This document shows, piece by piece, positions 1-51,106 of a stretch of 51,106 nucleotides of DNA. Numbering within the stretch: position 1 is the first letter of the stretch; each line of letters starts with the position of its first letter. Both the position numbers and the translations under genes were made by a program. Origin of the DNA: a virus (lineage: Duplodnaviria; Caudoviricetes); the IMG/VR virus record IMGVR_UViG_3300048599_000152, positions 1 through 51,106 of that record; one strand, 5' to 3'. Below the pieces are notes generated by a model. The model searched no databases. It was given only the letters and a program-made list of their open reading frames with translations, and was not told the origin of the DNA.

Positions 1-1
1 G

Positions 2-1180
2 CGCGGCACGGTCTACTGGGCAGACGCAGATCCGCCCGACGCCTGCCCGACATGCGGCGGCGAACTGCAGGAGGTGATCGCGCGCCGGCAGGAGCTCCTG
101 CCCGAGAAATACACGCGTAAGAAGGAGGCCGACAAGGCCCTCCACGACGAGCTGCGGGACAGAGAGCGAGGCGACTACGTGCCGCCGAACACCCTGACGG
201 TGCGCGAGTACCTTGTCGACCACTGGCTCCCGACGCTCGAGACGCTGGAGCTGCGCCCGAACACCAAGCTGGCGTACCGCCTGCAGGTCGAGAAGCGCAT
301 CGTGCCGAAGATCGGCGACGTCCCTCTCCAGCGGCTCACCTACGGCGACGTCGTGAAGATGCATGCCCGCCTGGCCACCGAGAAGGGGCCGCGCGGTCAC
401 GTGCTCTCACCTGCGACGCGGCGCGGGGTGCTCGCGGTCCTCCACAAGGCGCTCGGCGAGGCCGTCAAGGCAGGGCTCCTGCGGACGAACCCGGCAGACG
501 AGGTGAAGTACCCGAGAGTGGAGCGCAAGCGGCGCCTCAACACCTGGGACGAGGCCGAGATGGACAAGTTCCTGCGAGCCACCTGCTCGGACCGCCTCTC
601 GCCGCTGTGGATCCTGCTCGCGAAGACGGGCCTGCGCCGTGGTGAGGCCCTCGGCCTCAAGTGGGAGGACGTCGACCTGAAGGGCGATCCGGACCACGAC
701 GTACAGCCGTCTGTCTACGTCCAGCGATCGCGCCATCAGGTCGGCTACGAGGTGATCGAGGGACCCCTCAAGGGCGGCGACGGACGGCACATCGACATCG
801 GAGCAGGAACGGTCGCGGCGCTCAAGTCGTGGAAGGCGGTGCAGAACGCCGAGCGCCTGCACTGGGGTGCGGAGTGGCAAGACACAGGCCACGTCTTCAC
901 CAAGGAGAGCGGCGAGCCCTGGCACCCGAACAAGGTCACGGAGAGCTTCGGCGAGGCCGTCAAGGCAGCCAAGGTGAAGCGCATCCGCGTTCACGATCTG
1001 CGCCACAGCCACGCGACTCTTGCCCTCAAGGCGGGCGAGCATCCGCGCGTCGTGCAGGAGCGCCTCGGTCACAAGTCGATCACGATCACGATGGACACCT
1101 ACTCGCACGTCCTGCCGGGCATGCAGAGGGGCCTCACCCAGAAGCTGGACAGCGTGGTGTACGGCGAGGTCAGCAGTTGA
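2..1180 (+). CDS. int: Tyrosine integrase (5' end outside window)
   Basis: Catalytic motifs GLRRGE, HDLRH, LGH and TMDTYSH. The frame is open from position 2 (RGTVYWADADPPDACPTCGG...), so the true start lies upstream; the N-terminal part has a CxxC motif. Confidence 0.93.
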   Translation, partial: RGTVYWADADPPDACPTCGGELQEVIARRQELLPEKYTRKKEADKALHDELRDRERGDYVPPNTLTVREYLVDHWLPTLETLELRPNTKLAYRLQVEKRIVPKIGDVPLQRLTYGDVVKMHARLATEKGPRGHVLSPATRRGVLAVLHKALGEAVKAGLLRTNPADEVKYPRVERKRRLNTWDEAEMDKFLRATCSDRLSPLWILLAKTGLRRGEALGLKWEDVDLKGDPDHDVQPSVYVQRSRHQVGYEVIEGPLKGGDGRHIDIGAGTVAALKSWKAVQNAERLHWGAEWQDTGHVFTKESGEPWHPNKVTESFGEAVKAAKVKRIRVHDLRHSHATLALKAGEHPRVVQERLGHKSITITMDTYSHVLPGMQRGLTQKLDSVVYGEVSS

Positions 1181-1188
1181 GATCGCAG

Positions 1189-1207
1189 GGAGTACAAACG
1201 GAGTACA
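1189..1207 (+). repeat. Putative arm-type integrase sites of element 3 (GGAGTACA x2, 11-bp period)
   Basis: GGAGTACA-AAC-GGAGTACA between the integrase stop and the att core. Confidence 0.55.
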
Positions 1208-1286
1208 GCCGGCCGAATGGGCGCTCCCGGCGCCCCTGCTGCGCCCGCAGCAAAACAGGCCAGTTGCAGGGAAGAGTCCTGAGAAG

Positions 1287-1333
1287 TGGTAGCGGCGGTA
1301 GGACTCGAACCTACGACACGCGGATTATGATTC
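1287..1333 (-). repeat. att core: duplicated 3' part of tRNA-Met (prophage / element 3 junction)
   Basis: TGGTAGCGGCGGTAGGACTCGAACCTACGACACGCGGATTATGATTC is identical to 50077-50123. Confidence 0.95.
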
Positions 1334-1388
1334 GGCTGCCGCGCCTCACAGGTAGTACCGCCACCCCCCACCTGTAGGCACGAATCGG

Positions 1389-1958
1389 TCACTTCATGGG
1401 GTCCCTGACGATCGTTCTCGGGACCCGAATCTGGGCAGACAGCCCAAGTTGGGCAGACAATGGGCAGACATCCGGCCACTCCACGCTGTCGAGCGCCGAG
1501 GCGTTGAGCAACGGAGTCTTCATCCGCGTGTCGCCGTAGGCCGCCAGCGCCATGTACCAGAGCAGGAGGGCGTCTGCCTCGTTGTTGTCGTGGCCGGCGA
1601 ACCCGAACCGGCGGATCGCGGCGGCGACCATCTCGTCCTTGCCAGCGTTGCCCCGGCCGGTGGCGTACTTCTTGAGCGAGGACGGCGGTACGTCCACCCA
1701 TGGCATCCCCAGCCGCCGCAGGTCGTTACGGACGATGCCGCCCAGCTCCGCGATCTGGAAGACGCTGCGGCCCTTGCTGCCGAAGCTGTAGCCCTCCAGC
1801 ACAACCAGGTCCACGTCGGCGGTCAGGTCGTCGATGGCGTCCGTGATGAGCGCCATGCGGTCCCAGCCCTTGTCCTTCGGGTAGCGGAGCCGGCCGACCT
1901 CGCCGTCCCGGCAGTAGCCGGTGCAGGTGAGCGACAGGTCGAGGGCAAGGATGCGCAT
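1389..1958 (-). CDS. RuvC-like Holliday junction resolvase
   Basis: Motifs ILALDLSLTCTG, VVLEG, LKKYATGRGNAGK and NNEADAL. Confidence 0.85.
   Translation of the reverse strand: MRILALDLSLTCTGYCRDGEVGRLRYPKDKGWDRMALITDAIDDLTADVDLVVLEGYSFGSKGRSVFQIAELGGIVRNDLRRLGMPWVDVPPSSLKKYATGRGNAGKDEMVAAAIRRFGFAGHDNNEADALLLWYMALAAYGDTRMKTPLLNASALDSVEWPDVCPLSAQLGLSAQIRVPRTIVRDPMK
1431..1470 (+). repeat. Prophage arm-type repeats TGGGCAGACA (3 copies)
   Basis: TTGGGCAGACAATGGGCAGACA at 1449-1470 is identical to 41052-41073; an extra copy lies at 1432-1441. Confidence 0.8.
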
Positions 1959-2215
1959 CAGTCGAGCAGCTCCCCGGTCGTCAGGTCGACGCGGGGCTTG
2001 AACAGCAGATGTGCCTCCTGCTCCTTGAGCTGCTCCATCGCGCCGTCGAACTCGGCCAGCAAGTCTTCGGCGGTGCGGGCCTTCTCCTGCGCCTTCTCGA
2101 TGGCACCCTTGGCCTTGATGACGTCTTCCACCAGCCGGGTACGGGTCGGAGCAAGGCGCTCGGCTACCGTCTCCTCGAACAGCCTGTCAGGGGCGCTCAT
2201 GCTACCTTCCTCCAC
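1958..2215 (-). CDS. Hypothetical coiled-coil phage protein
   Basis: Packed, translationally coupled ORF in the early operon. Confidence 0.6.
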   Translation of the reverse strand: MEEGSMSAPDRLFEETVAERLAPTRTRLVEDVIKAKGAIEKAQEKARTAEDLLAEFDGAMEQLKEQEAHLLFKPRVDLTTGELLD

Positions 2216-2523
2216 CTAGCGAGGACGCGGCCCTTGCTGCTGACGCGGGTGGAGCGCTCGTAGCGGACCAGCTCCAAGCGACCCTGCCGGCGCAGCCGGT
2301 TCAGGAAGGCCCCGACGCAGTTGTTCGTCGGGGTACCGTCCACGTTGGTCGGCAGGTCGCAGATCGCGGTGAGGTCGTCGGCGGTCAGGGTGTGCCCTGG
2401 CCACAGCTCGTCGAACCATGTGGTCGCGGTGCCGGCCCAGTCGATGGGCGAGGCGTCGGCGACGGCCATGCCCCGCTCGCCCTCCTTCACGGCGAGCGGG
2501 GCGTCGAAGATACAGGTCTGCAT
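2197..2523 (-). CDS. Hypothetical protein, possible winged-helix
   Basis: MQTCIFDAP... ORF immediately after ssb. Confidence 0.55.
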   Translation of the reverse strand: MQTCIFDAPLAVKEGERGMAVADASPIDWAGTATTWFDELWPGHTLTADDLTAICDLPTNVDGTPTNNCVGAFLNRLRRQGRLELVRYERSTRVSSKGRVLARWRKVA

Positions 2524-2531
2524 CGCGGGCC

Positions 2532-2924
2532 TCAGAACGGGATGTCGTCGTCGTCGTTGCCGCCGCCGCCGTTGCCGCCGCCGTTGCCGTTCTCGGCACG
2601 CGGGCCGAAGGTGACGCGGGCGTAGTCGACCTGCATGGAGTGGCGCGTCTCGCCGTCCTTCTCCCACTCGCGGAGCTGACCCAGCTCGCCAGTCACCATG
2701 ATGAAGGAGCCCTTGCCGAGGTACTGCTCGATGGCCTCGGCCTGATTGCCCCGCGCCGCCACGTCGATCCAGAGGGTGTCGTCCACCCACTCCCCGTTCT
2801 GCTTCTTGGACTTGCCCACGGCCAGCCGCAGGTTGGCGACCTTGCTGCCGTCGTCGAACGTGTGGACCTTCGGATCGGCCCCGAGGTAGCCGCTCAGGGT
2901 GACCACGTTCAGGCTCTTGCTCAT
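2532..2924 (-). CDS. ssb: Single-stranded DNA-binding protein
   Basis: LNVVTLSGYLGADP OB-fold start, Gly-rich linker, acidic DDDDIPF tail. Confidence 0.95.
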   Translation of the reverse strand: MSKSLNVVTLSGYLGADPKVHTFDDGSKVANLRLAVGKSKKQNGEWVDDTLWIDVAARGNQAEAIEQYLGKGSFIMVTGELGQLREWEKDGETRHSMQVDYARVTFGPRAENGNGGGNGGGGNDDDDIPF

Positions 2925-3053
2925 GCGTTCTCCTTCTGGTCTGTGTGAAGACGGTTCATCGTGGGGTGGTCGTTGCTGTAGAGGCGGGCCCAGCCGCACC
3001 CCCGACAGCCGAGGACGCTGTGCCTGCCGTCCGGGCGTGGTCGCGTGTGCAAG

Positions 3054-3230
3054 CTAGGTGAGCCGCAGGCGGGGCACTGCATCCTTGCCCTCCTTCCAAG
3101 TGCGATAGCAGGCGTGGCAGTAGGTCTGCTTCTTGTCCGGGTGTGCCGGCGGACTGACGAGGTTGGCCTGTCCGACCATCTCGTCGCATTGGTCGCAGAT
3201 GCCGAGGCCCCAGCTCCCGCGCCGGGTCAT
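3054..3230 (-). CDS. Small zinc-finger protein
   Basis: CDQC...CHAC; coupled to the upstream gene. Confidence 0.5.
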   Translation of the reverse strand: MTRRGSWGLGICDQCDEMVGQANLVSPPAHPDKKQTYCHACYRTWKEGKDAVPRLRLT

Positions 3231-3730
3231 CGGGCACCTGCCATGAGCGCCGGCCGGTTGCCCTTGTCGAGCAGGCCGGCGACGGTGCACCTGCGCGTCT
3301 CGACGGTGCGCAGGTCGTTGTAGATCCTGAAGAAGTGGGCCCGGTCGGCCGAGGGGTTGGAGGAGCGCTCCAGCCGGCCAAGGCCCCCGCAGGCGAGGAT
3401 GGCGGTCTGCACGATCGGGGCGGTCCACTCGGGCCACCACGTGTCGCTGTTCGACGGGTCGTAGCCCCGGATGGCCTCCTCGACCTCGCCCCACGCCCGC
3501 TCGGCGGTGGGCAGGCCGCAGACACGCTCGGCCACGGCCGCCCTGATCTCCGCGATGCTCGGGAAGAACTTCTCGGTGGCGATGATGGACAGGATGGCGG
3601 CCTGAGCCTGTTCGTGGTCGAGGTCTTGAAGTGCGAGCCCGTAGACCCGCAGGGTGTCGGCGTCGATGACCATGCGCGGGTAGGCCGCCTTGAGGACGGC
3701 GACCAGCGCGGCCACTTGCTTGCCTGTCAT
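3227..3730 (-). CDS. Helicase loader/inhibitor (SPP1 G39P-like)
   Basis: LKAAYP...FFPSIAEIR...AWGEV pattern, directly downstream of the initiator. Confidence 0.7.
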   Translation of the reverse strand: MTGKQVAALVAVLKAAYPRMVIDADTLRVYGLALQDLDHEQAQAAILSIIATEKFFPSIAEIRAAVAERVCGLPTAERAWGEVEEAIRGYDPSNSDTWWPEWTAPIVQTAILACGGLGRLERSSNPSADRAHFFRIYNDLRTVETRRCTVAGLLDKGNRPALMAGAR

Positions 3731-4449
3731 GCGCTCTCCTCGTCGTTGAATGCGCCGGCAATCTGCGCGGCGCTGAGCCCGCCTCCGGGCCCGCTGGCCG
3801 GCTTCGCGCCGGCCCCGGCGGGTGGCCCGTCTACCCACTCCTCGAAGCGCCTGTCCGGGCCCCAGAACGTGGAGCCGTGGAGCATGAAGGTGGCCTCGGT
3901 GCCGGTCGCCAAGCACCAGTCGCGGTAGTGACCGGACGCGGCCTGCATGTCCTCGGCCGGGGTGGCTTCCTTGAGGCGGGCCTTGTAGGCCCGGTGGGCG
4001 GCCGCCTTCGCGATCTTGCGCGGGTAGGGTGCCCAGGCGACTTCGAATCCGTCGTCGAGCAGCTCGGGCTGCGGGGCCTTCTTGGCCTTCTGGTCGGCCC
4101 GCCACTGACGCTGCCGCTCGCGGTTGTACTCGCGCTGTTCGATGAGCTTGCCGGCGTAGTCGTGCCAGTCGTGCAGGGCCACCTGCCCGTCGCCGGCCTC
4201 GTCCACGAACCCGGCGTCCAGCAGGGCCTTGAGGAACTTGCCGGCCTTGCCGGGGTAGCGAGCGCCGTCGTGGGCAATCTCCTCGGCGTCGTACACCGAC
4301 AGGTCGCCGTCTTGGGCGTAGTCGGTCGCCCACCACCAGAGCAGGTGCAGGTGGCCGATGGTTGCCGGCAGGCTTTCGCCCAGCAGCCTCGCGAGCCGCA
4401 GGGTCTTGGGATGTCGAGCCAACTCCTGATGGCTCTCGATCCAAGCCAT
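3727..4449 (-). CDS. Phage replication initiator / replisome organiser
   Basis: MAWIESHQELARHPK N-terminal domain, LHDWHDY, and a C-terminal F..AW..YPRK...H.STF domain. Confidence 0.75.
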   Translation of the reverse strand: MAWIESHQELARHPKTLRLARLLGESLPATIGHLHLLWWWATDYAQDGDLSVYDAEEIAHDGARYPGKAGKFLKALLDAGFVDEAGDGQVALHDWHDYAGKLIEQREYNRERQRQWRADQKAKKAPQPELLDDGFEVAWAPYPRKIAKAAAHRAYKARLKEATPAEDMQAASGHYRDWCLATGTEATFMLHGSTFWGPDRRFEEWVDGPPAGAGAKPASGPGGGLSAAQIAGAFNDEESA

Positions 4450-4497
4450 CAGCCCTCGCTCCCACGGTAGCTGTGCAGGTCTTCCTCGCTGTGGGTG

Positions 4498-4854
4498 TCA
4501 GGCGTCATGCGGGACCGCTCTCAAGACCGCCGCGAGGCGCTCCAGCATGGCCCCGCTCGGGCGCTTGTCGAGGACGACCGGCGGTACCCAGAGGGGCCGC
4601 TGGTGCGTCTGCACGGGGACCCGTTTGGGGGCCGCAGGTGCCGGTAGAGGTGGCAGGCCGGCGTACACCTTGCCGGCCCTGTGGGCGGCCTTGACGAAGC
4701 CCTCAGCGGACGACCGGTCCACCGTGATCGTGAAGCCTCGACTGACATAGCCGCCGGCCGTGATGCGCTGCGTCCTGAGGACGCCCCCGTCGTTGATGAG
4801 CCTCACGACCTCGCCGGGGACGGTCGACCGAATCTCGGCGATGCGGACCTTCAT
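4498..4854 (-). CDS. Hypothetical protein
   Basis: Coupled ORF in the operon. Confidence 0.5.
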   Translation of the reverse strand: MKVRIAEIRSTVPGEVVRLINDGGVLRTQRITAGGYVSRGFTITVDRSSAEGFVKAAHRAGKVYAGLPPLPAPAAPKRVPVQTHQRPLWVPPVVLDKRPSGAMLERLAAVLRAVPHDA

Positions 4855-5063
4855 GCCTTCCCCCTCTGCCAGTCGCGGAAGGCGGCCTTGCTCACGCGGA
4901 TGGTGTCGCGCTGGCGCCGCAGAGTGACGTGCGGGATGCCCAGGCGAGCGACCTCGCTGGCCGGGAACCGCTGATCGCTGACGCCGAGCAGGGCGGCGAC
5001 CTGCCGCCGGTTCATGAAGTCGGGCATATCGGAGAGGCGAGCCCTCTTGGCCGGCCCCGCCAT
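4851..5063 (-). CDS. Excisionase-like HTH protein
   Basis: FMNRRQVAALLGVS...IRVSKAAFRDW. Confidence 0.6.
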   Translation of the reverse strand: MAGPAKRARLSDMPDFMNRRQVAALLGVSDQRFPASEVARLGIPHVTLRRQRDTIRVSKAAFRDWQRGKA

Positions 5064-5386
5064 CAGCCCATCACTTCTTCCAGTTGCGACCGGGTGCGCT
5101 GGTGGCAGCCGCACAGCTCGTCGTGGTTGTAGGTCGAGAGCACGGTGCCGCAGCCGTGCCACGCGCAGACGCGGCGGATGTGGCGGTCGCTGTCGCCCAG
5201 CAGGCGGTAGACGGCCAGATGGCCGCGCCCACGGCCGGCGCAGTTGTGGATGCGGTAGCCGCGCCCGCCAAGCCGGCGCACGGCGGACCTGATGGTCGTC
5301 CGTGGCCGGCCGGTGAGGGCGCAGAGCGTGTCGATGTCGCGGGGCTCCTCGCGGAGCGCCTCAAGGATGGCGACGGCGGCGGTCAT
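5063..5386 (-). CDS. Winged-HTH plus zinc-finger protein
   Basis: HTH (DIDTLCALTGRPRTTIRSAVRRL) followed by CAWHGC...LSTYN...LCGCH. Confidence 0.6.
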   Translation of the reverse strand: MTAAVAILEALREEPRDIDTLCALTGRPRTTIRSAVRRLGGRGYRIHNCAGRGRGHLAVYRLLGDSDRHIRRVCAWHGCGTVLSTYNHDELCGCHQRTRSQLEEVMG

Positions 5387-6291
5387 CCCGCGTTCTCGAT
5401 CCACTTGATGAACATCTGGGCCTGACCGACCGTCAGCTCCTTGCGGCTCTCGGCCCCGAACTTGTCGCGCATATGGCCGCGCCAGGTCTGCTCGTCGATG
5501 CCGCGGAGCCGCAAGAGGGCGGCGATCCGCTTCATCTGCGAGTCGTTGAGGAGCGTCGGGGTCGGGGGCCCGCCGAGGGCAAGGTCCAGCTCGTTGACCT
5601 CTTCGGCCTCGCCGTCGATGACCTCGCCGGTCACGGGGTCCACGGACACCGCGTCGGCGGGCTCTGGGGCCGGCTGGGCGGCCGGCGCTGGCGCGAGCGA
5701 CTCGGGGGCCGCCGCGTCGGGCAGGGTCGCCAGACCGGCGCTGATCGCTTCGACCAGTGCGGCCGGGGCCTTCTCCAGCGGGCCGCCGTAGTCGGCCTTC
5801 TTCTTGAGCGCCGTCGCCACCTGTGCGGCGGTGCGGCCCTTGAGCGCGGCCAGCTCGAGCAACGCCTTGACCTGCGCCGCCGTGGCGGCCTTGCCGTTGC
5901 CGTTGCCGTTGCCGGCGGGCTTGGCCTTGTCGGCCTTCGGGGCGCTGTCTGAGCCCTGCCGGTTGCGGACCTCGTTGGCGCTGGCGACGTGCTTGCTCGG
6001 GATGCCGACCGCGACGATGGCGCGGCCCCATGCCGATGTCTCGGCGTTCTGCAGCTCGCTGTTCTTCGTGTAGGGCGTCAGGCCGGGGATGGGCTCCCAC
6101 GCCGATCCGATGCCGGGGCGCGTGTCCTCGGGCGTCCGGTAGGCGGCGGCCGTAGTGGCGATGAAGGTCTTCTCGCCGACGTGGTACAGCTCGGAGCCGA
6201 TGGTCTGGAGTGAGCCGTGCGGGTAGAGCGCCTTGAACTCCTGAATCCGCTCGGCTACCTCAACGTAGTCATCGTTCTTCTTGAAGGCCAT
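5383..6291 (-). CDS. Single-strand annealing protein (Rad52/ERF/Sak-like recombinase)
   Basis: DYVEVAERI...NAETSAWGRA N-terminal core plus C-terminal helical repeats; lies close to an exonuclease. Confidence 0.65.
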   Translation of the reverse strand: MAFKKNDDYVEVAERIQEFKALYPHGSLQTIGSELYHVGEKTFIATTAAAYRTPEDTRPGIGSAWEPIPGLTPYTKNSELQNAETSAWGRAIVAVGIPSKHVASANEVRNRQGSDSAPKADKAKPAGNGNGNGKAATAAQVKALLELAALKGRTAAQVATALKKKADYGGPLEKAPAALVEAISAGLATLPDAAAPESLAPAPAAQPAPEPADAVSVDPVTGEVIDGEAEEVNELDLALGGPPTPTLLNDSQMKRIAALLRLRGIDEQTWRGHMRDKFGAESRKELTVGQAQMFIKWIENAG

Positions 6292-6569
6292 CAGGCATCA
6301 CCGCCTTTGCGGTAGAGGTACACGTCGTCGCCCCGGCGGGCCACGCCGGCGAGGTCGTTCATGTTCATGGAGCGGAGCGCGTAGGCGACGGCGGTGCAGA
6401 CGTTCGCCGGCGGATGCTGGCCGATGTCGAGGCGGGCGGCTTCATGCCCGCTGTCGACGAACAGGGCGACGGTCAACTGCCAGTGCCCGACGAAGCGGCG
6501 GCCACCAGTGGGGCGCGGGATGTCGGCCACCCTGACGGGGGCGAAGGCGTGGGGCTGAGCAAGCGGCAT
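6291..6569 (-). CDS. Hypothetical protein
   Basis: Coupled ORF. Confidence 0.5.
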   Translation of the reverse strand: MPLAQPHAFAPVRVADIPRPTGGRRFVGHWQLTVALFVDSGHEAARLDIGQHPPANVCTAVAYALRSMNMNDLAGVARRGDDVYLYRKGGDA

Positions 6570-7219
6570 CAGCGCACCACCGCCACGTCGTCGCTGTAGA
6601 TGCGGACGCCGGGGATGTCGCGGACGCCGTCCTTGACGGCCTCGCGGATCGCCCGCTCGTCGGGCATCAGGTACTCGCGTGGCAGCTCGTCCGGGGCGAC
6701 CAGCTCGAACTTCCAGACCTGTCGCATGGTGACGGTGCCGCTCTCGGTGCGCGTGACGCGCTCCGGAGCGGCCGGGACCAGCACCACCGGCGGGGCCGGC
6801 ATGATGTCGGGGTTCTCAGCCCGCTGGCGCAGCGCCTCCACCTCGGCCCTCGCCTGGGCAGCCCGGAGGGCGGCGGCGCTGGCCTCAGCCTGCTCGCGGC
6901 CGTAGGTGCTGAGCTTGGCGCGGAGGATCCGCTCAGCCTCAGCGACCGGCTCGGCCAGCACCTTGAAGTCGTCGTCGATGAGCTTCTTCTGCTGGAACAG
7001 CGGCGCGGTCCAGCGCTTGCGCAGCGCCTCGATGCGGTTGCCGGCCTTCTTGGCGTGGATCAGTAGCTCCTTGGCCTCGGCGTCGGCCTCGGGGCAGTTG
7101 ATGGTGATGTAGGTCGCCTGCGCGAGGAGCGCGTTGGCGTCACTCGTGATGCCGCTCGTCTCGGCCGCCGGGACCGGCGGGACGTAGATGGCCGGCGCGG
7201 TGCTCTCTGCTGGGGTCAT
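6569..7219 (-). CDS. Coiled-coil protein with Gp157/Gam-like C-terminus
   Basis: C-terminal LPREYLMPDERAIREAVKDGVRDIPGVRI. Confidence 0.6.
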   Translation of the reverse strand: MTPAESTAPAIYVPPVPAAETSGITSDANALLAQATYITINCPEADAEAKELLIHAKKAGNRIEALRKRWTAPLFQQKKLIDDDFKVLAEPVAEAERILRAKLSTYGREQAEASAAALRAAQARAEVEALRQRAENPDIMPAPPVVLVPAAPERVTRTESGTVTMRQVWKFELVAPDELPREYLMPDERAIREAVKDGVRDIPGVRIYSDDVAVVR

Positions 7220-7887
7220 GCGTACTCCTTCGTCCAACGGAACAGGCTCAAGGCGTTCTGGAAGGCGGCCCAGTCGGCGGTGTGGGCGCTGAATTCGTGC
7301 GCCGTGACCTTGCCGGGGCTGGACCTGTCCTTGCTGACCTTGATGACCAGCCGGCGGTCCACCGGGTAGCCGAGGGATTGGCGGGCTCCCTCGCGGTAGG
7401 CCGCGAGCTGCAGGCGGTAGGTGGGCAGCACTTGGGCGCTCGTCTTCCAGTCGATGACGGCGGGCTGCTCGTCGCCCTTGAGCGTGGCAATCAGGTCGAT
7501 GGTGCCGGCGAATCCGTAGGCTTCGGACACGAAGGGGGCCTCGACGGCGTGGACGGTCTTGACATACTTGGCAATCCATGTGAGAGCGCCGGCCACCATC
7601 TTCGCCGTGCGCGGGTCGTCGCTCGGGTACGGGATGGCCTCGGGGTCGAGGGCTTCGTTGATGCCCTCATGCACGGCCGTGCCGAGGTCGGCGGCGGTCT
7701 GCATGATCGCCTTGAACTTCTCGTTGCCGACGCTGCCGCGCAGAGCGGCGAGTCCGTCGTCAGCGAAGGGGTCCTGGCCGACCATCTTGAGGATCGTCGT
7801 GACACTGGCGATGCGGATGCCGCCTGCGGTCGTGTAGTGCCGCTTGCCGGTGACGCTGGTGTCCACCGTCACGGCGGAGGCGGTCAT
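7216..7887 (-). CDS. PD-(D/E)xK exonuclease
   Basis: SVTTIL, GTAVH, FAGTIDLI, VIDWKTS, QLAAY. Confidence 0.85.
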   Translation of the reverse strand: MTASAVTVDTSVTGKRHYTTAGGIRIASVTTILKMVGQDPFADDGLAALRGSVGNEKFKAIMQTAADLGTAVHEGINEALDPEAIPYPSDDPRTAKMVAGALTWIAKYVKTVHAVEAPFVSEAYGFAGTIDLIATLKGDEQPAVIDWKTSAQVLPTYRLQLAAYREGARQSLGYPVDRRLVIKVSKDRSSPGKVTAHEFSAHTADWAAFQNALSLFRWTKEYA

Positions 7888-8057
7888 GCCAGCACGCCCT
7901 GTCGCTCGATGTGCAGGGCCGCGCCCTTCTTGAACCAGCGCTTCAGCTCGGGGCTGGACGCCAGAGCGAACTTCTTCGCCTGGGCATGGGTGCGGGCCGC
8001 GACCCAGACCTCAACGCCCCAGCACTTCACGTGGTAGCTGTACTCAGTGGCGGGCAT
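7884..8057 (-). CDS. Small hypothetical protein
   Basis: MPATEYSYHV... coupled ORF. Confidence 0.45.
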   Translation of the reverse strand: MPATEYSYHVKCWGVEVWVAARTHAQAKKFALASSPELKRWFKKGAALHIERQGVLA

Positions 8058-8181
8058 CAGAGGCCGGCCCGGTCGAGGATGGCGTCTTCGCGGGCCTGCA
8101 CGGGGTCGTAGTCGTCGGGGTACGGGGAGTCCTCGGGCGGCGTGGTCTTCCACGCGTCGTAGCCGGGGAGGCCGTCGAAGC

Positions 8182-8379
8182 TCATGCGACCACCCACAGG
8201 ATGGCGCAGCCGGCGAGGATCAGGCCGGCGAGGATGGGGCCCATGATGACGTGCGCGGCAACGATGTCGCGAGTGTCAAGTACGCGGGCTGCGATGGTAT
8301 GCTGGACTTCGGCTCTCTGCTGGGAGCTACGGGGGCCTCTTGCTTGGCGGCGGGGGCCCCCTCTTCGTGCTGTCTGCAC
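8182..8379 (-). CDS. Small membrane protein, first gene of the early operon
   Basis: C-terminal hydrophobic helix; SD upstream. Confidence 0.45.
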   Translation of the reverse strand: MQTARRGGPRRQARGPRSSQQRAEVQHTIAARVLDTRDIVAAHVIMGPILAGLILAGCAILWVVA

Positions 8380-8468
8380 TGGGGTATGTCCTTCCTCTCG
8401 TTGCTTGTGACAGCTTGTACTCGGTTGTTCCTCCTTCTAGGCGTGGATAGACGCGGCGCTGGCTGGGC

Positions 8469-8498
8469 AGTCTATGACAGGCTGCCCCAGCTTGTCAA
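8469..8498 (-). promoter_or_regulatory. Leftward sigma70-type early promoter (copy 1)
   Basis: TTGACA-18-TAGACT on the minus strand; 16-bp block identical to 33202-33217. Confidence 0.7.
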
Positions 8499-8507
8499 AT
8501 ACGGGGT

Positions 8508-8714
8508 CTAGCGGTAGTAGGTCTGCGCGAAGGCCCGGAGTGCTTCCGGGCTGATGCGGCGGTCGAAGCCACCGGCCGACTTGGTGCAGACGATGACGCC
8601 CTTGTCGCAGTACCGGATGACGGTGCGCTGCGACAGCACGATGCCGTACTCGGTGGCGAGGAGATTGGCGGCCTCGCCGGTGGTGAGCAAGCGCTCTGCC
8701 TGGGGGGCGGTCAC
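8508..8714 (-). CDS. MerR/excisionase-like HTH protein
   Basis: LLTTGEAA...SQRTVIRYCDKG...SAGGFDRRI. Confidence 0.7.
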   Translation of the reverse strand: MTAPQAERLLTTGEAANLLATEYGIVLSQRTVIRYCDKGVIVCTKSAGGFDRRISPEALRAFAQTYYR

Positions 8715-8977
8715 GGCTGCGGCCCGTCGGTGGGCGCTTCGAAGCCTTCGCGCTCACACAGGAGACGGTACTCGAGGATTACGGCCCTACGCAGCGCGTG
8801 GTTGGCCTCGTCGGGATTGACGTAGAACCGCGCCCCCATCTTGACGGCCGGGATCAGCCCCGTCCTACACCACTCCCGGACGAGCGCCTCGCTGCAGGTG
8901 AGCGCGGTGTACTCGTCCGTCTGGCGTGCGTAAGCCGCCGGCGTCACGTACTCGTCGGGGTCAATCAATTCACCCAT
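8711..8977 (-). CDS. HTH DNA-binding protein (excisionase-like)
   Basis: SEALVREWCRTGLIPAVKMGARFYV. Confidence 0.7.
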   Translation of the reverse strand: MGELIDPDEYVTPAAYARQTDEYTALTCSEALVREWCRTGLIPAVKMGARFYVNPDEANHALRRAVILEYRLLCEREGFEAPTDGPQP

Positions 8978-9053
8978 GAAGCCCTATCCCCTATCTCCTA
9001 CGCAGCTCAGGTCCCCACGACGTGAGGACCTGAGGTTGCTGCGACCTGCGCGG

Positions 9054-9082
9054 ACATTAGTGCGTTTCGACTGGTCGCGCAA
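9054..9082 (-). promoter_or_regulatory. Candidate promoter for the HTH gene pair
   Basis: TTGCGC-17-TAATGT on the minus strand; leader hairpin at ~9006-9034. Confidence 0.45.
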
Positions 9083-9112
9083 ACCATACTTCTACGCTCC
9101 GATTCGGACGCC

Positions 9113-9436
9113 TCAGCGAGGCCACTGAGCGAGGCGCTTCATCCAGTCAGTATCCCCGAAGTGGCTCGTGTACCAGACGCTCGCGGCGGCGTAGACGATG
9201 CCCACGTAGGCGACCACGTCCGTGGCCGTCAGGTCGCCCCATACCTTGGCCAGACCGAGCAGGTCTCCGCTCACCCACGTGCCGGCGATCCCGATCAGCG
9301 CCGCGCAGGCGATGGCGAGGACGGCCTTGACGGCGGTGGGCCAGCCGACGCGCTTCAACGCCTGCGTGAGGACCACGCTGAGCGGGGCCCACAGGACGAC
9401 CATGACGAGCAGGTTGACGAGTTCCGACAGGTGCAT
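9113..9436 (-). CDS. Putative holin (3 TM)
   Basis: Hydrophobic 107-aa protein downstream of the endolysin; AGGAG SD before the ATG at 9436. Confidence 0.7.
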   Translation of the reverse strand: MHLSELVNLLVMVVLWAPLSVVLTQALKRVGWPTAVKAVLAIACAALIGIAGTWVSGDLLGLAKVWGDLTATDVVAYVGIVYAAASVWYTSHFGDTDWMKRLAQWPR

Positions 9437-9611
9437 TGGCACTCCTAGGTTGAGGGTGGGGACGCCGGGAGAGAGGAGCCCGGCGTCCCCTTCGGCAGAG
9501 AGGAGACGCAGCCACGCGCCTAGGCCAGCGTAGCCGGCAGGTTCGGCACACATTCGCTACAGCCCAGGACGTTGAAGACTCTGGGCACGGGCCCTCCGAT
9601 GCTCAGTCTCT

Positions 9612-9691
9612 TAGGTAAGGTCCTGTTGTGTACTGTCTGGTTCTGTCTGGTAGCGAGTAACGTCACGGTGACGTGACGGTCACGTGACGGC
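9612..9691. repeat. 80-bp iteron-like element, copy 1
   Basis: Six GT(A/C/G)AC pentamers with an 11-bp period, preceded by 5-bp periodic GT/CT repeats; colinear with 30855-30934. Confidence 0.75.
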
Positions 9692-9781
9692 CACAGGTGA
9701 ATGAGCGAGAGCTCAGCGAGACAAGGTAGGTGGTCGCGATCCTGCCCGCAGCTCGTCGGCCACTCGATGCGCTGCCTCATG

Positions 9782-10531
9782 TCAGGCCGTCACGCGGATG
9801 AACCAGCAGTTGCCCCGGTAGCGGCTGTGCCGGCCCACGCCCTGCTGGCCGTTGAACAGCGTCGCATTCGCTTCGATGCTGTGGACCCACTCCCCGACCA
9901 TCTTCTCGACGACGCCGAGGTGGTCCGGATCGGTGCGACCGTCGAAGTCGATGACGAACCAGTCACCGGGCTTGGGGTCGTTGACGAGCTGGACGCCGCC
10001 CTTGCCGTGCTTGGCCTGCTCCAGCAGGTAGTCGGTGCCCTGGTAACGGCCGGCGCGGGGGTCGATGGTCTTGGAGCCGGCCTTCTTGTACCAGTAGGCC
10101 CCGGCGCGGACGCAGTACGGTTCGCCGTCGTTGCGCCCGCCGCACCACCACGCGTTGTACTTCACGGCGTTGTTGCTGCCCTCGACGATCCCGATGTCGG
10201 CCTTGGCGAAGCCGAGCGCCTTCTGGCGCATCGTCACCTTGGAGGCCCGCTCCCTGGCCAGTGCGGCCCGCTTGGCGGCGCGGGCCTGCATCGCCGGGGT
10301 GCGCTTCTTGGTGCCGGCGAGGTAGCCGACGAGGGCATCGCCGGCGGTCGGCTGACAGTCGGCCAGCCGGTAGCCGAGCTTGCGCTTGGCGACGGTGCAG
10401 GCGGTCGCGGTGCGGGGGCCGAACTGGCCGTCCGTGGGCCCCGGCTGGAAGCCGTTCAGGTGGAGAAGGTTCTGGACCTTCTTCACGCTCAGGCCGTGCA
10501 TCAGGGGATGGGTGACGTAGAGCAACTGCAT
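9782..10531 (-). CDS. Endolysin (peptidoglycan-binding domain + CHAP)
   Basis: VKKVQNLL...DGQFGPRT PG-binding motif; CHAP motifs PYC, DHLGVV and SIEAN. Confidence 0.85.
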   Translation of the reverse strand: MQLLYVTHPLMHGLSVKKVQNLLHLNGFQPGPTDGQFGPRTATACTVAKRKLGYRLADCQPTAGDALVGYLAGTKKRTPAMQARAAKRAALARERASKVTMRQKALGFAKADIGIVEGSNNAVKYNAWWCGGRNDGEPYCVRAGAYWYKKAGSKTIDPRAGRYQGTDYLLEQAKHGKGGVQLVNDPKPGDWFVIDFDGRTDPDHLGVVEKMVGEWVHSIEANATLFNGQQGVGRHSRYRGNCWFIRVTA

Positions 10532-10556
10532 GGTGCCTCCTGCTGGGAGTGGGGTG

Positions 10557-11021
10557 CTACTTGCGGTTGAGCAGCACGAGAGCGAACGGTGTCGCGACCC
10601 CGAAGACGGTCCCGACGATGGCGGCGGCATCCTTCTGGCCGGTGGCCAGGAGGACAGCTAGAGCGACGATGGCGGCGGCTACGACGAGGTAGAGGATGGG
10701 GCGCATCTGGCGGCCGGCGTAGCGGCGCACCGCCTCGGCGTCGTTGAAGGTCTGGACGACTGGCGCAAGGTCCTCGGAGCAGGCGTCGGCGTGCGCCTTC
10801 ACCTTGGCGTCGATGACGGCCGGCAGGTCGTTGATCCGCCCGTGCAACTCCCCGATGTCGGAGCGCACGGCGTCCCACCTGTCGTTGTCGTCCTTGCAGC
10901 GTTGCTCGAACGCACCGGCGAGGCGCTCGACTGCCTTGGCGGTCGCATTGGCGGCGGCCCTCATGTCGAGCAGCTCGCCCACCGTCTCGGTTCCGAGGAT
11001 GCGGCGGTCGAAGTCGTTCAC
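10557..11021 (-). CDS. Membrane protein of the lysis module (holin/antiholin-like)
   Basis: Coiled coil plus two C-terminal TM helices. Confidence 0.55.
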   Translation of the reverse strand: MNDFDRRILGTETVGELLDMRAAANATAKAVERLAGAFEQRCKDDNDRWDAVRSDIGELHGRINDLPAVIDAKVKAHADACSEDLAPVVQTFNDAEAVRRYAGRQMRPILYLVVAAAIVALAVLLATGQKDAAAIVGTVFGVATPFALVLLNRK

Positions 11022-12679
11022 CGGCGGTTCTTCTTCTTGTAGGGCTTGTGCAGCGGGACCGGACGAATCCGGCCGGCGGCCTCAAGCTGGTCGATCAGCG
11101 CATCCGAAGACAGGCCCAAGTCGCAGTCGACGTAGCCAGTGTCGGCGTCCACGCGAGCCCGCGTCACGTAGAGGGGGCCGTGGCCGCCCTGCTCCGCTTC
11201 GACCCAGTCGCCGCCGTGCATGTACGGGACCGGCCGGGTGCCTCCGCCGTAGAGCGACAGCGTGGGCCGGTGGATGGAGCAGGGGCCCGTCGCCTCAGCG
11301 ATGCCGAGGTGGCCGGCGAGCGCGGTGGCGATGCTCCGAGCCTCCTTCTCGGTGAAGTTCTGCTGGCTGAAGTCGACGGTCACCATGGGCGCGGTCGTGC
11401 CCATGAAGGCCGTCCCGATGCCGAGGCCGGGGTCACTCGGGGCGACGACCTGGGCCGGCGTACCGGGCGGCCAGATGGTCTTGCCGGTGTGGCCGTAGAT
11501 GAGGCGCACGGAGCGCGGCGTCCCGGCGTCGGGCTGGGGCGCAACGTCCCAGATGATGTCCCCGTCCTCGGCGTCGACGAGGTAGCAGGTCGTCTTGGCC
11601 GGGTCGTGGATTTCGTTCGGGCTGGTGAGTAGCGGGCGAGCCCGAAAGACGCCGCCGAGCCAGCCCCACTCGACCAGCACGGGTGCCTGGGCAGCGAGGG
11701 TGGCGAGCGCCGAGGCCGGGTCGGTGTGCGGGCGCACCAGCAGGCTCTTGGCAAGGCTGCCGATCTCAGCCGACACGTAGCCGGTGGCGAGCCCGACCGA
11801 CTGGGCGATGGCGACCATGCCCTCGTCGAGGCGCTTCTGCACCACGTCTGTATAGAGCACCACGTCGTCGAGCGTGATGTGGCGCTCGTCGGTCGTGCGC
11901 CAGCCGCCGCGCTTGTTACACCAGAAGGCGAGCGCCACGTAGCCGGCCCCGTCAGGCGAGGCGAAGGTGTAGTCGAACGCCTTGTTGTCGCCCCTGCTGT
12001 CGGCGTCCCACGCGTGGATCACGTGGTAGTCACTGGCATCGAGCCCGACCTTGTACTGCGGCCACCACAGGAGGGCAGCCTTCATGTGGTCCTTGAGGTC
12101 CCAGCTCGCGATGCCGGTGATGCGCCGGTAGCCGTTGAAGATGCCGCCGCTCGTCTTGCACAGGTGCTGAGCCCCCATGTAGGCGACCGACCCGACCATG
12201 CCGGCACGGTCGTAGGGCACCTTGGTGTTGTCGGCCACGCCGATGGACAGGTGCCCGGTGGTGTTGAACTGGTGACACTTCGGGCTGCGCTTGTTCACGA
12301 TCCACTGGCTGGTGTCGGCGTCGGTGAAGACGTAGCCGAAATCGCTGCGGCCCTTGGCGACCTCGAGCGGGCCGCCCATCTCGACCTCCACCTTGGCGAC
12401 CTCGCCGGCGTAGCCACGGCTCGGGTCGTTGACGACCCAGCCGGTGTAGAGGCGCGTGGTCAGGCCGGCGTAGGTGTGGTCAACCGTGACCGGGGCTCCG
12501 TGCCTCAGCTTGGGGAACTGGCCTTGCGGGTTGAACGGGTCAGCGACCTCGACCCAGAAGCCGGCCCCGGCATCCCCGAGCATGGTGGACTCCCACCACA
12601 GCTCGTTCACGCGGCCGGCGTGCTCCTCCCCGGCGATCCGGATAGACAGGCCGCCGTCGTTGAGCGTCGTGAAGGGCAC
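11018..12679 (-). CDS. Minor tail / tail hub protein
   Basis: 553-aa ORF at the end of the tail module. Confidence 0.55.
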   Translation of the reverse strand: MPFTTLNDGGLSIRIAGEEHAGRVNELWWESTMLGDAGAGFWVEVADPFNPQGQFPKLRHGAPVTVDHTYAGLTTRLYTGWVVNDPSRGYAGEVAKVEVEMGGPLEVAKGRSDFGYVFTDADTSQWIVNKRSPKCHQFNTTGHLSIGVADNTKVPYDRAGMVGSVAYMGAQHLCKTSGGIFNGYRRITGIASWDLKDHMKAALLWWPQYKVGLDASDYHVIHAWDADSRGDNKAFDYTFASPDGAGYVALAFWCNKRGGWRTTDERHITLDDVVLYTDVVQKRLDEGMVAIAQSVGLATGYVSAEIGSLAKSLLVRPHTDPASALATLAAQAPVLVEWGWLGGVFRARPLLTSPNEIHDPAKTTCYLVDAEDGDIIWDVAPQPDAGTPRSVRLIYGHTGKTIWPPGTPAQVVAPSDPGLGIGTAFMGTTAPMVTVDFSQQNFTEKEARSIATALAGHLGIAEATGPCSIHRPTLSLYGGGTRPVPYMHGGDWVEAEQGGHGPLYVTRARVDADTGYVDCDLGLSSDALIDQLEAAGRIRPVPLHKPYKKKNRR

Positions 12680-12990
12680 TACCGCCTCGCGAGGGCGTCA
12701 AGGGCGGCGGCCCACCCACTCGCGGCCTCGGGCTCGCCGCCGGCCGGCATCCTGCGCACGCGATTGAGCAGGCGAAGGACGAAGCCGGCGGTGTACAGGG
12801 CCGTGCCGCTCGGGTGCGTCGCGGCCACGGTCAGCACGGCGTCCTTCATCATGGTCAGCGTGATTGGGCCCCACGCCGGCTCGGCGTCACAGGCCGGGTT
12901 GCTGCACTCTGGCACGGTCATGCCTTCGCCTTCGGACAGGGTGACCTGCTGCCGGGTGTCGCATGCGGGGCAGGTGAACTCGATATTCAC
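12679..12990 (-). CDS. Zinc-ribbon protein
   Basis: CPAC...CSNPAC. Confidence 0.5.
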   Translation of the reverse strand: MNIEFTCPACDTRQQVTLSEGEGMTVPECSNPACDAEPAWGPITLTMMKDAVLTVAATHPSGTALYTAGFVLRLLNRVRRMPAGGEPEAASGWAAALDALARR

Positions 12991-13160
12991 GCGTCCTCCT
13001 TGGGCAGCGGGGCGTCTTCCACGTCCCCGACTTCGTGTAGGCCGGCCCCTGCAAGGGCGGCCTGCAGCTCGGCTACCTCGGCCTCAAGGATCGCCTTGTC
13101 TACGGATAGCTGAGCGACCTGCTGGCCGAGAGCCTTGATGACCGTGTTTGCGTCTGCCAT
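12987..13160 (-). CDS. Small coiled-coil protein (possible tail-fibre chaperone)
   Basis: MADANTVIKALGQQVAQLSVDKA, following the fibre gene with a GGAGG SD. Confidence 0.5.
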   Translation of the reverse strand: MADANTVIKALGQQVAQLSVDKAILEAEVAELQAALAGAGLHEVGDVEDAPLPKEDA

Positions 13161-13174
13161 TGATTCCTCCGGTG

Positions 13175-15940
13175 TCAGAAGCCGGCCGAGCCGCCGGCAC
13201 GGGCGAAGAAGCTGTAGGTGCTGCCGTCGTAGCGGGCGTAGAGCCGCCCGTTGCCGCTGTCGAAATAGAGCTTGTAGCGGCGAGCGCCGCCGGCCGCGTC
13301 GTTGATCCAGACGCCGTCGTCGGACACGCCGCTGACGAAGTTGCCCGTGGCGCGGATGCTGCCGCTGGACCTGACGCCAGAGCACTGGACGATGCCCTGC
13401 ACCTGCAGGGTGCCGTTGACGGGGGTGATGTAGAGGCTGCCGCTGTAGGCTTCGACGCGCCCGCACTCCACATGGCTCTGGTCCTTGAAGCGGGCGTGGC
13501 CGTTGCCATCGAGGTTGAGGTCGTAGCCGCTAATGATGTCGAGGTCGCCGCCGACGAGTACGCTGTACGGCTTGCTCGCCGGGGCGATGGTCACGCTGGC
13601 ACCCAGATAGGTCATGAACAGGATGTCAGCGCGGCCAGCCGCCCCGTGAAGGCTCATGTAGCTGGACATGGGCTGCCCGGTGACCCTCGGGCCCGACAGA
13701 GACATATAGCCGCCGCCGCTGCCGTAGGTGTAGGCGGTGATGGTGCCGGGGCCAATCTCGCTAACGTCCCCGCTGTAGAACTTCAGGGTGTGGTCGGTGG
13801 ACAGCTCGACGCGCTTGCCGCTCGCAGTCGGCGTGGTGCGGACGGTGCCGCCGCTGATGACCACGCCGCTGATGCTGCCGCCCGTGATCCATGCGGCGCT
13901 CATCTGGCTGGCGAGGATCGCCCCCACGTTCAGGCGGGCCACGTCGATGGTGCCGGCCTTGATAGCCCCGGCGTCGAGGGACAGCGTGTTGATGTAGCCG
14001 GCGGTGATGATGTTGGCCTTCACATCGGCCGCGTCGAGCTTGGCCGCTTGGATGCTGCCGGCCGCGATCCGTGCCACGTCGAGGGTGCCGGCGGTGATGC
14101 TGCCGGCGTTCAGGGCCAGGGCGTTCACGACGGCGGCGGTGACCACCGCGGACTGGATGCTGGCGACGTTGATTTCGTTGGCCGTGACGCAGTTGGCGAA
14201 CAGCTTGGGGGTGGTGATTGCGTCGTCCGCGATCTTCGTGGCGTCGATGGACAGGTCGGGGATCTCAGCCGAGAAGGTGGCGGCCGTGATCGGGCCCACA
14301 GCCCCGCTCTTGGCGCTCTCAAGCCCGTCCACGCCCACGCTGGCGACGGCGTAGTACCGAGCCCCGGCGCTGTTGAGCTGCGCCACGCTGAGGACGTTAG
14401 TGGTGGTGTCGGCCGCCAGCGTCCACGGGCCCGCGCCGGCAGGGCCGACGTAGAGGCGGTAGGACACCGGGCGGTCGCTCGCCAGGGCAGCCCACTTGGC
14501 CAGCACGGCGTCCACGCCGATGGGCGTGACGACGAGCCCGGTGGGGATGGTCGAGGGCGCGAGGATATTCACGTAGGCGACGTGCGGCGGCTCGATCTTG
14601 CCCCGCACATCGACGCTCCAGAAGCGGAGCAGGTGCGAGCCGGGGCCGCTCACCACGAACGGCGCGGCGTAGGTCTGGATGCCGCCGTCGTCGATGACGT
14701 AGAACGTCCCAGCAACGCCAGGGCCGCCGTTCGGGTCCACGGTAAGGGTCACGGTCGCGTCACCCTGTTCCCAGCCCTCGAAGGCGCTCGAATCAACGCC
14801 AGCGGCGCTCGTCACGGGGAGGGCGGCGTCACCGTAGAAGAACTCGTCGGCCTCGGTCTGCGCGGAGTCCCCGCCGGGGCCCGTGACGATGACGTGGACC
14901 CAGCCGGTCGGGTTCTCGGGGACGTAGCAGAGGATGGTCGTGTCGTCCACGGCCATGAAGGTCGTCTGCTCGGTGCCGAATGCGACCGAGCTGGCCGTGT
15001 CGAAGTGGTCGCCGGTGATGGTCACCGGGTCGCCGGGGAAGCCCTTGGGCGGCGTGACCGAGCTGACCACCGGGGCCGGCGGGGCCGGGTAGGTGAACTG
15101 ATCGCCGGCCACCAGCGGGCTCTGCCCCCACGGGTTCGTCACGATGACATCGACCGTGCCGTCACCGGGCGGCGTGAGGACGGTCAGCTCGAGGTCGCTC
15201 ACCACGTCGAAGGCGGCGAGCGGCGCATATGGATCGGAGCCGAAGCTCACCTTGACCACGGAGGCCAGCCCCGTGCCGCGCACGGTGACCTGTTCCCCGC
15301 CGTCTTTGTCCGTGGCGATGTTCGGCGTGACGCTGGAGACGGTGGGCGCCACACCTGTGTCGGTGTACCTGAAGGTCGCGCCCTGCGGGCTCATGACGCC
15401 GGCCGACTCGACGTAGATGTCGGAGGTGCCGACGCCGGCCGGGGCGTAGGCGACGACCTGCGTGTCGCTGACGACCGAGAACCTAGTGCCGGCCGAGACG
15501 CCGCCGAAGAAGACGCGGGTGACCTCGGGGCCGAAGCCGGTCCCGTTGATGACGACCTGCGTCCCGGCGGGGCCCTCGACCGGCAGGCAGCCGGTGGTAG
15601 TGAACGAGTGGAAGGTCACGGTGGCCGGCGCGAAGTCGTAGCAGTCGCCGGGGGTGCCGCCCCACGGGGCCCCGGTGTAGTCGCAGTAGTACACGACAGG
15701 CGTCAGCGGGGTGCCTGGCATCACGTTGCTGGTGACTTCCAGCTCGTAGCTTCCGCTGCCGTCTGCCTCCACGACCCAGCCGCCGTACCAGCCGTTGCCG
15801 GGCAGGTCCACCAGCCACACGCCGAAGATGGCCGGCGCGGCCACCTTGAGGCTGTCGGTCCACGCCACCGTAAGGAGCCCGTTCAGCGGGCGGTCGACGT
15901 GCCTATCCGGGTAGAGCGTCGTCGGGTAACTGGCACCCAT
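13175..15940 (-). CDS. Tail fibre / receptor-binding protein with IPT/TIG, Ig-like and FN3 domains
   Basis: Three repeats like P(T/V)VSSVTP..G..VT(I/V).G..F, an FN3-like segment (YYAVASVGVDGLES) and AGSITAGTL-type fibre repeats. Confidence 0.75.
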   Translation of the reverse strand: MGASYPTTLYPDRHVDRPLNGLLTVAWTDSLKVAAPAIFGVWLVDLPGNGWYGGWVVEADGSGSYELEVTSNVMPGTPLTPVVYYCDYTGAPWGGTPGDCYDFAPATVTFHSFTTTGCLPVEGPAGTQVVINGTGFGPEVTRVFFGGVSAGTRFSVVSDTQVVAYAPAGVGTSDIYVESAGVMSPQGATFRYTDTGVAPTVSSVTPNIATDKDGGEQVTVRGTGLASVVKVSFGSDPYAPLAAFDVVSDLELTVLTPPGDGTVDVIVTNPWGQSPLVAGDQFTYPAPPAPVVSSVTPPKGFPGDPVTITGDHFDTASSVAFGTEQTTFMAVDDTTILCYVPENPTGWVHVIVTGPGGDSAQTEADEFFYGDAALPVTSAAGVDSSAFEGWEQGDATVTLTVDPNGGPGVAGTFYVIDDGGIQTYAAPFVVSGPGSHLLRFWSVDVRGKIEPPHVAYVNILAPSTIPTGLVVTPIGVDAVLAKWAALASDRPVSYRLYVGPAGAGPWTLAADTTTNVLSVAQLNSAGARYYAVASVGVDGLESAKSGAVGPITAATFSAEIPDLSIDATKIADDAITTPKLFANCVTANEINVASIQSAVVTAAVVNALALNAGSITAGTLDVARIAAGSIQAAKLDAADVKANIITAGYINTLSLDAGAIKAGTIDVARLNVGAILASQMSAAWITGGSISGVVISGGTVRTTPTASGKRVELSTDHTLKFYSGDVSEIGPGTITAYTYGSGGGYMSLSGPRVTGQPMSSYMSLHGAAGRADILFMTYLGASVTIAPASKPYSVLVGGDLDIISGYDLNLDGNGHARFKDQSHVECGRVEAYSGSLYITPVNGTLQVQGIVQCSGVRSSGSIRATGNFVSGVSDDGVWINDAAGGARRYKLYFDSGNGRLYARYDGSTYSFFARAGGSAGF

Positions 15941-16332
15941 CAGGGCAGCCTGTTCAGAGCGATGCTGAGGCGGGCGATGTTCAGGGCGTACAGGTCGTCA
16001 CGGACGAGCCGGATTCGCGGGCTAGCGACGATCTGAAAGGTATCGCCGGCCACGTTCAGCACCTTCGGGGTGGCGTAGGAGCAGCCGCCGATCTTGGTGT
16101 TGATGGCGGCGGCGGCGTTCTTGAGCGCGGCCTCGTTCGCTGCCCGGATGTCGACGGGCAGGGTCGCCACGATGACCTTCGCCCGCGACTCGTTGCGGAC
16201 GGCCATGGTGCCGGTGTAAGACGGGAACTCGTCGAACGACAGCCCTTCCTCGCCGGGGTCGAACCCGAGCTGGAGGAAGTAGAGCAGGCCGTCGTTCAGG
16301 TTGAGCCCGTCGAGAGTGCAGACGGTAGCCAT
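15940..16332 (-). CDS. Distal tail protein-like
   Basis: Position immediately after the tape measure gene. Confidence 0.55.
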   Translation of the reverse strand: MATVCTLDGLNLNDGLLYFLQLGFDPGEEGLSFDEFPSYTGTMAVRNESRAKVIVATLPVDIRAANEAALKNAAAAINTKIGGCSYATPKVLNVAGDTFQIVASPRIRLVRDDLYALNIARLSIALNRLP

Positions 16333-18236
16333 CAGCGTCCCCTCCCCCGGCGAGCGTCGCTGCGGTTCTGGTGACGGGAGATGTGGGGCGCGAGGAGTCG
16401 GGCCACGCGGTCGGCCTCGCCCACGACGCCGCTGCCACCGGGCAGGTGGATGTGGTAGTGCTCATGCACGACCGTGGTTCCAGCGGGGCCCCCTGACGCG
16501 CCGGCGAGCGCCGCCTGACCTGCGGCCCCTAGCCGGGGGTTCACGCCGCCCACGGTGGCCGTGATGCCCTTGAGGCTACGGACGAGCGCCGGCCCCTTGG
16601 CGTCGATGCCCTTGATGAGGCCGTCCATGATGGCGTTGCCGGCCGGGGTCAGCAGCACGGCGTCGTAGTCCAGCGGGCCCTTGAGGTCCTTGATCTTGCC
16701 GGCGATGGACGACACCTTGTCCCACAGCGCCGAGAGCTTGTCCTCGATGCCGTTGATGAGGCCGCCGATCAGCTCCGCGCCCGCGTTGAAGAGCAGGCTG
16801 GCGAGGTTGCCGAGGGCCCCGAGGATGCGACCGGGCAGCGAGCGGACGAAGGACACGACGCTGTTCACGCCGCTGGATACGGCGCTCTTGATGCCGCCCC
16901 ACGCGGCGCTCACGACCGCTTTGATGCCCGACCACGCGGCCCGCATGATGGCGAGCGCGAGCTGGCCCAGCGCCCGCAGGATGGCGATGACCGCCTTGTT
17001 CAGGTTGTTCACGATCCGCGTGATGCCGGCCTTGGCGCTGCCCCAGTCCCCGCGCATGATGGCGAGGGCCACGCGCACCACGTCGACGATGACCTTGAAG
17101 GCCGTCGCGATGATGGTCTTGATGATGGTGAAGACCGGCCCGACGAACTGCAGGATCGTGCCCCAGTGGCGCTTGATGAACTGCGCGAGCTGGAGGACGT
17201 AGTGGACCTGCTTGGCGACCGTCTGGCCGAACTCCTTGAGGGCCGGGGCGACGTAGGCGACTGCCTTCGCCAGCACCGGGCCCATGTACTCCGCGATCCG
17301 CGCCAGCACCGGCTGGACGACGGCCCACAGCTTCTGCAGGTCGGCCTGTATGCCGGCGAAGATGGGCCCGAGCGCCTTGCCGGCGTCCATGATGGGCTTG
17401 AACATCCCACCGCCGGCCCCCGCGCCGCCGCCCGAGAACAGCTTCTTGATGCCCTCGATGGCGGGCCCGACCGCGCCCACGATGTCGCGGATCGCGCCGA
17501 CGACCTTGACGGCCACAGGCAGGAGGTACTGGCCGGCCGAGGCGGCGAGGTTGCTGATCTCGGCCTTCAGGGTCCGCATCTGGTTGGCGAAGCCCCCGGA
17601 CGTGCGGGCGTAGTCGCCCTGCGCCGTCTTGGTCTGCTCCATGATGAGGCCGTAGGCGGCCTGAGCCTTGATGAGCGGCGGGAGCGTCTCGCCCTGCCAC
17701 TTCAGGCCCATGCTCAGCGCCTTGGCCTTCAACGTGGCGTCGTTCATGTTGACGCCGAGCCGGCGCATCGGCTCCGTCTCCCCGACGAGGCCCGACCGCA
17801 GGGCGTCGAGCGCCTCGGCCGGGTCGATGTTGTTGAAGGAGGCGAGGTCGCCGGCGAGCTGCACCAGCGACGTACTCATGCCGGCCGACTGCTTCTCGGT
17901 CATGCCCAGGCTGACCATCAGGTTGCCGAAGGTGCCCGACGCTTCGAGGGCCTGCTGCTTGCTCATGCCCATGCTGGTCGCGGCGTCGTTGGCGAAGTCC
18001 AGGACGATCTGGCGAGCGTCCCCGAACACCACGCCCACCTTGGACACGGACTCGTTCAGGTCGGATGCCGCGTCGACGGCCTTGTAGATGCCGCCGGCCA
18101 CCACAGCGCCGATGCCGGCAGCGGCGAGCCAGCCGGCGAGCTTGCCCACGGAGCCCTTGATGCCGCCCATGCCCCGGTCCCACTTGTCGGTCTTCAGGTC
18201 CAGCTCGCCGTACAGATCACCCACCTTGAGGGCCAT
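16332..18236 (-). CDS. Tape measure protein
   Basis: Ala/Gly-rich helical protein with ASDLNE...LAGDLASFNN...SGLVGETEP and W-spaced repeats. Confidence 0.92.
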   Translation of the reverse strand: MALKVGDLYGELDLKTDKWDRGMGGIKGSVGKLAGWLAAAGIGAVVAGGIYKAVDAASDLNESVSKVGVVFGDARQIVLDFANDAATSMGMSKQQALEASGTFGNLMVSLGMTEKQSAGMSTSLVQLAGDLASFNNIDPAEALDALRSGLVGETEPMRRLGVNMNDATLKAKALSMGLKWQGETLPPLIKAQAAYGLIMEQTKTAQGDYARTSGGFANQMRTLKAEISNLAASAGQYLLPVAVKVVGAIRDIVGAVGPAIEGIKKLFSGGGAGAGGGMFKPIMDAGKALGPIFAGIQADLQKLWAVVQPVLARIAEYMGPVLAKAVAYVAPALKEFGQTVAKQVHYVLQLAQFIKRHWGTILQFVGPVFTIIKTIIATAFKVIVDVVRVALAIMRGDWGSAKAGITRIVNNLNKAVIAILRALGQLALAIMRAAWSGIKAVVSAAWGGIKSAVSSGVNSVVSFVRSLPGRILGALGNLASLLFNAGAELIGGLINGIEDKLSALWDKVSSIAGKIKDLKGPLDYDAVLLTPAGNAIMDGLIKGIDAKGPALVRSLKGITATVGGVNPRLGAAGQAALAGASGGPAGTTVVHEHYHIHLPGGSGVVGEADRVARLLAPHISRHQNRSDARRGRGR

Positions 18237-18239
18237 CGG

Positions 18240-18814
18240 CTACTCCTTCGTTACGAGGCTCGCGAGGTACGAGCTGGCAGCCTTGCCAGTGACCTCGGTG
18301 GGCTGGGTGTGGGTGTGCTGGAGGGCGGCGACGTAGCGGCTCTCAGCGGAGAGGCCCGCAATCAGCGAGGCGACCCGTCGCCATGTGGCCTGCTCGCAGA
18401 GGGCGTTCAGGTCCAGCCGGTACTCGCGCTGGAAGTCGGCCTCTACGAGAGCCCAGTGGTCGAGGATGGCGTCGAGTCCGGGCCCGTCGCTTTTCCCTCG
18501 GCCGGCTCCTCGTCGGGGCCGGAGAGGTAGGCGCGCATGATGTTCTGGACGAGCGCGTTGAAGCTGTCGTCGAACACCATGCCGGCGTCGAGCCAAGCGT
18601 CGAGGACGCCCTCGGGGACCAGCCGGGTGATGAGGTCCATCGCCTGCTGGGTCGAGAACTCTGCTTGGCCGCTCGCCTGGGCACGAACGATGTCGAAAAC
18701 CACGCGGGCCGGAAGGGCGCTGTACAGCTCCCACTCCCGGCCGAAGGCCCGCACGACCACAGGGTCCTTGCGGGCCTCGGCACGGGCGGCGTCGTAGTCG
18801 ATGAAGCGGGTCAT
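18240..18814 (-). CDS. Tail assembly chaperone: gpG-like 18443-18814, with gpGT-like extension to 18240 by -1 frameshift
   Basis: Slippery GGGAAAA at 18497-18491; the -1 frame continues GKSDGPGLDAILDHWALVEADFQREY. Confidence 0.85.
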
Positions 18815-18816
18815 GC

Positions 18817-19263
18817 TCAGGCCGCCGGGGCGATGTCGCCCGAGACGGTCAGCTCGCACTCCCACGGCGCGGCGTCGGACTCGTTGCCGCCGTAGAGCTT
18901 GACCTGAGCGCTGGCGGTGAAGACGATGCCGTCCCCGCCGGGGCTCTCGATCTTGAACTGCTTGAGGCTCGCGGTGCCGATCTGCTTGGCGAGCGTCTCG
19001 CAGGCTTCCTGACCGGCGTCGCGGTCGCCGTTGGATTCGTCCTCCATGCGGAAGCCTTTGCAGGTGAACGCGTCGCCACGGGTGACGACCATGTGCTCCT
19101 CGCGGCCGGCGCTGTCGGCGTCCTGCAGCTCGACGCGCTTGGTCGAGGGGCTGTGCTCCACGGGCTCGGTGAGGCCCTTGATGGGCACCCACACCGGGGC
19201 CACGTCCGTCCCGGTGTTGATGCTCGGGACCACGTCACGCATGAGTACCTTGCCTGCTGCCAT
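18817..19263 (-). CDS. Major tail (tube) protein
   Basis: Position, size, WVPIKGL and DAGQEA motifs. Confidence 0.8.
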   Translation of the reverse strand: MAAGKVLMRDVVPSINTGTDVAPVWVPIKGLTEPVEHSPSTKRVELQDADSAGREEHMVVTRGDAFTCKGFRMEDESNGDRDAGQEACETLAKQIGTASLKQFKIESPGGDGIVFTASAQVKLYGGNESDAAPWECELTVSGDIAPAA

Positions 19264-19273
19264 CGGGCTCTCC

Positions 19274-19705
19274 TTAGTCGGGTCGGTGTGTCGTCGGGGC
19301 CCTGTGCTGCAGGGCGACGTTCAGGCTGTAGCGGTGGTGGCCGGCGTCGTCGGTGCCGATGTACGCCGGCGCGGTCTGCATGGACTCGCAGCGGATGACC
19401 TGGAGGGCCTCGCCGTCCGGGTCCATGACGCCGGCGTAGCCCTGTAGCGCGGAGTAGGCCCGCTGGGACACGTCAAGGGCCGCTGAGGCGCTCGCGGCGC
19501 GGGACAGGAGCTGGTACGTCGGCTCGTCGTAGGGGAGGCTCAGGGCCCCGTCCAGCGGGTTGCCGCCGTTGGGGATCACGGCCAGCGCGTCCACCGGGTT
19601 GAGCGGGAGCCCGTAGGGGTGGATCGAGCCGCCGGGGGCGTCCTCCAGGAACGTCCCGCAGCCGACGCTGGCAAGGTGGCGGGCGAGCGCGAGGGTAGGG
19701 TTCAC
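19274..19705 (-). CDS. Tail terminator / 'minor capsid' neck protein
   Basis: Synteny; PAYIGTDDAGHHRYSLN C-terminal motif. Confidence 0.7.
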   Translation of the reverse strand: MNPTLALARHLASVGCGTFLEDAPGGSIHPYGLPLNPVDALAVIPNGGNPLDGALSLPYDEPTYQLLSRAASASAALDVSQRAYSALQGYAGVMDPDGEALQVIRCESMQTAPAYIGTDDAGHHRYSLNVALQHRAPTTHRPD

Positions 19706-20058
19706 ATCGCACCCCGGATGATGCCGGCCATCTTGGCGCGGATCCGTGGCACCGACTCGCGGAAGGCCGTCTCCAGCCACTTCGACACGCGGCCGTTCAG
19801 GTGAACCAGCTCGGTGTCCTCGTGCTGCTTGACGCAGTAGGCGCTGGCCTCGCCGCCGTAGTAGACGGAGCCGGTCAGGCCGTCTCGGTCCACGTCGGTG
19901 TCACCGGAGTCGGACAGGGTGCCCTCGGCCCACGGCACGAGCTTGGTGGCCTCGCCGAGGATGTCCTCGACCCCGGCCAGCACGGCGTCGGCGCAGGCGT
20001 CCTTGACGCGGCGATCCACGGCGGCACGGTTGTCGAAGCGCCAACCCACAGAGGCCAT
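19702..20058 (-). CDS. HK97 gp10-like neck protein
   Basis: VPW.EGTLSDSG...AYCVKQHE...KWLE. Confidence 0.7.
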   Translation of the reverse strand: MASVGWRFDNRAAVDRRVKDACADAVLAGVEDILGEATKLVPWAEGTLSDSGDTDVDRDGLTGSVYYGGEASAYCVKQHEDTELVHLNGRVSKWLETAFRESVPRIRAKMAGIIRGAM

Positions 20059-20372
20059 CAGCGGGCCCCCACGAGGGTCAGCGACAGGCCGGCCTCGCCC
20101 CGGCGCTCCATCAGCGTCTCGACCGCGGCCACGCGGTAGTGCTGGCCGCGCCACTCGACATCGCTGAGGAGGGGCACGGTCACGCCCGGACGGATGGTGG
20201 CCTTGGCCTCGGCCACGGCGGTGGAGCCATCGGGCAGCGTGACGCGGCCACGGGCCCCCTCTACGGCGGCCATGAGGGTCACCGGGTCGCCGTAGCAGGC
20301 GACGCCGAGGCCGGTCTGGCCGGTCGCCGGCTTGAGGGTCAGGCGGTGGGTGAGGGAAGCGCTCGGGATCAT
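20058..20372 (-). CDS. Head closure / stopper protein
   Basis: Synteny and size. Confidence 0.6.
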   Translation of the reverse strand: MIPSASLTHRLTLKPATGQTGLGVACYGDPVTLMAAVEGARGRVTLPDGSTAVAEAKATIRPGVTVPLLSDVEWRGQHYRVAAVETLMERRGEAGLSLTLVGAR

Positions 20373-20743
20373 CGAAGCAGGTCCAGCCCGCTGCCCGGCG
20401 TGAGCAGGCCGACGAGGCGCAGGTAGTCGAGGGCTCGCGGGGCGACCCTCTGCGGGCGCTGGCCGTTGAAGCCGGCCATGGAGTAGCTCGTGCCGGCGAG
20501 GCCGTCCACGTCGTTGGCCTCCCCGACCTCAGACCAGAACTCGACCTGAGCGCAGACGGCGTTCGCCAGGGCAGCGGCGATGTCGGGATCGGCGGGCAGG
20601 TCGGTCAGCGGGTCCACGCCGAAGGGGGCGAGGACCGTGGTGTCCATCAGGTCGCTGGCGCGGGCCAGCAGGCGGGCGGCGTCAGCCGGCGCGGTGCTGC
20701 CGAGGTAGTCTGCGAGGGCCTCGCTATCGGCGTAGGGGGTCAC
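20369..20743 (-). CDS. Head-tail adaptor
   Basis: YA....LARAS..D...AVCAQVEFW pattern. Confidence 0.7.
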   Translation of the reverse strand: MTPYADSEALADYLGSTAPADAARLLARASDLMDTTVLAPFGVDPLTDLPADPDIAAALANAVCAQVEFWSEVGEANDVDGLAGTSYSMAGFNGQRPQRVAPRALDYLRLVGLLTPGSGLDLLR

Positions 20744-20891
20744 GCCTCGTCGCCACCCTCGGCCGGCTCAGGGGCCCTCTCAGGGGCGGGCGCGGCGCAG
20801 AGGGGTACGGGCTCCTCTACCGGCTCAAGACCCCGCATGGGGGCCTCAGAGAAGAAGAGCGCGCCGCTCTTGGGCAGGCGGTACCACACGG

Positions 20892-21104
20892 TCAGTCCTC
20901 GACCGGGGCGTCCGCGGAGTCGTCGCCAGCGGGAGCGTCGGCGGGCTTGTCGTCGGCCTTGTCGGGCTCGACCACGGGAGCGTCGATCAGCTCGATGTTG
21001 CCCAGCTCGATGTGGCGCAGGACGGCGGGGCTCAGCTCGTCCATCTTGAAGACGCCGCCGGCCTCGTTGGCCACGACGTACTGGGTCTGCTTCTTCCGTG
21101 CCAT
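20892..21104 (-). CDS. Small virion-associated hypothetical protein
   Basis: MARKKQTQ... after the capsid gene, GGAGG SD. Confidence 0.55.
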   Translation of the reverse strand: MARKKQTQYVVANEAGGVFKMDELSPAVLRHIELGNIELIDAPVVEPDKADDKPADAPAGDDSADAPVED

Positions 21105-21123
21105 GCGGCCTCCAGTTGAAGGT

Positions 21124-21156
21124 GAGGCCGGGACCGCTTCATGCAGTCCCGGCCTC
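21124..21156 (-). terminator. Hairpin downstream of the capsid gene
   Basis: GAGGCCGGGAC / GTCCCGGCCTC 11-bp inverted repeat; no U-tract. Confidence 0.45.
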
Positions 21157-21221
21157 GGGTGGTTCACGGCTCAGTGCCAGTGGGTTTCCTTGCGCGGGCC
21201 CGAGCCGAAGGGTCAGTCGGG

Positions 21222-22073
21222 TCAGCCGCCCACAGCCGTCTCGCTGGCCTCAAGGCACACGAGGCCGGCGGGATCGGCGAGCTTGGCACCGTAGAGGTAC
21301 AGGCCCTTCACGGCGTCCGAGAAGCTCGACTCCGGACGGAACGCCTCGACCTTGTTGATCTGCTCCGCGAAGGTCATGGCGTCGTTCGTGCCGGCGATGA
21401 CCGCGTGGTCGTCCCCGGTGATGACCGGCACGTTGTTCGACTCGTAGATGTCGAAGCCGGCGGCGCGGCCGACGAAGCCGTTGAGCAGGTTCGCGCCGCT
21501 CTGCGCGAGGGCCGGGTTGGCCACGAACTTCGGGTTCTCCAGCAGGAGGCCCGTGTACCACGCCGGGATGACCACCCAGCGGCCGTTGGCCGGGATGTCC
21601 TTCTCGGTCATGAGCGTCCGCAGGGACACGAGGCCGGTGTACGCCTTGTCGCCGTCCGTGATTGCGAGGGCGTCGATGACGTTGCCGGAAGCGATGCCCG
21701 CGTAGAGCGCGGCGATGAACTGATCCGCGTTGTCCGCGAGGACCTCGGCCGCCTTGACGATGGCCTTGGGCATGACGTTGCCCTGCGTCTGGCGCGTGTC
21801 GATGTCGTCGACCTCGAACGCGAAATACTCCGACTCGGTGATGACGAGGGTGTCATCCGTGGTCGCGAGCTGGGCCGGGTCGATGACCGTCACGCCCTTG
21901 ACGTAGGGGGCCACGGTGGGCGTACCCAGCGTGGTGATGTGGACGGTGTCGCCGGCCTGAGCGATGTCGCCCTCGTAGTCCCGATTGCACAGGGACGCGT
22001 AGACGAACTTCTTGTCCTTCGCGACGTTGACCTTGCCGCTCCAGACCTCAGGGATGAACGTGGTGAGTGCCAA
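21222..22073 (-). CDS. Major capsid protein (HK97 fold)
   Basis: FIPEVWS, NRDYEGDI..GDTVHI, FSDAVKGLYLYGAK. Confidence 0.92.
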   Translation of the reverse strand: MALTTFIPEVWSGKVNVAKDKKFVYASLCNRDYEGDIAQAGDTVHITTLGTPTVAPYVKGVTVIDPAQLATTDDTLVITESEYFAFEVDDIDTRQTQGNVMPKAIVKAAEVLADNADQFIAALYAGIASGNVIDALAITDGDKAYTGLVSLRTLMTEKDIPANGRWVVIPAWYTGLLLENPKFVANPALAQSGANLLNGFVGRAAGFDIYESNNVPVITGDDHAVIAGTNDAMTFAEQINKVEAFRPESSFSDAVKGLYLYGAKLADPAGLVCLEASETAVGG

Positions 22074-22247
22074 AGGGGGCCTCCGACAGACGGATGAACG
22101 GAATCCGTGTCACGCCCGTCGGCGGCCCCCTGTGGTCTGAGGGCACCTTCTCCCACAAGGCCCGCGCTCTAGGCGGGCCGCGCCCCTGGCAGGGCGATGA
22201 GCATGGTGCGCACACTAGGCTACTCAGGGTGAGAGCCGTTCCAAGCC

Positions 22248-22925
22248 CTAGTCGCGCAGCACGCGCCCCTCGCGCACGGCGGCGTCGATCTCAGCCTCGT
22301 GCTTGGCATACTCGGTCGGGTCGTTGGCGAGGGCCCTGATCTGAGCCTGCGTCCACTGGCGCTTGCCGGGGTCGCCAGAGAAGTCCGCGCCGCTGGCCGG
22401 CGGGCTCGCCGGGGCCGATGCTAGGACCATCGGGAAGTCGGTCTTGACCTGCTCGATGGCCGTCTTGATGGCGGCGCTGTCTACCTCGCCATCGTCGCCC
22501 ACGGCGGCCGACAGGTCCGCGAGGCGCATGGTCTGAGCGAGGTACTTGGGGTCGATGCCGGCGGCCAGCGCGGCGGCCTTGGCCTCGGACTCGGCCAGCC
22601 GGCCGGCGAACGCCTTGCGATCAGCGAGGCGGCCCTCGGCCTCCTGCTGCTTCTCCAGCTTGAGGCGCTCGACCTCGCCCATGCTGACCTTCTGCAGGGC
22701 GTCGTCGATGGCGGCCTGCTGGCGGGCCTTCTCTTCCCCGCGCACCTTGGCGGCCACGCGGTCGATGTCGGCCTGCGTGAAGACGGCCGTGGGCGGCGTC
22801 GCCGGCGCGGCGGGCTCCCCACCCTCGGGCGGTGTGGCCTGCGCTCCAGCGGGCCCCTGCGGCGGCTCAGGGGCGGCGACGGGCGCGGCGGCAGCGGGCG
22901 GGTTCTGCTGGGAGAGGTCGGTCAT
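22248..22925 (-). CDS. Capsid scaffolding protein
   Basis: FTQADIDR, coiled coil, C-terminal IDAAVREGRV; immediately upstream of the capsid gene. Confidence 0.8.
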   Translation of the reverse strand: MTDLSQQNPPAAAAPVAAPEPPQGPAGAQATPPEGGEPAAPATPPTAVFTQADIDRVAAKVRGEEKARQQAAIDDALQKVSMGEVERLKLEKQQEAEGRLADRKAFAGRLAESEAKAAALAAGIDPKYLAQTMRLADLSAAVGDDGEVDSAAIKTAIEQVKTDFPMVLASAPASPPASGADFSGDPGKRQWTQAQIRALANDPTEYAKHEAEIDAAVREGRVLRD

Positions 22926-22926
22926 G

Positions 22927-23979
22927 CTACTCCTTGGTCGCTGTCTTGCTGACTGTCTCGCGTTGGCGCTGGCGCTGGCGGCCGGTCGCCTTGGTGTGGG
23001 CGTCGATCTTCTGGCTCCACTCGCGGACCTTGGCAGTCGCCTTGGCCTTGGCCAGCGGGGTGCTGGCCACGGCCTGCCGGCGCTTCCACTCACGCAGGCC
23101 CCGCTCTAGGTAGCGCTGCTGCTGGCGGTCCTCGTAGCCCTGCGCGTTGGCCGTGTCGGTGGGCAGGCGGGTGAGGCCCTCGGTGTACAGGTTGACGCGG
23201 TGGGTGCAGCTCGCGTGAAAGAGGCCGGCGTCCGTGGCCTCGGCCAGCGACGGGTGCTGTGAGGAGCCGCCGCCGATGGACAGGACGCGCCCCTCCCATG
23301 GCCGGCACAGGCCGCACTCCTCGGGGCTGTCGGAGACGTACACGAGGTCGCGGCCGGCGGCGGCGTAGCGGTCGACCGCGCCTTGGATGGTCGCCTGTGC
23401 CGTGGTGGAGCGCACGGCCATCTCGGCGTAGGCGTCGAGCGACCATGTGCGGCCGGCTGCGTCGGTGAAGCCCCGGTAGCCGGCCGAGGCGAGCCGGTCC
23501 ACGACGCGCTGGCTGGCGGTGAGCCGGGTCGCCCCGGAGCTGGCGAGCGCCTCCTCGACCTCGGCCACCACGGCGTCGCGGAAGGTGTCGGCCGTCTGCC
23601 GGACGATGCCGAAGTGGGCCTCGATGAGGTTGCCGGTGGTGGCGCGGACGAGCGCCTCGACCACCTTCGGGTTGGAGTACACCGGAGCGAGCGCCCCGGC
23701 GGCGGTCAGCTCGCCGGCGGCGGCGTTGCTGCCGATCCGGTAGCTCTCCGTGATGGCGGCCCGCACGGCGTCAGGCACCTGCGACTCCACCCCGTCCACG
23801 ATGGCCTGGGCTTCGCGCTTGATGCGGCGCACGTAAGCGAGCCGGCGCTCTGCCCAGTCGGGGCGGTCCTTGCCGGCGTCGAGCTGCCTGCGGATCAGCT
23901 CCAGCAGGCGCAGCTCGGCGCGGGCGTAGATGTCAGCGACCTCACGGGCGAGGCGCTCGGAGTCGGCCGGGCTCGGCAC
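22927..23979 (-). CDS. Phage minor capsid (MuF-like) protein
   Basis: GFTDAAGRTWSLDAYAEMAVRS, C..C..WEG, GLFH..C.H. Confidence 0.85.
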   Translation of the reverse strand: MPSPADSERLAREVADIYARAELRLLELIRRQLDAGKDRPDWAERRLAYVRRIKREAQAIVDGVESQVPDAVRAAITESYRIGSNAAAGELTAAGALAPVYSNPKVVEALVRATTGNLIEAHFGIVRQTADTFRDAVVAEVEEALASSGATRLTASQRVVDRLASAGYRGFTDAAGRTWSLDAYAEMAVRSTTAQATIQGAVDRYAAAGRDLVYVSDSPEECGLCRPWEGRVLSIGGGSSQHPSLAEATDAGLFHASCTHRVNLYTEGLTRLPTDTANAQGYEDRQQQRYLERGLREWKRRQAVASTPLAKAKATAKVREWSQKIDAHTKATGRQRQRQRETVSKTATKE

Positions 23980-25457
23980 TAGGCGAGCGCCCCAGTCTGA
24001 AGCGGGTCGGCGTCTACGACGCTACCGCTCTCCTTCTGGATGCGGGCGACCTCCTCCTTGACCTGCTCGTCGGTCAGCTCCGGGTGCGTCATCTTGACGA
24101 GCGTCTCGGTGGACGCGGCCTCGGCGCGGCGCAGCAGGTCGGCGGTGGTGGCCAGCTCGTTCACGCTCTGGCGCTCCTCGACCCACTCGACCTTGGGCGT
24201 CAGGGGCTTGGCCTTGCTGCCGAACTCTGCGGCGTCGATGGCCAGGAGTCCGCGGATGGCCGGCCGCAGGGCCCCGGCAGCGTACCGCTGCTTACGGGAC
24301 AGGGTCTGGAAGGTGCGCCCCTCGCGGATCCTCAGCGCCGTGCCCGACTCGGCGGTGCCGCTGATGGACAGGCCGAAGGTCTGCGGGCTGTACCCGGCCG
24401 ACGACACGATGCGCTCCACCAGCTCACGGGCCGTCGCGGAGTGTTCGGCCGTGCGGATCGCGAACTGCACCTGCTCGATGCCGACCTTCGTGGGGTCGAC
24501 TTCCAGCGTGGTGAAGACCTCGCGGTCGAGATCGAGCTGCTTGCCCTTGCCCCGGCCCCGGCCCGTGGGCTCCAGCGCCGACTCGGGCACGATGATGCGG
24601 GCCTGCCCCAAGCGGATGTCGCGCATCCAGCTCGTGTACGTCTCGTCGAGGGCGTCGAGCTGCCCCTCGCTGCCGGCGATGTCGGCGCGGCCGTGGGGGC
24701 TCTGGCGGTTGCGCCGGTTGGGCCGCACGTTGGGCATGTACCACGCGGCCAGCCCCTTGCTCAGCGCCTCGGGCAGCGTCACGTCCTCAGCGAGCGCTTC
24801 CGTCTCGGCCAGGAAGGTCAGGCTGATGGCGTTGCCGAGCGTGTTCTCGGTGCCGGCGTACAGGCCGTGCAGGATGTGGCCGGCCTCGTAGCGTTCGAGG
24901 TGGCGGTAGACGACCTTCTGGTCCTTCTGGACCTCGCGCCAGAAGGTGACGGCGACGAGGCGGCCATAGCGGAACTCGGGCACCGCTTGGTCGCTGTGCA
25001 TGACGGTGAGGAACGGGTGATCGGCCAGCGTCTTGTCCCAGGTGGCGCGGAGGAAGGAGCCGCCCATCGCGGCGGTGACCTCGGCGGCCTCCAGCATGAC
25101 GCTCTGCAGGTCACCAAGGTCGACCAGCTCAGCGAGGCGGGCCTGCGCGTCGTCGTCCTCGACGGTCAGCTCCGGGAACTCCCCGAACAGCAGGTCGGCG
25201 CTCACGGCTGCGATCTCGGACGCAAGCGGGACGTGCAGCGGCTCGACGGTGCTGGCGGGGCTACCGCCCTTGGCTAGCTTCTCCTTGCGCCGCCACAGGC
25301 CCCTGACGTAGCCAGACAGGCCGGCTCCTTGGGCGCTCTCCACGGTCGCGGTCAGGTCGTAGCTGCTGCCGGAGTACCACGCGCCCCACTGGGCAAGGTC
25401 GCCGGCGACCGACGAGGCTGGCGGCCAAGCGGTCTTGCTGTCGGTGGGCAGAGGCAT
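23979..25457 (-). CDS. Portal protein (SPP1/A118-like)
   Basis: LHVPLASEIA..SADLLFGE, ALDETYTSWMRDIRLG; follows the terminase. Confidence 0.9.
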   Translation of the reverse strand: MPLPTDSKTAWPPASSVAGDLAQWGAWYSGSSYDLTATVESAQGAGLSGYVRGLWRRKEKLAKGGSPASTVEPLHVPLASEIAAVSADLLFGEFPELTVEDDDAQARLAELVDLGDLQSVMLEAAEVTAAMGGSFLRATWDKTLADHPFLTVMHSDQAVPEFRYGRLVAVTFWREVQKDQKVVYRHLERYEAGHILHGLYAGTENTLGNAISLTFLAETEALAEDVTLPEALSKGLAAWYMPNVRPNRRNRQSPHGRADIAGSEGQLDALDETYTSWMRDIRLGQARIIVPESALEPTGRGRGKGKQLDLDREVFTTLEVDPTKVGIEQVQFAIRTAEHSATARELVERIVSSAGYSPQTFGLSISGTAESGTALRIREGRTFQTLSRKQRYAAGALRPAIRGLLAIDAAEFGSKAKPLTPKVEWVEERQSVNELATTADLLRRAEAASTETLVKMTHPELTDEQVKEEVARIQKESGSVVDADPLQTGALA

Positions 25458-26725
25458 CAGGCGGACTCCTTCATCTCGTTGGTGAGCCAGCGGCTCCAGA
25501 AGCGTTTGAGGCCCATGACGCCGTAGCGCAGCGCGTCGGGGCCGTGGTCGTCGACCTTCACCGGCTTGTCCTCGCCGCGCTTCTGCGCCGAGGCGTCCCA
25601 GTGGTAGGCGGTCAGCTCGCGGATCAGCTCCTCGCAGCTCTCATGGATGAACAGCCGGTCGTTGGCGAGAAGGGCGCTCACGTAGCGGATGCCGTCGATG
25701 ACGGCGTTGTCGGCCGGCGTCGCCCAGCCCCAGCCGTCCACGGCGAGCTGCCGGCGGAACGAGGTCGCGGACGGGTCCACGATCACGTCCTCCACCGGGA
25801 CCGTGAGCGCCTTCCTGCCCTCCATCAGCAGGTGGTCGGCGCCGGTGTCGAGCCAGTCGCCCAGGCGAGCGCTGTACTCGCCGTCCGTGAGCTGCCGGTG
25901 CTTGAGCGCCGAGTCCCACACCCACTCGCGGCAGACGTAGAGGCAATCGTCCCGGCCGATGCCGATGAGCAGAGCGCTGAACGGGTTGCTGGTGCCGTAG
26001 TCGATGCCCAGCACGTAGCGGTCGCATTCGGGGACCGCTGACACGACGTGCCGGCCACCGGCCCCGGTACTCAGGCCGTCGTACACCGCGCCCTCAGCGG
26101 CCACCCAGAGGCCCTCGATGAAGCGCTGGCGCCAGACGCCCGTGAACTCGGCCTTGGTCGCTGCGACGTAGGCCGGGTCGAGGAACGGGTTGTCGTCCAG
26201 CGTGAAGTGCCAGACGGTCATGTCCAGCTCGTCGGCGCGGTCTATGTAGTCGCGCTTGAGCCAGTGGGTCGGGGCGTCCGGGTTGGTGGTGCCGAACATC
26301 TTCGCGCCGGGGACGCGGAGCCGGGTCAGGAGCATCTTGAAGATGCTCTCGGGCCACGTCGTCACCTCGTCGCAGTACGCGCCGGCCACGGTGAGGCCCC
26401 GGATGCGGACCTCCGCGCCCTCGTTGTTCGCGCCGGCGAGGTAGACCCGGCGGCCGAAGATGCGGGCCTCGCCGGTGCCCCGGTTCATCTTGATGCCGGG
26501 GCCGATCAGCTCCTCGATGGGGTCGAGCAGGTTGCGCTTCAGGGTGCGCTCCGTCTTCCCCATCGCCAGCAGGTCACCGGGCGGGCCGGTGAGGCAGTAG
26601 TCGATGAAGCGGATCAGCGAGCCGACCGTCTTGCCCGAGGACACGCTGCCGTGCCACAGGTTGATGCGGGCGTTGGAGCCGATGATGCTGGCGGCCTGCT
26701 TACCGCTCGGGAGGCCGATGCTCAC
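25457..26725 (-). CDS. terL: Terminase large subunit (PBSX-like)
   Basis: Walker A GSVSSGKT, Walker B AYCDE, TTNP, nuclease GIDYG..NP and DDHGPDALRY. Confidence 0.95.
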   Translation of the reverse strand: MSIGLPSGKQAASIIGSNARINLWHGSVSSGKTVGSLIRFIDYCLTGPPGDLLAMGKTERTLKRNLLDPIEELIGPGIKMNRGTGEARIFGRRVYLAGANNEGAEVRIRGLTVAGAYCDEVTTWPESIFKMLLTRLRVPGAKMFGTTNPDAPTHWLKRDYIDRADELDMTVWHFTLDDNPFLDPAYVAATKAEFTGVWRQRFIEGLWVAAEGAVYDGLSTGAGGRHVVSAVPECDRYVLGIDYGTSNPFSALLIGIGRDDCLYVCREWVWDSALKHRQLTDGEYSARLGDWLDTGADHLLMEGRKALTVPVEDVIVDPSATSFRRQLAVDGWGWATPADNAVIDGIRYVSALLANDRLFIHESCEELIRELTAYHWDASAQKRGEDKPVKVDDHGPDALRYGVMGLKRFWSRWLTNEMKESA

Positions 26726-27072
26726 GCGCCGGCCCGGAGCCGGTCCATCAGCTCGACGATGGCGCACTTGGCCGCGTCGGCCCCGCTGTCGTCGCCCTCG
26801 CGCTGGCCGAGGTACTGCTTCCCCAGCCAAATCTGCATTGTGGCCGCGGAGCGGCTCTTGCCCAGCGCCGTCTGCATTTGAGCTCGACGCAGGGACACGC
26901 GGCCCTTGCCCTTGCCGCTGTCCCACACGGCGAGGTACTTGGCTTCCTTCAGGCGGTTGCGGACTAGCGTCTCTGAGACGCCGAACCACGCCGCCACATC
27001 GGCGTGCGTGGACTGTAGCTTGGCGAGCTTCTCCAGCTCATCTAGGTCTAGCTCGATGCGCTTGCGGGGCAA
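26722..27072 (-). CDS. terS: Terminase small subunit
   Basis: N-terminal HTH and IWLGKQYLGQ motif; overlaps the terL start. Confidence 0.8.
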   Translation of the reverse strand: MPRKRIELDLDELEKLAKLQSTHADVAAWFGVSETLVRNRLKEAKYLAVWDSGKGKGRVSLRRAQMQTALGKSRSAATMQIWLGKQYLGQREGDDSGADAAKCAIVELMDRLRAGA

Positions 27073-27101
27073 CCGGGCCTGTCGTTGACGTGGGGCGGGG
27101 A

Positions 27102-27539
27102 CTACGGGGTGGCCGGGGGAAGCTCGGGCCCGTAGCGGGCCGCGAACTGCCAGTTGCGGCAGGTGAAGTAGGCGCGGGCCTCGCCGTGCGCCAGCGCCGG
27201 CCGAGGGACGGGCCGGGGGATGACGAGCTGCCGGCCGCCCTCAACCACGCCGCTGATGCCGTTCGTCTCGAACGAGAAGAAGGCGTCGGGGTCTACTGCC
27301 CAGGCGGCGTGTACGTTGGCGCTCCAGCGGTAGGGCTTGGCCACGCCGCACAGGTAGATGACGCCGGCGGGGCTCTCGTCCAGCTCGTAGTCGCCGGCGG
27401 CCTTGGGGCCGATCCGCGTGTCGTACCGGCCGAGGAGGCTCTTGGCACAGTGCACCGACAGGTCCACGCCGGTGACGTACTTGAGCCACACGAACCGGAA
27501 GGGGCTCTCTATCTCCAGCCCGATGAGGCGGCTAGGCAT
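27102..27539 (-). CDS. Hypothetical protein associated with the ParB/methyltransferase cluster
   Basis: WLKYVTGVDLSVHC, YLCGV, CRNWQFA; co-oriented with the cluster. Confidence 0.6.
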   Translation of the reverse strand: MPSRLIGLEIESPFRFVWLKYVTGVDLSVHCAKSLLGRYDTRIGPKAAGDYELDESPAGVIYLCGVAKPYRWSANVHAAWAVDPDAFFSFETNGISGVVEGGRQLVIPRPVPRPALAHGEARAYFTCRNWQFAARYGPELPPATP

Positions 27540-27600
27540 ACAGAATCTCCCGCCCGGCAGGGTCGCCGGCACACGGTGACGGCACGGATATACTCATGGC

Positions 27601-28008
27601 ATGAGCAGGCGCACCTTGACGGTAGCGGTGGGGCTGGCGGCGGTCGTTGCAGTTGCGTTGGTCGCTGCCTACATGACGGGTGTGGTCACCATCGGCGACC
27701 CATTTGTAGGCAGCTGGAAGGCAGACTCCGGTGACCCTAGAGGGACGACGGTCATCAGGCAGACCGATGAGGGCTATAGCTTCACCTTCGTCTGGAAGAA
27801 CCACAGCAACGGTTGGCATCCAGTCACGCGCACCCGCAACACCCTCAGCTATGAGGTGAAGTTGCCGGGCGGCAAGACAACCCGGGTCAGCATCGTGTTC
27901 CAGCCGTGGAACCGCCGCCTCAACGCCGGCGGCCGGACCCAGCACAAGGTGAGCGACGAAACGACAGCGCCGCCGACCGCTCCCGCGACGCCCGACCAGG
28001 AGTTTTAG
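27601..28008 (+). CDS. Antisense moron: exported/membrane-anchored protein
   Basis: N-terminal signal/TM helix, DPFVGSW motif, TATACT 6 nt before the ATG. Confidence 0.7.
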   Translation: MSRRTLTVAVGLAAVVAVALVAAYMTGVVTIGDPFVGSWKADSGDPRGTTVIRQTDEGYSFTFVWKNHSNGWHPVTRTRNTLSYEVKLPGGKTTRVSIVFQPWNRRLNAGGRTQHKVSDETTAPPTAPATPDQEF

Positions 28009-28016
28009 CGGCCGAC

Positions 28017-29426
28017 TCACGCCCCCGCCTCCGGCTCCAACGGGCGGGCCTCATGCTCAGCCATGAGCAGCTCGACGAGCGGGCCGGCGGCCTTGTGGTG
28101 CAGGCCACCGGGCAGCTCCATGTTCAGCTCCAGCTCCAGCGACGGGCGCAGCTCGGCCGGATCTATGCGCTTGGGCCGGCGGGCGATAGCGTGGATGTTC
28201 GGGCCCTTGGTGTTGACCATCTCGGCCTCCTCGAAGTAGGTGCGCAGCAACGCTAGCAGCGTGTCCGAGGAGTGGAAGTGCTGCATCGTCCAGACGCCCG
28301 ACCTGAAGATGGCTGAGAAGTTGTTGTCGTCGAGGAACTCCAGCAGCCGGCCACTGTTGCCGCGCACCTTCTGGAAGCGCTCGCGGTCGTAGACGAACTG
28401 GAGGTTACGGGTGCCGGTGATGAACGTCCCGCCGTCAGCGCACAGGGCGTTGCACGACCGGATGACGGCGTGCTCGAACTCCAGATTGGTGACGCTGTTC
28501 AGGACCGAGTCCAGCACCACGAAGTCGTACAGGCCGTTGTGGCGCACGTCGCTCTCGATGGCCCTTACCTGAGCGGCGATGCCGGGCGGGTCGAGGTCGC
28601 GGCTGCCGGGCTTGGGCAGGTGCGGCTCGTAGGGGAACACCGTGTAGCCGGCGCGGTTCAGCATCTTCGCGTAGTCACACCGACCGGCCCCGAAGTCGAC
28701 GATCCGGTCGCCCTTGCTGATCCGCGGGATGACGAAGCGCTCGTAGGTGGAGGACTTGCCGGGGCGCGTCGTCTCCTTCTGCACCAGCCGGGGGAGCTGA
28801 CAGTGGAGCTGGTTGTACGCCTTGATGCCGAGCGGGCTGTACTCGTAGACGCCGTAGTCGCCGCCCATCGCGCCCTTGAACTCGGCCACGTCGCCGTTCC
28901 AGATGGTGTAGGTCAGCACCGGCCGGCGCATCAGCTTGGCGGCCACGGCGTAGTCGCTGTTCTCGACCACCACGCCGTCCTCGTCACACACGACGCTGCC
29001 CCAGTCGCCGTAGCGGGCGATGAGAGCGCATATCTCCTTGACCACGGAGGCGTTCAGGTTCCCGGCGTAGACGATCTCGGGGACCGGGCACTCGCTCCAC
29101 GTCTCGGGCTCGCCAGCGGTGACGGTCACCGGGGTCTTGTTCGTCTCGATGCTGTTGTGGAACAGGTTGAAGCGAATCTCGTCCTGCAGGCTGACGCCCT
29201 TGAGGATGAGCGCCGGGACCTCGGTCATGCCGACGGCGTTGGCGGCGCGGGTGCGCTGGTGGCCGGCGGTCAGCACCCCGGCCTCGCCGTTCAGGATGAC
29301 GGGCTTGACCATGCCGAAGCGCCGCAGGCTGCGCTGCAGGCGCTCGAAGGCGTCGTCGCTCAGCCGGCGAGGGTTGTAATCGGCCGGCTTGAGGCGAGCC
29401 GTCGGGTAGGCAGGGTCAAAGGTCAC
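28017..29426 (-). CDS. Tandem ParB-N domains fused to a SAM-dependent methyltransferase
   Basis: PADYNPR...AGHQR ParB motif, a degenerate second ParB unit, IVDFGAG and VVLDSVLNSV. Confidence 0.8.
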   Translation of the reverse strand: MTFDPAYPTARLKPADYNPRRLSDDAFERLQRSLRRFGMVKPVILNGEAGVLTAGHQRTRAANAVGMTEVPALILKGVSLQDEIRFNLFHNSIETNKTPVTVTAGEPETWSECPVPEIVYAGNLNASVVKEICALIARYGDWGSVVCDEDGVVVENSDYAVAAKLMRRPVLTYTIWNGDVAEFKGAMGGDYGVYEYSPLGIKAYNQLHCQLPRLVQKETTRPGKSSTYERFVIPRISKGDRIVDFGAGRCDYAKMLNRAGYTVFPYEPHLPKPGSRDLDPPGIAAQVRAIESDVRHNGLYDFVVLDSVLNSVTNLEFEHAVIRSCNALCADGGTFITGTRNLQFVYDRERFQKVRGNSGRLLEFLDDNNFSAIFRSGVWTMQHFHSSDTLLALLRTYFEEAEMVNTKGPNIHAIARRPKRIDPAELRPSLELELNMELPGGLHHKAAGPLVELLMAEHEARPLEPEAGA

Positions 29427-29549
29427 GGCCGGCCTCGCGTGTCGTCTGGGGCCCCGTGAGTCACCGTGAGGCCCACGCGATCAGCAGGCCGAGGGCGAGG
29501 TCCACGCAGTAGAACAGGCCGACGCCGGCCATGATCCACCAGAAGACGC

Positions 29550-30197
29550 TCACGTACCCACCAGTCCGAGCAGGTGGCCGACGAGGCCGTAGTCCGTGGC
29601 GTTCTCGTCCACGTAGGAGTTGCGAGCCCGCGTCAGCGCGGCCTCTTCCTCCGCGTCCATCGGCACCTTGAAGGAGCCCCAGCACAGGGCGCTGGTGCCG
29701 GCGTCAGCCGCGCCGCCTTCGCGATCCAGCCCCACGCTGTCGGGCAGGTCGAGGTCGTCGGCCAGGGCAAGCTCAATCTCGGCGTCGGTGAAACCGGTTA
29801 GCGACAGGTCGAAGTCGTCGAGGCCGGCCAGCTCGCCCAGCTCCAGCGCCAACAGGGACTCGTCCCAGAGCGCGTCCTGCCCGGAGCGGTTGTCCATGAG
29901 GCGGTACGCCTGCGCCTGGGCAGCGCTCAGGTGGCCGGCTACCGTCACCGGCACCTGTTCCAGACCGAGCCGCTTGGCGGCGGCCAGCCGGGTGTGGCCG
30001 GCGATGACCACGCCCTTGCCGTCCACGACGATGGGCTGCTGCCAGCCGAACTCGCGGATCGACGCGGCCACCTTCTCGATGGCGGTGTCGGGGATGATGC
30101 GCGGGTTGGCGTCGTAGGGGTGCACGTCCGCGATGGGGGTCAGCGTGACGGTCATCTTCTTTTTGTAGGCCGCATCTTCGACCGGGGCGCTCGTCAC
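29550..30197 (-). CDS. ParB/Srx N-terminal domain protein
   Basis: PYDANPR, SIREFGWQQPIVVD, IAGHTRL, YRLMDNR. Confidence 0.88.
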   Translation of the reverse strand: MTSAPVEDAAYKKKMTVTLTPIADVHPYDANPRIIPDTAIEKVAASIREFGWQQPIVVDGKGVVIAGHTRLAAAKRLGLEQVPVTVAGHLSAAQAQAYRLMDNRSGQDALWDESLLALELGELAGLDDFDLSLTGFTDAEIELALADDLDLPDSVGLDREGGAADAGTSALCWGSFKVPMDAEEEAALTRARNSYVDENATDYGLVGHLLGLVGT

Positions 30198-30778
30198 GCC
30201 GTCTCCTTGCCGTTGCCGTGGTAGGTGTAGAAGCCCTTGCCGTGCGCCTCGATGTCGTGGCCGGCGCTGCGCAGTCGGGCGACGCACCGAGTGACCTGTC
30301 GATTCGTGATGGCGTCGGCCAGCCCGATCAGGTGGAGGCGCTCGTCGGGGCGCTGGCGCAGGACCTCGAGGAGGCGCTCGGTGATGGCGGCGTAGTGGCG
30401 GCTGCTGCCCCTTCTGGGGCTGTGGGGCCCCCCGTGGGTGTACGTCGAGCCGCCGCAGGGGTCGCATATCGCCCCGTCGTTGTCGCGCCTCAAACGCGCC
30501 CCACACGCGGTGCAGAATCGCGGGCCCGGTCGACCGGCGATGTGGTACTCCTTGCTGAGCCGGTCGTAGGTGACGGCGTAGCCGGTCGCCCTCATCCGCG
30601 CCAGCTCGGCGCGTATCACGGAGGGCTCCAGCTCAGCCGCCTCGGACAGCTCAGCTAGCGTCATATCTCGCCACTCCAGTGCGTCCGCGATCCGGCGCTG
30701 TCGGGTGATGGCCCCGAAGGCCCCGGTGGGCGTCCCGGAAAGGATGCTGCCGGCGCTACGGGTGTGGTTCGTTGCCAT
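30194..30778 (-). CDS. wHTH - zinc finger - wHTH regulator (candidate late-gene regulator)
   Basis: HTH, CTAC...CDPC, second HTH; heads the morphogenesis run of genes. Confidence 0.6.
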   Translation of the reverse strand: MATNHTRSAGSILSGTPTGAFGAITRQRRIADALEWRDMTLAELSEAAELEPSVIRAELARMRATGYAVTYDRLSKEYHIAGRPGPRFCTACGARLRRDNDGAICDPCGGSTYTHGGPHSPRRGSSRHYAAITERLLEVLRQRPDERLHLIGLADAITNRQVTRCVARLRSAGHDIEAHGKGFYTYHGNGKETA

Positions 30779-30854
30779 GCCCGCGACTCTACTGGGGCAA
30801 GGTGGCACACATCGGACAGGCCGAGCTGTGCGTCCCCAGGCGATGTGCTCTATA

Positions 30855-30934
30855 TAGGTCTGGTCCTGTTGTGTTGTGTCCTGTCCGGTACTGTTGCGCG
30901 TAACGTGACGGTGACGTGACTGTAACGTCACGGC
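30855..30934. repeat. 80-bp iteron-like element, copy 2
   Basis: Colinear and gap-free with 9612-9691. Confidence 0.75.
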
Positions 30935-31018
30935 TACCGGCCCGAGCAGGGAAAAGCAGAGGGCCGGCGTGTGGCCGGCCCCCTGTTGATCGCTTGAACG
31001 ACGTGTCGTGGCGCGGGT

Positions 31019-31249
31019 CTACTCGGGCGGCTCGCCCTCACCGATCCAGCCCATCTCCTGCACCCACTCGTCGGGCACTACCCAGTACCCACCGGGCGTC
31101 TTCATCGCCCCCGGCACCTTGCCCGCCTCGCACCAACGCATCAGCGTCTTGCGGTGCACACCCATGCGGTCGGCCGCCACGGTGATGCGTAGCTTCACCG
31201 GCAGTACCCGGCGGTCTGTCTTGCGGCGTTCGTCCGTCATGGAGGTCAT
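31019..31249 (-). CDS. MerR/excisionase-like HTH protein
   Basis: AADRMGVHRKTLMRWCEAGKVP..KTPGGYW. Confidence 0.75.
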   Translation of the reverse strand: MTSMTDERRKTDRRVLPVKLRITVAADRMGVHRKTLMRWCEAGKVPGAMKTPGGYWVVPDEWVQEMGWIGEGEPPE

Positions 31250-31357
31250 CTTCTGCCTTCCTGTACCATGTTGTCAAATGTGGGCTGAGCTGGCGTGGGT
31301 CGTACCAGCAGACGCCCGCCTCCATGAGGGCCTGCTGGAGTCTGTTGAAGTAGCCCA

Positions 31358-31621
31358 TCAGAGGCCGTCCTCGCCGGGGATCGCGAAGTGGACGCCGCGC
31401 TCGCCGAACATGGCGTAGGCGGTGGACTGGAGCGGGCTGGCCGCGAAATCCTCGGCCGAGCCCTCGCCGTACCGCTCGCGGTGCCAGTCGGCGCAGCGCT
31501 CACAGCCGCCGTACCCGGTGTCGCGGTTCGACCACTGGCGCCCACGGACCGACTCGCCGCAGCAGGCACAGCGGAGCCACCTGATAGGCAGCTCCGCGGC
31601 CTTGGCAGTGGGGGCGCTCAT
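31358..31621 (-). CDS. Small zinc-finger protein
   Basis: CACC...QWSNRDTGYGGCERC. Confidence 0.55.
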   Translation of the reverse strand: MSAPTAKAAELPIRWLRCACCGESVRGRQWSNRDTGYGGCERCADWHRERYGEGSAEDFAASPLQSTAYAMFGERGVHFAIPGEDGL

Positions 31622-31881
31622 GCGGCCGTCGCGGCGTAGGCGACCTGCGGGTCGCAGTTGTCCTGGGGAGCGCCCCACGGGCCCGTGGTGGGCGTGAACA
31701 GGGCGCGCATCGCCAGCTCGTTCGTGACCAAGCGGCTCAGCTCCCGGTTGGTCATGTGGAACATCGCGGCGGTCTTGTGCGCCGGCCGGTCGGCCAGCTC
31801 GTTGACTAGGCCCACGAGCCGCCGTCCCGACATCTCAGTCAGGGCAGCGGCGGTCGTGGTTGCTTGGCGGCTAGTCTTCAT
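31618..31881 (-). CDS. Hypothetical protein
   Basis: SD present; coupled to the next gene. Confidence 0.5.
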   Translation of the reverse strand: MKTSRQATTTAAALTEMSGRRLVGLVNELADRPAHKTAAMFHMTNRELSRLVTNELAMRALFTPTTGPWGAPQDNCDPQVAYAATAA

Positions 31882-31920
31882 CTGCGGTCCTCTCTGCTGG
31901 GGGCTGCCTGGTGGGATGGC

Positions 31921-33138
31921 TCAGCCGTTGGCGCCGGTGAAGACGACCAGCCCGTTGCGGTGACGGAGGCCCGTCTCGCCGTTGCCCAGGTCAACCTCGA
32001 CCATGGGGATGCCGCCGTCGTCGCTGTCAGCGGCCTCAGCGGCCGGCTGGGCGGGTGCCGAGAGGGCCGGCGCGGTGCCGGCCCCCGCCTCGTTGATGGC
32101 CGTGATCGCCGTGTTGATGCGGTCCTGCCACCACTTGCTGACCACCTTGGTGTCGACCGTGCCGAGGTCGCTCAGGTCGTAGACCGCGCTGGCCTCGTTG
32201 ATGGCCTCGACCAGCTCGTTGGCGGCTGCCACGCGCTCCTCCTTGGTGGCCTTCGGGCTGCCCATCAGGTCGCGGTAGATGCTCAGGCTCGGCTCGTACT
32301 TGGCGGCCTGCCATGCCTCGGCGTCCCAGCCCATCCGGGCGGCCGTGCGGTACGTCTCGCAGGCTTCGGTCTGGATGGTGTACGTGCCCTTGTCAAGGAC
32401 CGTCAGGCCGCAGGTGTAGACCCGCTTGCCCTTCAGGTTGGTGACCAGCTCGGCTCCGCAGCGCGGGCAGTAGGTCGCGTCGGCGGCCGGCCGCGTGGAC
32501 TCCACCTTCGGGGTCTTGGCGGCCTGCTTGGCGGCCTTCTCCTTGGCGATGCGCTCGGCCTTGATCTTGGCGTTGCCGGCCTTGATGGCCTCGGCGTTGC
32601 GCTCATGGATCGCCCCGATGTGGGCGTTGGCTTCGTCGCGGAGCTTGGCCTGCTCAGCCTTACGGGCTGCCACGTACTCCTGCTCGGTGGCCAGCCTGTC
32701 GGCCTGCAGCCTGTCGAGGCTGGCGTCGACCGCGTTGTCGAGCGCCTCGTCGAGGTCCTCGCTCTCGGTCAGGTCCAGGCCCTCGCTCAGCTCCTCGCGG
32801 TCGGCCTCGAGGAGCGCCTCGCCGGCGGCCTTCATGGCCGTGACCTTGGCCTCGATGTCGGCCTTGATGCTCTCCTCGACCCCGGTCTTGGGGGCGCGGC
32901 GCGGCTTGGAGGCGGTCGCAGGGTCGGCCTTCTCGGCCGTCTCCGTGCCCTCGGGGATGCGGGTCGCCATCAGGGCCTTGGCGGCCTTGGCGTCGACCGT
33001 CAGGCCGTTCGGCTTCAGGTTGACGTACTGCGGGCGGCCGGTCTTGTTGGCCTTGGTCTGGGCGGCGGCGGCTGCGTCGTCGAGGTCGGCGTAGTAGGTG
33101 GTCTTGCTGGTCTTGGCGGCGGCGGTGGTGGTGGTCAC
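31921..33138 (-). CDS. Ala/Lys/Glu-rich early protein with a CxxC motif
   Basis: 405-aa ORF with strong SD, directly behind the TTGACA promoter. Confidence 0.75.
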   Translation of the reverse strand: MTTTTAAAKTSKTTYYADLDDAAAAAQTKANKTGRPQYVNLKPNGLTVDAKAAKALMATRIPEGTETAEKADPATASKPRRAPKTGVEESIKADIEAKVTAMKAAGEALLEADREELSEGLDLTESEDLDEALDNAVDASLDRLQADRLATEQEYVAARKAEQAKLRDEANAHIGAIHERNAEAIKAGNAKIKAERIAKEKAAKQAAKTPKVESTRPAADATYCPRCGAELVTNLKGKRVYTCGLTVLDKGTYTIQTEACETYRTAARMGWDAEAWQAAKYEPSLSIYRDLMGSPKATKEERVAAANELVEAINEASAVYDLSDLGTVDTKVVSKWWQDRINTAITAINEAGAGTAPALSAPAQPAAEAADSDDGGIPMVEVDLGNGETGLRHRNGLVVFTGANG

Positions 33139-33183
33139 GGTGGCTCCTCTCGTTGGGCCGGCGGCCCGTTGCTGGGTGAGTCC

Positions 33184-33213
33184 ACTCTACTCCTACTTGT
33201 GCCAGCTTGTCAA
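33184..33213 (-). promoter_or_regulatory. Leftward sigma70-type early promoter (copy 2)
   Basis: TTGACA-18-TAGAGT on the minus strand. Confidence 0.7.
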
Positions 33214-33478
33214 ATACTTGAGGACCATGCTTCGTTAGGAGGCTGAGCACGTGTCGCCTGCCGAGACGACGTGGCAATGGCCCTCCCGCAGCGGCAGGGC
33301 TCGTGGGATGGGGGTGCCGCTCAGACTCGCTGACCGACAAACAGAAGGCACAGGGCCGACCGGCTTCTGTCGACCTACACGGCCCGGCGCGAGGACGACA
33401 GCGCTAGAAGCGGCGGCTAGTTGCGGGCAGCGGTGCTCAGCCCGATAGACGATCTCGTAGGGGAAAGACAGTCTGCCT

Positions 33479-33507
33479 TTCGCGCACGCTCAGGCTCGTG
33501 ATAGCGT
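33479..33507 (+). promoter_or_regulatory. Candidate cassette promoter (Pc-like)
   Basis: TTCGCG-17-TAGCGT about 55 bp upstream of the first GTTRRRY. Confidence 0.35.
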
Positions 33508-33540
33508 CATATACAGAAGGCGGTTGTCTGTGTCGATGAC

Positions 33541-33571
33541 AAACGCAGACTGTCTAATAGTAGTTAGGCCC
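33541..33571 (+). other. attI-like recombination site
   Basis: GTCTAA-TAGTA-GTTAGGC simple site; GTTAGGCCC is complementary to the R'' of cassette 1 (GGGCCTAAC, 34027-34035). Confidence 0.6.
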
Positions 33572-33607
33572 ACTGGTGAGCGGTAGGCGACGTCCCGGCG
33601 AAGGAGG

Positions 33608-34000
33608 GTGCACATAGTGAGCGGCACGACCCTCTGGGAGTACGCGGTTCTCGCGGCCATTGCCTTCGTCCTGCCTCTCGCGCTCCTCGTCTGCGCCGGT
33701 TTCGCTTCCGGCGGCGTCTCGCCCCGACTGCGCTCCGTCGCGCTCGTGCTGCTCGCAGCTGGCGTCCTCGTGCTCCTGCGTCAGGTGCTGCGCACCGGCA
33801 TCGGCGACCTCATGCCGCTGTTTGCGATCCCGGCGCTGATCGCCGCCGCCGTCCTGTACCCGCTCACGGCCCTGACGCTCGTGCGTTCGGCGTCCGGCCG
33901 CCACGGGCGCCTCACCTCCGCGTCCGCCGCTGTCATCCTCCTCGCAGCGTCGGCGCTCGTGCAGTTCGCTGGGCCGTGGATGCTGACGTCGGGGCAGTGA
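33608..34000 (+). CDS. Cassette 1: 4-TM membrane protein
   Basis: AAGGAGG SD, four hydrophobic segments. Confidence 0.8.
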   Translation: MHIVSGTTLWEYAVLAAIAFVLPLALLVCAGFASGGVSPRLRSVALVLLAAGVLVLLRQVLRTGIGDLMPLFAIPALIAAAVLYPLTALTLVRSASGRHGRLTSASAAVILLAASALVQFAGPWMLTSGQ

Positions 34001-34028
34001 TGTCACACTGCCACGACACCCGCACGGG

Positions 34029-34118
34029 GCCTAACAAGCGCGTCAACCTGACGCGGCCAACGGTTTCTGTAATAACTTGGATCCGCAGCCCGCGCAGGTT
34101 ACGCGCACGACGTTGGAC
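34029..34118 (+). other. attC site 1
   Basis: GCCTAAC AAGCG CGTCAACC TGACGCGG...CCGCGCA GGTTACG CGCACGAC GTTGGAC. Confidence 0.92.
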
Positions 34119-34136
34119 AGACCGGGTCGAAGTTGG

Positions 34137-35483
34137 ATGGGGGGTCCAGTGAAGCAGGATGGTGATGCCGCCGCAGTTGATGCATCGCGGTTGAGCCTCG
34201 TCGCCCTCGCCGCCGCTGTCGGGGCCGCTCTGCTGACTGTCCCATTCGCGGCTGCCCTCATCTCGTCCATCCGTCTCTGGGACTGGAACTTCAGCCGCTT
34301 CTCCGACGGCCTCGTCGGCCTCGGCATGCTGGCGTGGCTGACGCTGACCGCAGCGGCCCTCGTCCTCGGCATCGTGCAGCTACTGCGGCGCGGCCATCGG
34401 AGGCGCATGCCTGTCGCCGCCGCCGCCCTCGGCGCCGCATCTCTGCTCGTCATCGTCCCGCTGGCGATCGCCGCCAATCGAAGCCCCACCTACCGGATCG
34501 AGGCGGGTCCCCCATTGGCGGCGAGCCCCGGCCAGTTCGTCGCCGCCCTGGAGGTGCACGGCTTCCTCGTCACGAGCGCCGACGGTGGAGCCACCTGGAC
34601 CGAAGATGTCCTGGGCTCCTCGCCCAGCCTCCTGATGCCTTGGAGCGTCGCCTTCACTGATCCGCAGCGAGGCTGGGTCATGGGCAGGGACCCAGGCGCG
34701 GTGCTTACTACTACCGATGGAGGCGCGACCTGGGCGTCGTCCAAGGTGCGCGGCATGCGTCTTCTCAACGCTCTCGCCAGCAGCGACGCCCGGCATGTGT
34801 GGGTCGCGGGTCGCCGCACCGAGGACCTGCCGGGCGTCGCTGCCAGCGCCGACGGCGGGGCCACCTGGACGGCGCACGCCGTGCCCGGTCGCGGGGTCCT
34901 CAACTCGATCGCGTTCCCGGACTCCCGCCATGGCTGGGGCGTAGGCCTGGACACCGGCGCATCCTGGCACGGGTACATCGTCGCCACCACGGACGGCGGT
35001 CGGCACTGGCGGACGCAGTTCCGCACAGATTCCAGCAAGATGAGCCTCGGCCGCGTCACCTTCGCAGACGCACGCCACGGGTGGGTCGCCGGCACGCTCT
35101 CGAAGCCTTCGGGCTCCGGCGGCGACGCCGGAGTCATCTTGGCGACGGACGACGGCGGGGCGACGTGGGAGGTCCAGTACGAAGCCCGGCTTCCTCTCTA
35201 CCCCGTGACGTGCGCGGATGCGATGCACGCTTGGGCCGCCGGGCACGACGGCCTCATCATCGCCACGAGCGACGGCGGCAAGTCGTGGCGCGAGCAGCCC
35301 TCGGGCACGAGCCAGCCGCTCCGGGCGATATCCTTCAGCGATTCCCGGCACGGCTGGATCCTCGCTGGGCGCGGGGCCCTCTTGGCGACCGCGGACGGCG
35401 GCGCCAGCTGGACCAAGGTGAAGATGGGGCCGGGTACCTTCGTGATCGACGTCGAAGCCTCGTCGACAGCAGCAGCTCGGTAG
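34137..35483 (+). CDS. Cassette 2: 3-TM anchor plus BNR/Asp-box (YCF48-like) beta-propeller
   Basis: Seven (T/S)xDGGxxW Asp-box repeats; start at 34137 or 34149, after attC1. Confidence 0.88.
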   Translation: MGGPVKQDGDAAAVDASRLSLVALAAAVGAALLTVPFAAALISSIRLWDWNFSRFSDGLVGLGMLAWLTLTAAALVLGIVQLLRRGHRRRMPVAAAALGAASLLVIVPLAIAANRSPTYRIEAGPPLAASPGQFVAALEVHGFLVTSADGGATWTEDVLGSSPSLLMPWSVAFTDPQRGWVMGRDPGAVLTTTDGGATWASSKVRGMRLLNALASSDARHVWVAGRRTEDLPGVAASADGGATWTAHAVPGRGVLNSIAFPDSRHGWGVGLDTGASWHGYIVATTDGGRHWRTQFRTDSSKMSLGRVTFADARHGWVAGTLSKPSGSGGDAGVILATDDGGATWEVQYEARLPLYPVTCADAMHAWAAGHDGLIIATSDGGKSWREQPSGTSQPLRAISFSDSRHGWILAGRGALLATADGGASWTKVKMGPGTFVIDVEASSTAAAR

Positions 35484-35521
35484 CTTCGGGCCGGAGGCCG
35501 ATGGGTGACCGCGAGAGGGCT

Positions 35522-35608
35522 GTCCAACAAGCGCATGGAGCAGAACGCCACACGGTCTGCCGTGAACCGGCAGGTCAGCCGCGTCTGCTCATGCGCGGTG
35601 CGTTGGAC
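35522..35608 (+). other. attC site 2
   Basis: GTCCAAC AAGCG CATGGAGC AGAACGC...GCGTCT GCTCATG CGCGGTGC GTTGGAC. Confidence 0.92.
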
Positions 35609-35677
35609 CGACGGTTGCCCAGCGGCGACGGGAGTCAGGGCACGAGGCGTGCGCGCTGCTAGAGGCCTCCGGAGGCG

Positions 35678-36295
35678 ATGAAGGGAAGCATGGACGAAGA
35701 ACCCACCGGCAACAGCGAGAAGAGCGCGAGGGAGAGGCGCTCGGCTCCCGGGCGCACCATCCTCGAGTACGTGGTCCTCGCGGTCGTCGCGATCGCCGTC
35801 GCACTCCTCATCCAGGCGTTCCTCGTCAAGCCGTACCGCATCCCCTCACCGTCCATGGAGGACACGCTCCTGGTCGGGGACCGCGTGCTCGCCGACCGCA
35901 TCTCGTGGCGCTTCTCCGATCCACAGCGCGGCGACATCGTCGTCTTCCATCCGCCCGGACCGGGGCCTGTGCTCATCAAGCGCATCGTGGGGCTGCCCGG
36001 CGAGACCATCTCGCTGCGGAACGGCGAGGTGTATGTCAACGGCAAGATGTTGGAAGAGCCCTATGTGCGCCGGGTGGATGGCAGCCCCGAGCCCACGGAA
36101 CCGTTCACCACGGGACTCCCTTGGGCGCTCCAGCAGCCTTTTACAGTGCCGGCAGGCAGCTACTTCATGATGGGCGACAACCGCACCGACAGCGGCGACA
36201 GCCGCGACTTCGGGCCCGTCGCGCGCGACCAGCTTGTAGGTCGGGCCTTCGCTCGCTATTGGCCGGTCGGGCGCATCGGCGGTCTGGGCGGATAA
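35678..36295 (+). CDS. lepB: Cassette 3: signal peptidase I (S26)
   Basis: IPSPSMEDTL (Ser), RGDIVVF, IKRIVGLPG (Lys), GDNR..S.DSR.FG. Confidence 0.95.
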   Translation: MKGSMDEEPTGNSEKSARERRSAPGRTILEYVVLAVVAIAVALLIQAFLVKPYRIPSPSMEDTLLVGDRVLADRISWRFSDPQRGDIVVFHPPGPGPVLIKRIVGLPGETISLRNGEVYVNGKMLEEPYVRRVDGSPEPTEPFTTGLPWALQQPFTVPAGSYFMMGDNRTDSGDSRDFGPVARDQLVGRAFARYWPVGRIGGLGG

Positions 36296-36344
36296 TCATG
36301 CTACGACACCGGCGGGGCACAGGCGGGGGGCCGCAGTTGTCGCG

Positions 36345-36434
36345 GTCCAAAAAGCGGATCAAGCTGGCTCGCAGCAGCGCCGGCGGCCTCGCGGGAGGCC
36401 AACGCGCTCGCAGCTTATCCGCGGTGCGTTAGCC
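36345..36434 (+). other. attC site 3 (R'' AAC changed to AAA)
   Basis: GTCCAAA AAGCG GATCAAGC...GCTTATC CGCGGTGC GTTAGCC. Confidence 0.88.
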
Positions 36435-36456
36435 GCACCGGTCCGGGAGGCCCGCC

Positions 36457-36765
36457 ATGACCGATAGGCATGCAGCCATCGTCCCCGTTGACTCGGCTCG
36501 GCGGCATGTTTCGACCTGGCAACTGACTGCCGCAGCAGTCTGCCTCATCGCAGGCTACTGGCTCATGGCGTTCGCTACCGACAGGGCGTGGCTGTACCTG
36601 CCGAGCGTTGTCCTGCAGGCTCTTGCCGTCGGCCTGCCCGTCCGGGCGCTCACCAGGGACCAGAAGAGGTGGCCTTGGACCGCGATCCTCGTCGCGGAGG
36701 GCGTGGTGGCACTACTCACTATCATCGACCTGTTCTTCGCGGCGCTGTTCTCGTGGGGCGGCTAG
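36457..36765 (+). CDS. Cassette 4: 3-TM membrane protein
   Basis: GGAGG SD, three hydrophobic segments, stop codon inside the R'' box. Confidence 0.8.
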   Translation: MTDRHAAIVPVDSARRHVSTWQLTAAAVCLIAGYWLMAFATDRAWLYLPSVVLQALAVGLPVRALTRDQKRWPWTAILVAEGVVALLTIIDLFFAALFSWGG

Positions 36766-36790
36766 CATGCGGATCAAGCTGGCTCGCCCG
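36760..36790 (+). other. attC site 4, left half only (degenerate)
   Basis: GGCTAGC ATGCG GATCAAGC TGGCTCGC; 19 nt identical to attC3; no matching L'/R' found. Confidence 0.75.
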
Positions 36791-37030
36791 AGGGCCGTCT
36801 GACCGGTTACCGTCGTCAGGGGCAGGGGCAGGTGTCGCCTGCCGTATTGACCTCGCGTCGCTCAAGCACCTGTCGGAGACCTTCAAGAATGCTCCGAAGG
36901 CTGGCAGCTTGTTCTACAACCCTGGCGACGCCGAAGGCTGAAGTTCGCGCCCATCGATGACGATAGCTGTTAGGCGCAGGTAGGCGCAGGTATACTCCTG
37001 ACGACCACCCCTGCCCCCAATGGAGCCCAC

Positions 37031-37285
37031 ATGTCGCGACGCAAGACCATACCGGGTCCTGCCGGTCAGCCAATTGAAGTCGAACCCATTCCGTTTCGGA
37101 GCGGTCAGGAGAACTGGAACGACTACTTCCTTGAGGACGGCACGGTCTTGCGTATGAAGACCGTCGTGACCGAGGTTCAGCGGGCTGTGGATGCCTACGA
37201 TCAGGACGGGAACCCGATGTACATCGTCAGGTCGGCGAACGTGCTCAACGTTGACGCTCCCGACAAGCTGCGGAGGCCGGAATGA
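37031..37285 (+). CDS. Hypothetical protein upstream of hicBA
   Basis: ENWNDYFLEDGTVLRMK; ATGA-coupled to the next gene; TATACT at 36991. Confidence 0.75.
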   Translation: MSRRKTIPGPAGQPIEVEPIPFRSGQENWNDYFLEDGTVLRMKTVVTEVQRAVDAYDQDGNPMYIVRSANVLNVDAPDKLRRPE

Positions 37286-37767
37286 CGCCCGAACTCATGG
37301 CAAAGGATCCATGCCTAGGACAGCTTCTCGTCTTCGACCAGGGGTCCGGCAAGGCGCATGCCCGCGAGGACTCCAGCGAGGCTAGGTGCAGGCTCGTCAG
37401 GCAGGAAGAGCGGCGTGCCGCGCCGCACTATCGCGGCATGTGGGGCGAGGTCCTGTCCTCAAGCGGGGAGGTTTTGGGTGGCATGGCACCAGTCGACGTG
37501 AGAGAGGAGCTGCTACGTCGGTACGCCGAACTAGCGGCCAGCTTGGCAGAGCCGGGCGTGCGCCAGCTTGAAGACAGCGACGAGTGGTATGTGGACCTGA
37601 TAGGTCTTCCGGGAGCGTGGGCGACGGGCGGTACTCCGTGGCTGGCGCTCGAAGACTTCCGGTCTGTCGTCCGTGAATGGGTCGAACTGAAGCTTGAGCA
37701 CGGTGATCACGACATCCCGTCGCTCGGCGGCATCGACGTCTGCCTTCTCTCCCAGCCTGCCGTTTGA
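37282..37767 (+). CDS. hicB: HicB-like antitoxin with N-terminal extension
   Basis: C-terminal W.VDL.GLPGAWATG.T...AL......W...IP HicB-type fold; adjacent to hicA. Confidence 0.7.
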   Translation: MTPELMAKDPCLGQLLVFDQGSGKAHAREDSSEARCRLVRQEERRAAPHYRGMWGEVLSSSGEVLGGMAPVDVREELLRRYAELAASLAEPGVRQLEDSDEWYVDLIGLPGAWATGGTPWLALEDFRSVVREWVELKLEHGDHDIPSLGGIDVCLLSQPAV

Positions 37768-37773
37768 CCCTCG

Positions 37774-38001
37774 GTGACAGCCCCGGGATCAATCTCGCGG
37801 CGTGACCTCGTGCGTGTTCTGAGAGGTTTCGGCTACGAGGGTCCGTTATCCGGTGGGAAGCACCAGTTCATGCGACGCGACCTGAGGACCGTCCGCATCC
37901 CGAATCCCCATCACGGCGATATCTCGTGGAGCCTCGCCAAAGAAGTCCTGCGCCAGGCTGGGATAGACGTGGACGCTGCCCTGAGATTTCTGGGCAGCTA
38001 G
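37774..38001 (+). CDS. hicA: HicA mRNA interferase toxin
   Basis: LR.FGYEGP.SGGKHQFM...VRIPNPH.GDI...L..VLRQAGI. Confidence 0.9.
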   Translation: MTAPGSISRRDLVRVLRGFGYEGPLSGGKHQFMRRDLRTVRIPNPHHGDISWSLAKEVLRQAGIDVDAALRFLGS

Positions 38002-38070
38002 CTCGCGGGAGGGCAGCCTCGGCGCGAGCCTTCCTTCCCTGACGTCAGAGGGCCGTGATAGCCTTCGCTC

Positions 38071-39711
38071 GTGTCCGAGAACGTGCTGTACTACGGCGAT
38101 AACCTCGATGTCCTGCGACGCCACGTCGCGGACGAGTCGGTTGACCTCGTCTACCTGGACCCGCCGTTCAACAGCAACGCCACGTACAACGTTCTCTTCG
38201 CCGAACACCACGGCGAGCGGGCCGCGAGCCAGATCAAGGCGTTCGAGGACACGTGGACGTGGGACTACACGGCCGAGTGGAGCTACCGGCAGACGGTGGA
38301 GGCCGGCGGGCAGGTGTCCAAGGCGCTGCAGGCTTTCCACACGCTGCTGGGGCCGTCGAACATGCTCGCCTACCTCGCCATGATGGCCCCGCGCCTTGTG
38401 GAGCTGCGCCGGGTGCTCAAGGACACCGGCAGCATCTACCTCCACTGTGACCCGACGGCGAGCCACTACCTCAAGCTCCTGATGGACGCCGTGTATGGGC
38501 CCGAGCACTTCCGGGGTGAAATCTGCTGGCAGCGGTCGACGGCCAAGGGCCACGCGTTCACGCGCTACCCCGCCGCTCAGGACTCGCTGCTTTACTATTC
38601 GAAGAGCGAGACGCCGACGTGGCACACGCAGCACCTACCCCACCGGCCTGAGTACATCGAGAGCCACTATCGGAACATCGAGTCAGAGACTGGCCGGCGC
38701 TACACGCTCGGCGACTGCCTGAATCCGAACCATGATCGGCCGAATCTCACCTATGAGTGGAACGGCCTGACGCGTGTCTGGCGATGGACGCCCGAGAAGA
38801 TGCAGGCGCTCCATGACGCCGGCCGGCTTGTCTACACGAAGTCGGGAATGCCGCGCTACAAGCGCTATCTGGACGAGATGCCCGGCACGGCGGTCACCAC
38901 CGTCTGGACGGATATCCCGCCCCTCAACTCTCAGGCGGCTGAGCGGCTTGGTTACCCGACGCAGAAGCCCGAAGCCCTCCTCGAGCGCATCATCGCGACG
39001 AGCAGCAACCCCGGAGACGTAGTGCTTGACCCCTTCTGCGGCTGCGGAACCGCCGTGTCGGCCTCTCAGAACCTCGACCGCCGCTGGGTCGGCATCGACA
39101 TCACGCATCTCGCCGTGACCCTCATCAAGTCGCGGCTGCTGGACGCTTTCAAGCTGGAGGCAGGCAAGGACTACAAGGTGATCGGCGAGCCGGTGTCCCA
39201 GCCCGATGCCGAGGCGCTGGCGGCGTCGGACCCGTGGCAGTTCCAGTGGTGGGCCCTCGGCCTCGTAGGTGCCCGGCCTGTCGATCAGAAGAAGGGTGCT
39301 GACCACGGCATCGACGGTCGCCTGTACTTTCACGACGAGCCGGGAGCGAACACGAAGCACATCGTCCTGTCCGTGAAGGCGGGCCAGAACGTAGGCGTGG
39401 GCGCGGTGCGCGACCTCGGCCACGTCGTGAAGCGAGAGGGCGCGGCCATCGGCGTCCTCCTGACCATGCGGGAGCCCACCAAGCCAATGAGGACCGAGGC
39501 CGCCGAGGAAGGCTTCTACGACTCGCCTTGGGGCGGCAGCTACCCCCGTCTGCAGATCCTCACCGTGGCCGAGCTGCTGGACGGCAAGCGCATCGACTAC
39601 CCCAACGTCGAGGGCATGGACCGAACCTTCCGCAAGGCACCACGGGCAGGGGCAAAGGCGGCCGACGTGCTGACCCTCGACCTCGACGGCGGGGTGCCGG
39701 TCGAGGACTAG
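38071..39711 (+). CDS. N6/N4 DNA methyltransferase fused to an Mrr-like endonuclease domain
   Basis: YLDPPFNS, YPTQKP, VLDPFCGCGT; C-terminal ADHGIDG...SVKAG. Confidence 0.9.
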   Translation: MSENVLYYGDNLDVLRRHVADESVDLVYLDPPFNSNATYNVLFAEHHGERAASQIKAFEDTWTWDYTAEWSYRQTVEAGGQVSKALQAFHTLLGPSNMLAYLAMMAPRLVELRRVLKDTGSIYLHCDPTASHYLKLLMDAVYGPEHFRGEICWQRSTAKGHAFTRYPAAQDSLLYYSKSETPTWHTQHLPHRPEYIESHYRNIESETGRRYTLGDCLNPNHDRPNLTYEWNGLTRVWRWTPEKMQALHDAGRLVYTKSGMPRYKRYLDEMPGTAVTTVWTDIPPLNSQAAERLGYPTQKPEALLERIIATSSNPGDVVLDPFCGCGTAVSASQNLDRRWVGIDITHLAVTLIKSRLLDAFKLEAGKDYKVIGEPVSQPDAEALAASDPWQFQWWALGLVGARPVDQKKGADHGIDGRLYFHDEPGANTKHIVLSVKAGQNVGVGAVRDLGHVVKREGAAIGVLLTMREPTKPMRTEAAEEGFYDSPWGGSYPRLQILTVAELLDGKRIDYPNVEGMDRTFRKAPRAGAKAADVLTLDLDGGVPVED

Positions 39712-39759
39712 GGCCACCGCCGGCGCGGGCCGAGCGAGCGCCTGAGTTACACTTGCCGC

Positions 39760-41133
39760 ATGGCAAGCGGGCACATTCGCAGAGCACGGCGGGACGGCAA
39801 AGTTATCAAGGACTGCTGGGACGTGCAGGCCGAGCTGGGGGCCTACGTCGATGCCCAGGGCGAGCGCCAGCGCCCCCGCAAGACCGCGAGGGTCCACGGG
39901 CTGCGCGAGGACGCGGAGCGCGTACTGACGCAGCTCAAGCACGAGCTGGACACGGGCGTGGTCATCGACCCGAAGAAGCTCACGGTGGCCGACCTGCTCG
40001 ACCGCTGGCTGGACGACTACGCCCGGCAGGATGGCAAGCTCTCCCCCACAACCCTCCGCGGCTACGAGGACATCGTGCGGATCCACCTGAAGCCCCGGCT
40101 GGGCAAGGTGTCGCTGGCCAAGCTCCAGCCGATGCAGATTCAGGCGTACTACACCCACGCCCTGAAGGCCGGCAAGCAGAGCCGCGTCAAGGAGAAGCCG
40201 GCGGTGCCGGCGCGGCCGGCCAAGGGCAGGCGAAAGGCGAAGCCCGCCAAGCCAGCGGTCAAGAAACCCGCGCCCACTGGCCTGTCGCCGGCCACCGTCA
40301 TGCAGCACCACACAGTCCTGCACGAAGCGCTCCAGTACGCCGTGGGCCTGCGGCTGCGCAAGGACAACCCGGCGTCCGCAACGGAGCCCCCGTCTGTGCC
40401 CCTCCAGCGCCGGCAGAGGCGGCGGCCACGCGCCCTGCCACCTACGGGCCTCGCTCACGTGATCGCGGCCTCTGAGGGGACGGACATGTACCTGCCTGTC
40501 GTCCTCGCGGCCACCACCGGGATGCGGCGCTCCGAGCTGTGCGGGCTCAGGTGGCGTGACGTGGACCTCAAGGCCAAGCGGGTGTTCGTCGACGAGCCGC
40601 TCGTCCACGACGGGACGCGGGCCCTCGTCCACAAGGAGCCCAAGTCGGCGGCCGGCCGGCGGGCCATCCCCATCGGGGCGCTGACGGTCCGGGCCCTGAA
40701 GGAGCAGCGCGCTGATCAGGGACGCCGGCGCAAGGCGCTGCGCGGCAAGTACCGGGACGAGGGGTACGTCATCGACGAGTACGCCGGCGGGCCCGTGCGC
40801 CCCGACACGCTGTCCTCGCGCTGGCGTGCCCTGGCGATCCGCGCCGGCGTGGAAGGCTACCGGCTCCACGACCTGCGCCACTCCTACGCGACGGAAATGA
40901 TGGAACACGAGCACCCGAAGCTCGTCAGCGAGCGCCTCGGGCACAGCACCGTGGCCTTCACGATGCAGACCTACCAGCACGTCGGAGAGGACGCTCACCG
41001 AGCAGCGGCGGACGCTTTCGACGCCCGCCTCGCAGACGCCGATCCCGCAGATTGGGCAGACAATGGGCAGACAAACGCCCCCGTCCAACGGCTGCGACGG
41101 GGGCGTTCATCGGGCAAAAGTCCTGCAAAATGA
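39760..41133 (+). CDS. int: Prophage tyrosine integrase
   Basis: GMRRSE, LHDLRH, LGH, TYQH; stop codon abuts the att core. Confidence 0.95.
   Translation: MASGHIRRARRDGKVIKDCWDVQAELGAYVDAQGERQRPRKTARVHGLREDAERVLTQLKHELDTGVVIDPKKLTVADLLDRWLDDYARQDGKLSPTTLRGYEDIVRIHLKPRLGKVSLAKLQPMQIQAYYTHALKAGKQSRVKEKPAVPARPAKGRRKAKPAKPAVKKPAPTGLSPATVMQHHTVLHEALQYAVGLRLRKDNPASATEPPSVPLQRRQRRRPRALPPTGLAHVIAASEGTDMYLPVVLAATTGMRRSELCGLRWRDVDLKAKRVFVDEPLVHDGTRALVHKEPKSAAGRRAIPIGALTVRALKEQRADQGRRRKALRGKYRDEGYVIDEYAGGPVRPDTLSSRWRALAIRAGVEGYRLHDLRHSYATEMMEHEHPKLVSERLGHSTVAFTMQTYQHVGEDAHRAAADAFDARLADADPADWADNGQTNAPVQRLRRGRSSGKSPAK
41052..41073 (+). repeat. Prophage arm-type repeat
   Basis: Identical to 1449-1470. 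Confidence 0.8.
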
Positions 41134-41134
41134 A

Positions 41135-41180
41135 TGGTAGCGGCGGTAGGACTCGAACCTACGACACGCGGATTATGATT
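41135..41180 (-). repeat. att core (prophage / satellite junction)
   Basis: 46 bp identical to the tRNA-Met 3' end (50077-50122). Confidence 0.95.
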
Positions 41181-41296
41181 GCGACCCAGCCCGTGACGCG
41201 CTCTGACGGGTCATGCCGGAATCGCGGTCTGTGCAGGGACTTTGCGAGTCCGACTGCCGACTCCGTGTCGGCTCCTGTCGCCCTCTGACGGACGGC

Positions 41297-41316
41297 TGCC
41301 TAGCAAACGCCTAGCA
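41297..41316 (+). repeat. Satellite arm-type repeat GCCTAGCA x2
   Basis: Same motif at 49937-49994 and inverted at 45684-45703. Confidence 0.8.
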
Positions 41317-41376
41317 GTAAGGTAGGCTTGCGGCTGTAGCAGCCCGGCAGCGCGCGAGATCAAGAGGGGTTGGCAT

Positions 41377-42144
41377 ATGAGCGATGGGCCCACTTCCAAC
41401 GGTAGCGTGAGCGAATCCCAGCCAAAGGCCGAGGCGGTGCGGCCTGCGTCACCGGCGCCCGCACGGCCCAAGTGGGAGACTGAGGCCCGAGAAAGGGTCA
41501 AGAACGCGGTCAAGAAGTTCAACAGGCCCTTGGCCGACCTGTTGACGCGAGACGCGAATGAGGGCGACACGCGCTTGGCCGTCACTGACTTCCTTTGCGA
41601 GGGTCTCGGATACGACAAGTACATCGACCTGACGACCGAGTACGCGGTGAGAGGCGAATTCGCTGACTACGGCGTGCGCATCGACAAGGAAATCGTGGCG
41701 TTCATCGAGGTCAAGCGGATTGCCACCAAGCTCAACGGCAAGCACCTTCGCCAGGTACAGACGTACGCGGTGAACGAGGGCGTCGAATGGATGATCCTGA
41801 CGAATGGCGCGGAGTGGCAGGCGTACCACCTCACGGGAGGGCTGCCAGTTGTCACGGAACTGGCCTTGTCCGTGAATCTCCTCGGCACCGAGACGGCCTC
41901 TCAGAAGGCCAAGGTGCTGTTCTACTTGACCCGTGAGTCATTCAAGAAGCGCCAGATCGACGAACTATGGAAGGCCCGCCGAGCCAGTTCCCCCGAAAGC
42001 CTCGCCAAGATCCTGCGGTCTGAATCCGTCCTGGAGGAGATCCGCCGGGAGCTGTGGCGACAGACACACCAACGGCTTGAGTCCGAGGAGTTGCTCAGGC
42101 TTCTTGAGGAAACGGTACTTCGACCGGAGTGTCTCGAAAAGTAG
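41377..42144 (+). CDS. Type I restriction HsdR N-terminal-like nuclease (putative defence)
   Basis: NEGDTR, LGYD, ADY, FIEVK, Q...YA, ILTNG..W. Confidence 0.8.
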   Translation: MSDGPTSNGSVSESQPKAEAVRPASPAPARPKWETEARERVKNAVKKFNRPLADLLTRDANEGDTRLAVTDFLCEGLGYDKYIDLTTEYAVRGEFADYGVRIDKEIVAFIEVKRIATKLNGKHLRQVQTYAVNEGVEWMILTNGAEWQAYHLTGGLPVVTELALSVNLLGTETASQKAKVLFYLTRESFKKRQIDELWKARRASSPESLAKILRSESVLEEIRRELWRQTHQRLESEELLRLLEETVLRPECLEK

Positions 42145-42299
42145 AGGCCCGCGAAAGACTGCCGACGGCGACGAGTGCCCCCGGCTCGGACAGAGGAAGA
42201 GCCCGGGAGCGGCCGACAGGGCTCCCGAGCTCTCTCATGCAGGTGAACTCCGCCGGCGCCGGACTCCGGCCTTGCCGCCCCTGAACCCTTCAAGCAGTG

Positions 42300-42551
42300 C
42301 TAGCCACCGTCTTCCGTGTCCTTCGGCCGCGGCTTCTGCCAAGGGCGCCGCGGACAGGTGGCAGCACTCTCGAGCATGGCCTCGCCCATGGCTGCCATCT
42401 TCGCGTCCCAGGCATCCCGCTCGGCCTGCATCTCGGCCTTGTGCTGCGCGTAGACCTCGGGCGCGATGTGCGTCGCCAGCGCGACGCTCATCTCGGTGTA
42501 GGTGAGCAGGAGTCGGTCGGCCTCCTGCCTCTGTTCGTCAGTCAGCCTCAC
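42300..42551 (-). CDS. Hypothetical protein
   Basis: MRLTDEQRQ... ORF at the end of the satellite operon. Confidence 0.45.
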   Translation of the reverse strand: MRLTDEQRQEADRLLLTYTEMSVALATHIAPEVYAQHKAEMQAERDAWDAKMAAMGEAMLESAATCPRRPWQKPRPKDTEDGG

Positions 42552-42615
42552 ATGGCACCCCTTCCAGAGCCGCGGCCGGCACGGCCGGGATCGTTTGGTC
42601 CGGCGCCGGACTTCC

Positions 42616-42873
42616 CTAGGCGCTCTCGCCAACTGCCAGCCGAGCCGCCCGAATCCGGGCATCGGCCGCCGCTACCGCCTTGACGAACGGAGCTTGAGCG
42701 TTCTGAACGTGGTACTGCTCTTGCAGCAGGGCCGTCCGCTCGGGCTCAGTGCCGGCGTGCGCGGCCTTGCTGCCCAGCTCGGCGTACTGCTCTTGCAGCT
42801 CACCGAGCTTCGCCGCGGGAGCTTCCCGCGATGCCTGTGCGGCCTTCAGTTCTGCGAGTGCGGCTTCCATCAT
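42616..42873 (-). CDS. Coiled-coil hypothetical protein
   Basis: ATGA-coupled to the upstream ORF. Confidence 0.55.
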   Translation of the reverse strand: MMEAALAELKAAQASREAPAAKLGELQEQYAELGSKAAHAGTEPERTALLQEQYHVQNAQAPFVKAVAAADARIRAARLAVGESA

Positions 42874-43085
42874 TCGCCATTCTCGGCGGGCTCGACGTGT
42901 GCCGCGTACTTCTCGGGAGTGATGCCCATGCGCTTCGCGGCTTCGAGTTGCAGCGGCGTGAGAGCTTTCGCGGCCTTCGTCGCGCGGTACGCCTCGGGAG
43001 TGACGCCGATGCGGCTGGCCAGGTACTCCTCTTCGGTGAGGTTGAGGGTTTCGCACACCTTCTGTTCGGCTGGGGTGAGTCCCAT
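42870..43085 (-). CDS. 71-aa protein of repeated scaffold-like helix-turn-helix motifs
   Basis: LNLTEEEY / IGVTPEAY / MGITPEKY repeats; AAGGAG SD. Confidence 0.7.
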   Translation of the reverse strand: MGLTPAEQKVCETLNLTEEEYLASRIGVTPEAYRATKAAKALTPLQLEAAKRMGITPEKYAAHVEPAENGE

Positions 43086-43089
43086 GGTC

Positions 43090-43638
43090 CTATTCTCCTT
43101 GCCGCTTCGCGGCGCTCGTGGGGGTGTCGACGTGGCAGCCGCAGAGGGCTTCGGCTAGGACGGACAGCACTGCCGCATCCGGCGCCGGGGCATTGCGGAG
43201 TGCGGCGATCTGCCCCTCGTGGTACTGGACGCGCTGAGTGAACGGCATCGCCTCCTCTTCGGCGGCAGTGAGCGCCGCACGCAGCTCCTGCATTCTCGGC
43301 GTGTTGCGATCCGGCTCGGGCTCAACACCCGCCGCCCCGTCTGCCTTGCGCGTGAAGTAGTCACGCAGGCGAGCTGAGATGGAGCCCTCCTCCCGGTCGC
43401 GTGCCTCGCGGGCCGCCTCGACGGCCGCCAGCGGCCCGGCAGCGGCCTCACGTGCCTTGCGGAGCGGCTCGCCCTCGAGCGCGTCCGCGAGCTCAGCGGC
43501 CTCCGCCTGCGTCAGGGCGGCGGCAAGGACGCTGAGCGCCTGCTCGCGGGACGCCTCAGTCAGGCGGCGCATGAGCTCCATTCCGGAGACTGCCATCACC
43601 CGTGGGTAGGTGGCCTGGTCGAACAGTTCTTGATTCAT
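43090..43638 (-). CDS. Alpha-helical hypothetical protein
   Basis: MNQELFDQ... with GAGG SD. Confidence 0.6.
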   Translation of the reverse strand: MNQELFDQATYPRVMAVSGMELMRRLTEASREQALSVLAAALTQAEAAELADALEGEPLRKAREAAAGPLAAVEAAREARDREEGSISARLRDYFTRKADGAAGVEPEPDRNTPRMQELRAALTAAEEEAMPFTQRVQYHEGQIAALRNAPAPDAAVLSVLAEALCGCHVDTPTSAAKRQGE

Positions 43639-43667
43639 CGTTCCTCGTTTCGTCCGTGGGTCCATGG

Positions 43668-44366
43668 TCAGAGGTAGTCGATGACGCCACTTGTGTAGGC
43701 GCCTTCGTCGATCAGGACGGCGAGCGCGGCGGCGCACACAAGGTCGTCGTGGTGGCCGGCGCGGGCGTTCCACTGCGGGGTCGCGTTGTCGTTCACGGAC
43801 AGCTCGAACGTCTTCAGCTCGTCAACGAGGTCGTCGGCGGCAGCGGAGCGCGGCCACTCGAGGCGCCCGAAGCCGATGAGCGACTGCAGCCTAGAGACCA
43901 AGTGCGACTTGCTGACGGTGCCGTCCTTGGCTCCCCGGTGGACGTTGCAGCCGCTGCCGGCGGTGAACATCACGCCCGTAAGGTGGCCCTCTTCGATGCC
44001 GGCGGACTCGCGCAGGAAGTCGACGACCGGCAGGCCGCAGCCGGTGGCGTCGACCATGACGTACACGCGCTCGCGAGCCCGCGGCTCCTGAGGCGGAAGC
44101 ATGCCGTCCGCGAACATGTAGCCGCCGCATCGGTAGTCGAACTCGGCCTGCTCAGAGGAGAGGCGGGCCACCACGAAGCTGTAGACGGCGGCCAGGCGTT
44201 CGGCCACCTGCGGGTACGAGGTCTGCAGGGCCAGGCGTTCGATGTGGTGGATTCGGTGCCGATCACGAGGGAGCTGCTCGGCGACGACCACGGCCGAAGG
44301 GTCGGCCCTCTGGCCGACGTCCACGCCGATGGTGATGGTGGTGGTCGGGACGGCTACGGCTTTCAC
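43668..44366 (-). CDS. Terminase large subunit, stand-alone RNase H-like nuclease domain
   Basis: IGVDVGQRADPSA, VDATG.G, HDDLV.A.ALA; GTGA overlap with the ATPase gene. Confidence 0.85.
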   Translation of the reverse strand: MKAVAVPTTTITIGVDVGQRADPSAVVVAEQLPRDRHRIHHIERLALQTSYPQVAERLAAVYSFVVARLSSEQAEFDYRCGGYMFADGMLPPQEPRARERVYVMVDATGCGLPVVDFLRESAGIEEGHLTGVMFTAGSGCNVHRGAKDGTVSKSHLVSRLQSLIGFGRLEWPRSAAADDLVDELKTFELSVNDNATPQWNARAGHHDDLVCAAALAVLIDEGAYTSGVIDYL

Positions 44367-45118
44367 GGGATCTCCCATTCCTCGCAGCTTGTGGAGTAGC
44401 AGGCTTCGATCTCGGCAGAGTTGAAGGCCGCGGCTTGGGCATCGCCGAACTCGGTTTCGTACTCCTGCCGGTAGAACCACTCGCCGAGCGCGGCCCTCTC
44501 TTCGGCGAGGAACGCCGGCGAGATGCGCGGGCACTTCGTAGCGGGGACGCGGTATCGCTGCCAGGACGGCCCGCCGTGCTCCCACGCTTCGAACCACCAG
44601 CCGCGGCGACCGAAGGGAGTCGAGAGGGCGATGAGCTGCCCGCCGGAGACGGCCAGCATTGGACGCACAGCGGCGATCACGTCGTCAGCGACTCTCGCGG
44701 CTTCGTCTACCAGCAGGAGGCGCACGGCACTGTAGGAGCGCACGGTGCCCTCAGTGCCCGGCAGGCTCACGATGCGGCTGCCAGACTCGAGGGAGAGCGT
44801 GGTGGCCGACTCGGCATCACTCGGGACCGGCCGGCCCAGGGACTTGTACACGGCCAGCACCTTGCGGAACAGCTCGCCGCTCTGCCGCTGAGAGGGCGAC
44901 AGGAGCAGGATGAGGCTGCCCGGCTCGTACACGGCCACGTGCACGGCCTTGGTGGCAACGGTGACGCTCTTGCCGCCTTGGCGGTGAACGTTGAGGAGCA
45001 CGCGGGGATGGTCGGTGCGCAGTACGTCCCGCTGCCAGGGGTCCGGGTCCATGCCGACGCCGCGGGCGAGCGTCACCGGGTCGAGAGCACGTGCCAGGTC
45101 GACAGCAAGCCGGCTCAC
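44363..45118 (-). CDS. Terminase large subunit, stand-alone ATPase domain
   Basis: PDPWQ, RQGGKS, LLLVDEAA, LSTP.G..GW, QEY..EF. Confidence 0.9.
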   Translation of the reverse strand: MSRLAVDLARALDPVTLARGVGMDPDPWQRDVLRTDHPRVLLNVHRQGGKSVTVATKAVHVAVYEPGSLILLLSPSQRQSGELFRKVLAVYKSLGRPVPSDAESATTLSLESGSRIVSLPGTEGTVRSYSAVRLLLVDEAARVADDVIAAVRPMLAVSGGQLIALSTPFGRRGWWFEAWEHGGPSWQRYRVPATKCPRISPAFLAEERAALGEWFYRQEYETEFGDAQAAAFNSAEIEACYSTSCEEWEIP

Positions 45119-45606
45119 TCCCCGGCCTCCAGCTCCAAGAGACGGCCCGAGACGGCGGCGCGAGCTTCGGGGTAGGACATGAGGGCGGAGAGGATCACAG
45201 CACGCATGGCGAGCCACTCAGGCGCCGTCTGCAGGTTGACCACGGTCACGGGCCGGGTGTCCAGCTCGCCCGTCGCCTTGCCGCTCAGCTCGAGGCAGGC
45301 GCGCAGTTCCTTGACGACGGCCAGGGCTTGCGACGTGCGGCCCTCGCCGGCGGCGGCCGCGAACATCGTCTCGCAGCGCTCAATCAGGGTCTCAATGCGA
45401 TCCGGCAGTGGTGCCCGGCCGTTCGTCTGCGCCGGTGCATCCACTGCGGCCAGGGCAGCGGACAGGTGGCGCCGGGCGTGCCGCTGTACGGCGGAGGGAC
45501 TCAGACCGAAGCGCTCGGCGATCACGTAGGAGGATTCGCCGCGCGTCACTGCCGCGTCGATTTCGGCGCGGTGTTCGTGCTCGCAGACTGTACAGATGCG
45601 GGCCAT
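45115..45606 (-). CDS. Putative terminase small subunit (HTH)
   Basis: CTVCEH, IAERFGLSPSAVQRH, GEL; coupled to the terminase ATPase. Confidence 0.65.
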   Translation of the reverse strand: MARICTVCEHEHRAEIDAAVTRGESSYVIAERFGLSPSAVQRHARRHLSAALAAVDAPAQTNGRAPLPDRIETLIERCETMFAAAAGEGRTSQALAVVKELRACLELSGKATGELDTRPVTVVNLQTAPEWLAMRAVILSALMSYPEARAAVSGRLLELEAGE

Positions 45607-45683
45607 GCTCAGACCCCGCGCAGCGGACTAGGAGTCCGCGTGTCGGCATGAAACAGGGCGGTATGCAGGGACTTCGGGAGGCG

Positions 45684-45703
45684 TGCTAGGCGTTTGCTAG
45701 GCA
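45684..45703 (-). repeat. Internal inverted copy of the satellite arm repeat
   Basis: 20/20 reverse complement of 41297-41316. Confidence 0.8.
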
Positions 45704-45888
45704 TCTGATACTGCCAGCCGCGGGGCGCTTCGCTTGCCAGGACTGCGCTACGCTTCACGGGGTCAGCGGTTCGCGCTCGACTCACAGCTCGCTTCCCTCT
45801 GTTCAAGTACTCCCCAAGTGCTCCCCGCTCTTTCGGGACGGGTTGGTCCTCAGGATGGTCCGTGGTCGAACAGGTGGGGCTGGTCCCC

Positions 45889-46053
45889 GGTTCCCGTCTA
45901 TAGACGGGGGAAACGGGAACCACTTGCCCGTGGTACTGGTTCCCGGTGGTTCCCAAGGTGGTTCCGGCCTCAAGAGCGGAGGTGGTTCCCGCTGGTTCCC
46001 GGGCTGGTTCCGAGGTCTGGGTGCTCGAGCTGGTTCCCGAGCTGGCGGGAACC
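45889..46053. repeat. Iteron-containing replication origin candidate
   Basis: Ten GGTTCC(C) copies (8 direct, 2 inverted) right after the helicase gene. Confidence 0.75.
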
Positions 46054-46066
46054 ACTTTGGCGATGC

Positions 46067-47038
46067 TCATGGGCGTCCTTCCCGGTGCTCGCGACGCCAG
46101 CGGAGGGCGGCTACCACGACCTGCCGGCGACGTCCTTCGTTCACGCTCTTGAGGGCCGCGCTGGCGGTCCTGCTGGAGGCGTCAAGGGGCACGCTCAGGC
46201 GGTCCAGGAGGTTGGCCGTCTCGCCGGTACCCGCCGGCCAGTCGTCAGTGATGGGGGCGTACCTGAGCGGATCTTCGAAGAGGCCGAGGTTGACCCGTTG
46301 GGGCACCCACGGCATCCGGGCCAGCTCGCGGTGCAGAGAGACGCCGCCCTGCGTCTGTACGAGCTTCCACGCGAGGTCCACATCGTCGCCCTTGGCGGAG
46401 CTCCCGCGCTGCCCCGCGCTGATGTCCTTGCCGCCGTGGTCGAGTCGCGCCCAGGTCACGCCGCGCCGCTTGAGGCGGATGCCGGTGTGTGAGTAGAAGT
46501 CTCGGAACGTGTCGGCGCTGTTCTCTTCGCCGCAGACGGCGCGGCTGATGGTGTCGATGATGACCACGAGGTGATGGTCCGGGAAGTCCCCCTGTACGCC
46601 GTCCACGAGCACCATGAGCGCATCGGCGCCGGTCACGGTGTCGAGGGGCGGCAGCGTCGGCAGGAGGGCGTAGCGGAGTCGCGAGAGGTCGCTGCCGGGG
46701 CCGTGGCCCATGTCCTCGAGGCGGTCGAAGATGTCGGCCTCGGTCATCTCGTAGTCGAGATAGAGCACGGCGTTCCGATCCTTGCCGGTGGCGAGCTGGA
46801 CGGCCAGGAACAGCATGAGGAGGGACTTGCCGGCCTTGTGGGCGGCATAGAGAGCATGGCCGCGCCCGCGTGCGAGCACGTCCGGGTACACCCACTCGGC
46901 CTCTTCATGGTCGCGAGCCCAGAACGTCGGCCAGTCGATGAAGACGCCGGCCGGCGTTCCTGCGTCCTGGCCGTCTCCCGGCTCGGGGTACTGTTCGGAG
47001 AAGCCGCGGATCTCGGCCGTGAAGTCGACGGCGGTCAC
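46067..47038 (-). CDS. RecA-family (RepA / AAA_25-like) helicase
   Basis: Walker A AAHKAGKS, VLYLDYE, Walker B VVIIDT, RGSSA. Confidence 0.85.
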   Translation of the reverse strand: MTAVDFTAEIRGFSEQYPEPGDGQDAGTPAGVFIDWPTFWARDHEEAEWVYPDVLARGRGHALYAAHKAGKSLLMLFLAVQLATGKDRNAVLYLDYEMTEADIFDRLEDMGHGPGSDLSRLRYALLPTLPPLDTVTGADALMVLVDGVQGDFPDHHLVVIIDTISRAVCGEENSADTFRDFYSHTGIRLKRRGVTWARLDHGGKDISAGQRGSSAKGDDVDLAWKLVQTQGGVSLHRELARMPWVPQRVNLGLFEDPLRYAPITDDWPAGTGETANLLDRLSVPLDASSRTASAALKSVNEGRRRQVVVAALRWRREHREGRP

Positions 47039-47322
47039 GCCCGCCCGTCCTTGCTCCGCTGAACTCTCTCCTGCAGCCACCACGACGCGCTCAGAGCCCA
47101 GCCGTTGCCGTGGACGATCACCGGGTCGACCCCGCTGCGCACGACGGCCGCGAGGGCGGTACTGGCCTCATGGTGCTCGGCCCAAAGCTCCAGCGGCGTC
47201 ATCTCGGCCAGGTCGAGGTGGTGGAAACGTCGATACGCGTCCTCGCTCTCGGCTGGCCGGGGCAGGACGTAGGGGCGACTGCGTACGATGCTGTCGCGTC
47301 CGCTCACGGCGTCTCGGTCCAA
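47035..47322 (-). CDS. Hypothetical protein
   Basis: Coupled to the helicase gene. Confidence 0.55.
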   Translation of the reverse strand: MDRDAVSGRDSIVRSRPYVLPRPAESEDAYRRFHHLDLAEMTPLELWAEHHEASTALAAVVRSGVDPVIVHGNGWALSASWWLQERVQRSKDGRA

Positions 47323-47528
47323 CGGGCGGCGAGCTCACTCACGGATGCCAGGAGCCGGGCGCGAAGCAGGGCAACCGTGCCGGCCGAGATCCCCTCGCTT
47401 CCCATTGACAGGATGCAGACCGCGTCAGAGACGTCGTGCAGGAGGACGTGCTCGGAGGCTTCCCGACGTGCGGTAGGGGCGGTCTCAAACGGCAGCTGGT
47501 CGCCCGTGCTGTTCATCTTCCGGGCCAT
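47304..47528 (-). CDS. Hypothetical protein
   Basis: MARKMNST... coupled ORF. Confidence 0.45.
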   Translation of the reverse strand: MARKMNSTGDQLPFETAPTARREASEHVLLHDVSDAVCILSMGSEGISAGTVALLRARLLASVSELAARWTETP

Positions 47529-47779
47529 CACTTGTTCTCGGCCCTCGCGCAAGCGCACTCGTGGGCGTACTCTTCCCCGTACCCCAAGACGGCCAAGAGC
47601 GGCCGGGTCGGCACCTTCAGCATCCGGCCGACGCGAATCACGCGGACGCCTTCGGCCAGCTCGCCGCGCTCCCGTGCGAGCTGATAGCCGAGCGTCCTGC
47701 CGATGCCGAGAGCCTCGCAGGCGGTCTCGACCGTGGTCACGGTGGCGCGCTGCAGCTCTTGGAGTGCCTGCGGCGTCAT
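47528..47779 (-). CDS. Excisionase-like HTH protein
   Basis: TVETACEALGIGRTLGYQLARE...IRVGRMLKVP. Confidence 0.8.
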   Translation of the reverse strand: MTPQALQELQRATVTTVETACEALGIGRTLGYQLARERGELAEGVRVIRVGRMLKVPTRPLLAVLGYGEEYAHECACARAENK

Positions 47780-48006
47780 CGCCGAGCCATGCTCTCAAGC
47801 TCAAGGATGAGCCTTGCGTACCGCACGGCGCCCTCGCCACGGGGGACGCTCCTGCCGGTCTCCCAGTAGAAGACGGTCGACGGATGTACGCCTACATCCT
47901 TGGCGATCTCAGCGAGAGTCAGGCCGGCACCGACGCGAATCTCTCGAACGAGGCCGCCGGCAACGAGTCCCCGCATGCGGCTCAGCTCCAAGGTCTCACG
48001 GCTCAT
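47776..48006 (-). CDS. XRE/Cro-like HTH regulator
   Basis: R..AGLTLAEIAKDVGVHPSTVFYWETG...P. Confidence 0.85.
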   Translation of the reverse strand: MSRETLELSRMRGLVAGGLVREIRVGAGLTLAEIAKDVGVHPSTVFYWETGRSVPRGEGAVRYARLILELESMARR

Positions 48007-48060
48007 CTCGTCACCTCCAAATCGTTCGTGAATCCCTAGTGACGAGCTGACGGTACGTCT

Positions 48061-48089
48061 TTGACTAGGACCCTACAAGGCCCTATACT
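48061..48089 (+). promoter_or_regulatory. Sigma70 promoter for a leaderless regulator-integrase transcript
   Basis: TTGACT-17-TATACT, ATG 7 nt downstream. Confidence 0.75.
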
Positions 48090-48096
48090 CCTGTGC

Positions 48097-48711
48097 ATGG
48101 ACTACACGACAGGAATCACGCACAGATGGCACCAAGTCAGCAGCTACAACTGGCCAGATGAGGTCAAAGGACCGTGGACCATATCGCTCGGATGGAGAGA
48201 GGTGAGGGGCCGAATGGAGTGCGTCGGCGTGGCGATCACGGAGAAAGAGCCGGCCTACGGCGCTCCCTATCCGCCGGCGGAGGTCATCACCAGACAGATG
48301 GTCAGGAAGATCCCGGTTGGTGACTACATCAAGCGGACCCGGCCGATACAGGAGGGCGTTGCAGAGACGGTGGCACGCCTGTACGAGGCAGAGGGGAATC
48401 CCGAAGACGCGGCGCGAGTGCGGGATTACGGCCGTCGATTCAGCGAGGGAGCGCCGGCCCCAGGCCGGCCGCACAAGTGGGGCGACGACCACTATCGCGA
48501 GGTCGCAAGGGCCTACACCGTGGGCTACGGCAAGGGCTATCCCACCAAGTACGTGGCGCGGCACTTCTCCACGCCCGGCGGTCACCAGGTGTCGCACTCC
48601 ACGGCGGCCCGTTGGGTCCGTGAGTGTCGAAAGCGCGGGTATCTGGGCGATGCTCCCGAGAAGGGCGTGGCCGGCGGCGTCCTGCCGCCCGAACAGAAGG
48701 AGGGCAAGTGA
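48097..48711 (+). CDS. Putative repressor with C-terminal HTH
   Basis: PTKYVARHF...VSHSTAARWVRECRKRGYL; divergent from the Cro-like gene and coupled to int. Confidence 0.65.
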   Translation: MDYTTGITHRWHQVSSYNWPDEVKGPWTISLGWREVRGRMECVGVAITEKEPAYGAPYPPAEVITRQMVRKIPVGDYIKRTRPIQEGVAETVARLYEAEGNPEDAARVRDYGRRFSEGAPAPGRPHKWGDDHYREVARAYTVGYGKGYPTKYVARHFSTPGGHQVSHSTAARWVRECRKRGYLGDAPEKGVAGGVLPPEQKEGK

Positions 48712-49952
48712 CAAAGCAGACCGTCAAAGACGGGCTCGTGAAGCGGGGTTCGACGTGGAGCTACCTAGTCCGCGTCCGCGACCCGAACACGGGCAAGATG
48801 AAGGACCAGTGGAAGGGCGGCTTCAAGACGCAGACAGAGGCCAGGACGGCCCGCAACGATGCCCGCTCGGCATCGGACAAGGGCACGGCTGTGGCGGCCT
48901 CGCGCATCACGGTGAAGGAGTATCTGCAGGAGTGGCTCGAGGCCAGCGAGACACGCGTGCGGCCGACGACGCTTGCGAGCTACAGGCAGCACGTGGACGG
49001 CCTCATTGTGCCGCGGATCGGCGGCGAGCGTCTGCAGCAGCTCACGCCGACGATGGTGGACCGCCTGTACTCCAAGCTCCTCAAGGAGGGCCGCGAGTCC
49101 AAGGTGAAGCTCAAGGAGGGTGAGAAGAAGCCGAAGGGCACGCCTCTCTCCGCGAACACCGTGCGCCGCGTCGGCGCCACACTGCACAAGGCGCTGCAGG
49201 ACGCGGTGAAGAAGAAGCTGATTCCGTTCAACCCTGCCGACGCGGCCGAACTGCCAAACATACAGCGGGACGCGGACGGAGCCGGCGACGTGAAGACGTG
49301 GACCCGCGAAGAGCTGGACAAGTTCCTCAGGTCAGTGGCAGGAGACCGCCTCTTCCCTCTCTGGCGCCTGGCCGCGTGGACGGGCATGCGCCGCGGCGAG
49401 CTGGCCGGGCTCACGTGGCGAGACGTGGACCTCGAGGCCGGCACGATCACCGTGCGACGGGCGCGGGTCACTGTCTCGAGTACCGACGTGCGCGAGAGCA
49501 AGCCGAAGACGCACAAGGGGCGCCGGCAGGTGGAGCTGGACGAAGAGACGAAAGCAGCGCTCACGGCATGGCAGGAGCGGCAGCAGGCGGAGCGCAAAGA
49601 GTGGCCCGGCAAGTGGCCGGCGCATGGCCTCGTGTTCACCCTGCAGGACGGCTCGGCGCTGCATCCCGACTACCTGAGCCGCGCCTTCCGCTCGCACGTG
49701 AAGCGGGCCAAACTGCCGACGATCCGCCTGCACGACCTCCGGCACACGCACGCGACGCTCATGCTCGCGGCCGGCGTACCGGTCAAGGTGGTCTCGGAGC
49801 GGCTCGGGCACTCCACGGTCGCCTTCACCATGGAGGTCTACCAGCACGTCCTCCCCGGCATGCAGCGCGAGGCCGTACAGAACCTCGCGAACGCGAAGAC
49901 GAAGGCGGCCCGGCACCTCAGGGTCGTGGGCGGAACGCCTAGCAACGCCTAG
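48708..49952 (+). CDS. int: Satellite tyrosine integrase
   Basis: KRGSTW..., GFKT..EA arm-binding domain, GMRRGE, HDLRH, LGH, VYQH. Confidence 0.95.
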   Translation: MTKQTVKDGLVKRGSTWSYLVRVRDPNTGKMKDQWKGGFKTQTEARTARNDARSASDKGTAVAASRITVKEYLQEWLEASETRVRPTTLASYRQHVDGLIVPRIGGERLQQLTPTMVDRLYSKLLKEGRESKVKLKEGEKKPKGTPLSANTVRRVGATLHKALQDAVKKKLIPFNPADAAELPNIQRDADGAGDVKTWTREELDKFLRSVAGDRLFPLWRLAAWTGMRRGELAGLTWRDVDLEAGTITVRRARVTVSSTDVRESKPKTHKGRRQVELDEETKAALTAWQERQQAERKEWPGKWPAHGLVFTLQDGSALHPDYLSRAFRSHVKRAKLPTIRLHDLRHTHATLMLAAGVPVKVVSERLGHSTVAFTMEVYQHVLPGMQREAVQNLANAKTKAARHLRVVGGTPSNA

Positions 49953-49994
49953 CAGAATGGCCCGAATCGGCCGACGCCTAGCAAACGCCTAGCA
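49937..49994 (+). repeat. Satellite arm-type repeats GCCTAGCA x4
   Basis: Copies at 49937, 49947, 49976 and 49987. Confidence 0.8.
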
Positions 49995-50076
49995 AATGGC
50001 CCGAGATTGGCCCAGAAGGTGACAGGAGCGGAAGCCAAGTGACGAGGGAAAGCCCTGCAAAAGCGGCCAAAGAGGG

Positions 50077-50153
50077 TGGTAGCGGCGGTAGGACTCGAAC
50101 CTACGACACGCGGATTATGATTCCGCTGCTCTGACCAGCTGAGCTACGCCGCC
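50077..50153 (-). tRNA. tRNA-Met(CAT), elongator type; integration target
   Basis: GGCGGCGTAGCTCAG...GCGGA-ATCATAA-TCCGC...GGTTCGAGTCC...CGCCGCTACCA, 77 nt. Confidence 0.95.
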
Positions 50154-50429
50154 ACGGCGGATGCTTACGGTACCACAGGCCCAAGAGGCGCTCAATCCGC
50201 TCAAACGTGTGGTGGGACGGCCCTCCGGGAGCGACGAGGAGCCATCCAAGGCGGGGCTCCCAGCCCCGGCGGAGGGCGTTCCCGCGGCCCGATGAAGAGC
50301 TCCATGGCCGCCCGCATCGCGGGCACATCGACCACATCGTGGAATTCGCTGGACAAAGGGTACAAGCCGTCTGGACCGATTCGTCCGGACAGCTCGGTTG
50401 CCCCGGACGAAAAATCAGGTACAATGCGC

Positions 50430-50590
50430 TTGTCATCACAAGCGCCGTGGATTTTGGATCCCCCTCCTGCCACTGGTCGCCTGATGACAATGCGAGTCCC
50501 CTGTGCCGGCCCGCTTCCCCTGGCCGGGCGGCACAACCTTTCAAGCCGGGGCCGTCATCCCCTGACGGCCCCGGCTGCCTCCCTCTTCCG
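50430..50590 (+). ncRNA. Candidate sRNA with three stem-loops bearing C-rich loops (6C-like)
   Basis: TTGCCC-16-TACAAT upstream; hairpins at 50430-50490, 50502-50535 and 50544-50576 with TCCCC loops. Confidence 0.55.
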
Positions 50591-50725
50591 GCTCCGCTCA
50601 ACAGGCGTCTCACCAATCTCACCGACGCTCTGCTCCCGTCCACTCCGGCTCGGCCGGCCGCCGCCCAGCGAGCTCCCGTCGCGGTTGAAAGGTGTGTCGC
50701 TTTGGGCTACGATTCCACGGCTCCC

Positions 50726-50810
50726 GGGGGAGTGCCCGAGTGGTTAAAGGGGGCGGACTGTAAATCCGTTGGCGCAGCCTACCCAGGTTCAAATCCTGGC
50801 TCCCCCACCA
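50726..50810 (+). tRNA. tRNA-Tyr(GTA)
   Basis: GGGGGAG acceptor stem, CTGTAAA loop, long variable arm, CCA. Confidence 0.97.
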
Positions 50811-50811
50811 G

Positions 50812-50887
50812 GCCCGGTTAGCTCAGCAGGCAGAGCACCTCCATGGTAAGGAGGGGGTCCGCGGTTCGAATCCGCGACCGGGCTCCA
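50812..50887 (+). tRNA. tRNA-Thr(GGT)
   Basis: GCCCGGT/ACCGGGC stem, ATGGTAA loop, GGTTCGAATCC, CCA. Confidence 0.97.
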
Positions 50888-51106
50888 TCGATCTCATGTC
50901 GACGCTCCCCGCGTCCGCACCCCGGGCGACCTTCACCGCAGGATCCGCCGCTCACGCGTGGCGCCCTGATGAGCGCTTCCTCTCCACTGCCCTGAGCACG
51001 ATGCTGCGTGCCTGTGTGCGGCCGGCGCGCAAGCATGCACACACAGAAGCGGGCCCCCCCCGGGGGTACCCCAAGGGGGGACCCCGCCCGGGGCGCCCGG
51101 GGGTTT

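Follow-up and report, generated by a model that had tools for sequence, protein, structure and literature searches.

In integrons, the attI site (for instance attI1 of the class 1 integrons) stands at the head of the cassette array and carries an R box of the form GTTRRRY, the first cassette beginning immediately after the G of this box; an inversely oriented L box lies a few bases upstream of the R box, and the sequence is conserved within a family of integrons up to the crossover point, though not beyond it. In the usual layout the integrase gene, intI, diverges from the cassettes. There are also atypical integrons, of the type found in Treponema denticola, in which intI is transcribed towards attI (PMC3607928). 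Clusters of attC sites unaccompanied by an integron integrase are termed CALINs (IntegronFinder, PMC9024848), and pieces of integrons have been reported from phages, namely fragments of chromosomal integrons in temperate phages and prophages of Vibrio anguillarum (Qi et al. 2023, PMC9892861) and, in the same account, a class 1 integron mosaic in the P1 phage of Escherichia coli and attC clusters in virulent phages. As regards Actinobacteria, no complete integron was recorded from complete RefSeq genomes in the survey made with IntegronFinder 2.0 (PMC9024848), and a review lists Actinobacteriota among the phyla in which integrons have been detected (PMC8618304).

The site considered here lies in a 51,106-base provirus entry, the whole of which is referred to below as the window. 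There is good reason to believe that positions 33421-33569 of this window are the truncated head of an integron, comprising 26 codons of intI, an attI site and probably a cassette promoter (Pc), captured from a Thermoleophilia integron into a temperate phage. In common with other attI sites this head stands at the start of an array and has a GTTRRRY R box, an inverse L box and a conservation that ends at the crossover; unlike the usual attI, heads of this type lie downstream of a cassette-facing intI and overlap its 3′ end, and unlike intact integrons the window has an integrase reduced to 26 codons. Outside the core it is not known to resemble established attI sites in sequence, and it differs from them also in having a conserved inverted repeat of some 11-15 bp that spans about 90 bp. 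In layout it comes closest to the Treponema denticola type (PMC3607928), since integrase and cassettes are co-oriented and attI follows the 3′ end of intI (in 5/5 heads); however, the present family belongs to the Thermoleophilia (Actinomycetota) and its attI overlaps the coding tail of intI, the comparison being one of gene layout.

Comparison with the phage-borne and integrase-less cases is equally mixed. As in the V. anguillarum prophages, a temperate phage carries a segment of a sedentary chromosomal integron of its host's lineage, with attC sites of host type and a toxin-antitoxin pair nearby; unlike the phage pieces described in that account (PMC9892861), the one in the window has a host in a high-GC Gram-positive lineage, keeps an attI together with a truncated intI (as opposed to a whole integron or attC sites alone), and lies inside the phage genome rather than at a prophage edge. 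Since its three attC sites are complete and no integrase gene lies nearby, as judged using an attC model and the integron-integrase model TIGR02249, the array resembles a CALIN (PMC9024848), and for that reason automatic tools would label it as one; in contrast to a plain CALIN, however, it is still attached to an attI and an intI stump, and therefore has an identifiable entry point. Integron fragments carried by phages are already in the literature, whereas the Thermoleophilia family appears to be new.

The record contains three integrative elements stacked at a single tRNA-Met gene, as seen from codon-position GC content and from Pfam and PHROG scans. A tRNA gene scan places the intact gene at 50077-50153 (minus strand), a repeat search gave exact copies of its 46-nt 3′ part at 1287-1332 (left) and 41135-41180 (right, +), these being the prophage attachment sites, and just to the left of each 46-nt copy lies a phage-type tyrosine integrase (74-1180, 39760-41133 and 48624-49952; Pfam and PHROG). 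The middle element, at approximately 1333-41134, is a siphovirus-like prophage of some 40 kb in the tRNA-Met gene of a Thermoleophilia (Actinomycetota) host; when a 44-mer of the tRNA was searched for exactly, 60 loci matched, almost all of them titled as Thermoleophilia, Actinomycetes or Actinomycetota metagenome-assembled genomes. From the repeats that bracket this element, together with the directions of its genes, it follows that the array and the site at its head lie inside the prophage, between divergent transcription units. The minus-strand genes include those for a RuvC-like resolvase, a single-strand-binding protein, a replication initiator, an exonuclease, an endolysin, a tape-measure protein, the major capsid protein, the portal, the large terminase, two ParB-like proteins and a 405-aa protein (31921-33138). 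The last of these is preceded by a leftward promoter-like site, TTGACA-18-TAGAGT (33184-33213, minus strand), which agrees with the consensus at 10/12 positions and is the sole promoter-like match in a sigma-70 scan of 33100-34200; it identifies what lies left of the integron fragment as phage DNA, and a 16-mer of this promoter region, CCAGCTTGTCAAATAC, recurs at 8487. A 32-nt similarity between 33232-33263 and 36813-36844, which extends no further and may be an insertion scar, was also seen in the DNA to either side of the array.

To the right of the leftward promoter all genes are on the plus strand. Beyond the cassettes these are an 84-aa ORF followed by HicB-like and HicA-like proteins (the Hic pair region, 37282-38001), a DNA methylase fused to an Mrr-like domain (38071-39711) and then the tyrosine integrase at 39760-41133, which is the sole integrase within the prophage and, according to Pfam and PHROG and a TIGR02249 score of 22.5 bits (cut-off 265), does not belong to the integron integrases. 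Relatives of the phage proved elusive: a megablast search of 32000-36000 against phage records gave no match, blastn against plasmids gave three short lepB fragments and nothing else, and searches with the 405-aa protein gave no relative in viral, genome or metagenome contigs. The ParB-methylase protein has counterparts in 13 viral loci at 46-50% identity (GC 0.48-0.54), with which the common part is a three-gene module. An Rfam search of 33100-38100 at E≤1 matched no family.

The first three plus-strand genes are each followed by an imperfect palindrome (87-90 nt) with RYYYAAC at one end and GTTRRRY at the other, that is, by an attC site; on folding, attC1 and attC2 show two bulged bases in the same arm and attC3 shows one. 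Cassette 1 (33564-34112) consists of an ORF at 33617-34000 (or from 33608; 127-130 aa) for which neither Pfam nor PHROG gave a match, the product having the look of a membrane protein by eye, and attC1 (34029-34118). Cassette 2 (34113-35602) encodes a BNR/Ycf48-like repeat protein (34077 or 34149 to 35483; PF14870, 9.6e-24) and ends in attC2 (35522-35608), while cassette 3 (35603-36428) encodes a signal peptidase I of family S26 (35678-36295; PF10502, 4.7e-53) and ends in attC3 (36345-36434). Cassette 4 (36429-36797) has an ORF of 102 aa (36457-36765), again unmatched in Pfam and PHROG, and the left half of an attC only: an R″-like GGCTAGC (36759-36765) is followed by a copy of the left arm of attC3 (36769-36797; repeat family D15, 86%). 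A covariance model (R1) was built from attC1-attC3, and these sites score 90, 93 and 87 bits respectively against it, as sites from which the model was made; R1 finds no full attC after cassette 4. Another GTTAGGC, at 36969, is either a further cassette boundary or due to chance, no attC following it in the R1 search. A separate gapped attC pattern matched 62 viral loci, and since the best-folding 25 of these on inspection included none with an attC-like fold, such matches were counted as chance. On the 60 tRNA-Met loci R1 gave three weak matches (E 0.34-0.74).

All of the strings named in the earlier note were found by direct checking to lie where it had placed them. These are an inverted repeat, AGACAGTCTGCCTTT (33466-33480) and AAACGCAGACTGTCT (33541-33555), complementary at 14/15 positions; the proposed promoter hexamers TTCGCG (33479-33484) and TAGCGT (33502-33507), separated by 17 nt; and a simple site (33552-33569, plus strand) made up of an L box GTCTAAT at 33552-33558, a 4-nt spacer AGTA and an R box GTTAGGC at 33563-33569, in which the inverse L box stands upstream of the R box as it does in attI sites. 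It is likewise the case that this first GTTAGGC is not preceded by an attC, as there is no RYYYAAC upstream of the left arm and R1 gives no match. Taken alone, none of these features exceeds what chance would give: the window has 3 copies of GTTAGGC where 2.76 would be expected (at least 3 in 53/100 shuffles), AGACNGTCT occurs 2 times where 0.74 would be expected (at least 2 in 19/100 shuffles), the head repeat falls outside the 25 longest of the 147 inverted pairs in 32500-39000, and folding of the head gives z = -1.1 for the top strand and -2.2 for the bottom strand. Their significance comes from comparison with relatives, and it is because they are conserved in 19 homologous sites of other genomes that they are counted here as real.

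The stretch 33421-33569 corresponds, at 77-90% identity, to the 3′ end of intI and the non-coding DNA that follows it in integrons of Thermoleophilia. For example, 33433-33567 matches the DNA spanning the intI stop codon of genome G002 at 81%, the non-coding part being alignable right down to GTTAG, and the head matches genome G031 (locus L137) at 90%, at the very place where the 330-aa IntI match of that genome ends. Alignment to related integrons thus shows the head to be homologous to DNA following intact intI genes. When a 137-nt head query was run against a sample of 401 Thermoleophilia genomes, 30 of them matched at E≤0.01. Among the genome places listed with E<1e-9, 24 in number, the match ends at query positions 88-137, and in 20 of these it ends at 132-137, i.e. 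at or just after G|TT.

The position of this limit is clearest in an alignment of 20 head sites (that of the window and the 19 homologues), for which the mean pairwise identity was calculated by segment. It rises from 0.53 in the upstream segment to 0.77 in the left arm, is 0.62 between arm and core, reaches its highest value, 0.83, in the core GGCTCGTGATAGCGTCATATACAGAA (columns 68-95), and is then 0.71 in the stretch after the core, 0.78 in the right arm and L box, 0.67 in the spacer and GTT, 0.45 in the four bases after GTT and 0.30 beyond GTTRG. GTT is retained at its column in 17/20 sites and the CTAAT of the L box in 14/20, and those heads that lack intI are still conserved from the left arm onward to GTT. 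In these Thermoleophilia genomes similarity therefore stops at G|TT, with 0.77-0.83 in the arms and core giving way to 0.30 beyond, and the site, like an attI, is conserved within its family up to the crossover and dissimilar past it.

Support of a different kind for this junction comes from the cassettes themselves. The first six bases of a cassette derive from its own attC, so they pair with its own R″ and not with that of its neighbour. In cassette 1 the initial TTAGGC (33564) pairs at 6/6 positions with the R″ GCCTAA at 34029, although the R′ beside that R″ is GTTGGAC, and this upholds the claim that cassette 1 begins at G|TT; cassettes 2 and 3 both start with TTGGAC and have R″ GTCCAA (6/6 each), while for cassette 4 the pairing of TTAGCC with GGCTAG, judged by eye, is 5/6. 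Across 15 heads the same rule for the first cassette holds at 6/6 in 10, including that of the window, and at 5/6 in one. As computed, it fails in the other four (L135, L167, L172 and L178), but L167 and L178 reach 6/6 if R″ is read one base off the model start, giving 12/15 heads; L135 and L172 are not rescued by such a shift, and in L135 an attC-like site of a shorter, unmodelled type can be seen by eye after the first cassette. R1 matches of 24-87 bits lie downstream of the head and on the same strand in 13/15 loci fetched with wide flanks, the two negative loci being L175, where the contig ends 372 nt past the head, and L181.

Assembled contigs from other sources were also examined. Of the words sampled from 33100-36500, at most 13% occurred in any one of 18 runs, none of them an RNA run, and contigs were compared for four runs from four studies (X1, X5, X6 and X8). 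A 502-nt contig from X1 covers 33563-34062 with 2 differences, beginning 2 nt before the G, and a second matches over 34036-34114, its next 220 nt being unlike the window; in X6 the same cassette 1 is present in pieces, with 0 differences, ending at 34115. Homologues of the head in X5 (33433-33569) and X8 (33462 to 33567, with flanks unlike the window on both sides) end at the R box. Although evidence from the ends of contigs is weak, these ends coincide with the predicted cassette boundaries, and the contigs show cassette 1 in other contexts. The R box at 33563-33569 is thus of the form GTTRRRY and serves as first-cassette junction according to both the 6/6 pairing and the contig ends. On the basis of sequence comparison, then, it can be taken as shown that 33421-33569 is homologous to sites adjoining true intI genes and that the cassette junction is G33563|T33564.

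What remains of intI in the window is its last 26 codons and a TGA stop codon (33499-33501), occupying 33421-33501 on the plus strand, with an in-frame TAG directly upstream (33418-33420). By tblastn, residues 310-331 of the G002 IntI match 33433-33498 at 82%, the integrase ending in …SPIDDLVGERQSAYDARTGS in G002 and its counterpart in the window in …SPIDDLVGERQSAFRARSGS; by blastn, 33420-33570 is matched at 88% (locus L171, 8986-9137; G031, where the IntI match is full length). Upstream of 33420, blastn found no match to any of the integron loci fetched. The left repeat arm (33466-33480), which is the outer edge of the conserved attI, therefore falls within the codons of the C-terminal tail of IntI, and TAGCGT comes directly after the intI stop codon. 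No integron integrase above the TIGR02249 cut-off is present anywhere in the 51-kb window: the best score is 42 bits against 265, all matches fall within the three phage-type integrases, and the intact IntI above 265 bits that a complete integron would possess is accordingly lacking.

The orientation of this remnant conflicts with the geometry assumed in the earlier note, which had looked for intI in the usual divergent position. In all five heads that have a long IntI match (L135, L137, L139, L145 and L178) intI is upstream and on the same strand as the head, with its 3′ end overlapping attI. The head sequence overlaps the stop codon of an intact intI in L135 (G002), L137 (G031) and L145 (G139), whereas in L139 and L178 it follows partial IntI matches that are cut by contig ends. 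The idea of an integrase-less platform has consequently to be divided: the head is indeed of attI type, but the notion that it never had an integrase fails, as 26 intI codons survive at 33421-33501. Given these codons and the co-oriented geometry of the family, the window is to be regarded as containing a truncated integron and not an integrase-free platform.

The proposed promoter is likewise plausible in part. The motif TGnTAnnnT is retained in 17/20 aligned sites, within the most conserved block (0.83), so that for TAGCGT with its upstream TG the suggestion of a Pc gains ground, but TTCGCG, the proposed -35, is retained in just 8/20 sites and a sigma-70 consensus scan did not call TTCGCG-17-TAGCGT. 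The head thus probably contains a Pc, its -10 part alone being a plausible assignment: the candidate is an extended -10, TGATAGCGT, at 33499-33507 (plus strand), which overlaps the intI stop codon. From such an element transcripts would be expected to start at about 33513-33515, giving a leader of roughly 100 nt before a putative ribosome-binding site GAAGGAGG and the GTG at 33617. The conserved core could, instead of being a promoter, be a region bound by the integrase.

As to the two arms, each is nearly palindromic (AGACnGTCT, which may also be written GCAGnCTGY), and there is a third copy of GTCTG at 33526-33530. The core pairs of the right arm (33541-33555, plus strand) with the left, columns 41-51 with 122-132, are mostly retained, 78% of cells across the 20 sites being paired, and one arm pair is G-U in 11 sequences, A-U in 4 and G-C in 4. 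Covariation is weak, in that 3 pairs have changed on both sides and the observed score is reached by 15/500 shuffles. These pair counts are compatible with pairing but are no proof of it, and because covariation is weak and each arm is itself nearly palindromic, a hairpin and a protein-binding role cannot be told apart. The arms may be accessory sites for binding of the integrase or a structural part of attI, and the L and R boxes would together form the simple site at which a crossover by IntI is predicted.

Five of the tRNA-matched genomes were searched for integron integrases using the curated model TIGR02249 (cut-off 265 bits). One intact IntI, of 331 aa and 465 bits, was found in G002, and carries a stretch that we take to resemble the IntI-specific insertion; in G001 the IntI is frameshifted and truncated. 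Directly beside the intI genes of both G002 and G001 there are R1 matches of 50-58 bits with arms nearly identical to those of attC1-attC3. In the wider sample, an IntI above the TIGR02249 cut-off is present in 53/401 Thermoleophilia genomes, which contrasts with the survey view that integrons are all but absent from Actinobacteria. In the full-text literature, as represented by titles and the openings of abstracts, no description of integron structure in Thermoleophilia was found, nor, for Actinobacteriota, anything specific on an integron integrase together with attC sites, and the Thermoleophilia integron family seems to be undescribed. With an attC type of its own, an integrase facing the same way as the cassettes and an attI that is well conserved, it supplies a defined attI for a Gram-positive integron family, and the conserved site of 100 bp is a concrete substrate for recombination and promoter assays.

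Two quite different origins for the head need to be weighed against its descent from attI. It was suggested in the earlier note that it might be a heavily degenerate attC, in this case the tail of a lost upstream cassette, and a 15-bp inverted repeat with GTTAGGC 7 nt further on does superficially resemble L″/L′ and R′; however, there is no R″ box, R1 gives no match even at E≤10 with filters off (on which ground this alternative was rejected), the arms contain a mismatch in place of the two bulged bases of attC1 and attC2, and in L135, L137 and L145 the same sequence comes directly after an intact intI, overlapping its stop codon, all of which makes such an origin scarcely credible. Homology to the intI flank, loss of similarity at GTT, the pairing with R″ and the three attC sites that follow are the grounds for calling the head an attI in preference to a degenerate attC. 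Alternatively, the repeat and promoter might be a phage regulatory region, for instance an operator pair for a repressor at a lysogeny promoter, that lies beside the array by chance. Operators are often near-palindromic, as is each arm here (AGACnGTCT), and the location, between the leftward operon and the rightward genes that lead to the integrase, would suit such a function, but this too must be considered very improbable: 33421-33569 is homologous to chromosomal integron heads that lie beside intI and host genes such as pntB (L135, L180), blastn at E≤0.01 finds no head in the 13 viral loci that have the ParB-methylase module, and no second copy of the motif is present in the 51-kb window. 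Among viral contigs in general, both a 24-mer of the head and the conserved 26-mer core have 0 exact matches.

On the captured-attI reading, its source was a chromosomal integron of the Thermoleophilia family, with intI transcribed towards the cassettes and overlapping attI at its 3′ end. From this a piece of about 3.4 kb with three to four cassettes seems to have entered the phage, where it now lies between the leftward promoter and the methylase-integrase module. On the left the break falls within intI, at about 33420, and on the right probably within the fourth attC, at about 36797; both ends of the fragment being broken, illegitimate recombination seems likelier than insertion by an integrase, that is, than a site-specific route. 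In the lysogen, cassettes 1-4 might then be transcribed from the conserved -10, and a host integron integrase, if one is assumed to act in trans, might even now add cassettes at G|TT or excise them.

Whether the site is still in use is a separate matter. It may be an attI by descent that has become inert, following a single illegitimate capture, with cassettes that are now ordinary accessory genes of the phage and no integrase acting on them. Reduction of intI to 26 codons, truncation of the fourth attC and the absence of an integron integrase from the 51-kb record are all in keeping with this, and it is common for a head to have no full intI beside it (some 15 of the 20 in the alignment), which could reflect decay. 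Yet those intI-less heads retain 0.71-0.83 identity from the left arm to GTT while their flanks cannot be aligned, which argues for continuing selection, and they carry different first cassettes that nevertheless obey the pairing rule, implying insertion at G|TT after, or independently of, the loss of intI; on balance we regard inertness as rather unlikely. The opposite proposal is that temperate phages of Thermoleophilia, along with satellite-like elements that encode capsids, carry integrase-less docking ports (attI and Pc, with or without an intI stump) that are serviced in trans by the integron integrase of the host. This is offered as a tentative idea, and one that we likewise consider doubtful. 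Were it true, a mobile element could exchange its accessory genes for cassettes from the pool of each new host and ferry cassettes between hosts, its accessory-gene region being in effect an integron array under host control; and if the host integrase does act in trans, the phages would not only transmit the cassette pool but also draw on it. In the window, at all events, an attI with live-looking cassettes travels inside a temperate phage. An integrase and an intI-less head can certainly be found together in one genome, which again counts against inertness: in G360 an intact IntI (470 bits, C13:128018-128971) shares a contig with an intI-less head, and G031 and G139 each have one complete integron and a second head.

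Integron integrases scoring above the curated cut-off (265 bits for the integron-integrase model TIGR02249) were found in 53 of the 401 sampled Thermoleophilia genomes, among others at G002:C5:542407-543345 (locus L135), on contig C7 of genome G031 (L137/L171) and on contig C4 of genome G139 (L145/L173); L173 holds at least eight attC sites. In all five cases that were checked, intI is oriented in the direction of the cassettes and ends, with its stop codon, within the conserved attI. There are also heads from which intI is absent. In two genomes a satellite-like element of approximately 9 kb (L167 2167-12356, on G327:C3, and L172, on G360:C13) carries an attI head without intI codons together with a single cassette, the junction upstream of the head being the same in both; this element has a tyrosine integrase at each of its two boundaries, and codes for a phage capsid protein and a prohead protease as well as for one FtsK-like and one HTH protein. 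At three further loci (L177 5017-6511, L179 8061-9991 and L170 10213-11102) the intI-less head is preceded, at a distance of 75-600 nt, by a divergent tyrosine recombinase gene of the phage type rather than the integron type, an arrangement that mimics the classical integron layout.

Cassette 1 of the window (33563-34115) recurs nearly identically, with 0-2 differences, in contigs from two sequencing runs belonging to separate studies (X1 and X6). In a further run, X8, the summed depth of the contigs at the attC regions amounts to several hundred, so that the attC type of the window is abundant in some communities. A second, shorter attC-like element (…CAGACTGGATAACC … GTTRRSS) is present at L136 18690-18795 and at L135 2040-1890 (minus strand), in neither of which was it detected by R1, the attC covariance model built from the three attC sites of the window. 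In genome G002 this short element is placed 3' of the first cassette, and in G001 it stands in place of the integrase from the HSFATH motif on.

Turning to the phage DNA around the array, the 16-mer CCAGCTTGTCAAATAC is present twice, within 33184-33221 and 8466-8502, and the minus-strand reading of these copies is TTGACA-18-TAGAGT or TAGACT (the second read by eye); the two sites may represent a single strong phage promoter present in duplicate, one at the head of each of the two leftward gene blocks. A 32-nt stretch just left of the integron fragment (33232-33263) is 78% identical to one just right of its probable end (36813-36844); they share an exact 13-mer, which in the left copy has a GTG start preceded by a Shine-Dalgarno-like AGGAGG, and this similarity could be due to chance or could be a trace of the insertion. 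The interval that separates the array from the phage integrase contains a HicB-like/HicA-like toxin-antitoxin pair (37282-38001) and a fusion protein made up of a DNA methylase and an Mrr-like nuclease domain (38071-39711); a relative of the methylase (71-77% nucleotide identity) is found in L103, where it adjoins an att copy in a different element.

At one tRNA-Met gene there are three integrative elements in tandem (repeats at 1287-1332, 41135-41180 and 50077-50123), each with its own tyrosine integrase immediately left of the 46-nt repeat. The third element (41181-50076), which lacks capsid and tail genes, contains two overlapping ORFs (43668-45217) that match the N- and C-terminal parts of a large terminase; it also encodes an AAA_25 protein (46067-47083) together with an integrase and HTH proteins, and looks like a phage satellite; relatives occur in L103, L109 and L174 at 70-74% nucleotide identity. 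The leftmost element extends beyond the window edge, and its integrase region has a relative in L088 (85% nucleotide identity).

Follow-up and report, generated by a model that had tools for sequence, protein, structure and literature searches.

Within a 51,106-nt stretch of viral DNA (hereafter the window), an integrated prophage carries a genuine array of integron-type gene cassettes, comprising four co-oriented single-ORF cassettes on the plus strand at 33563-36793. The block as a whole (33433-36793) is probably what is left of a chromosomal-type integron with the same-strand ('inverted-integrase') layout, truncated, lacking an integrase and captured or decayed as a unit. It would comprise the final ~9 codons of intI, then an attI-like region, followed by three whole cassettes and a fourth that breaks off after L''.

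The cassette array and its attC sites

The block is made up as follows.

33433..33458, plus strand: putative vestige of the intI 3' end, ~9 codons (reads ...AVLSPIDDLV...), recognised by likeness to the IntI tail of metagenome locus L051
33459..33562, plus strand: attI-like region, running up to the first GTT crossover box (GTTAGGC at 33563)
33563..34113, plus strand: cassette 1, membrane protein ORF from 33608 or 33617 to 34000, attC1 at 34029-34118
34112..35603, plus strand: cassette 2, membrane-anchored BNR/Asp-box (Ycf48-like) propeller ORF at 34149-35483, attC2 at 35522-35608
35602..36429, plus strand: cassette 3, type I signal peptidase (S26) ORF from 35678 or 35690 to 36295, attC3 at 36345-36434
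36428..36793, plus strand: cassette 4, small membrane protein ORF at 36457-36765, truncated attC4 (R'' and L'' only) at 36758-~36793

The initial annotation had placed attC-type palindromes after all four ORFs, and attC features do lie there: three sites are complete (34029-34118, 35522-35608 and 36345-36434), with boxes, bulge and model scores in agreement, and one is truncated. The half-site that it set at 36760 exists, but its true extent is 36758-~36793. Inverted R'' and R' boxes (RYYYAAC and GTTRRRY, 50-150 nt apart) are exact in attC1 and attC2, and attC3 has one mismatch in each (GTCCAAA, GTTAGCC). A strict scan (RYYYAAC...GTTRRRY, 50-150 nt gap, L''/L' stem with a 1-nt bulge) returned two sites in the window, 34029-34118 and 35522-35608, both on the plus strand, and none in 100 dinucleotide shuffles of the window (both strands); allowing one mismatch per R box gained 36345-36434 as a third site, and this relaxed scan found only one other match in 31 unrelated loci. 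Spacers of 2 nt and 5 nt are common to all three complete sites. Bottom-strand folding and a covariance model had both been proposed as checks, and both bear the sites out: each complete site folds into the expected hairpin (z-scores -3.9, -3.7 and -2.6) with a single bulged G, the extrahelical base, on its 3' ('') arm, and the scores from a model of our own are given below.

A search pattern taken from attC1 and attC3, AAGCGNNTCAANC...GNTTANNCGCNNNNCGTT, occurred in at least 132 metagenome stretches, and the first 78 matching loci held 90 distinct sites whose stems were complementary at 255 of 270 positions that the pattern leaves unspecified. A covariance model (R1), built from 63 of 125 non-redundant metagenome sites with those of the window left out, scored 80.3 bits on attC1 (E 7e-23), 67.9 bits on attC3 (E 5e-19) and 49.5 bits on attC2 (E 2.7e-13), the site unmatched by the search pattern; it gave only 11.7 bits (E 0.17) on the truncated attC4 and 17.5 bits at the best other place in the window. 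As controls, R1 recovered all three published attC sites of Tetrasphaera phage TJE1 (242-295, 1014-1077 and 1460-1521; 15-30 bits) and one of two cassette ends of a class 1 integron (17.8 bits). Across 30 loci it made 102 matches in co-oriented arrays (seven in L068, six each in L103 and L081), and attC3-type sites, 88-93% identical, are present in many metagenome contigs. Since the family pattern was found in 0/401 sampled Acidimicrobiia genomes and 1/401 Actinomycetota genomes, the main hosts of this attC family may lie outside the host phylum of the phage. Neither the attC nor the attI pattern was present in other IMG/VR contigs, PLSDB plasmids and INPHARED phages, searched with the array by blastn, matched it only in the lepB coding sequence and at no attC, and an Rfam search of the array region, in a database that has no attC family, gave nothing relevant.

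The first nine bases of each cassette correspond to the reverse complement of its own R'', as had been noticed initially, at 9/9, 9/9 and 8/9 positions in cassettes 1-3 and, read directly, at 8/9 in cassette 4 (GTTAGCCGC vs GCGGCTAGC at 36758-36766). The 19-mer GCGGATCAAGCTGGCTCGC is common to attC4 and attC3, and attC4 has no L'/R' partner downstream. The exact 19-mer common to these two sites was also met in one unrelated low-G+C viral contig and taken as chance. The attC sites are predicted substrates of an integron integrase.

All four cassette products are predicted envelope or secretion proteins, namely two small membrane proteins, an anchored BNR propeller (Pfam PSII_BNR, 9.6e-24, plus BNR) and a signal peptidase I (Pfam Peptidase_S26, 180 bits across the full profile). 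The likely start of the propeller ORF is GTG 34149, because TTG 34077 falls inside attC1. A consensus promoter scan found none for the cassettes; its single promoter-like hit lies on the minus strand at 33213-33184 and points towards the phage gene.

That a cassette should occur independently elsewhere is borne out for cassette 1: in metagenome locus L096, two attC sites flank a homologue that shares 72% identity with it over 127 aa, and a 502-nt contig from sequencing run X1 spans 33563-34062, from the first base of the cassette, with two differences. A second X1 contig (299 nt) is exact to attC1 over 79 nt (34036-34114), its other 220 nt not being placed on the window. Cassettes 2 and 3 have only partial homologues elsewhere, including a contig piece from run X5 that is 93% identical to cassette 2, and the search for cassette 4 elsewhere found nothing. 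Run X1 also shows a 'goes back' joint, 35606 -> 34029, with only 32 nt on its shorter side.

The prophage and its host

The array lies inside an integrated prophage (element B), as the initial annotation held, with att repeats at a tRNA-Met gene, hallmark phage genes and a tyrosine integrase; its genes were assigned with Pfam and PHROGs.

1286..1339, no strand: left att copy of the tRNA-Met 3' end, left border of element B, direct-repeat family D6
1340..33138, minus strand: replication, lysis, tail, head and packaging genes
7216-7887, minus strand: exonuclease
9782-10630, minus strand: CHAP lysin
13175-15940, minus strand: TIG-domain tail protein
19274-19780, minus strand: tail terminator
21222-22073, minus strand: capsid
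22927-23979, minus strand: minor capsid
23979-25457, minus strand: SPP1-type portal
25457-26989, minus strand: large terminase
28017-30506, minus strand: ParB-methyltransferases
37031..39711, plus strand: accessory genes between array and integrase
37031-37285, plus strand: accessory ORF
37282-37767, plus strand: UPF0150/HicB-like
38071-39711, plus strand: DNA methylase fused to an Mrr-type nuclease domain
39760..41133, plus strand: phage-type tyrosine integrase of element B, not IntI (Pfam Phage_integrase, Phage_int_SAM_3; PHROG 1)
41134..41187, no strand: right att copy, right border of element B, family D6, 89% identical to the reference copy

The att direct repeat has three copies (1286-1339, 41134-41187 and 50076-50129), the third within the tRNA-Met gene at 50077-50153, and element B (1340-41187; ~39.8 kb), a temperate prophage of siphovirus-like type, occupies the central position in a tandem row of three elements integrated in that gene; CheckV estimated 100% completeness. 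R1 found no attC in the accessory region 37031-39711. The three integrases of the window had been annotated as phage integrases distinct from IntI, and they score 22-42 bits against the IntI model TIGR02249, far below its cut-off of 265, the best being a phage integrase and that of element B reaching 37.5 bits. An attC cluster lacking an integron integrase is termed a CALIN; taking at least two attC and no IntI nearby as its definition, we count three complete sites in 2.4 kb, and the whole 51-kb record lacks IntI. A complete integron is recognised by a TIGR02249 match over cut-off, and the window offers at best 42 bits against 265, besides the putative ~9-codon vestige.

The host has high G+C and is probably an actinobacterium. 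The terminase is ~50% identical to those of Streptomyces phages, its closest, and 23 of the 24 genome loci encoding integrase relatives have Actinomycetota titles, these relatives being only 28-51% identical and having no attC nearby. The host flank (tRNA genes) matched other genomes within tRNAs only, at <=97% identity, and yielded no close host. No relatives for a comparison of the slot were found in IMG/VR with the ORF at 31921-33138 and the terminase as queries, and megablast against phages returned no relative of the prophage.

The left end and the origin of the block

The initial annotation described an array with no integron integrase, which is true of function but passes over a putative intI 3' vestige and an attI-like region directly upstream of cassette 1. 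Positions 33433-33458 are 92% identical over 26 nt to L051 (314-289), where the stretch encodes the IntI tail GVRSPIDDLV (TIGR02249 positions 278-315, E 1.6e-12), and they align with the codons for the last IntI residues in metagenome locus L114 and in genomes G640, G610 and G701. In a tblastn search with the C-terminal half of IntI over 78 metagenome loci only the L051 tail was found, and a profile search of the 26-nt vestige, too short for this purpose, gave no match; taken alone, the likeness could be chance. A possible 'WQW' motif upstream was dropped, having no profile support.

Downstream of the vestige, 33459-33562 is a putative attI, a reading that rests on likeness to L114, G640 and short run contigs together with its position. 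Window positions 33468-33572 are 74% identical to L114 (802-906), and the same motif skeleton occurs once in the G640 genome, 117-170 nt downstream of a full-length intI whose product scores 481 bits; the stretch thus matches the intI-downstream region in one Actinomycetota genome and one metagenome contig. Contig pieces ~90% identical to it occur in three sequencing runs. This attI type was found in only 1 of 21 IntI-bearing Actinomycetota genomes.

The block would have a breakpoint within an integron part at either end, the left inside intI and the right inside attC4, and for this reason ordinary recombination, illegitimate or homologous, would most likely account for its acquisition or erosion. 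Either a segment of a host integron was taken up by the phage, or a once-whole phage-borne integron decayed. The array would be static without IntI, although a compatible host IntI could still excise or add cassettes because the attI-like and attC sites are kept, and cassettes may have been loaded later at the attI-like site. Each of the four genes has its own candidate ribosome-binding site, so that they might serve as lysogenic-conversion cargo.

Other origins for the array are less probable. Phage terminators, or REP-like repeats between genes, that only look like attC would also give intergenic hairpins after ORFs, and attC sites are themselves thought to hold weak terminators, according to the available part of Qi et al. 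(2023; PMC9892861). This reading is effectively refuted by the strand specificity of R1 (80 bits on the top strand vs 17 on the opposite one), metagenome arrays of up to seven copies, compensatory changes in the L stem and the linearised-circle signature; no T-tract terminator was found at the sites. A chimera in which metagenome assembly fused the phage contig with an array from a different organism is also very unlikely. Repeated attC sites can break or mis-join short-read assemblies, as part of Néron et al. (2022; PMC9024848) points out, but both junctions cross several hundred bases of unique, non-repeated sequence in one contig, the cassette ORFs (G+C 0.65-0.72, GC3 0.80-0.88) are close to the phage genes (GC3 0.88-0.96), and the array sits in the usual accessory spot of temperate phages, between structural/early genes and integrase. 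In no sequencing run did the share of words from positions 32300-37600 exceed 8%, and in the four runs compared the bins at the phage-array junctions (33185-33361 and 36902-37432) were uncovered, so that the junctions are neither confirmed nor contradicted by them.

The initial annotation favoured loading in trans, a host IntI having inserted cassette circles, singly or as multi-cassette circles, into the phage at a secondary or attG-type site. A helper is plausible, with IntI over the family cut-off in 23/401 sampled Actinomycetota, and cassette integration at non-classical genomic sites has precedent, reportedly in work by Loot et al. from 2024. By integron logic the attI-proximal cassette is the newest, and it is cassette 1 that is near-identical elsewhere and whose attC1 recurs in the contig with 220 nt not placed on the window. 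Against this, the left junction is no bare GTT site: the ~100 nt before it are homologous to the region that follows intI in G640 and L114, and the apparent intI tail precedes them. The right end is a truncated attC where IntI recombination would leave a complete hybrid site. Loading in trans therefore appears quite improbable, and capture or decay as a unit fits the breakpoints in intI and attC4 better.

Relation to known integrons and significance

In the available part of their survey, Qi et al. (2023; PMC9892861) report three complete integrons, one In0 and 17 CALINs from 10,705 phage genomes, one of the CALINs in an actinobacterial phage, so that a phage-borne cassette array is not unprecedented. 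An integron fragment in a phage is a rare, already described type of cargo; the putative intI and attI vestiges upstream are new here. Among published cases, Tetrasphaera phage TJE1 (NC_019930; PMC9892861) comes closest; as far as that source goes, its CALIN likewise has co-oriented single-ORF cassettes with attC and no IntI in a phage of an actinobacterium (the host here being a probable one). TJE1 is, however, described there as virulent, whereas element B is temperate, integrated as a prophage and equipped with an arm-type integrase of its own; attC sites measure 54-64 nt (15-30 bits) in TJE1 against 87-90 nt (50-80 bits) here, and the window's belong to a different family, common in environmental samples. 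No intI vestige or attI-like region is mentioned for TJE1 in the available part of the same source. Gammaproteobacterial prophages including M16-3, from partial accounts, resemble the window in holding a chromosomal integron segment with attI and cassettes, but M16-3 keeps an intact IntI plus a CALIN where only ~9 putative intI codons remain here in a same-strand layout, and the hosts are Gammaproteobacteria rather than a probable actinobacterium.

Integrons whose intI is transcribed towards attI and the cassettes are described from Treponema, for example, in the part of PMC3607928 available to us, and the same-strand layout also appears in PMC13323075. The putative intI vestige, attI-like region and cassettes of the window share this order, all on the plus strand, with such integrons and with G701, G610 and G640; unlike them, the window has no functional intI. 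Chromosomal CALINs are read as decayed integrons, with 'a few CALIN' in Actinobacteria, in the part of Néron et al. (2022; PMC9024848) consulted. The block resembles chromosomal CALINs as an attC cluster without IntI, and differs from them in riding on a mobile prophage with the cut of the apparent intI deletion still visible. In bacterial chromosomes, CALINs had reportedly been treated as degraded integrons by Cury et al. in 2016.

Integrons are considered nearly absent from high-G+C, actinobacterial lineages, a phylum long thought to lack them, and the initial annotation had called them rare there. The 23/401 sampled species genomes (~6%) with IntI over cut-off, among them the unpublished G482 and G543, used in this tally only, show integron integrases to be not that rare in this sample, and attC matches follow intI on its own strand in all three IntI genomes examined (13 in G701, four in G610, five in G640). 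These counts suggest that RefSeq-based surveys underestimate the integron reservoir of Actinomycetota. The arrays of G701, G610 and G640 have no cassette proteins in common with the window and no blastn-level attC similarity to it, and R1 had no matches on the IntI contig of the Acidimicrobiia genome G275.

A bolder possibility, which we consider unlikely, is that the prophage functions as a shuttle for an integron docking site, whose cassettes are swapped with a chromosomal array by a compatible same-strand IntI and transduced. If true, this would be a phage-borne 'integrase-free integron platform' acting in trans, in a phylum long thought integron-free. A temperate phage with an integron piece, docking site and cassettes together, would offer a concrete route for cassettes between cells without plasmids or transposons, and the putative intI and attI vestiges make its history readable, as that of an integron segment probably cut rather than built on the phage.

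The cassette array and the prophage that carries it

The window spans the whole of an IMG/VR virus record (51,106 bases, ~68% G+C; CheckV 100% complete). In it, a 54-nt repeat matching the tRNA-Met gene's 3′ end is present three times (1286-1339, 41134-41187 and 50076-50129). Each copy is preceded by one plus-strand tyrosine integrase, and the record therefore holds three elements in tandem at a single tRNA gene. Of these, the middle one (1340-41187) makes up a full siphovirus-like prophage, whose genes encode a large terminase, an SPP1-type portal, capsid proteins, a tail terminator and a TIG-domain tail protein, together with a CHAP lysin, an exonuclease, ParB-methyltransferases and its own integrase. 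Four plus-strand ORFs sit between its last phage gene (31921-33138) and the integrase, the first three of them followed by imperfect palindromes of 87-90 nt.

Features of the window, with coordinates and, for genes, strand where assigned
2-1180, plus: tyrosine integrase
31921-33138, minus: last phage gene before the array, with a promoter-like site at 33213-33184
33608 or 33617 to 34000, plus: cassette 1 ORF, membrane protein
34029-34118: attC1
34149-35483, plus: cassette 2 ORF, BNR/Ycf48-like propeller preceded by an N-terminal membrane segment
35522-35608: attC2
35678 or 35690 to 36295, plus: cassette 3 ORF, full-length S26 signal peptidase I
36345-36434: attC3
36457-36765, plus: cassette 4 ORF, small membrane protein
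36758 to ~36793: truncated attC4 half-site after the cassette 4 ORF
39760-41133, plus: tyrosine integrase
41377-42144: HSDR_N-like nuclease gene, third element
43668-45217: terminase-large-subunit-like fragments in two neighbouring ORFs, third element
46067-47083: AAA_25/primase-like gene, third element
48624-49952, plus: tyrosine integrase
50077-50153, minus: tRNA-Met gene

The placement of the array inside the prophage is read from the record's own contig, and no sequencing run contains more than 8% of the stretch 32300-37600. GC3 of the cassette ORFs is 0.80-0.88, compared with 0.88-0.96 for the phage core genes. A Shine-Dalgarno-like motif can be read upstream of every cassette ORF, a consensus scan found no cassette promoter, and seven Asp-box-like repeats were counted by eye in the cassette 2 propeller.

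Several other features of the record were observed. Between the array and the integrase, an ORF at 38071-39711 encodes an N6/N4 DNA methylase fused with a Mrr-type restriction nuclease domain and is adjoined by a UPF0150/HicB-like gene (37282-37767). An 86-nt direct repeat (9612-9697 and 30855-30940, 78% identical), intergenic in the prophage and with abundant GTGACG/GTCACG words, could have a regulatory or origin-like role. The small third element (41188-50075, ~8.9 kb) could represent either a decayed phage or a phage satellite. In the sludge run X7, two contigs of 151 nt match the last phage gene before the array (window 32688-33087) with 0-1 differences at a depth of ~2; no X7 contig bridges to the array, and the prophage or a very close relative may be present in this run.

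The attC sites and their relatives

Within the window, a strict scan for R''/R' boxes and a bulged L stem returned two of the three full attC sites and no further hit; 100 shuffles of the window gave zero sites. With one mismatch per box allowed, all three sites were recovered with identical spacer geometry, with a single hit across 31 unrelated loci. Rfam contains no attC family; relatives were sought with a degenerate pattern derived from attC1 and attC3, which matched at least 132 metagenome stretches. Among the matches listed, many metagenome contigs carried 2-4 co-oriented matches, the bases flanking the pattern were mostly YAAC upstream and RR downstream, and there were 146 distinct sites (125 once near-duplicates were removed). 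Across the first 78 loci among the matches listed, which contain 90 distinct sites, stem positions left free by the pattern were complementary in 255 of 270 cases.

A covariance model, R1, was built from 63 of the 125 non-redundant metagenome sites with the window sequence excluded. Under R1, attC1 reached 80.3 bits and attC3 67.9 bits; attC2, though unmatched by the search pattern, reached 49.5 bits. The attC4 half-site gave no more than 11.7 bits (E 0.17), the highest-scoring place elsewhere in the window 17.5 bits and the reverse strand of attC1 17.3 bits. As controls, all three attC sites reported in Tetrasphaera phage TJE1 (Qi et al., 2023; PMC9892861) were recovered at 15-30 bits and, in a class 1 integron, the site after aadA5 was found (17.8 bits) and that after dfrA17 missed. 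On these scores and controls, the window sites therefore fall in an attC family that is distinct, high in G+C and found in environmental samples. Across 30 loci R1 gave 102 hits in same-strand arrays, with seven sites in L068, six each in L103 and L081 and five each in L056, L105 and L108.

The array is confirmed as real, far beyond chance. The four co-oriented cassettes with attC-type palindromes described in the initial annotation are upheld, the three complete sites by the scans, by folding and by R1. Its observation that each R'' region is the reverse complement of its own cassette start holds over the first nine bases at 9/9, 9/9, 8/9 and 8/9 positions, which marks the cassettes as former circles opened at G|TT. 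It also described an extra base in L''; on folding, each bottom strand gives the canonical hairpin, with a single bulged G on the '' arm.

The family is common in metagenome contigs, in sediment-labelled records and in groundwater and sludge runs. The attC pattern had zero matches in other IMG/VR contigs, and in blastn searches with the array as query, PLSDB plasmids and INPHARED phages gave hits to lepB coding sequence only. Among sampled genomes the family occurred in one of 401 Actinomycetota (G479) and in 0 of 401 Acidimicrobiia. In G479 (L174, 9869-15321) three co-oriented sites of 87, 43 and 56 bits come after a SnoaL-like, a DUF6414 and a DUF4062 gene, and are neighboured by hsdM (type I methylase), a RES-domain gene and a BrnT/BrnA-like pair (toxin-antitoxin genes); another contig (L175) carries a pseudogene of the C-terminus of the integron integrase, IntI, with in-frame stops.

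Window cassettes also have counterparts elsewhere. Metagenome contig L096 carries a cassette 1 homologue (72% over 127 aa, 74% over 441 nt) flanked by two attC sites, the downstream one being of attC3 type, not attC1 type. Run X1 holds a 502-nt contig spanning 33563-34062 with two differences, the alignment starting at the exact cassette 1 boundary, and a 299-nt contig of which 79 nt, identical to attC1 (34036-34114), were aligned to the stretch, leaving 220 nt unplaced. Run X5 contains contig pieces ~93% identical to cassette 2, as well as attC3-like sites set in different sequence surroundings. The alignments of these run contigs each cover part of the contig.

Putative remnants of intI and attI and the proposed origin of the block

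The region preceding cassette 1 resembles the end of an integron integrase gene and the attI side of an integron. Positions 33433-33458 are 92% identical to a part of metagenome contig L051 coding for the IntI tail (IntI family model TIGR02249 278-315, E 1.6e-12), with an in-frame reading of ...AVLSPIDDLV... against GVRSPIDDLV in L051. Positions 33468-33572, ending in the first GTT box, are 74% identical to L114 802-906, a stretch just 3′ of an ORF fragment whose best family match is the extreme C-terminus of the IntI model (TIGR02249 284-314, E 1.6e-8) and followed downstream by three co-oriented attC sites. A five-way alignment places window 33433-33458 on the last IntI codons and gives the window, L114 and genome G640 a common skeleton further downstream, up to the GTT box; all three also share a hexamer, T(C/A)TAAT, a few nucleotides 5′ of that box. 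Three coded runs contain contig pieces ~90% identical to 33433-33569. We infer from these alignments that 33433-33458 is a small intI vestige, which gives no profile hit and is too short for one. In L051 (289-500), a piece from the 3′ end of an S26 signal peptidase gene, 82% identical in nucleotides to the end of window cassette 3, abuts the IntI 3′-end fragment on the opposite strand; this rearrangement joint brings together two sequence pieces that the window also contains.

IntI scored over the NCBIfam cut-off in 23 of 401 sampled Actinomycetota species genomes (35 of 401 at E <= 1e-30), the 23 including two unpublished genomes, G482 and G543, that figure in this count and nowhere else, and in one of 401 sampled Acidimicrobiia genomes. 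This rate of 23/401 exceeds what RefSeq-based surveys give for Actinomycetota; a literature search found no survey of complete integrons in Actinomycetota/Actinobacteriota genomes or MAGs. In the three that were examined, G701 (L190), G610 (L191) and G640 (L192), every R1 attC hit (13, 4 and 5, respectively) is co-oriented with intI and downstream of it. Their IntI proteins terminate in ...GVRSPMDAL or ...GVQSPIDGL, with a GTTA box 160-190 nt further on. The attI-like skeleton occurs once in G640, 117-170 nt past the intI stop, and has 0 occurrences in the other 20 IntI-bearing Actinomycetota genomes. attI sites are specific to their integrase, and its restriction to G640 fits this specificity.

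On sequence grounds, the stretch 33433-36793 can be read as ΔintI, an attI-like region (33459-33562), cassettes 1-4 and ΔattC4. The block would then be a segment of a same-strand integron, both ends being breakpoints within integron parts. The initial annotation had proposed that integron cassettes filled an accessory slot of the phage, possibly loaded by a host IntI. This interpretation is partly right, in that an integron-type array sits on a phage. Cassettes inserted by IntI at a secondary site of the phage would be expected to show a bare GTT junction at the left end and an intact hybrid attC at the right end; neither is seen, the left junction bearing the putative intI/attI scar and the right-hand site being truncated. 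In the simplest history, an integron segment would have been captured by ordinary recombination, or a phage-borne integron would have decayed in place; without IntI, the array would be static cargo. A host IntI could later exchange cassettes at the retained attI-like site, and the near-identical attI-proximal cassette found elsewhere is at most a hint of it.

Host and related systems

The prophage terminase is ~50% identical to Streptomyces phage terminases, and 23 of 24 genome loci with relatives of its integrase (28-51% identity) are titled Actinomycetota, 17 of these being Acidimicrobiia lineages. This kinship suggests that the host is probably an actinobacterium; a search for a close host genome for the prophage found none.

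The array is a phage CALIN, a cluster of attC sites lacking an integron integrase, and as such of a kind already known. Qi et al. (2023; PMC9892861) report three complete integrons, one In0 and 17 CALINs from 10,705 phage genomes, and phage attC sites recombinable by IntI1. CALINs are regarded as degraded integrons by Néron et al. (2022; PMC9024848), whose account of RefSeq Actinobacteria gives one In0, a few CALINs and no complete integrons. The same-strand layout is known in Treponema (PMC3607928) and has been termed 'inverted integrase integron' (PMC13323075). The interest of the present array lies in its temperate system with a probably actinobacterial host, in what reads as an intI/attI scar with the same-strand layout, and in an attC family that is frequent in metagenome contigs.
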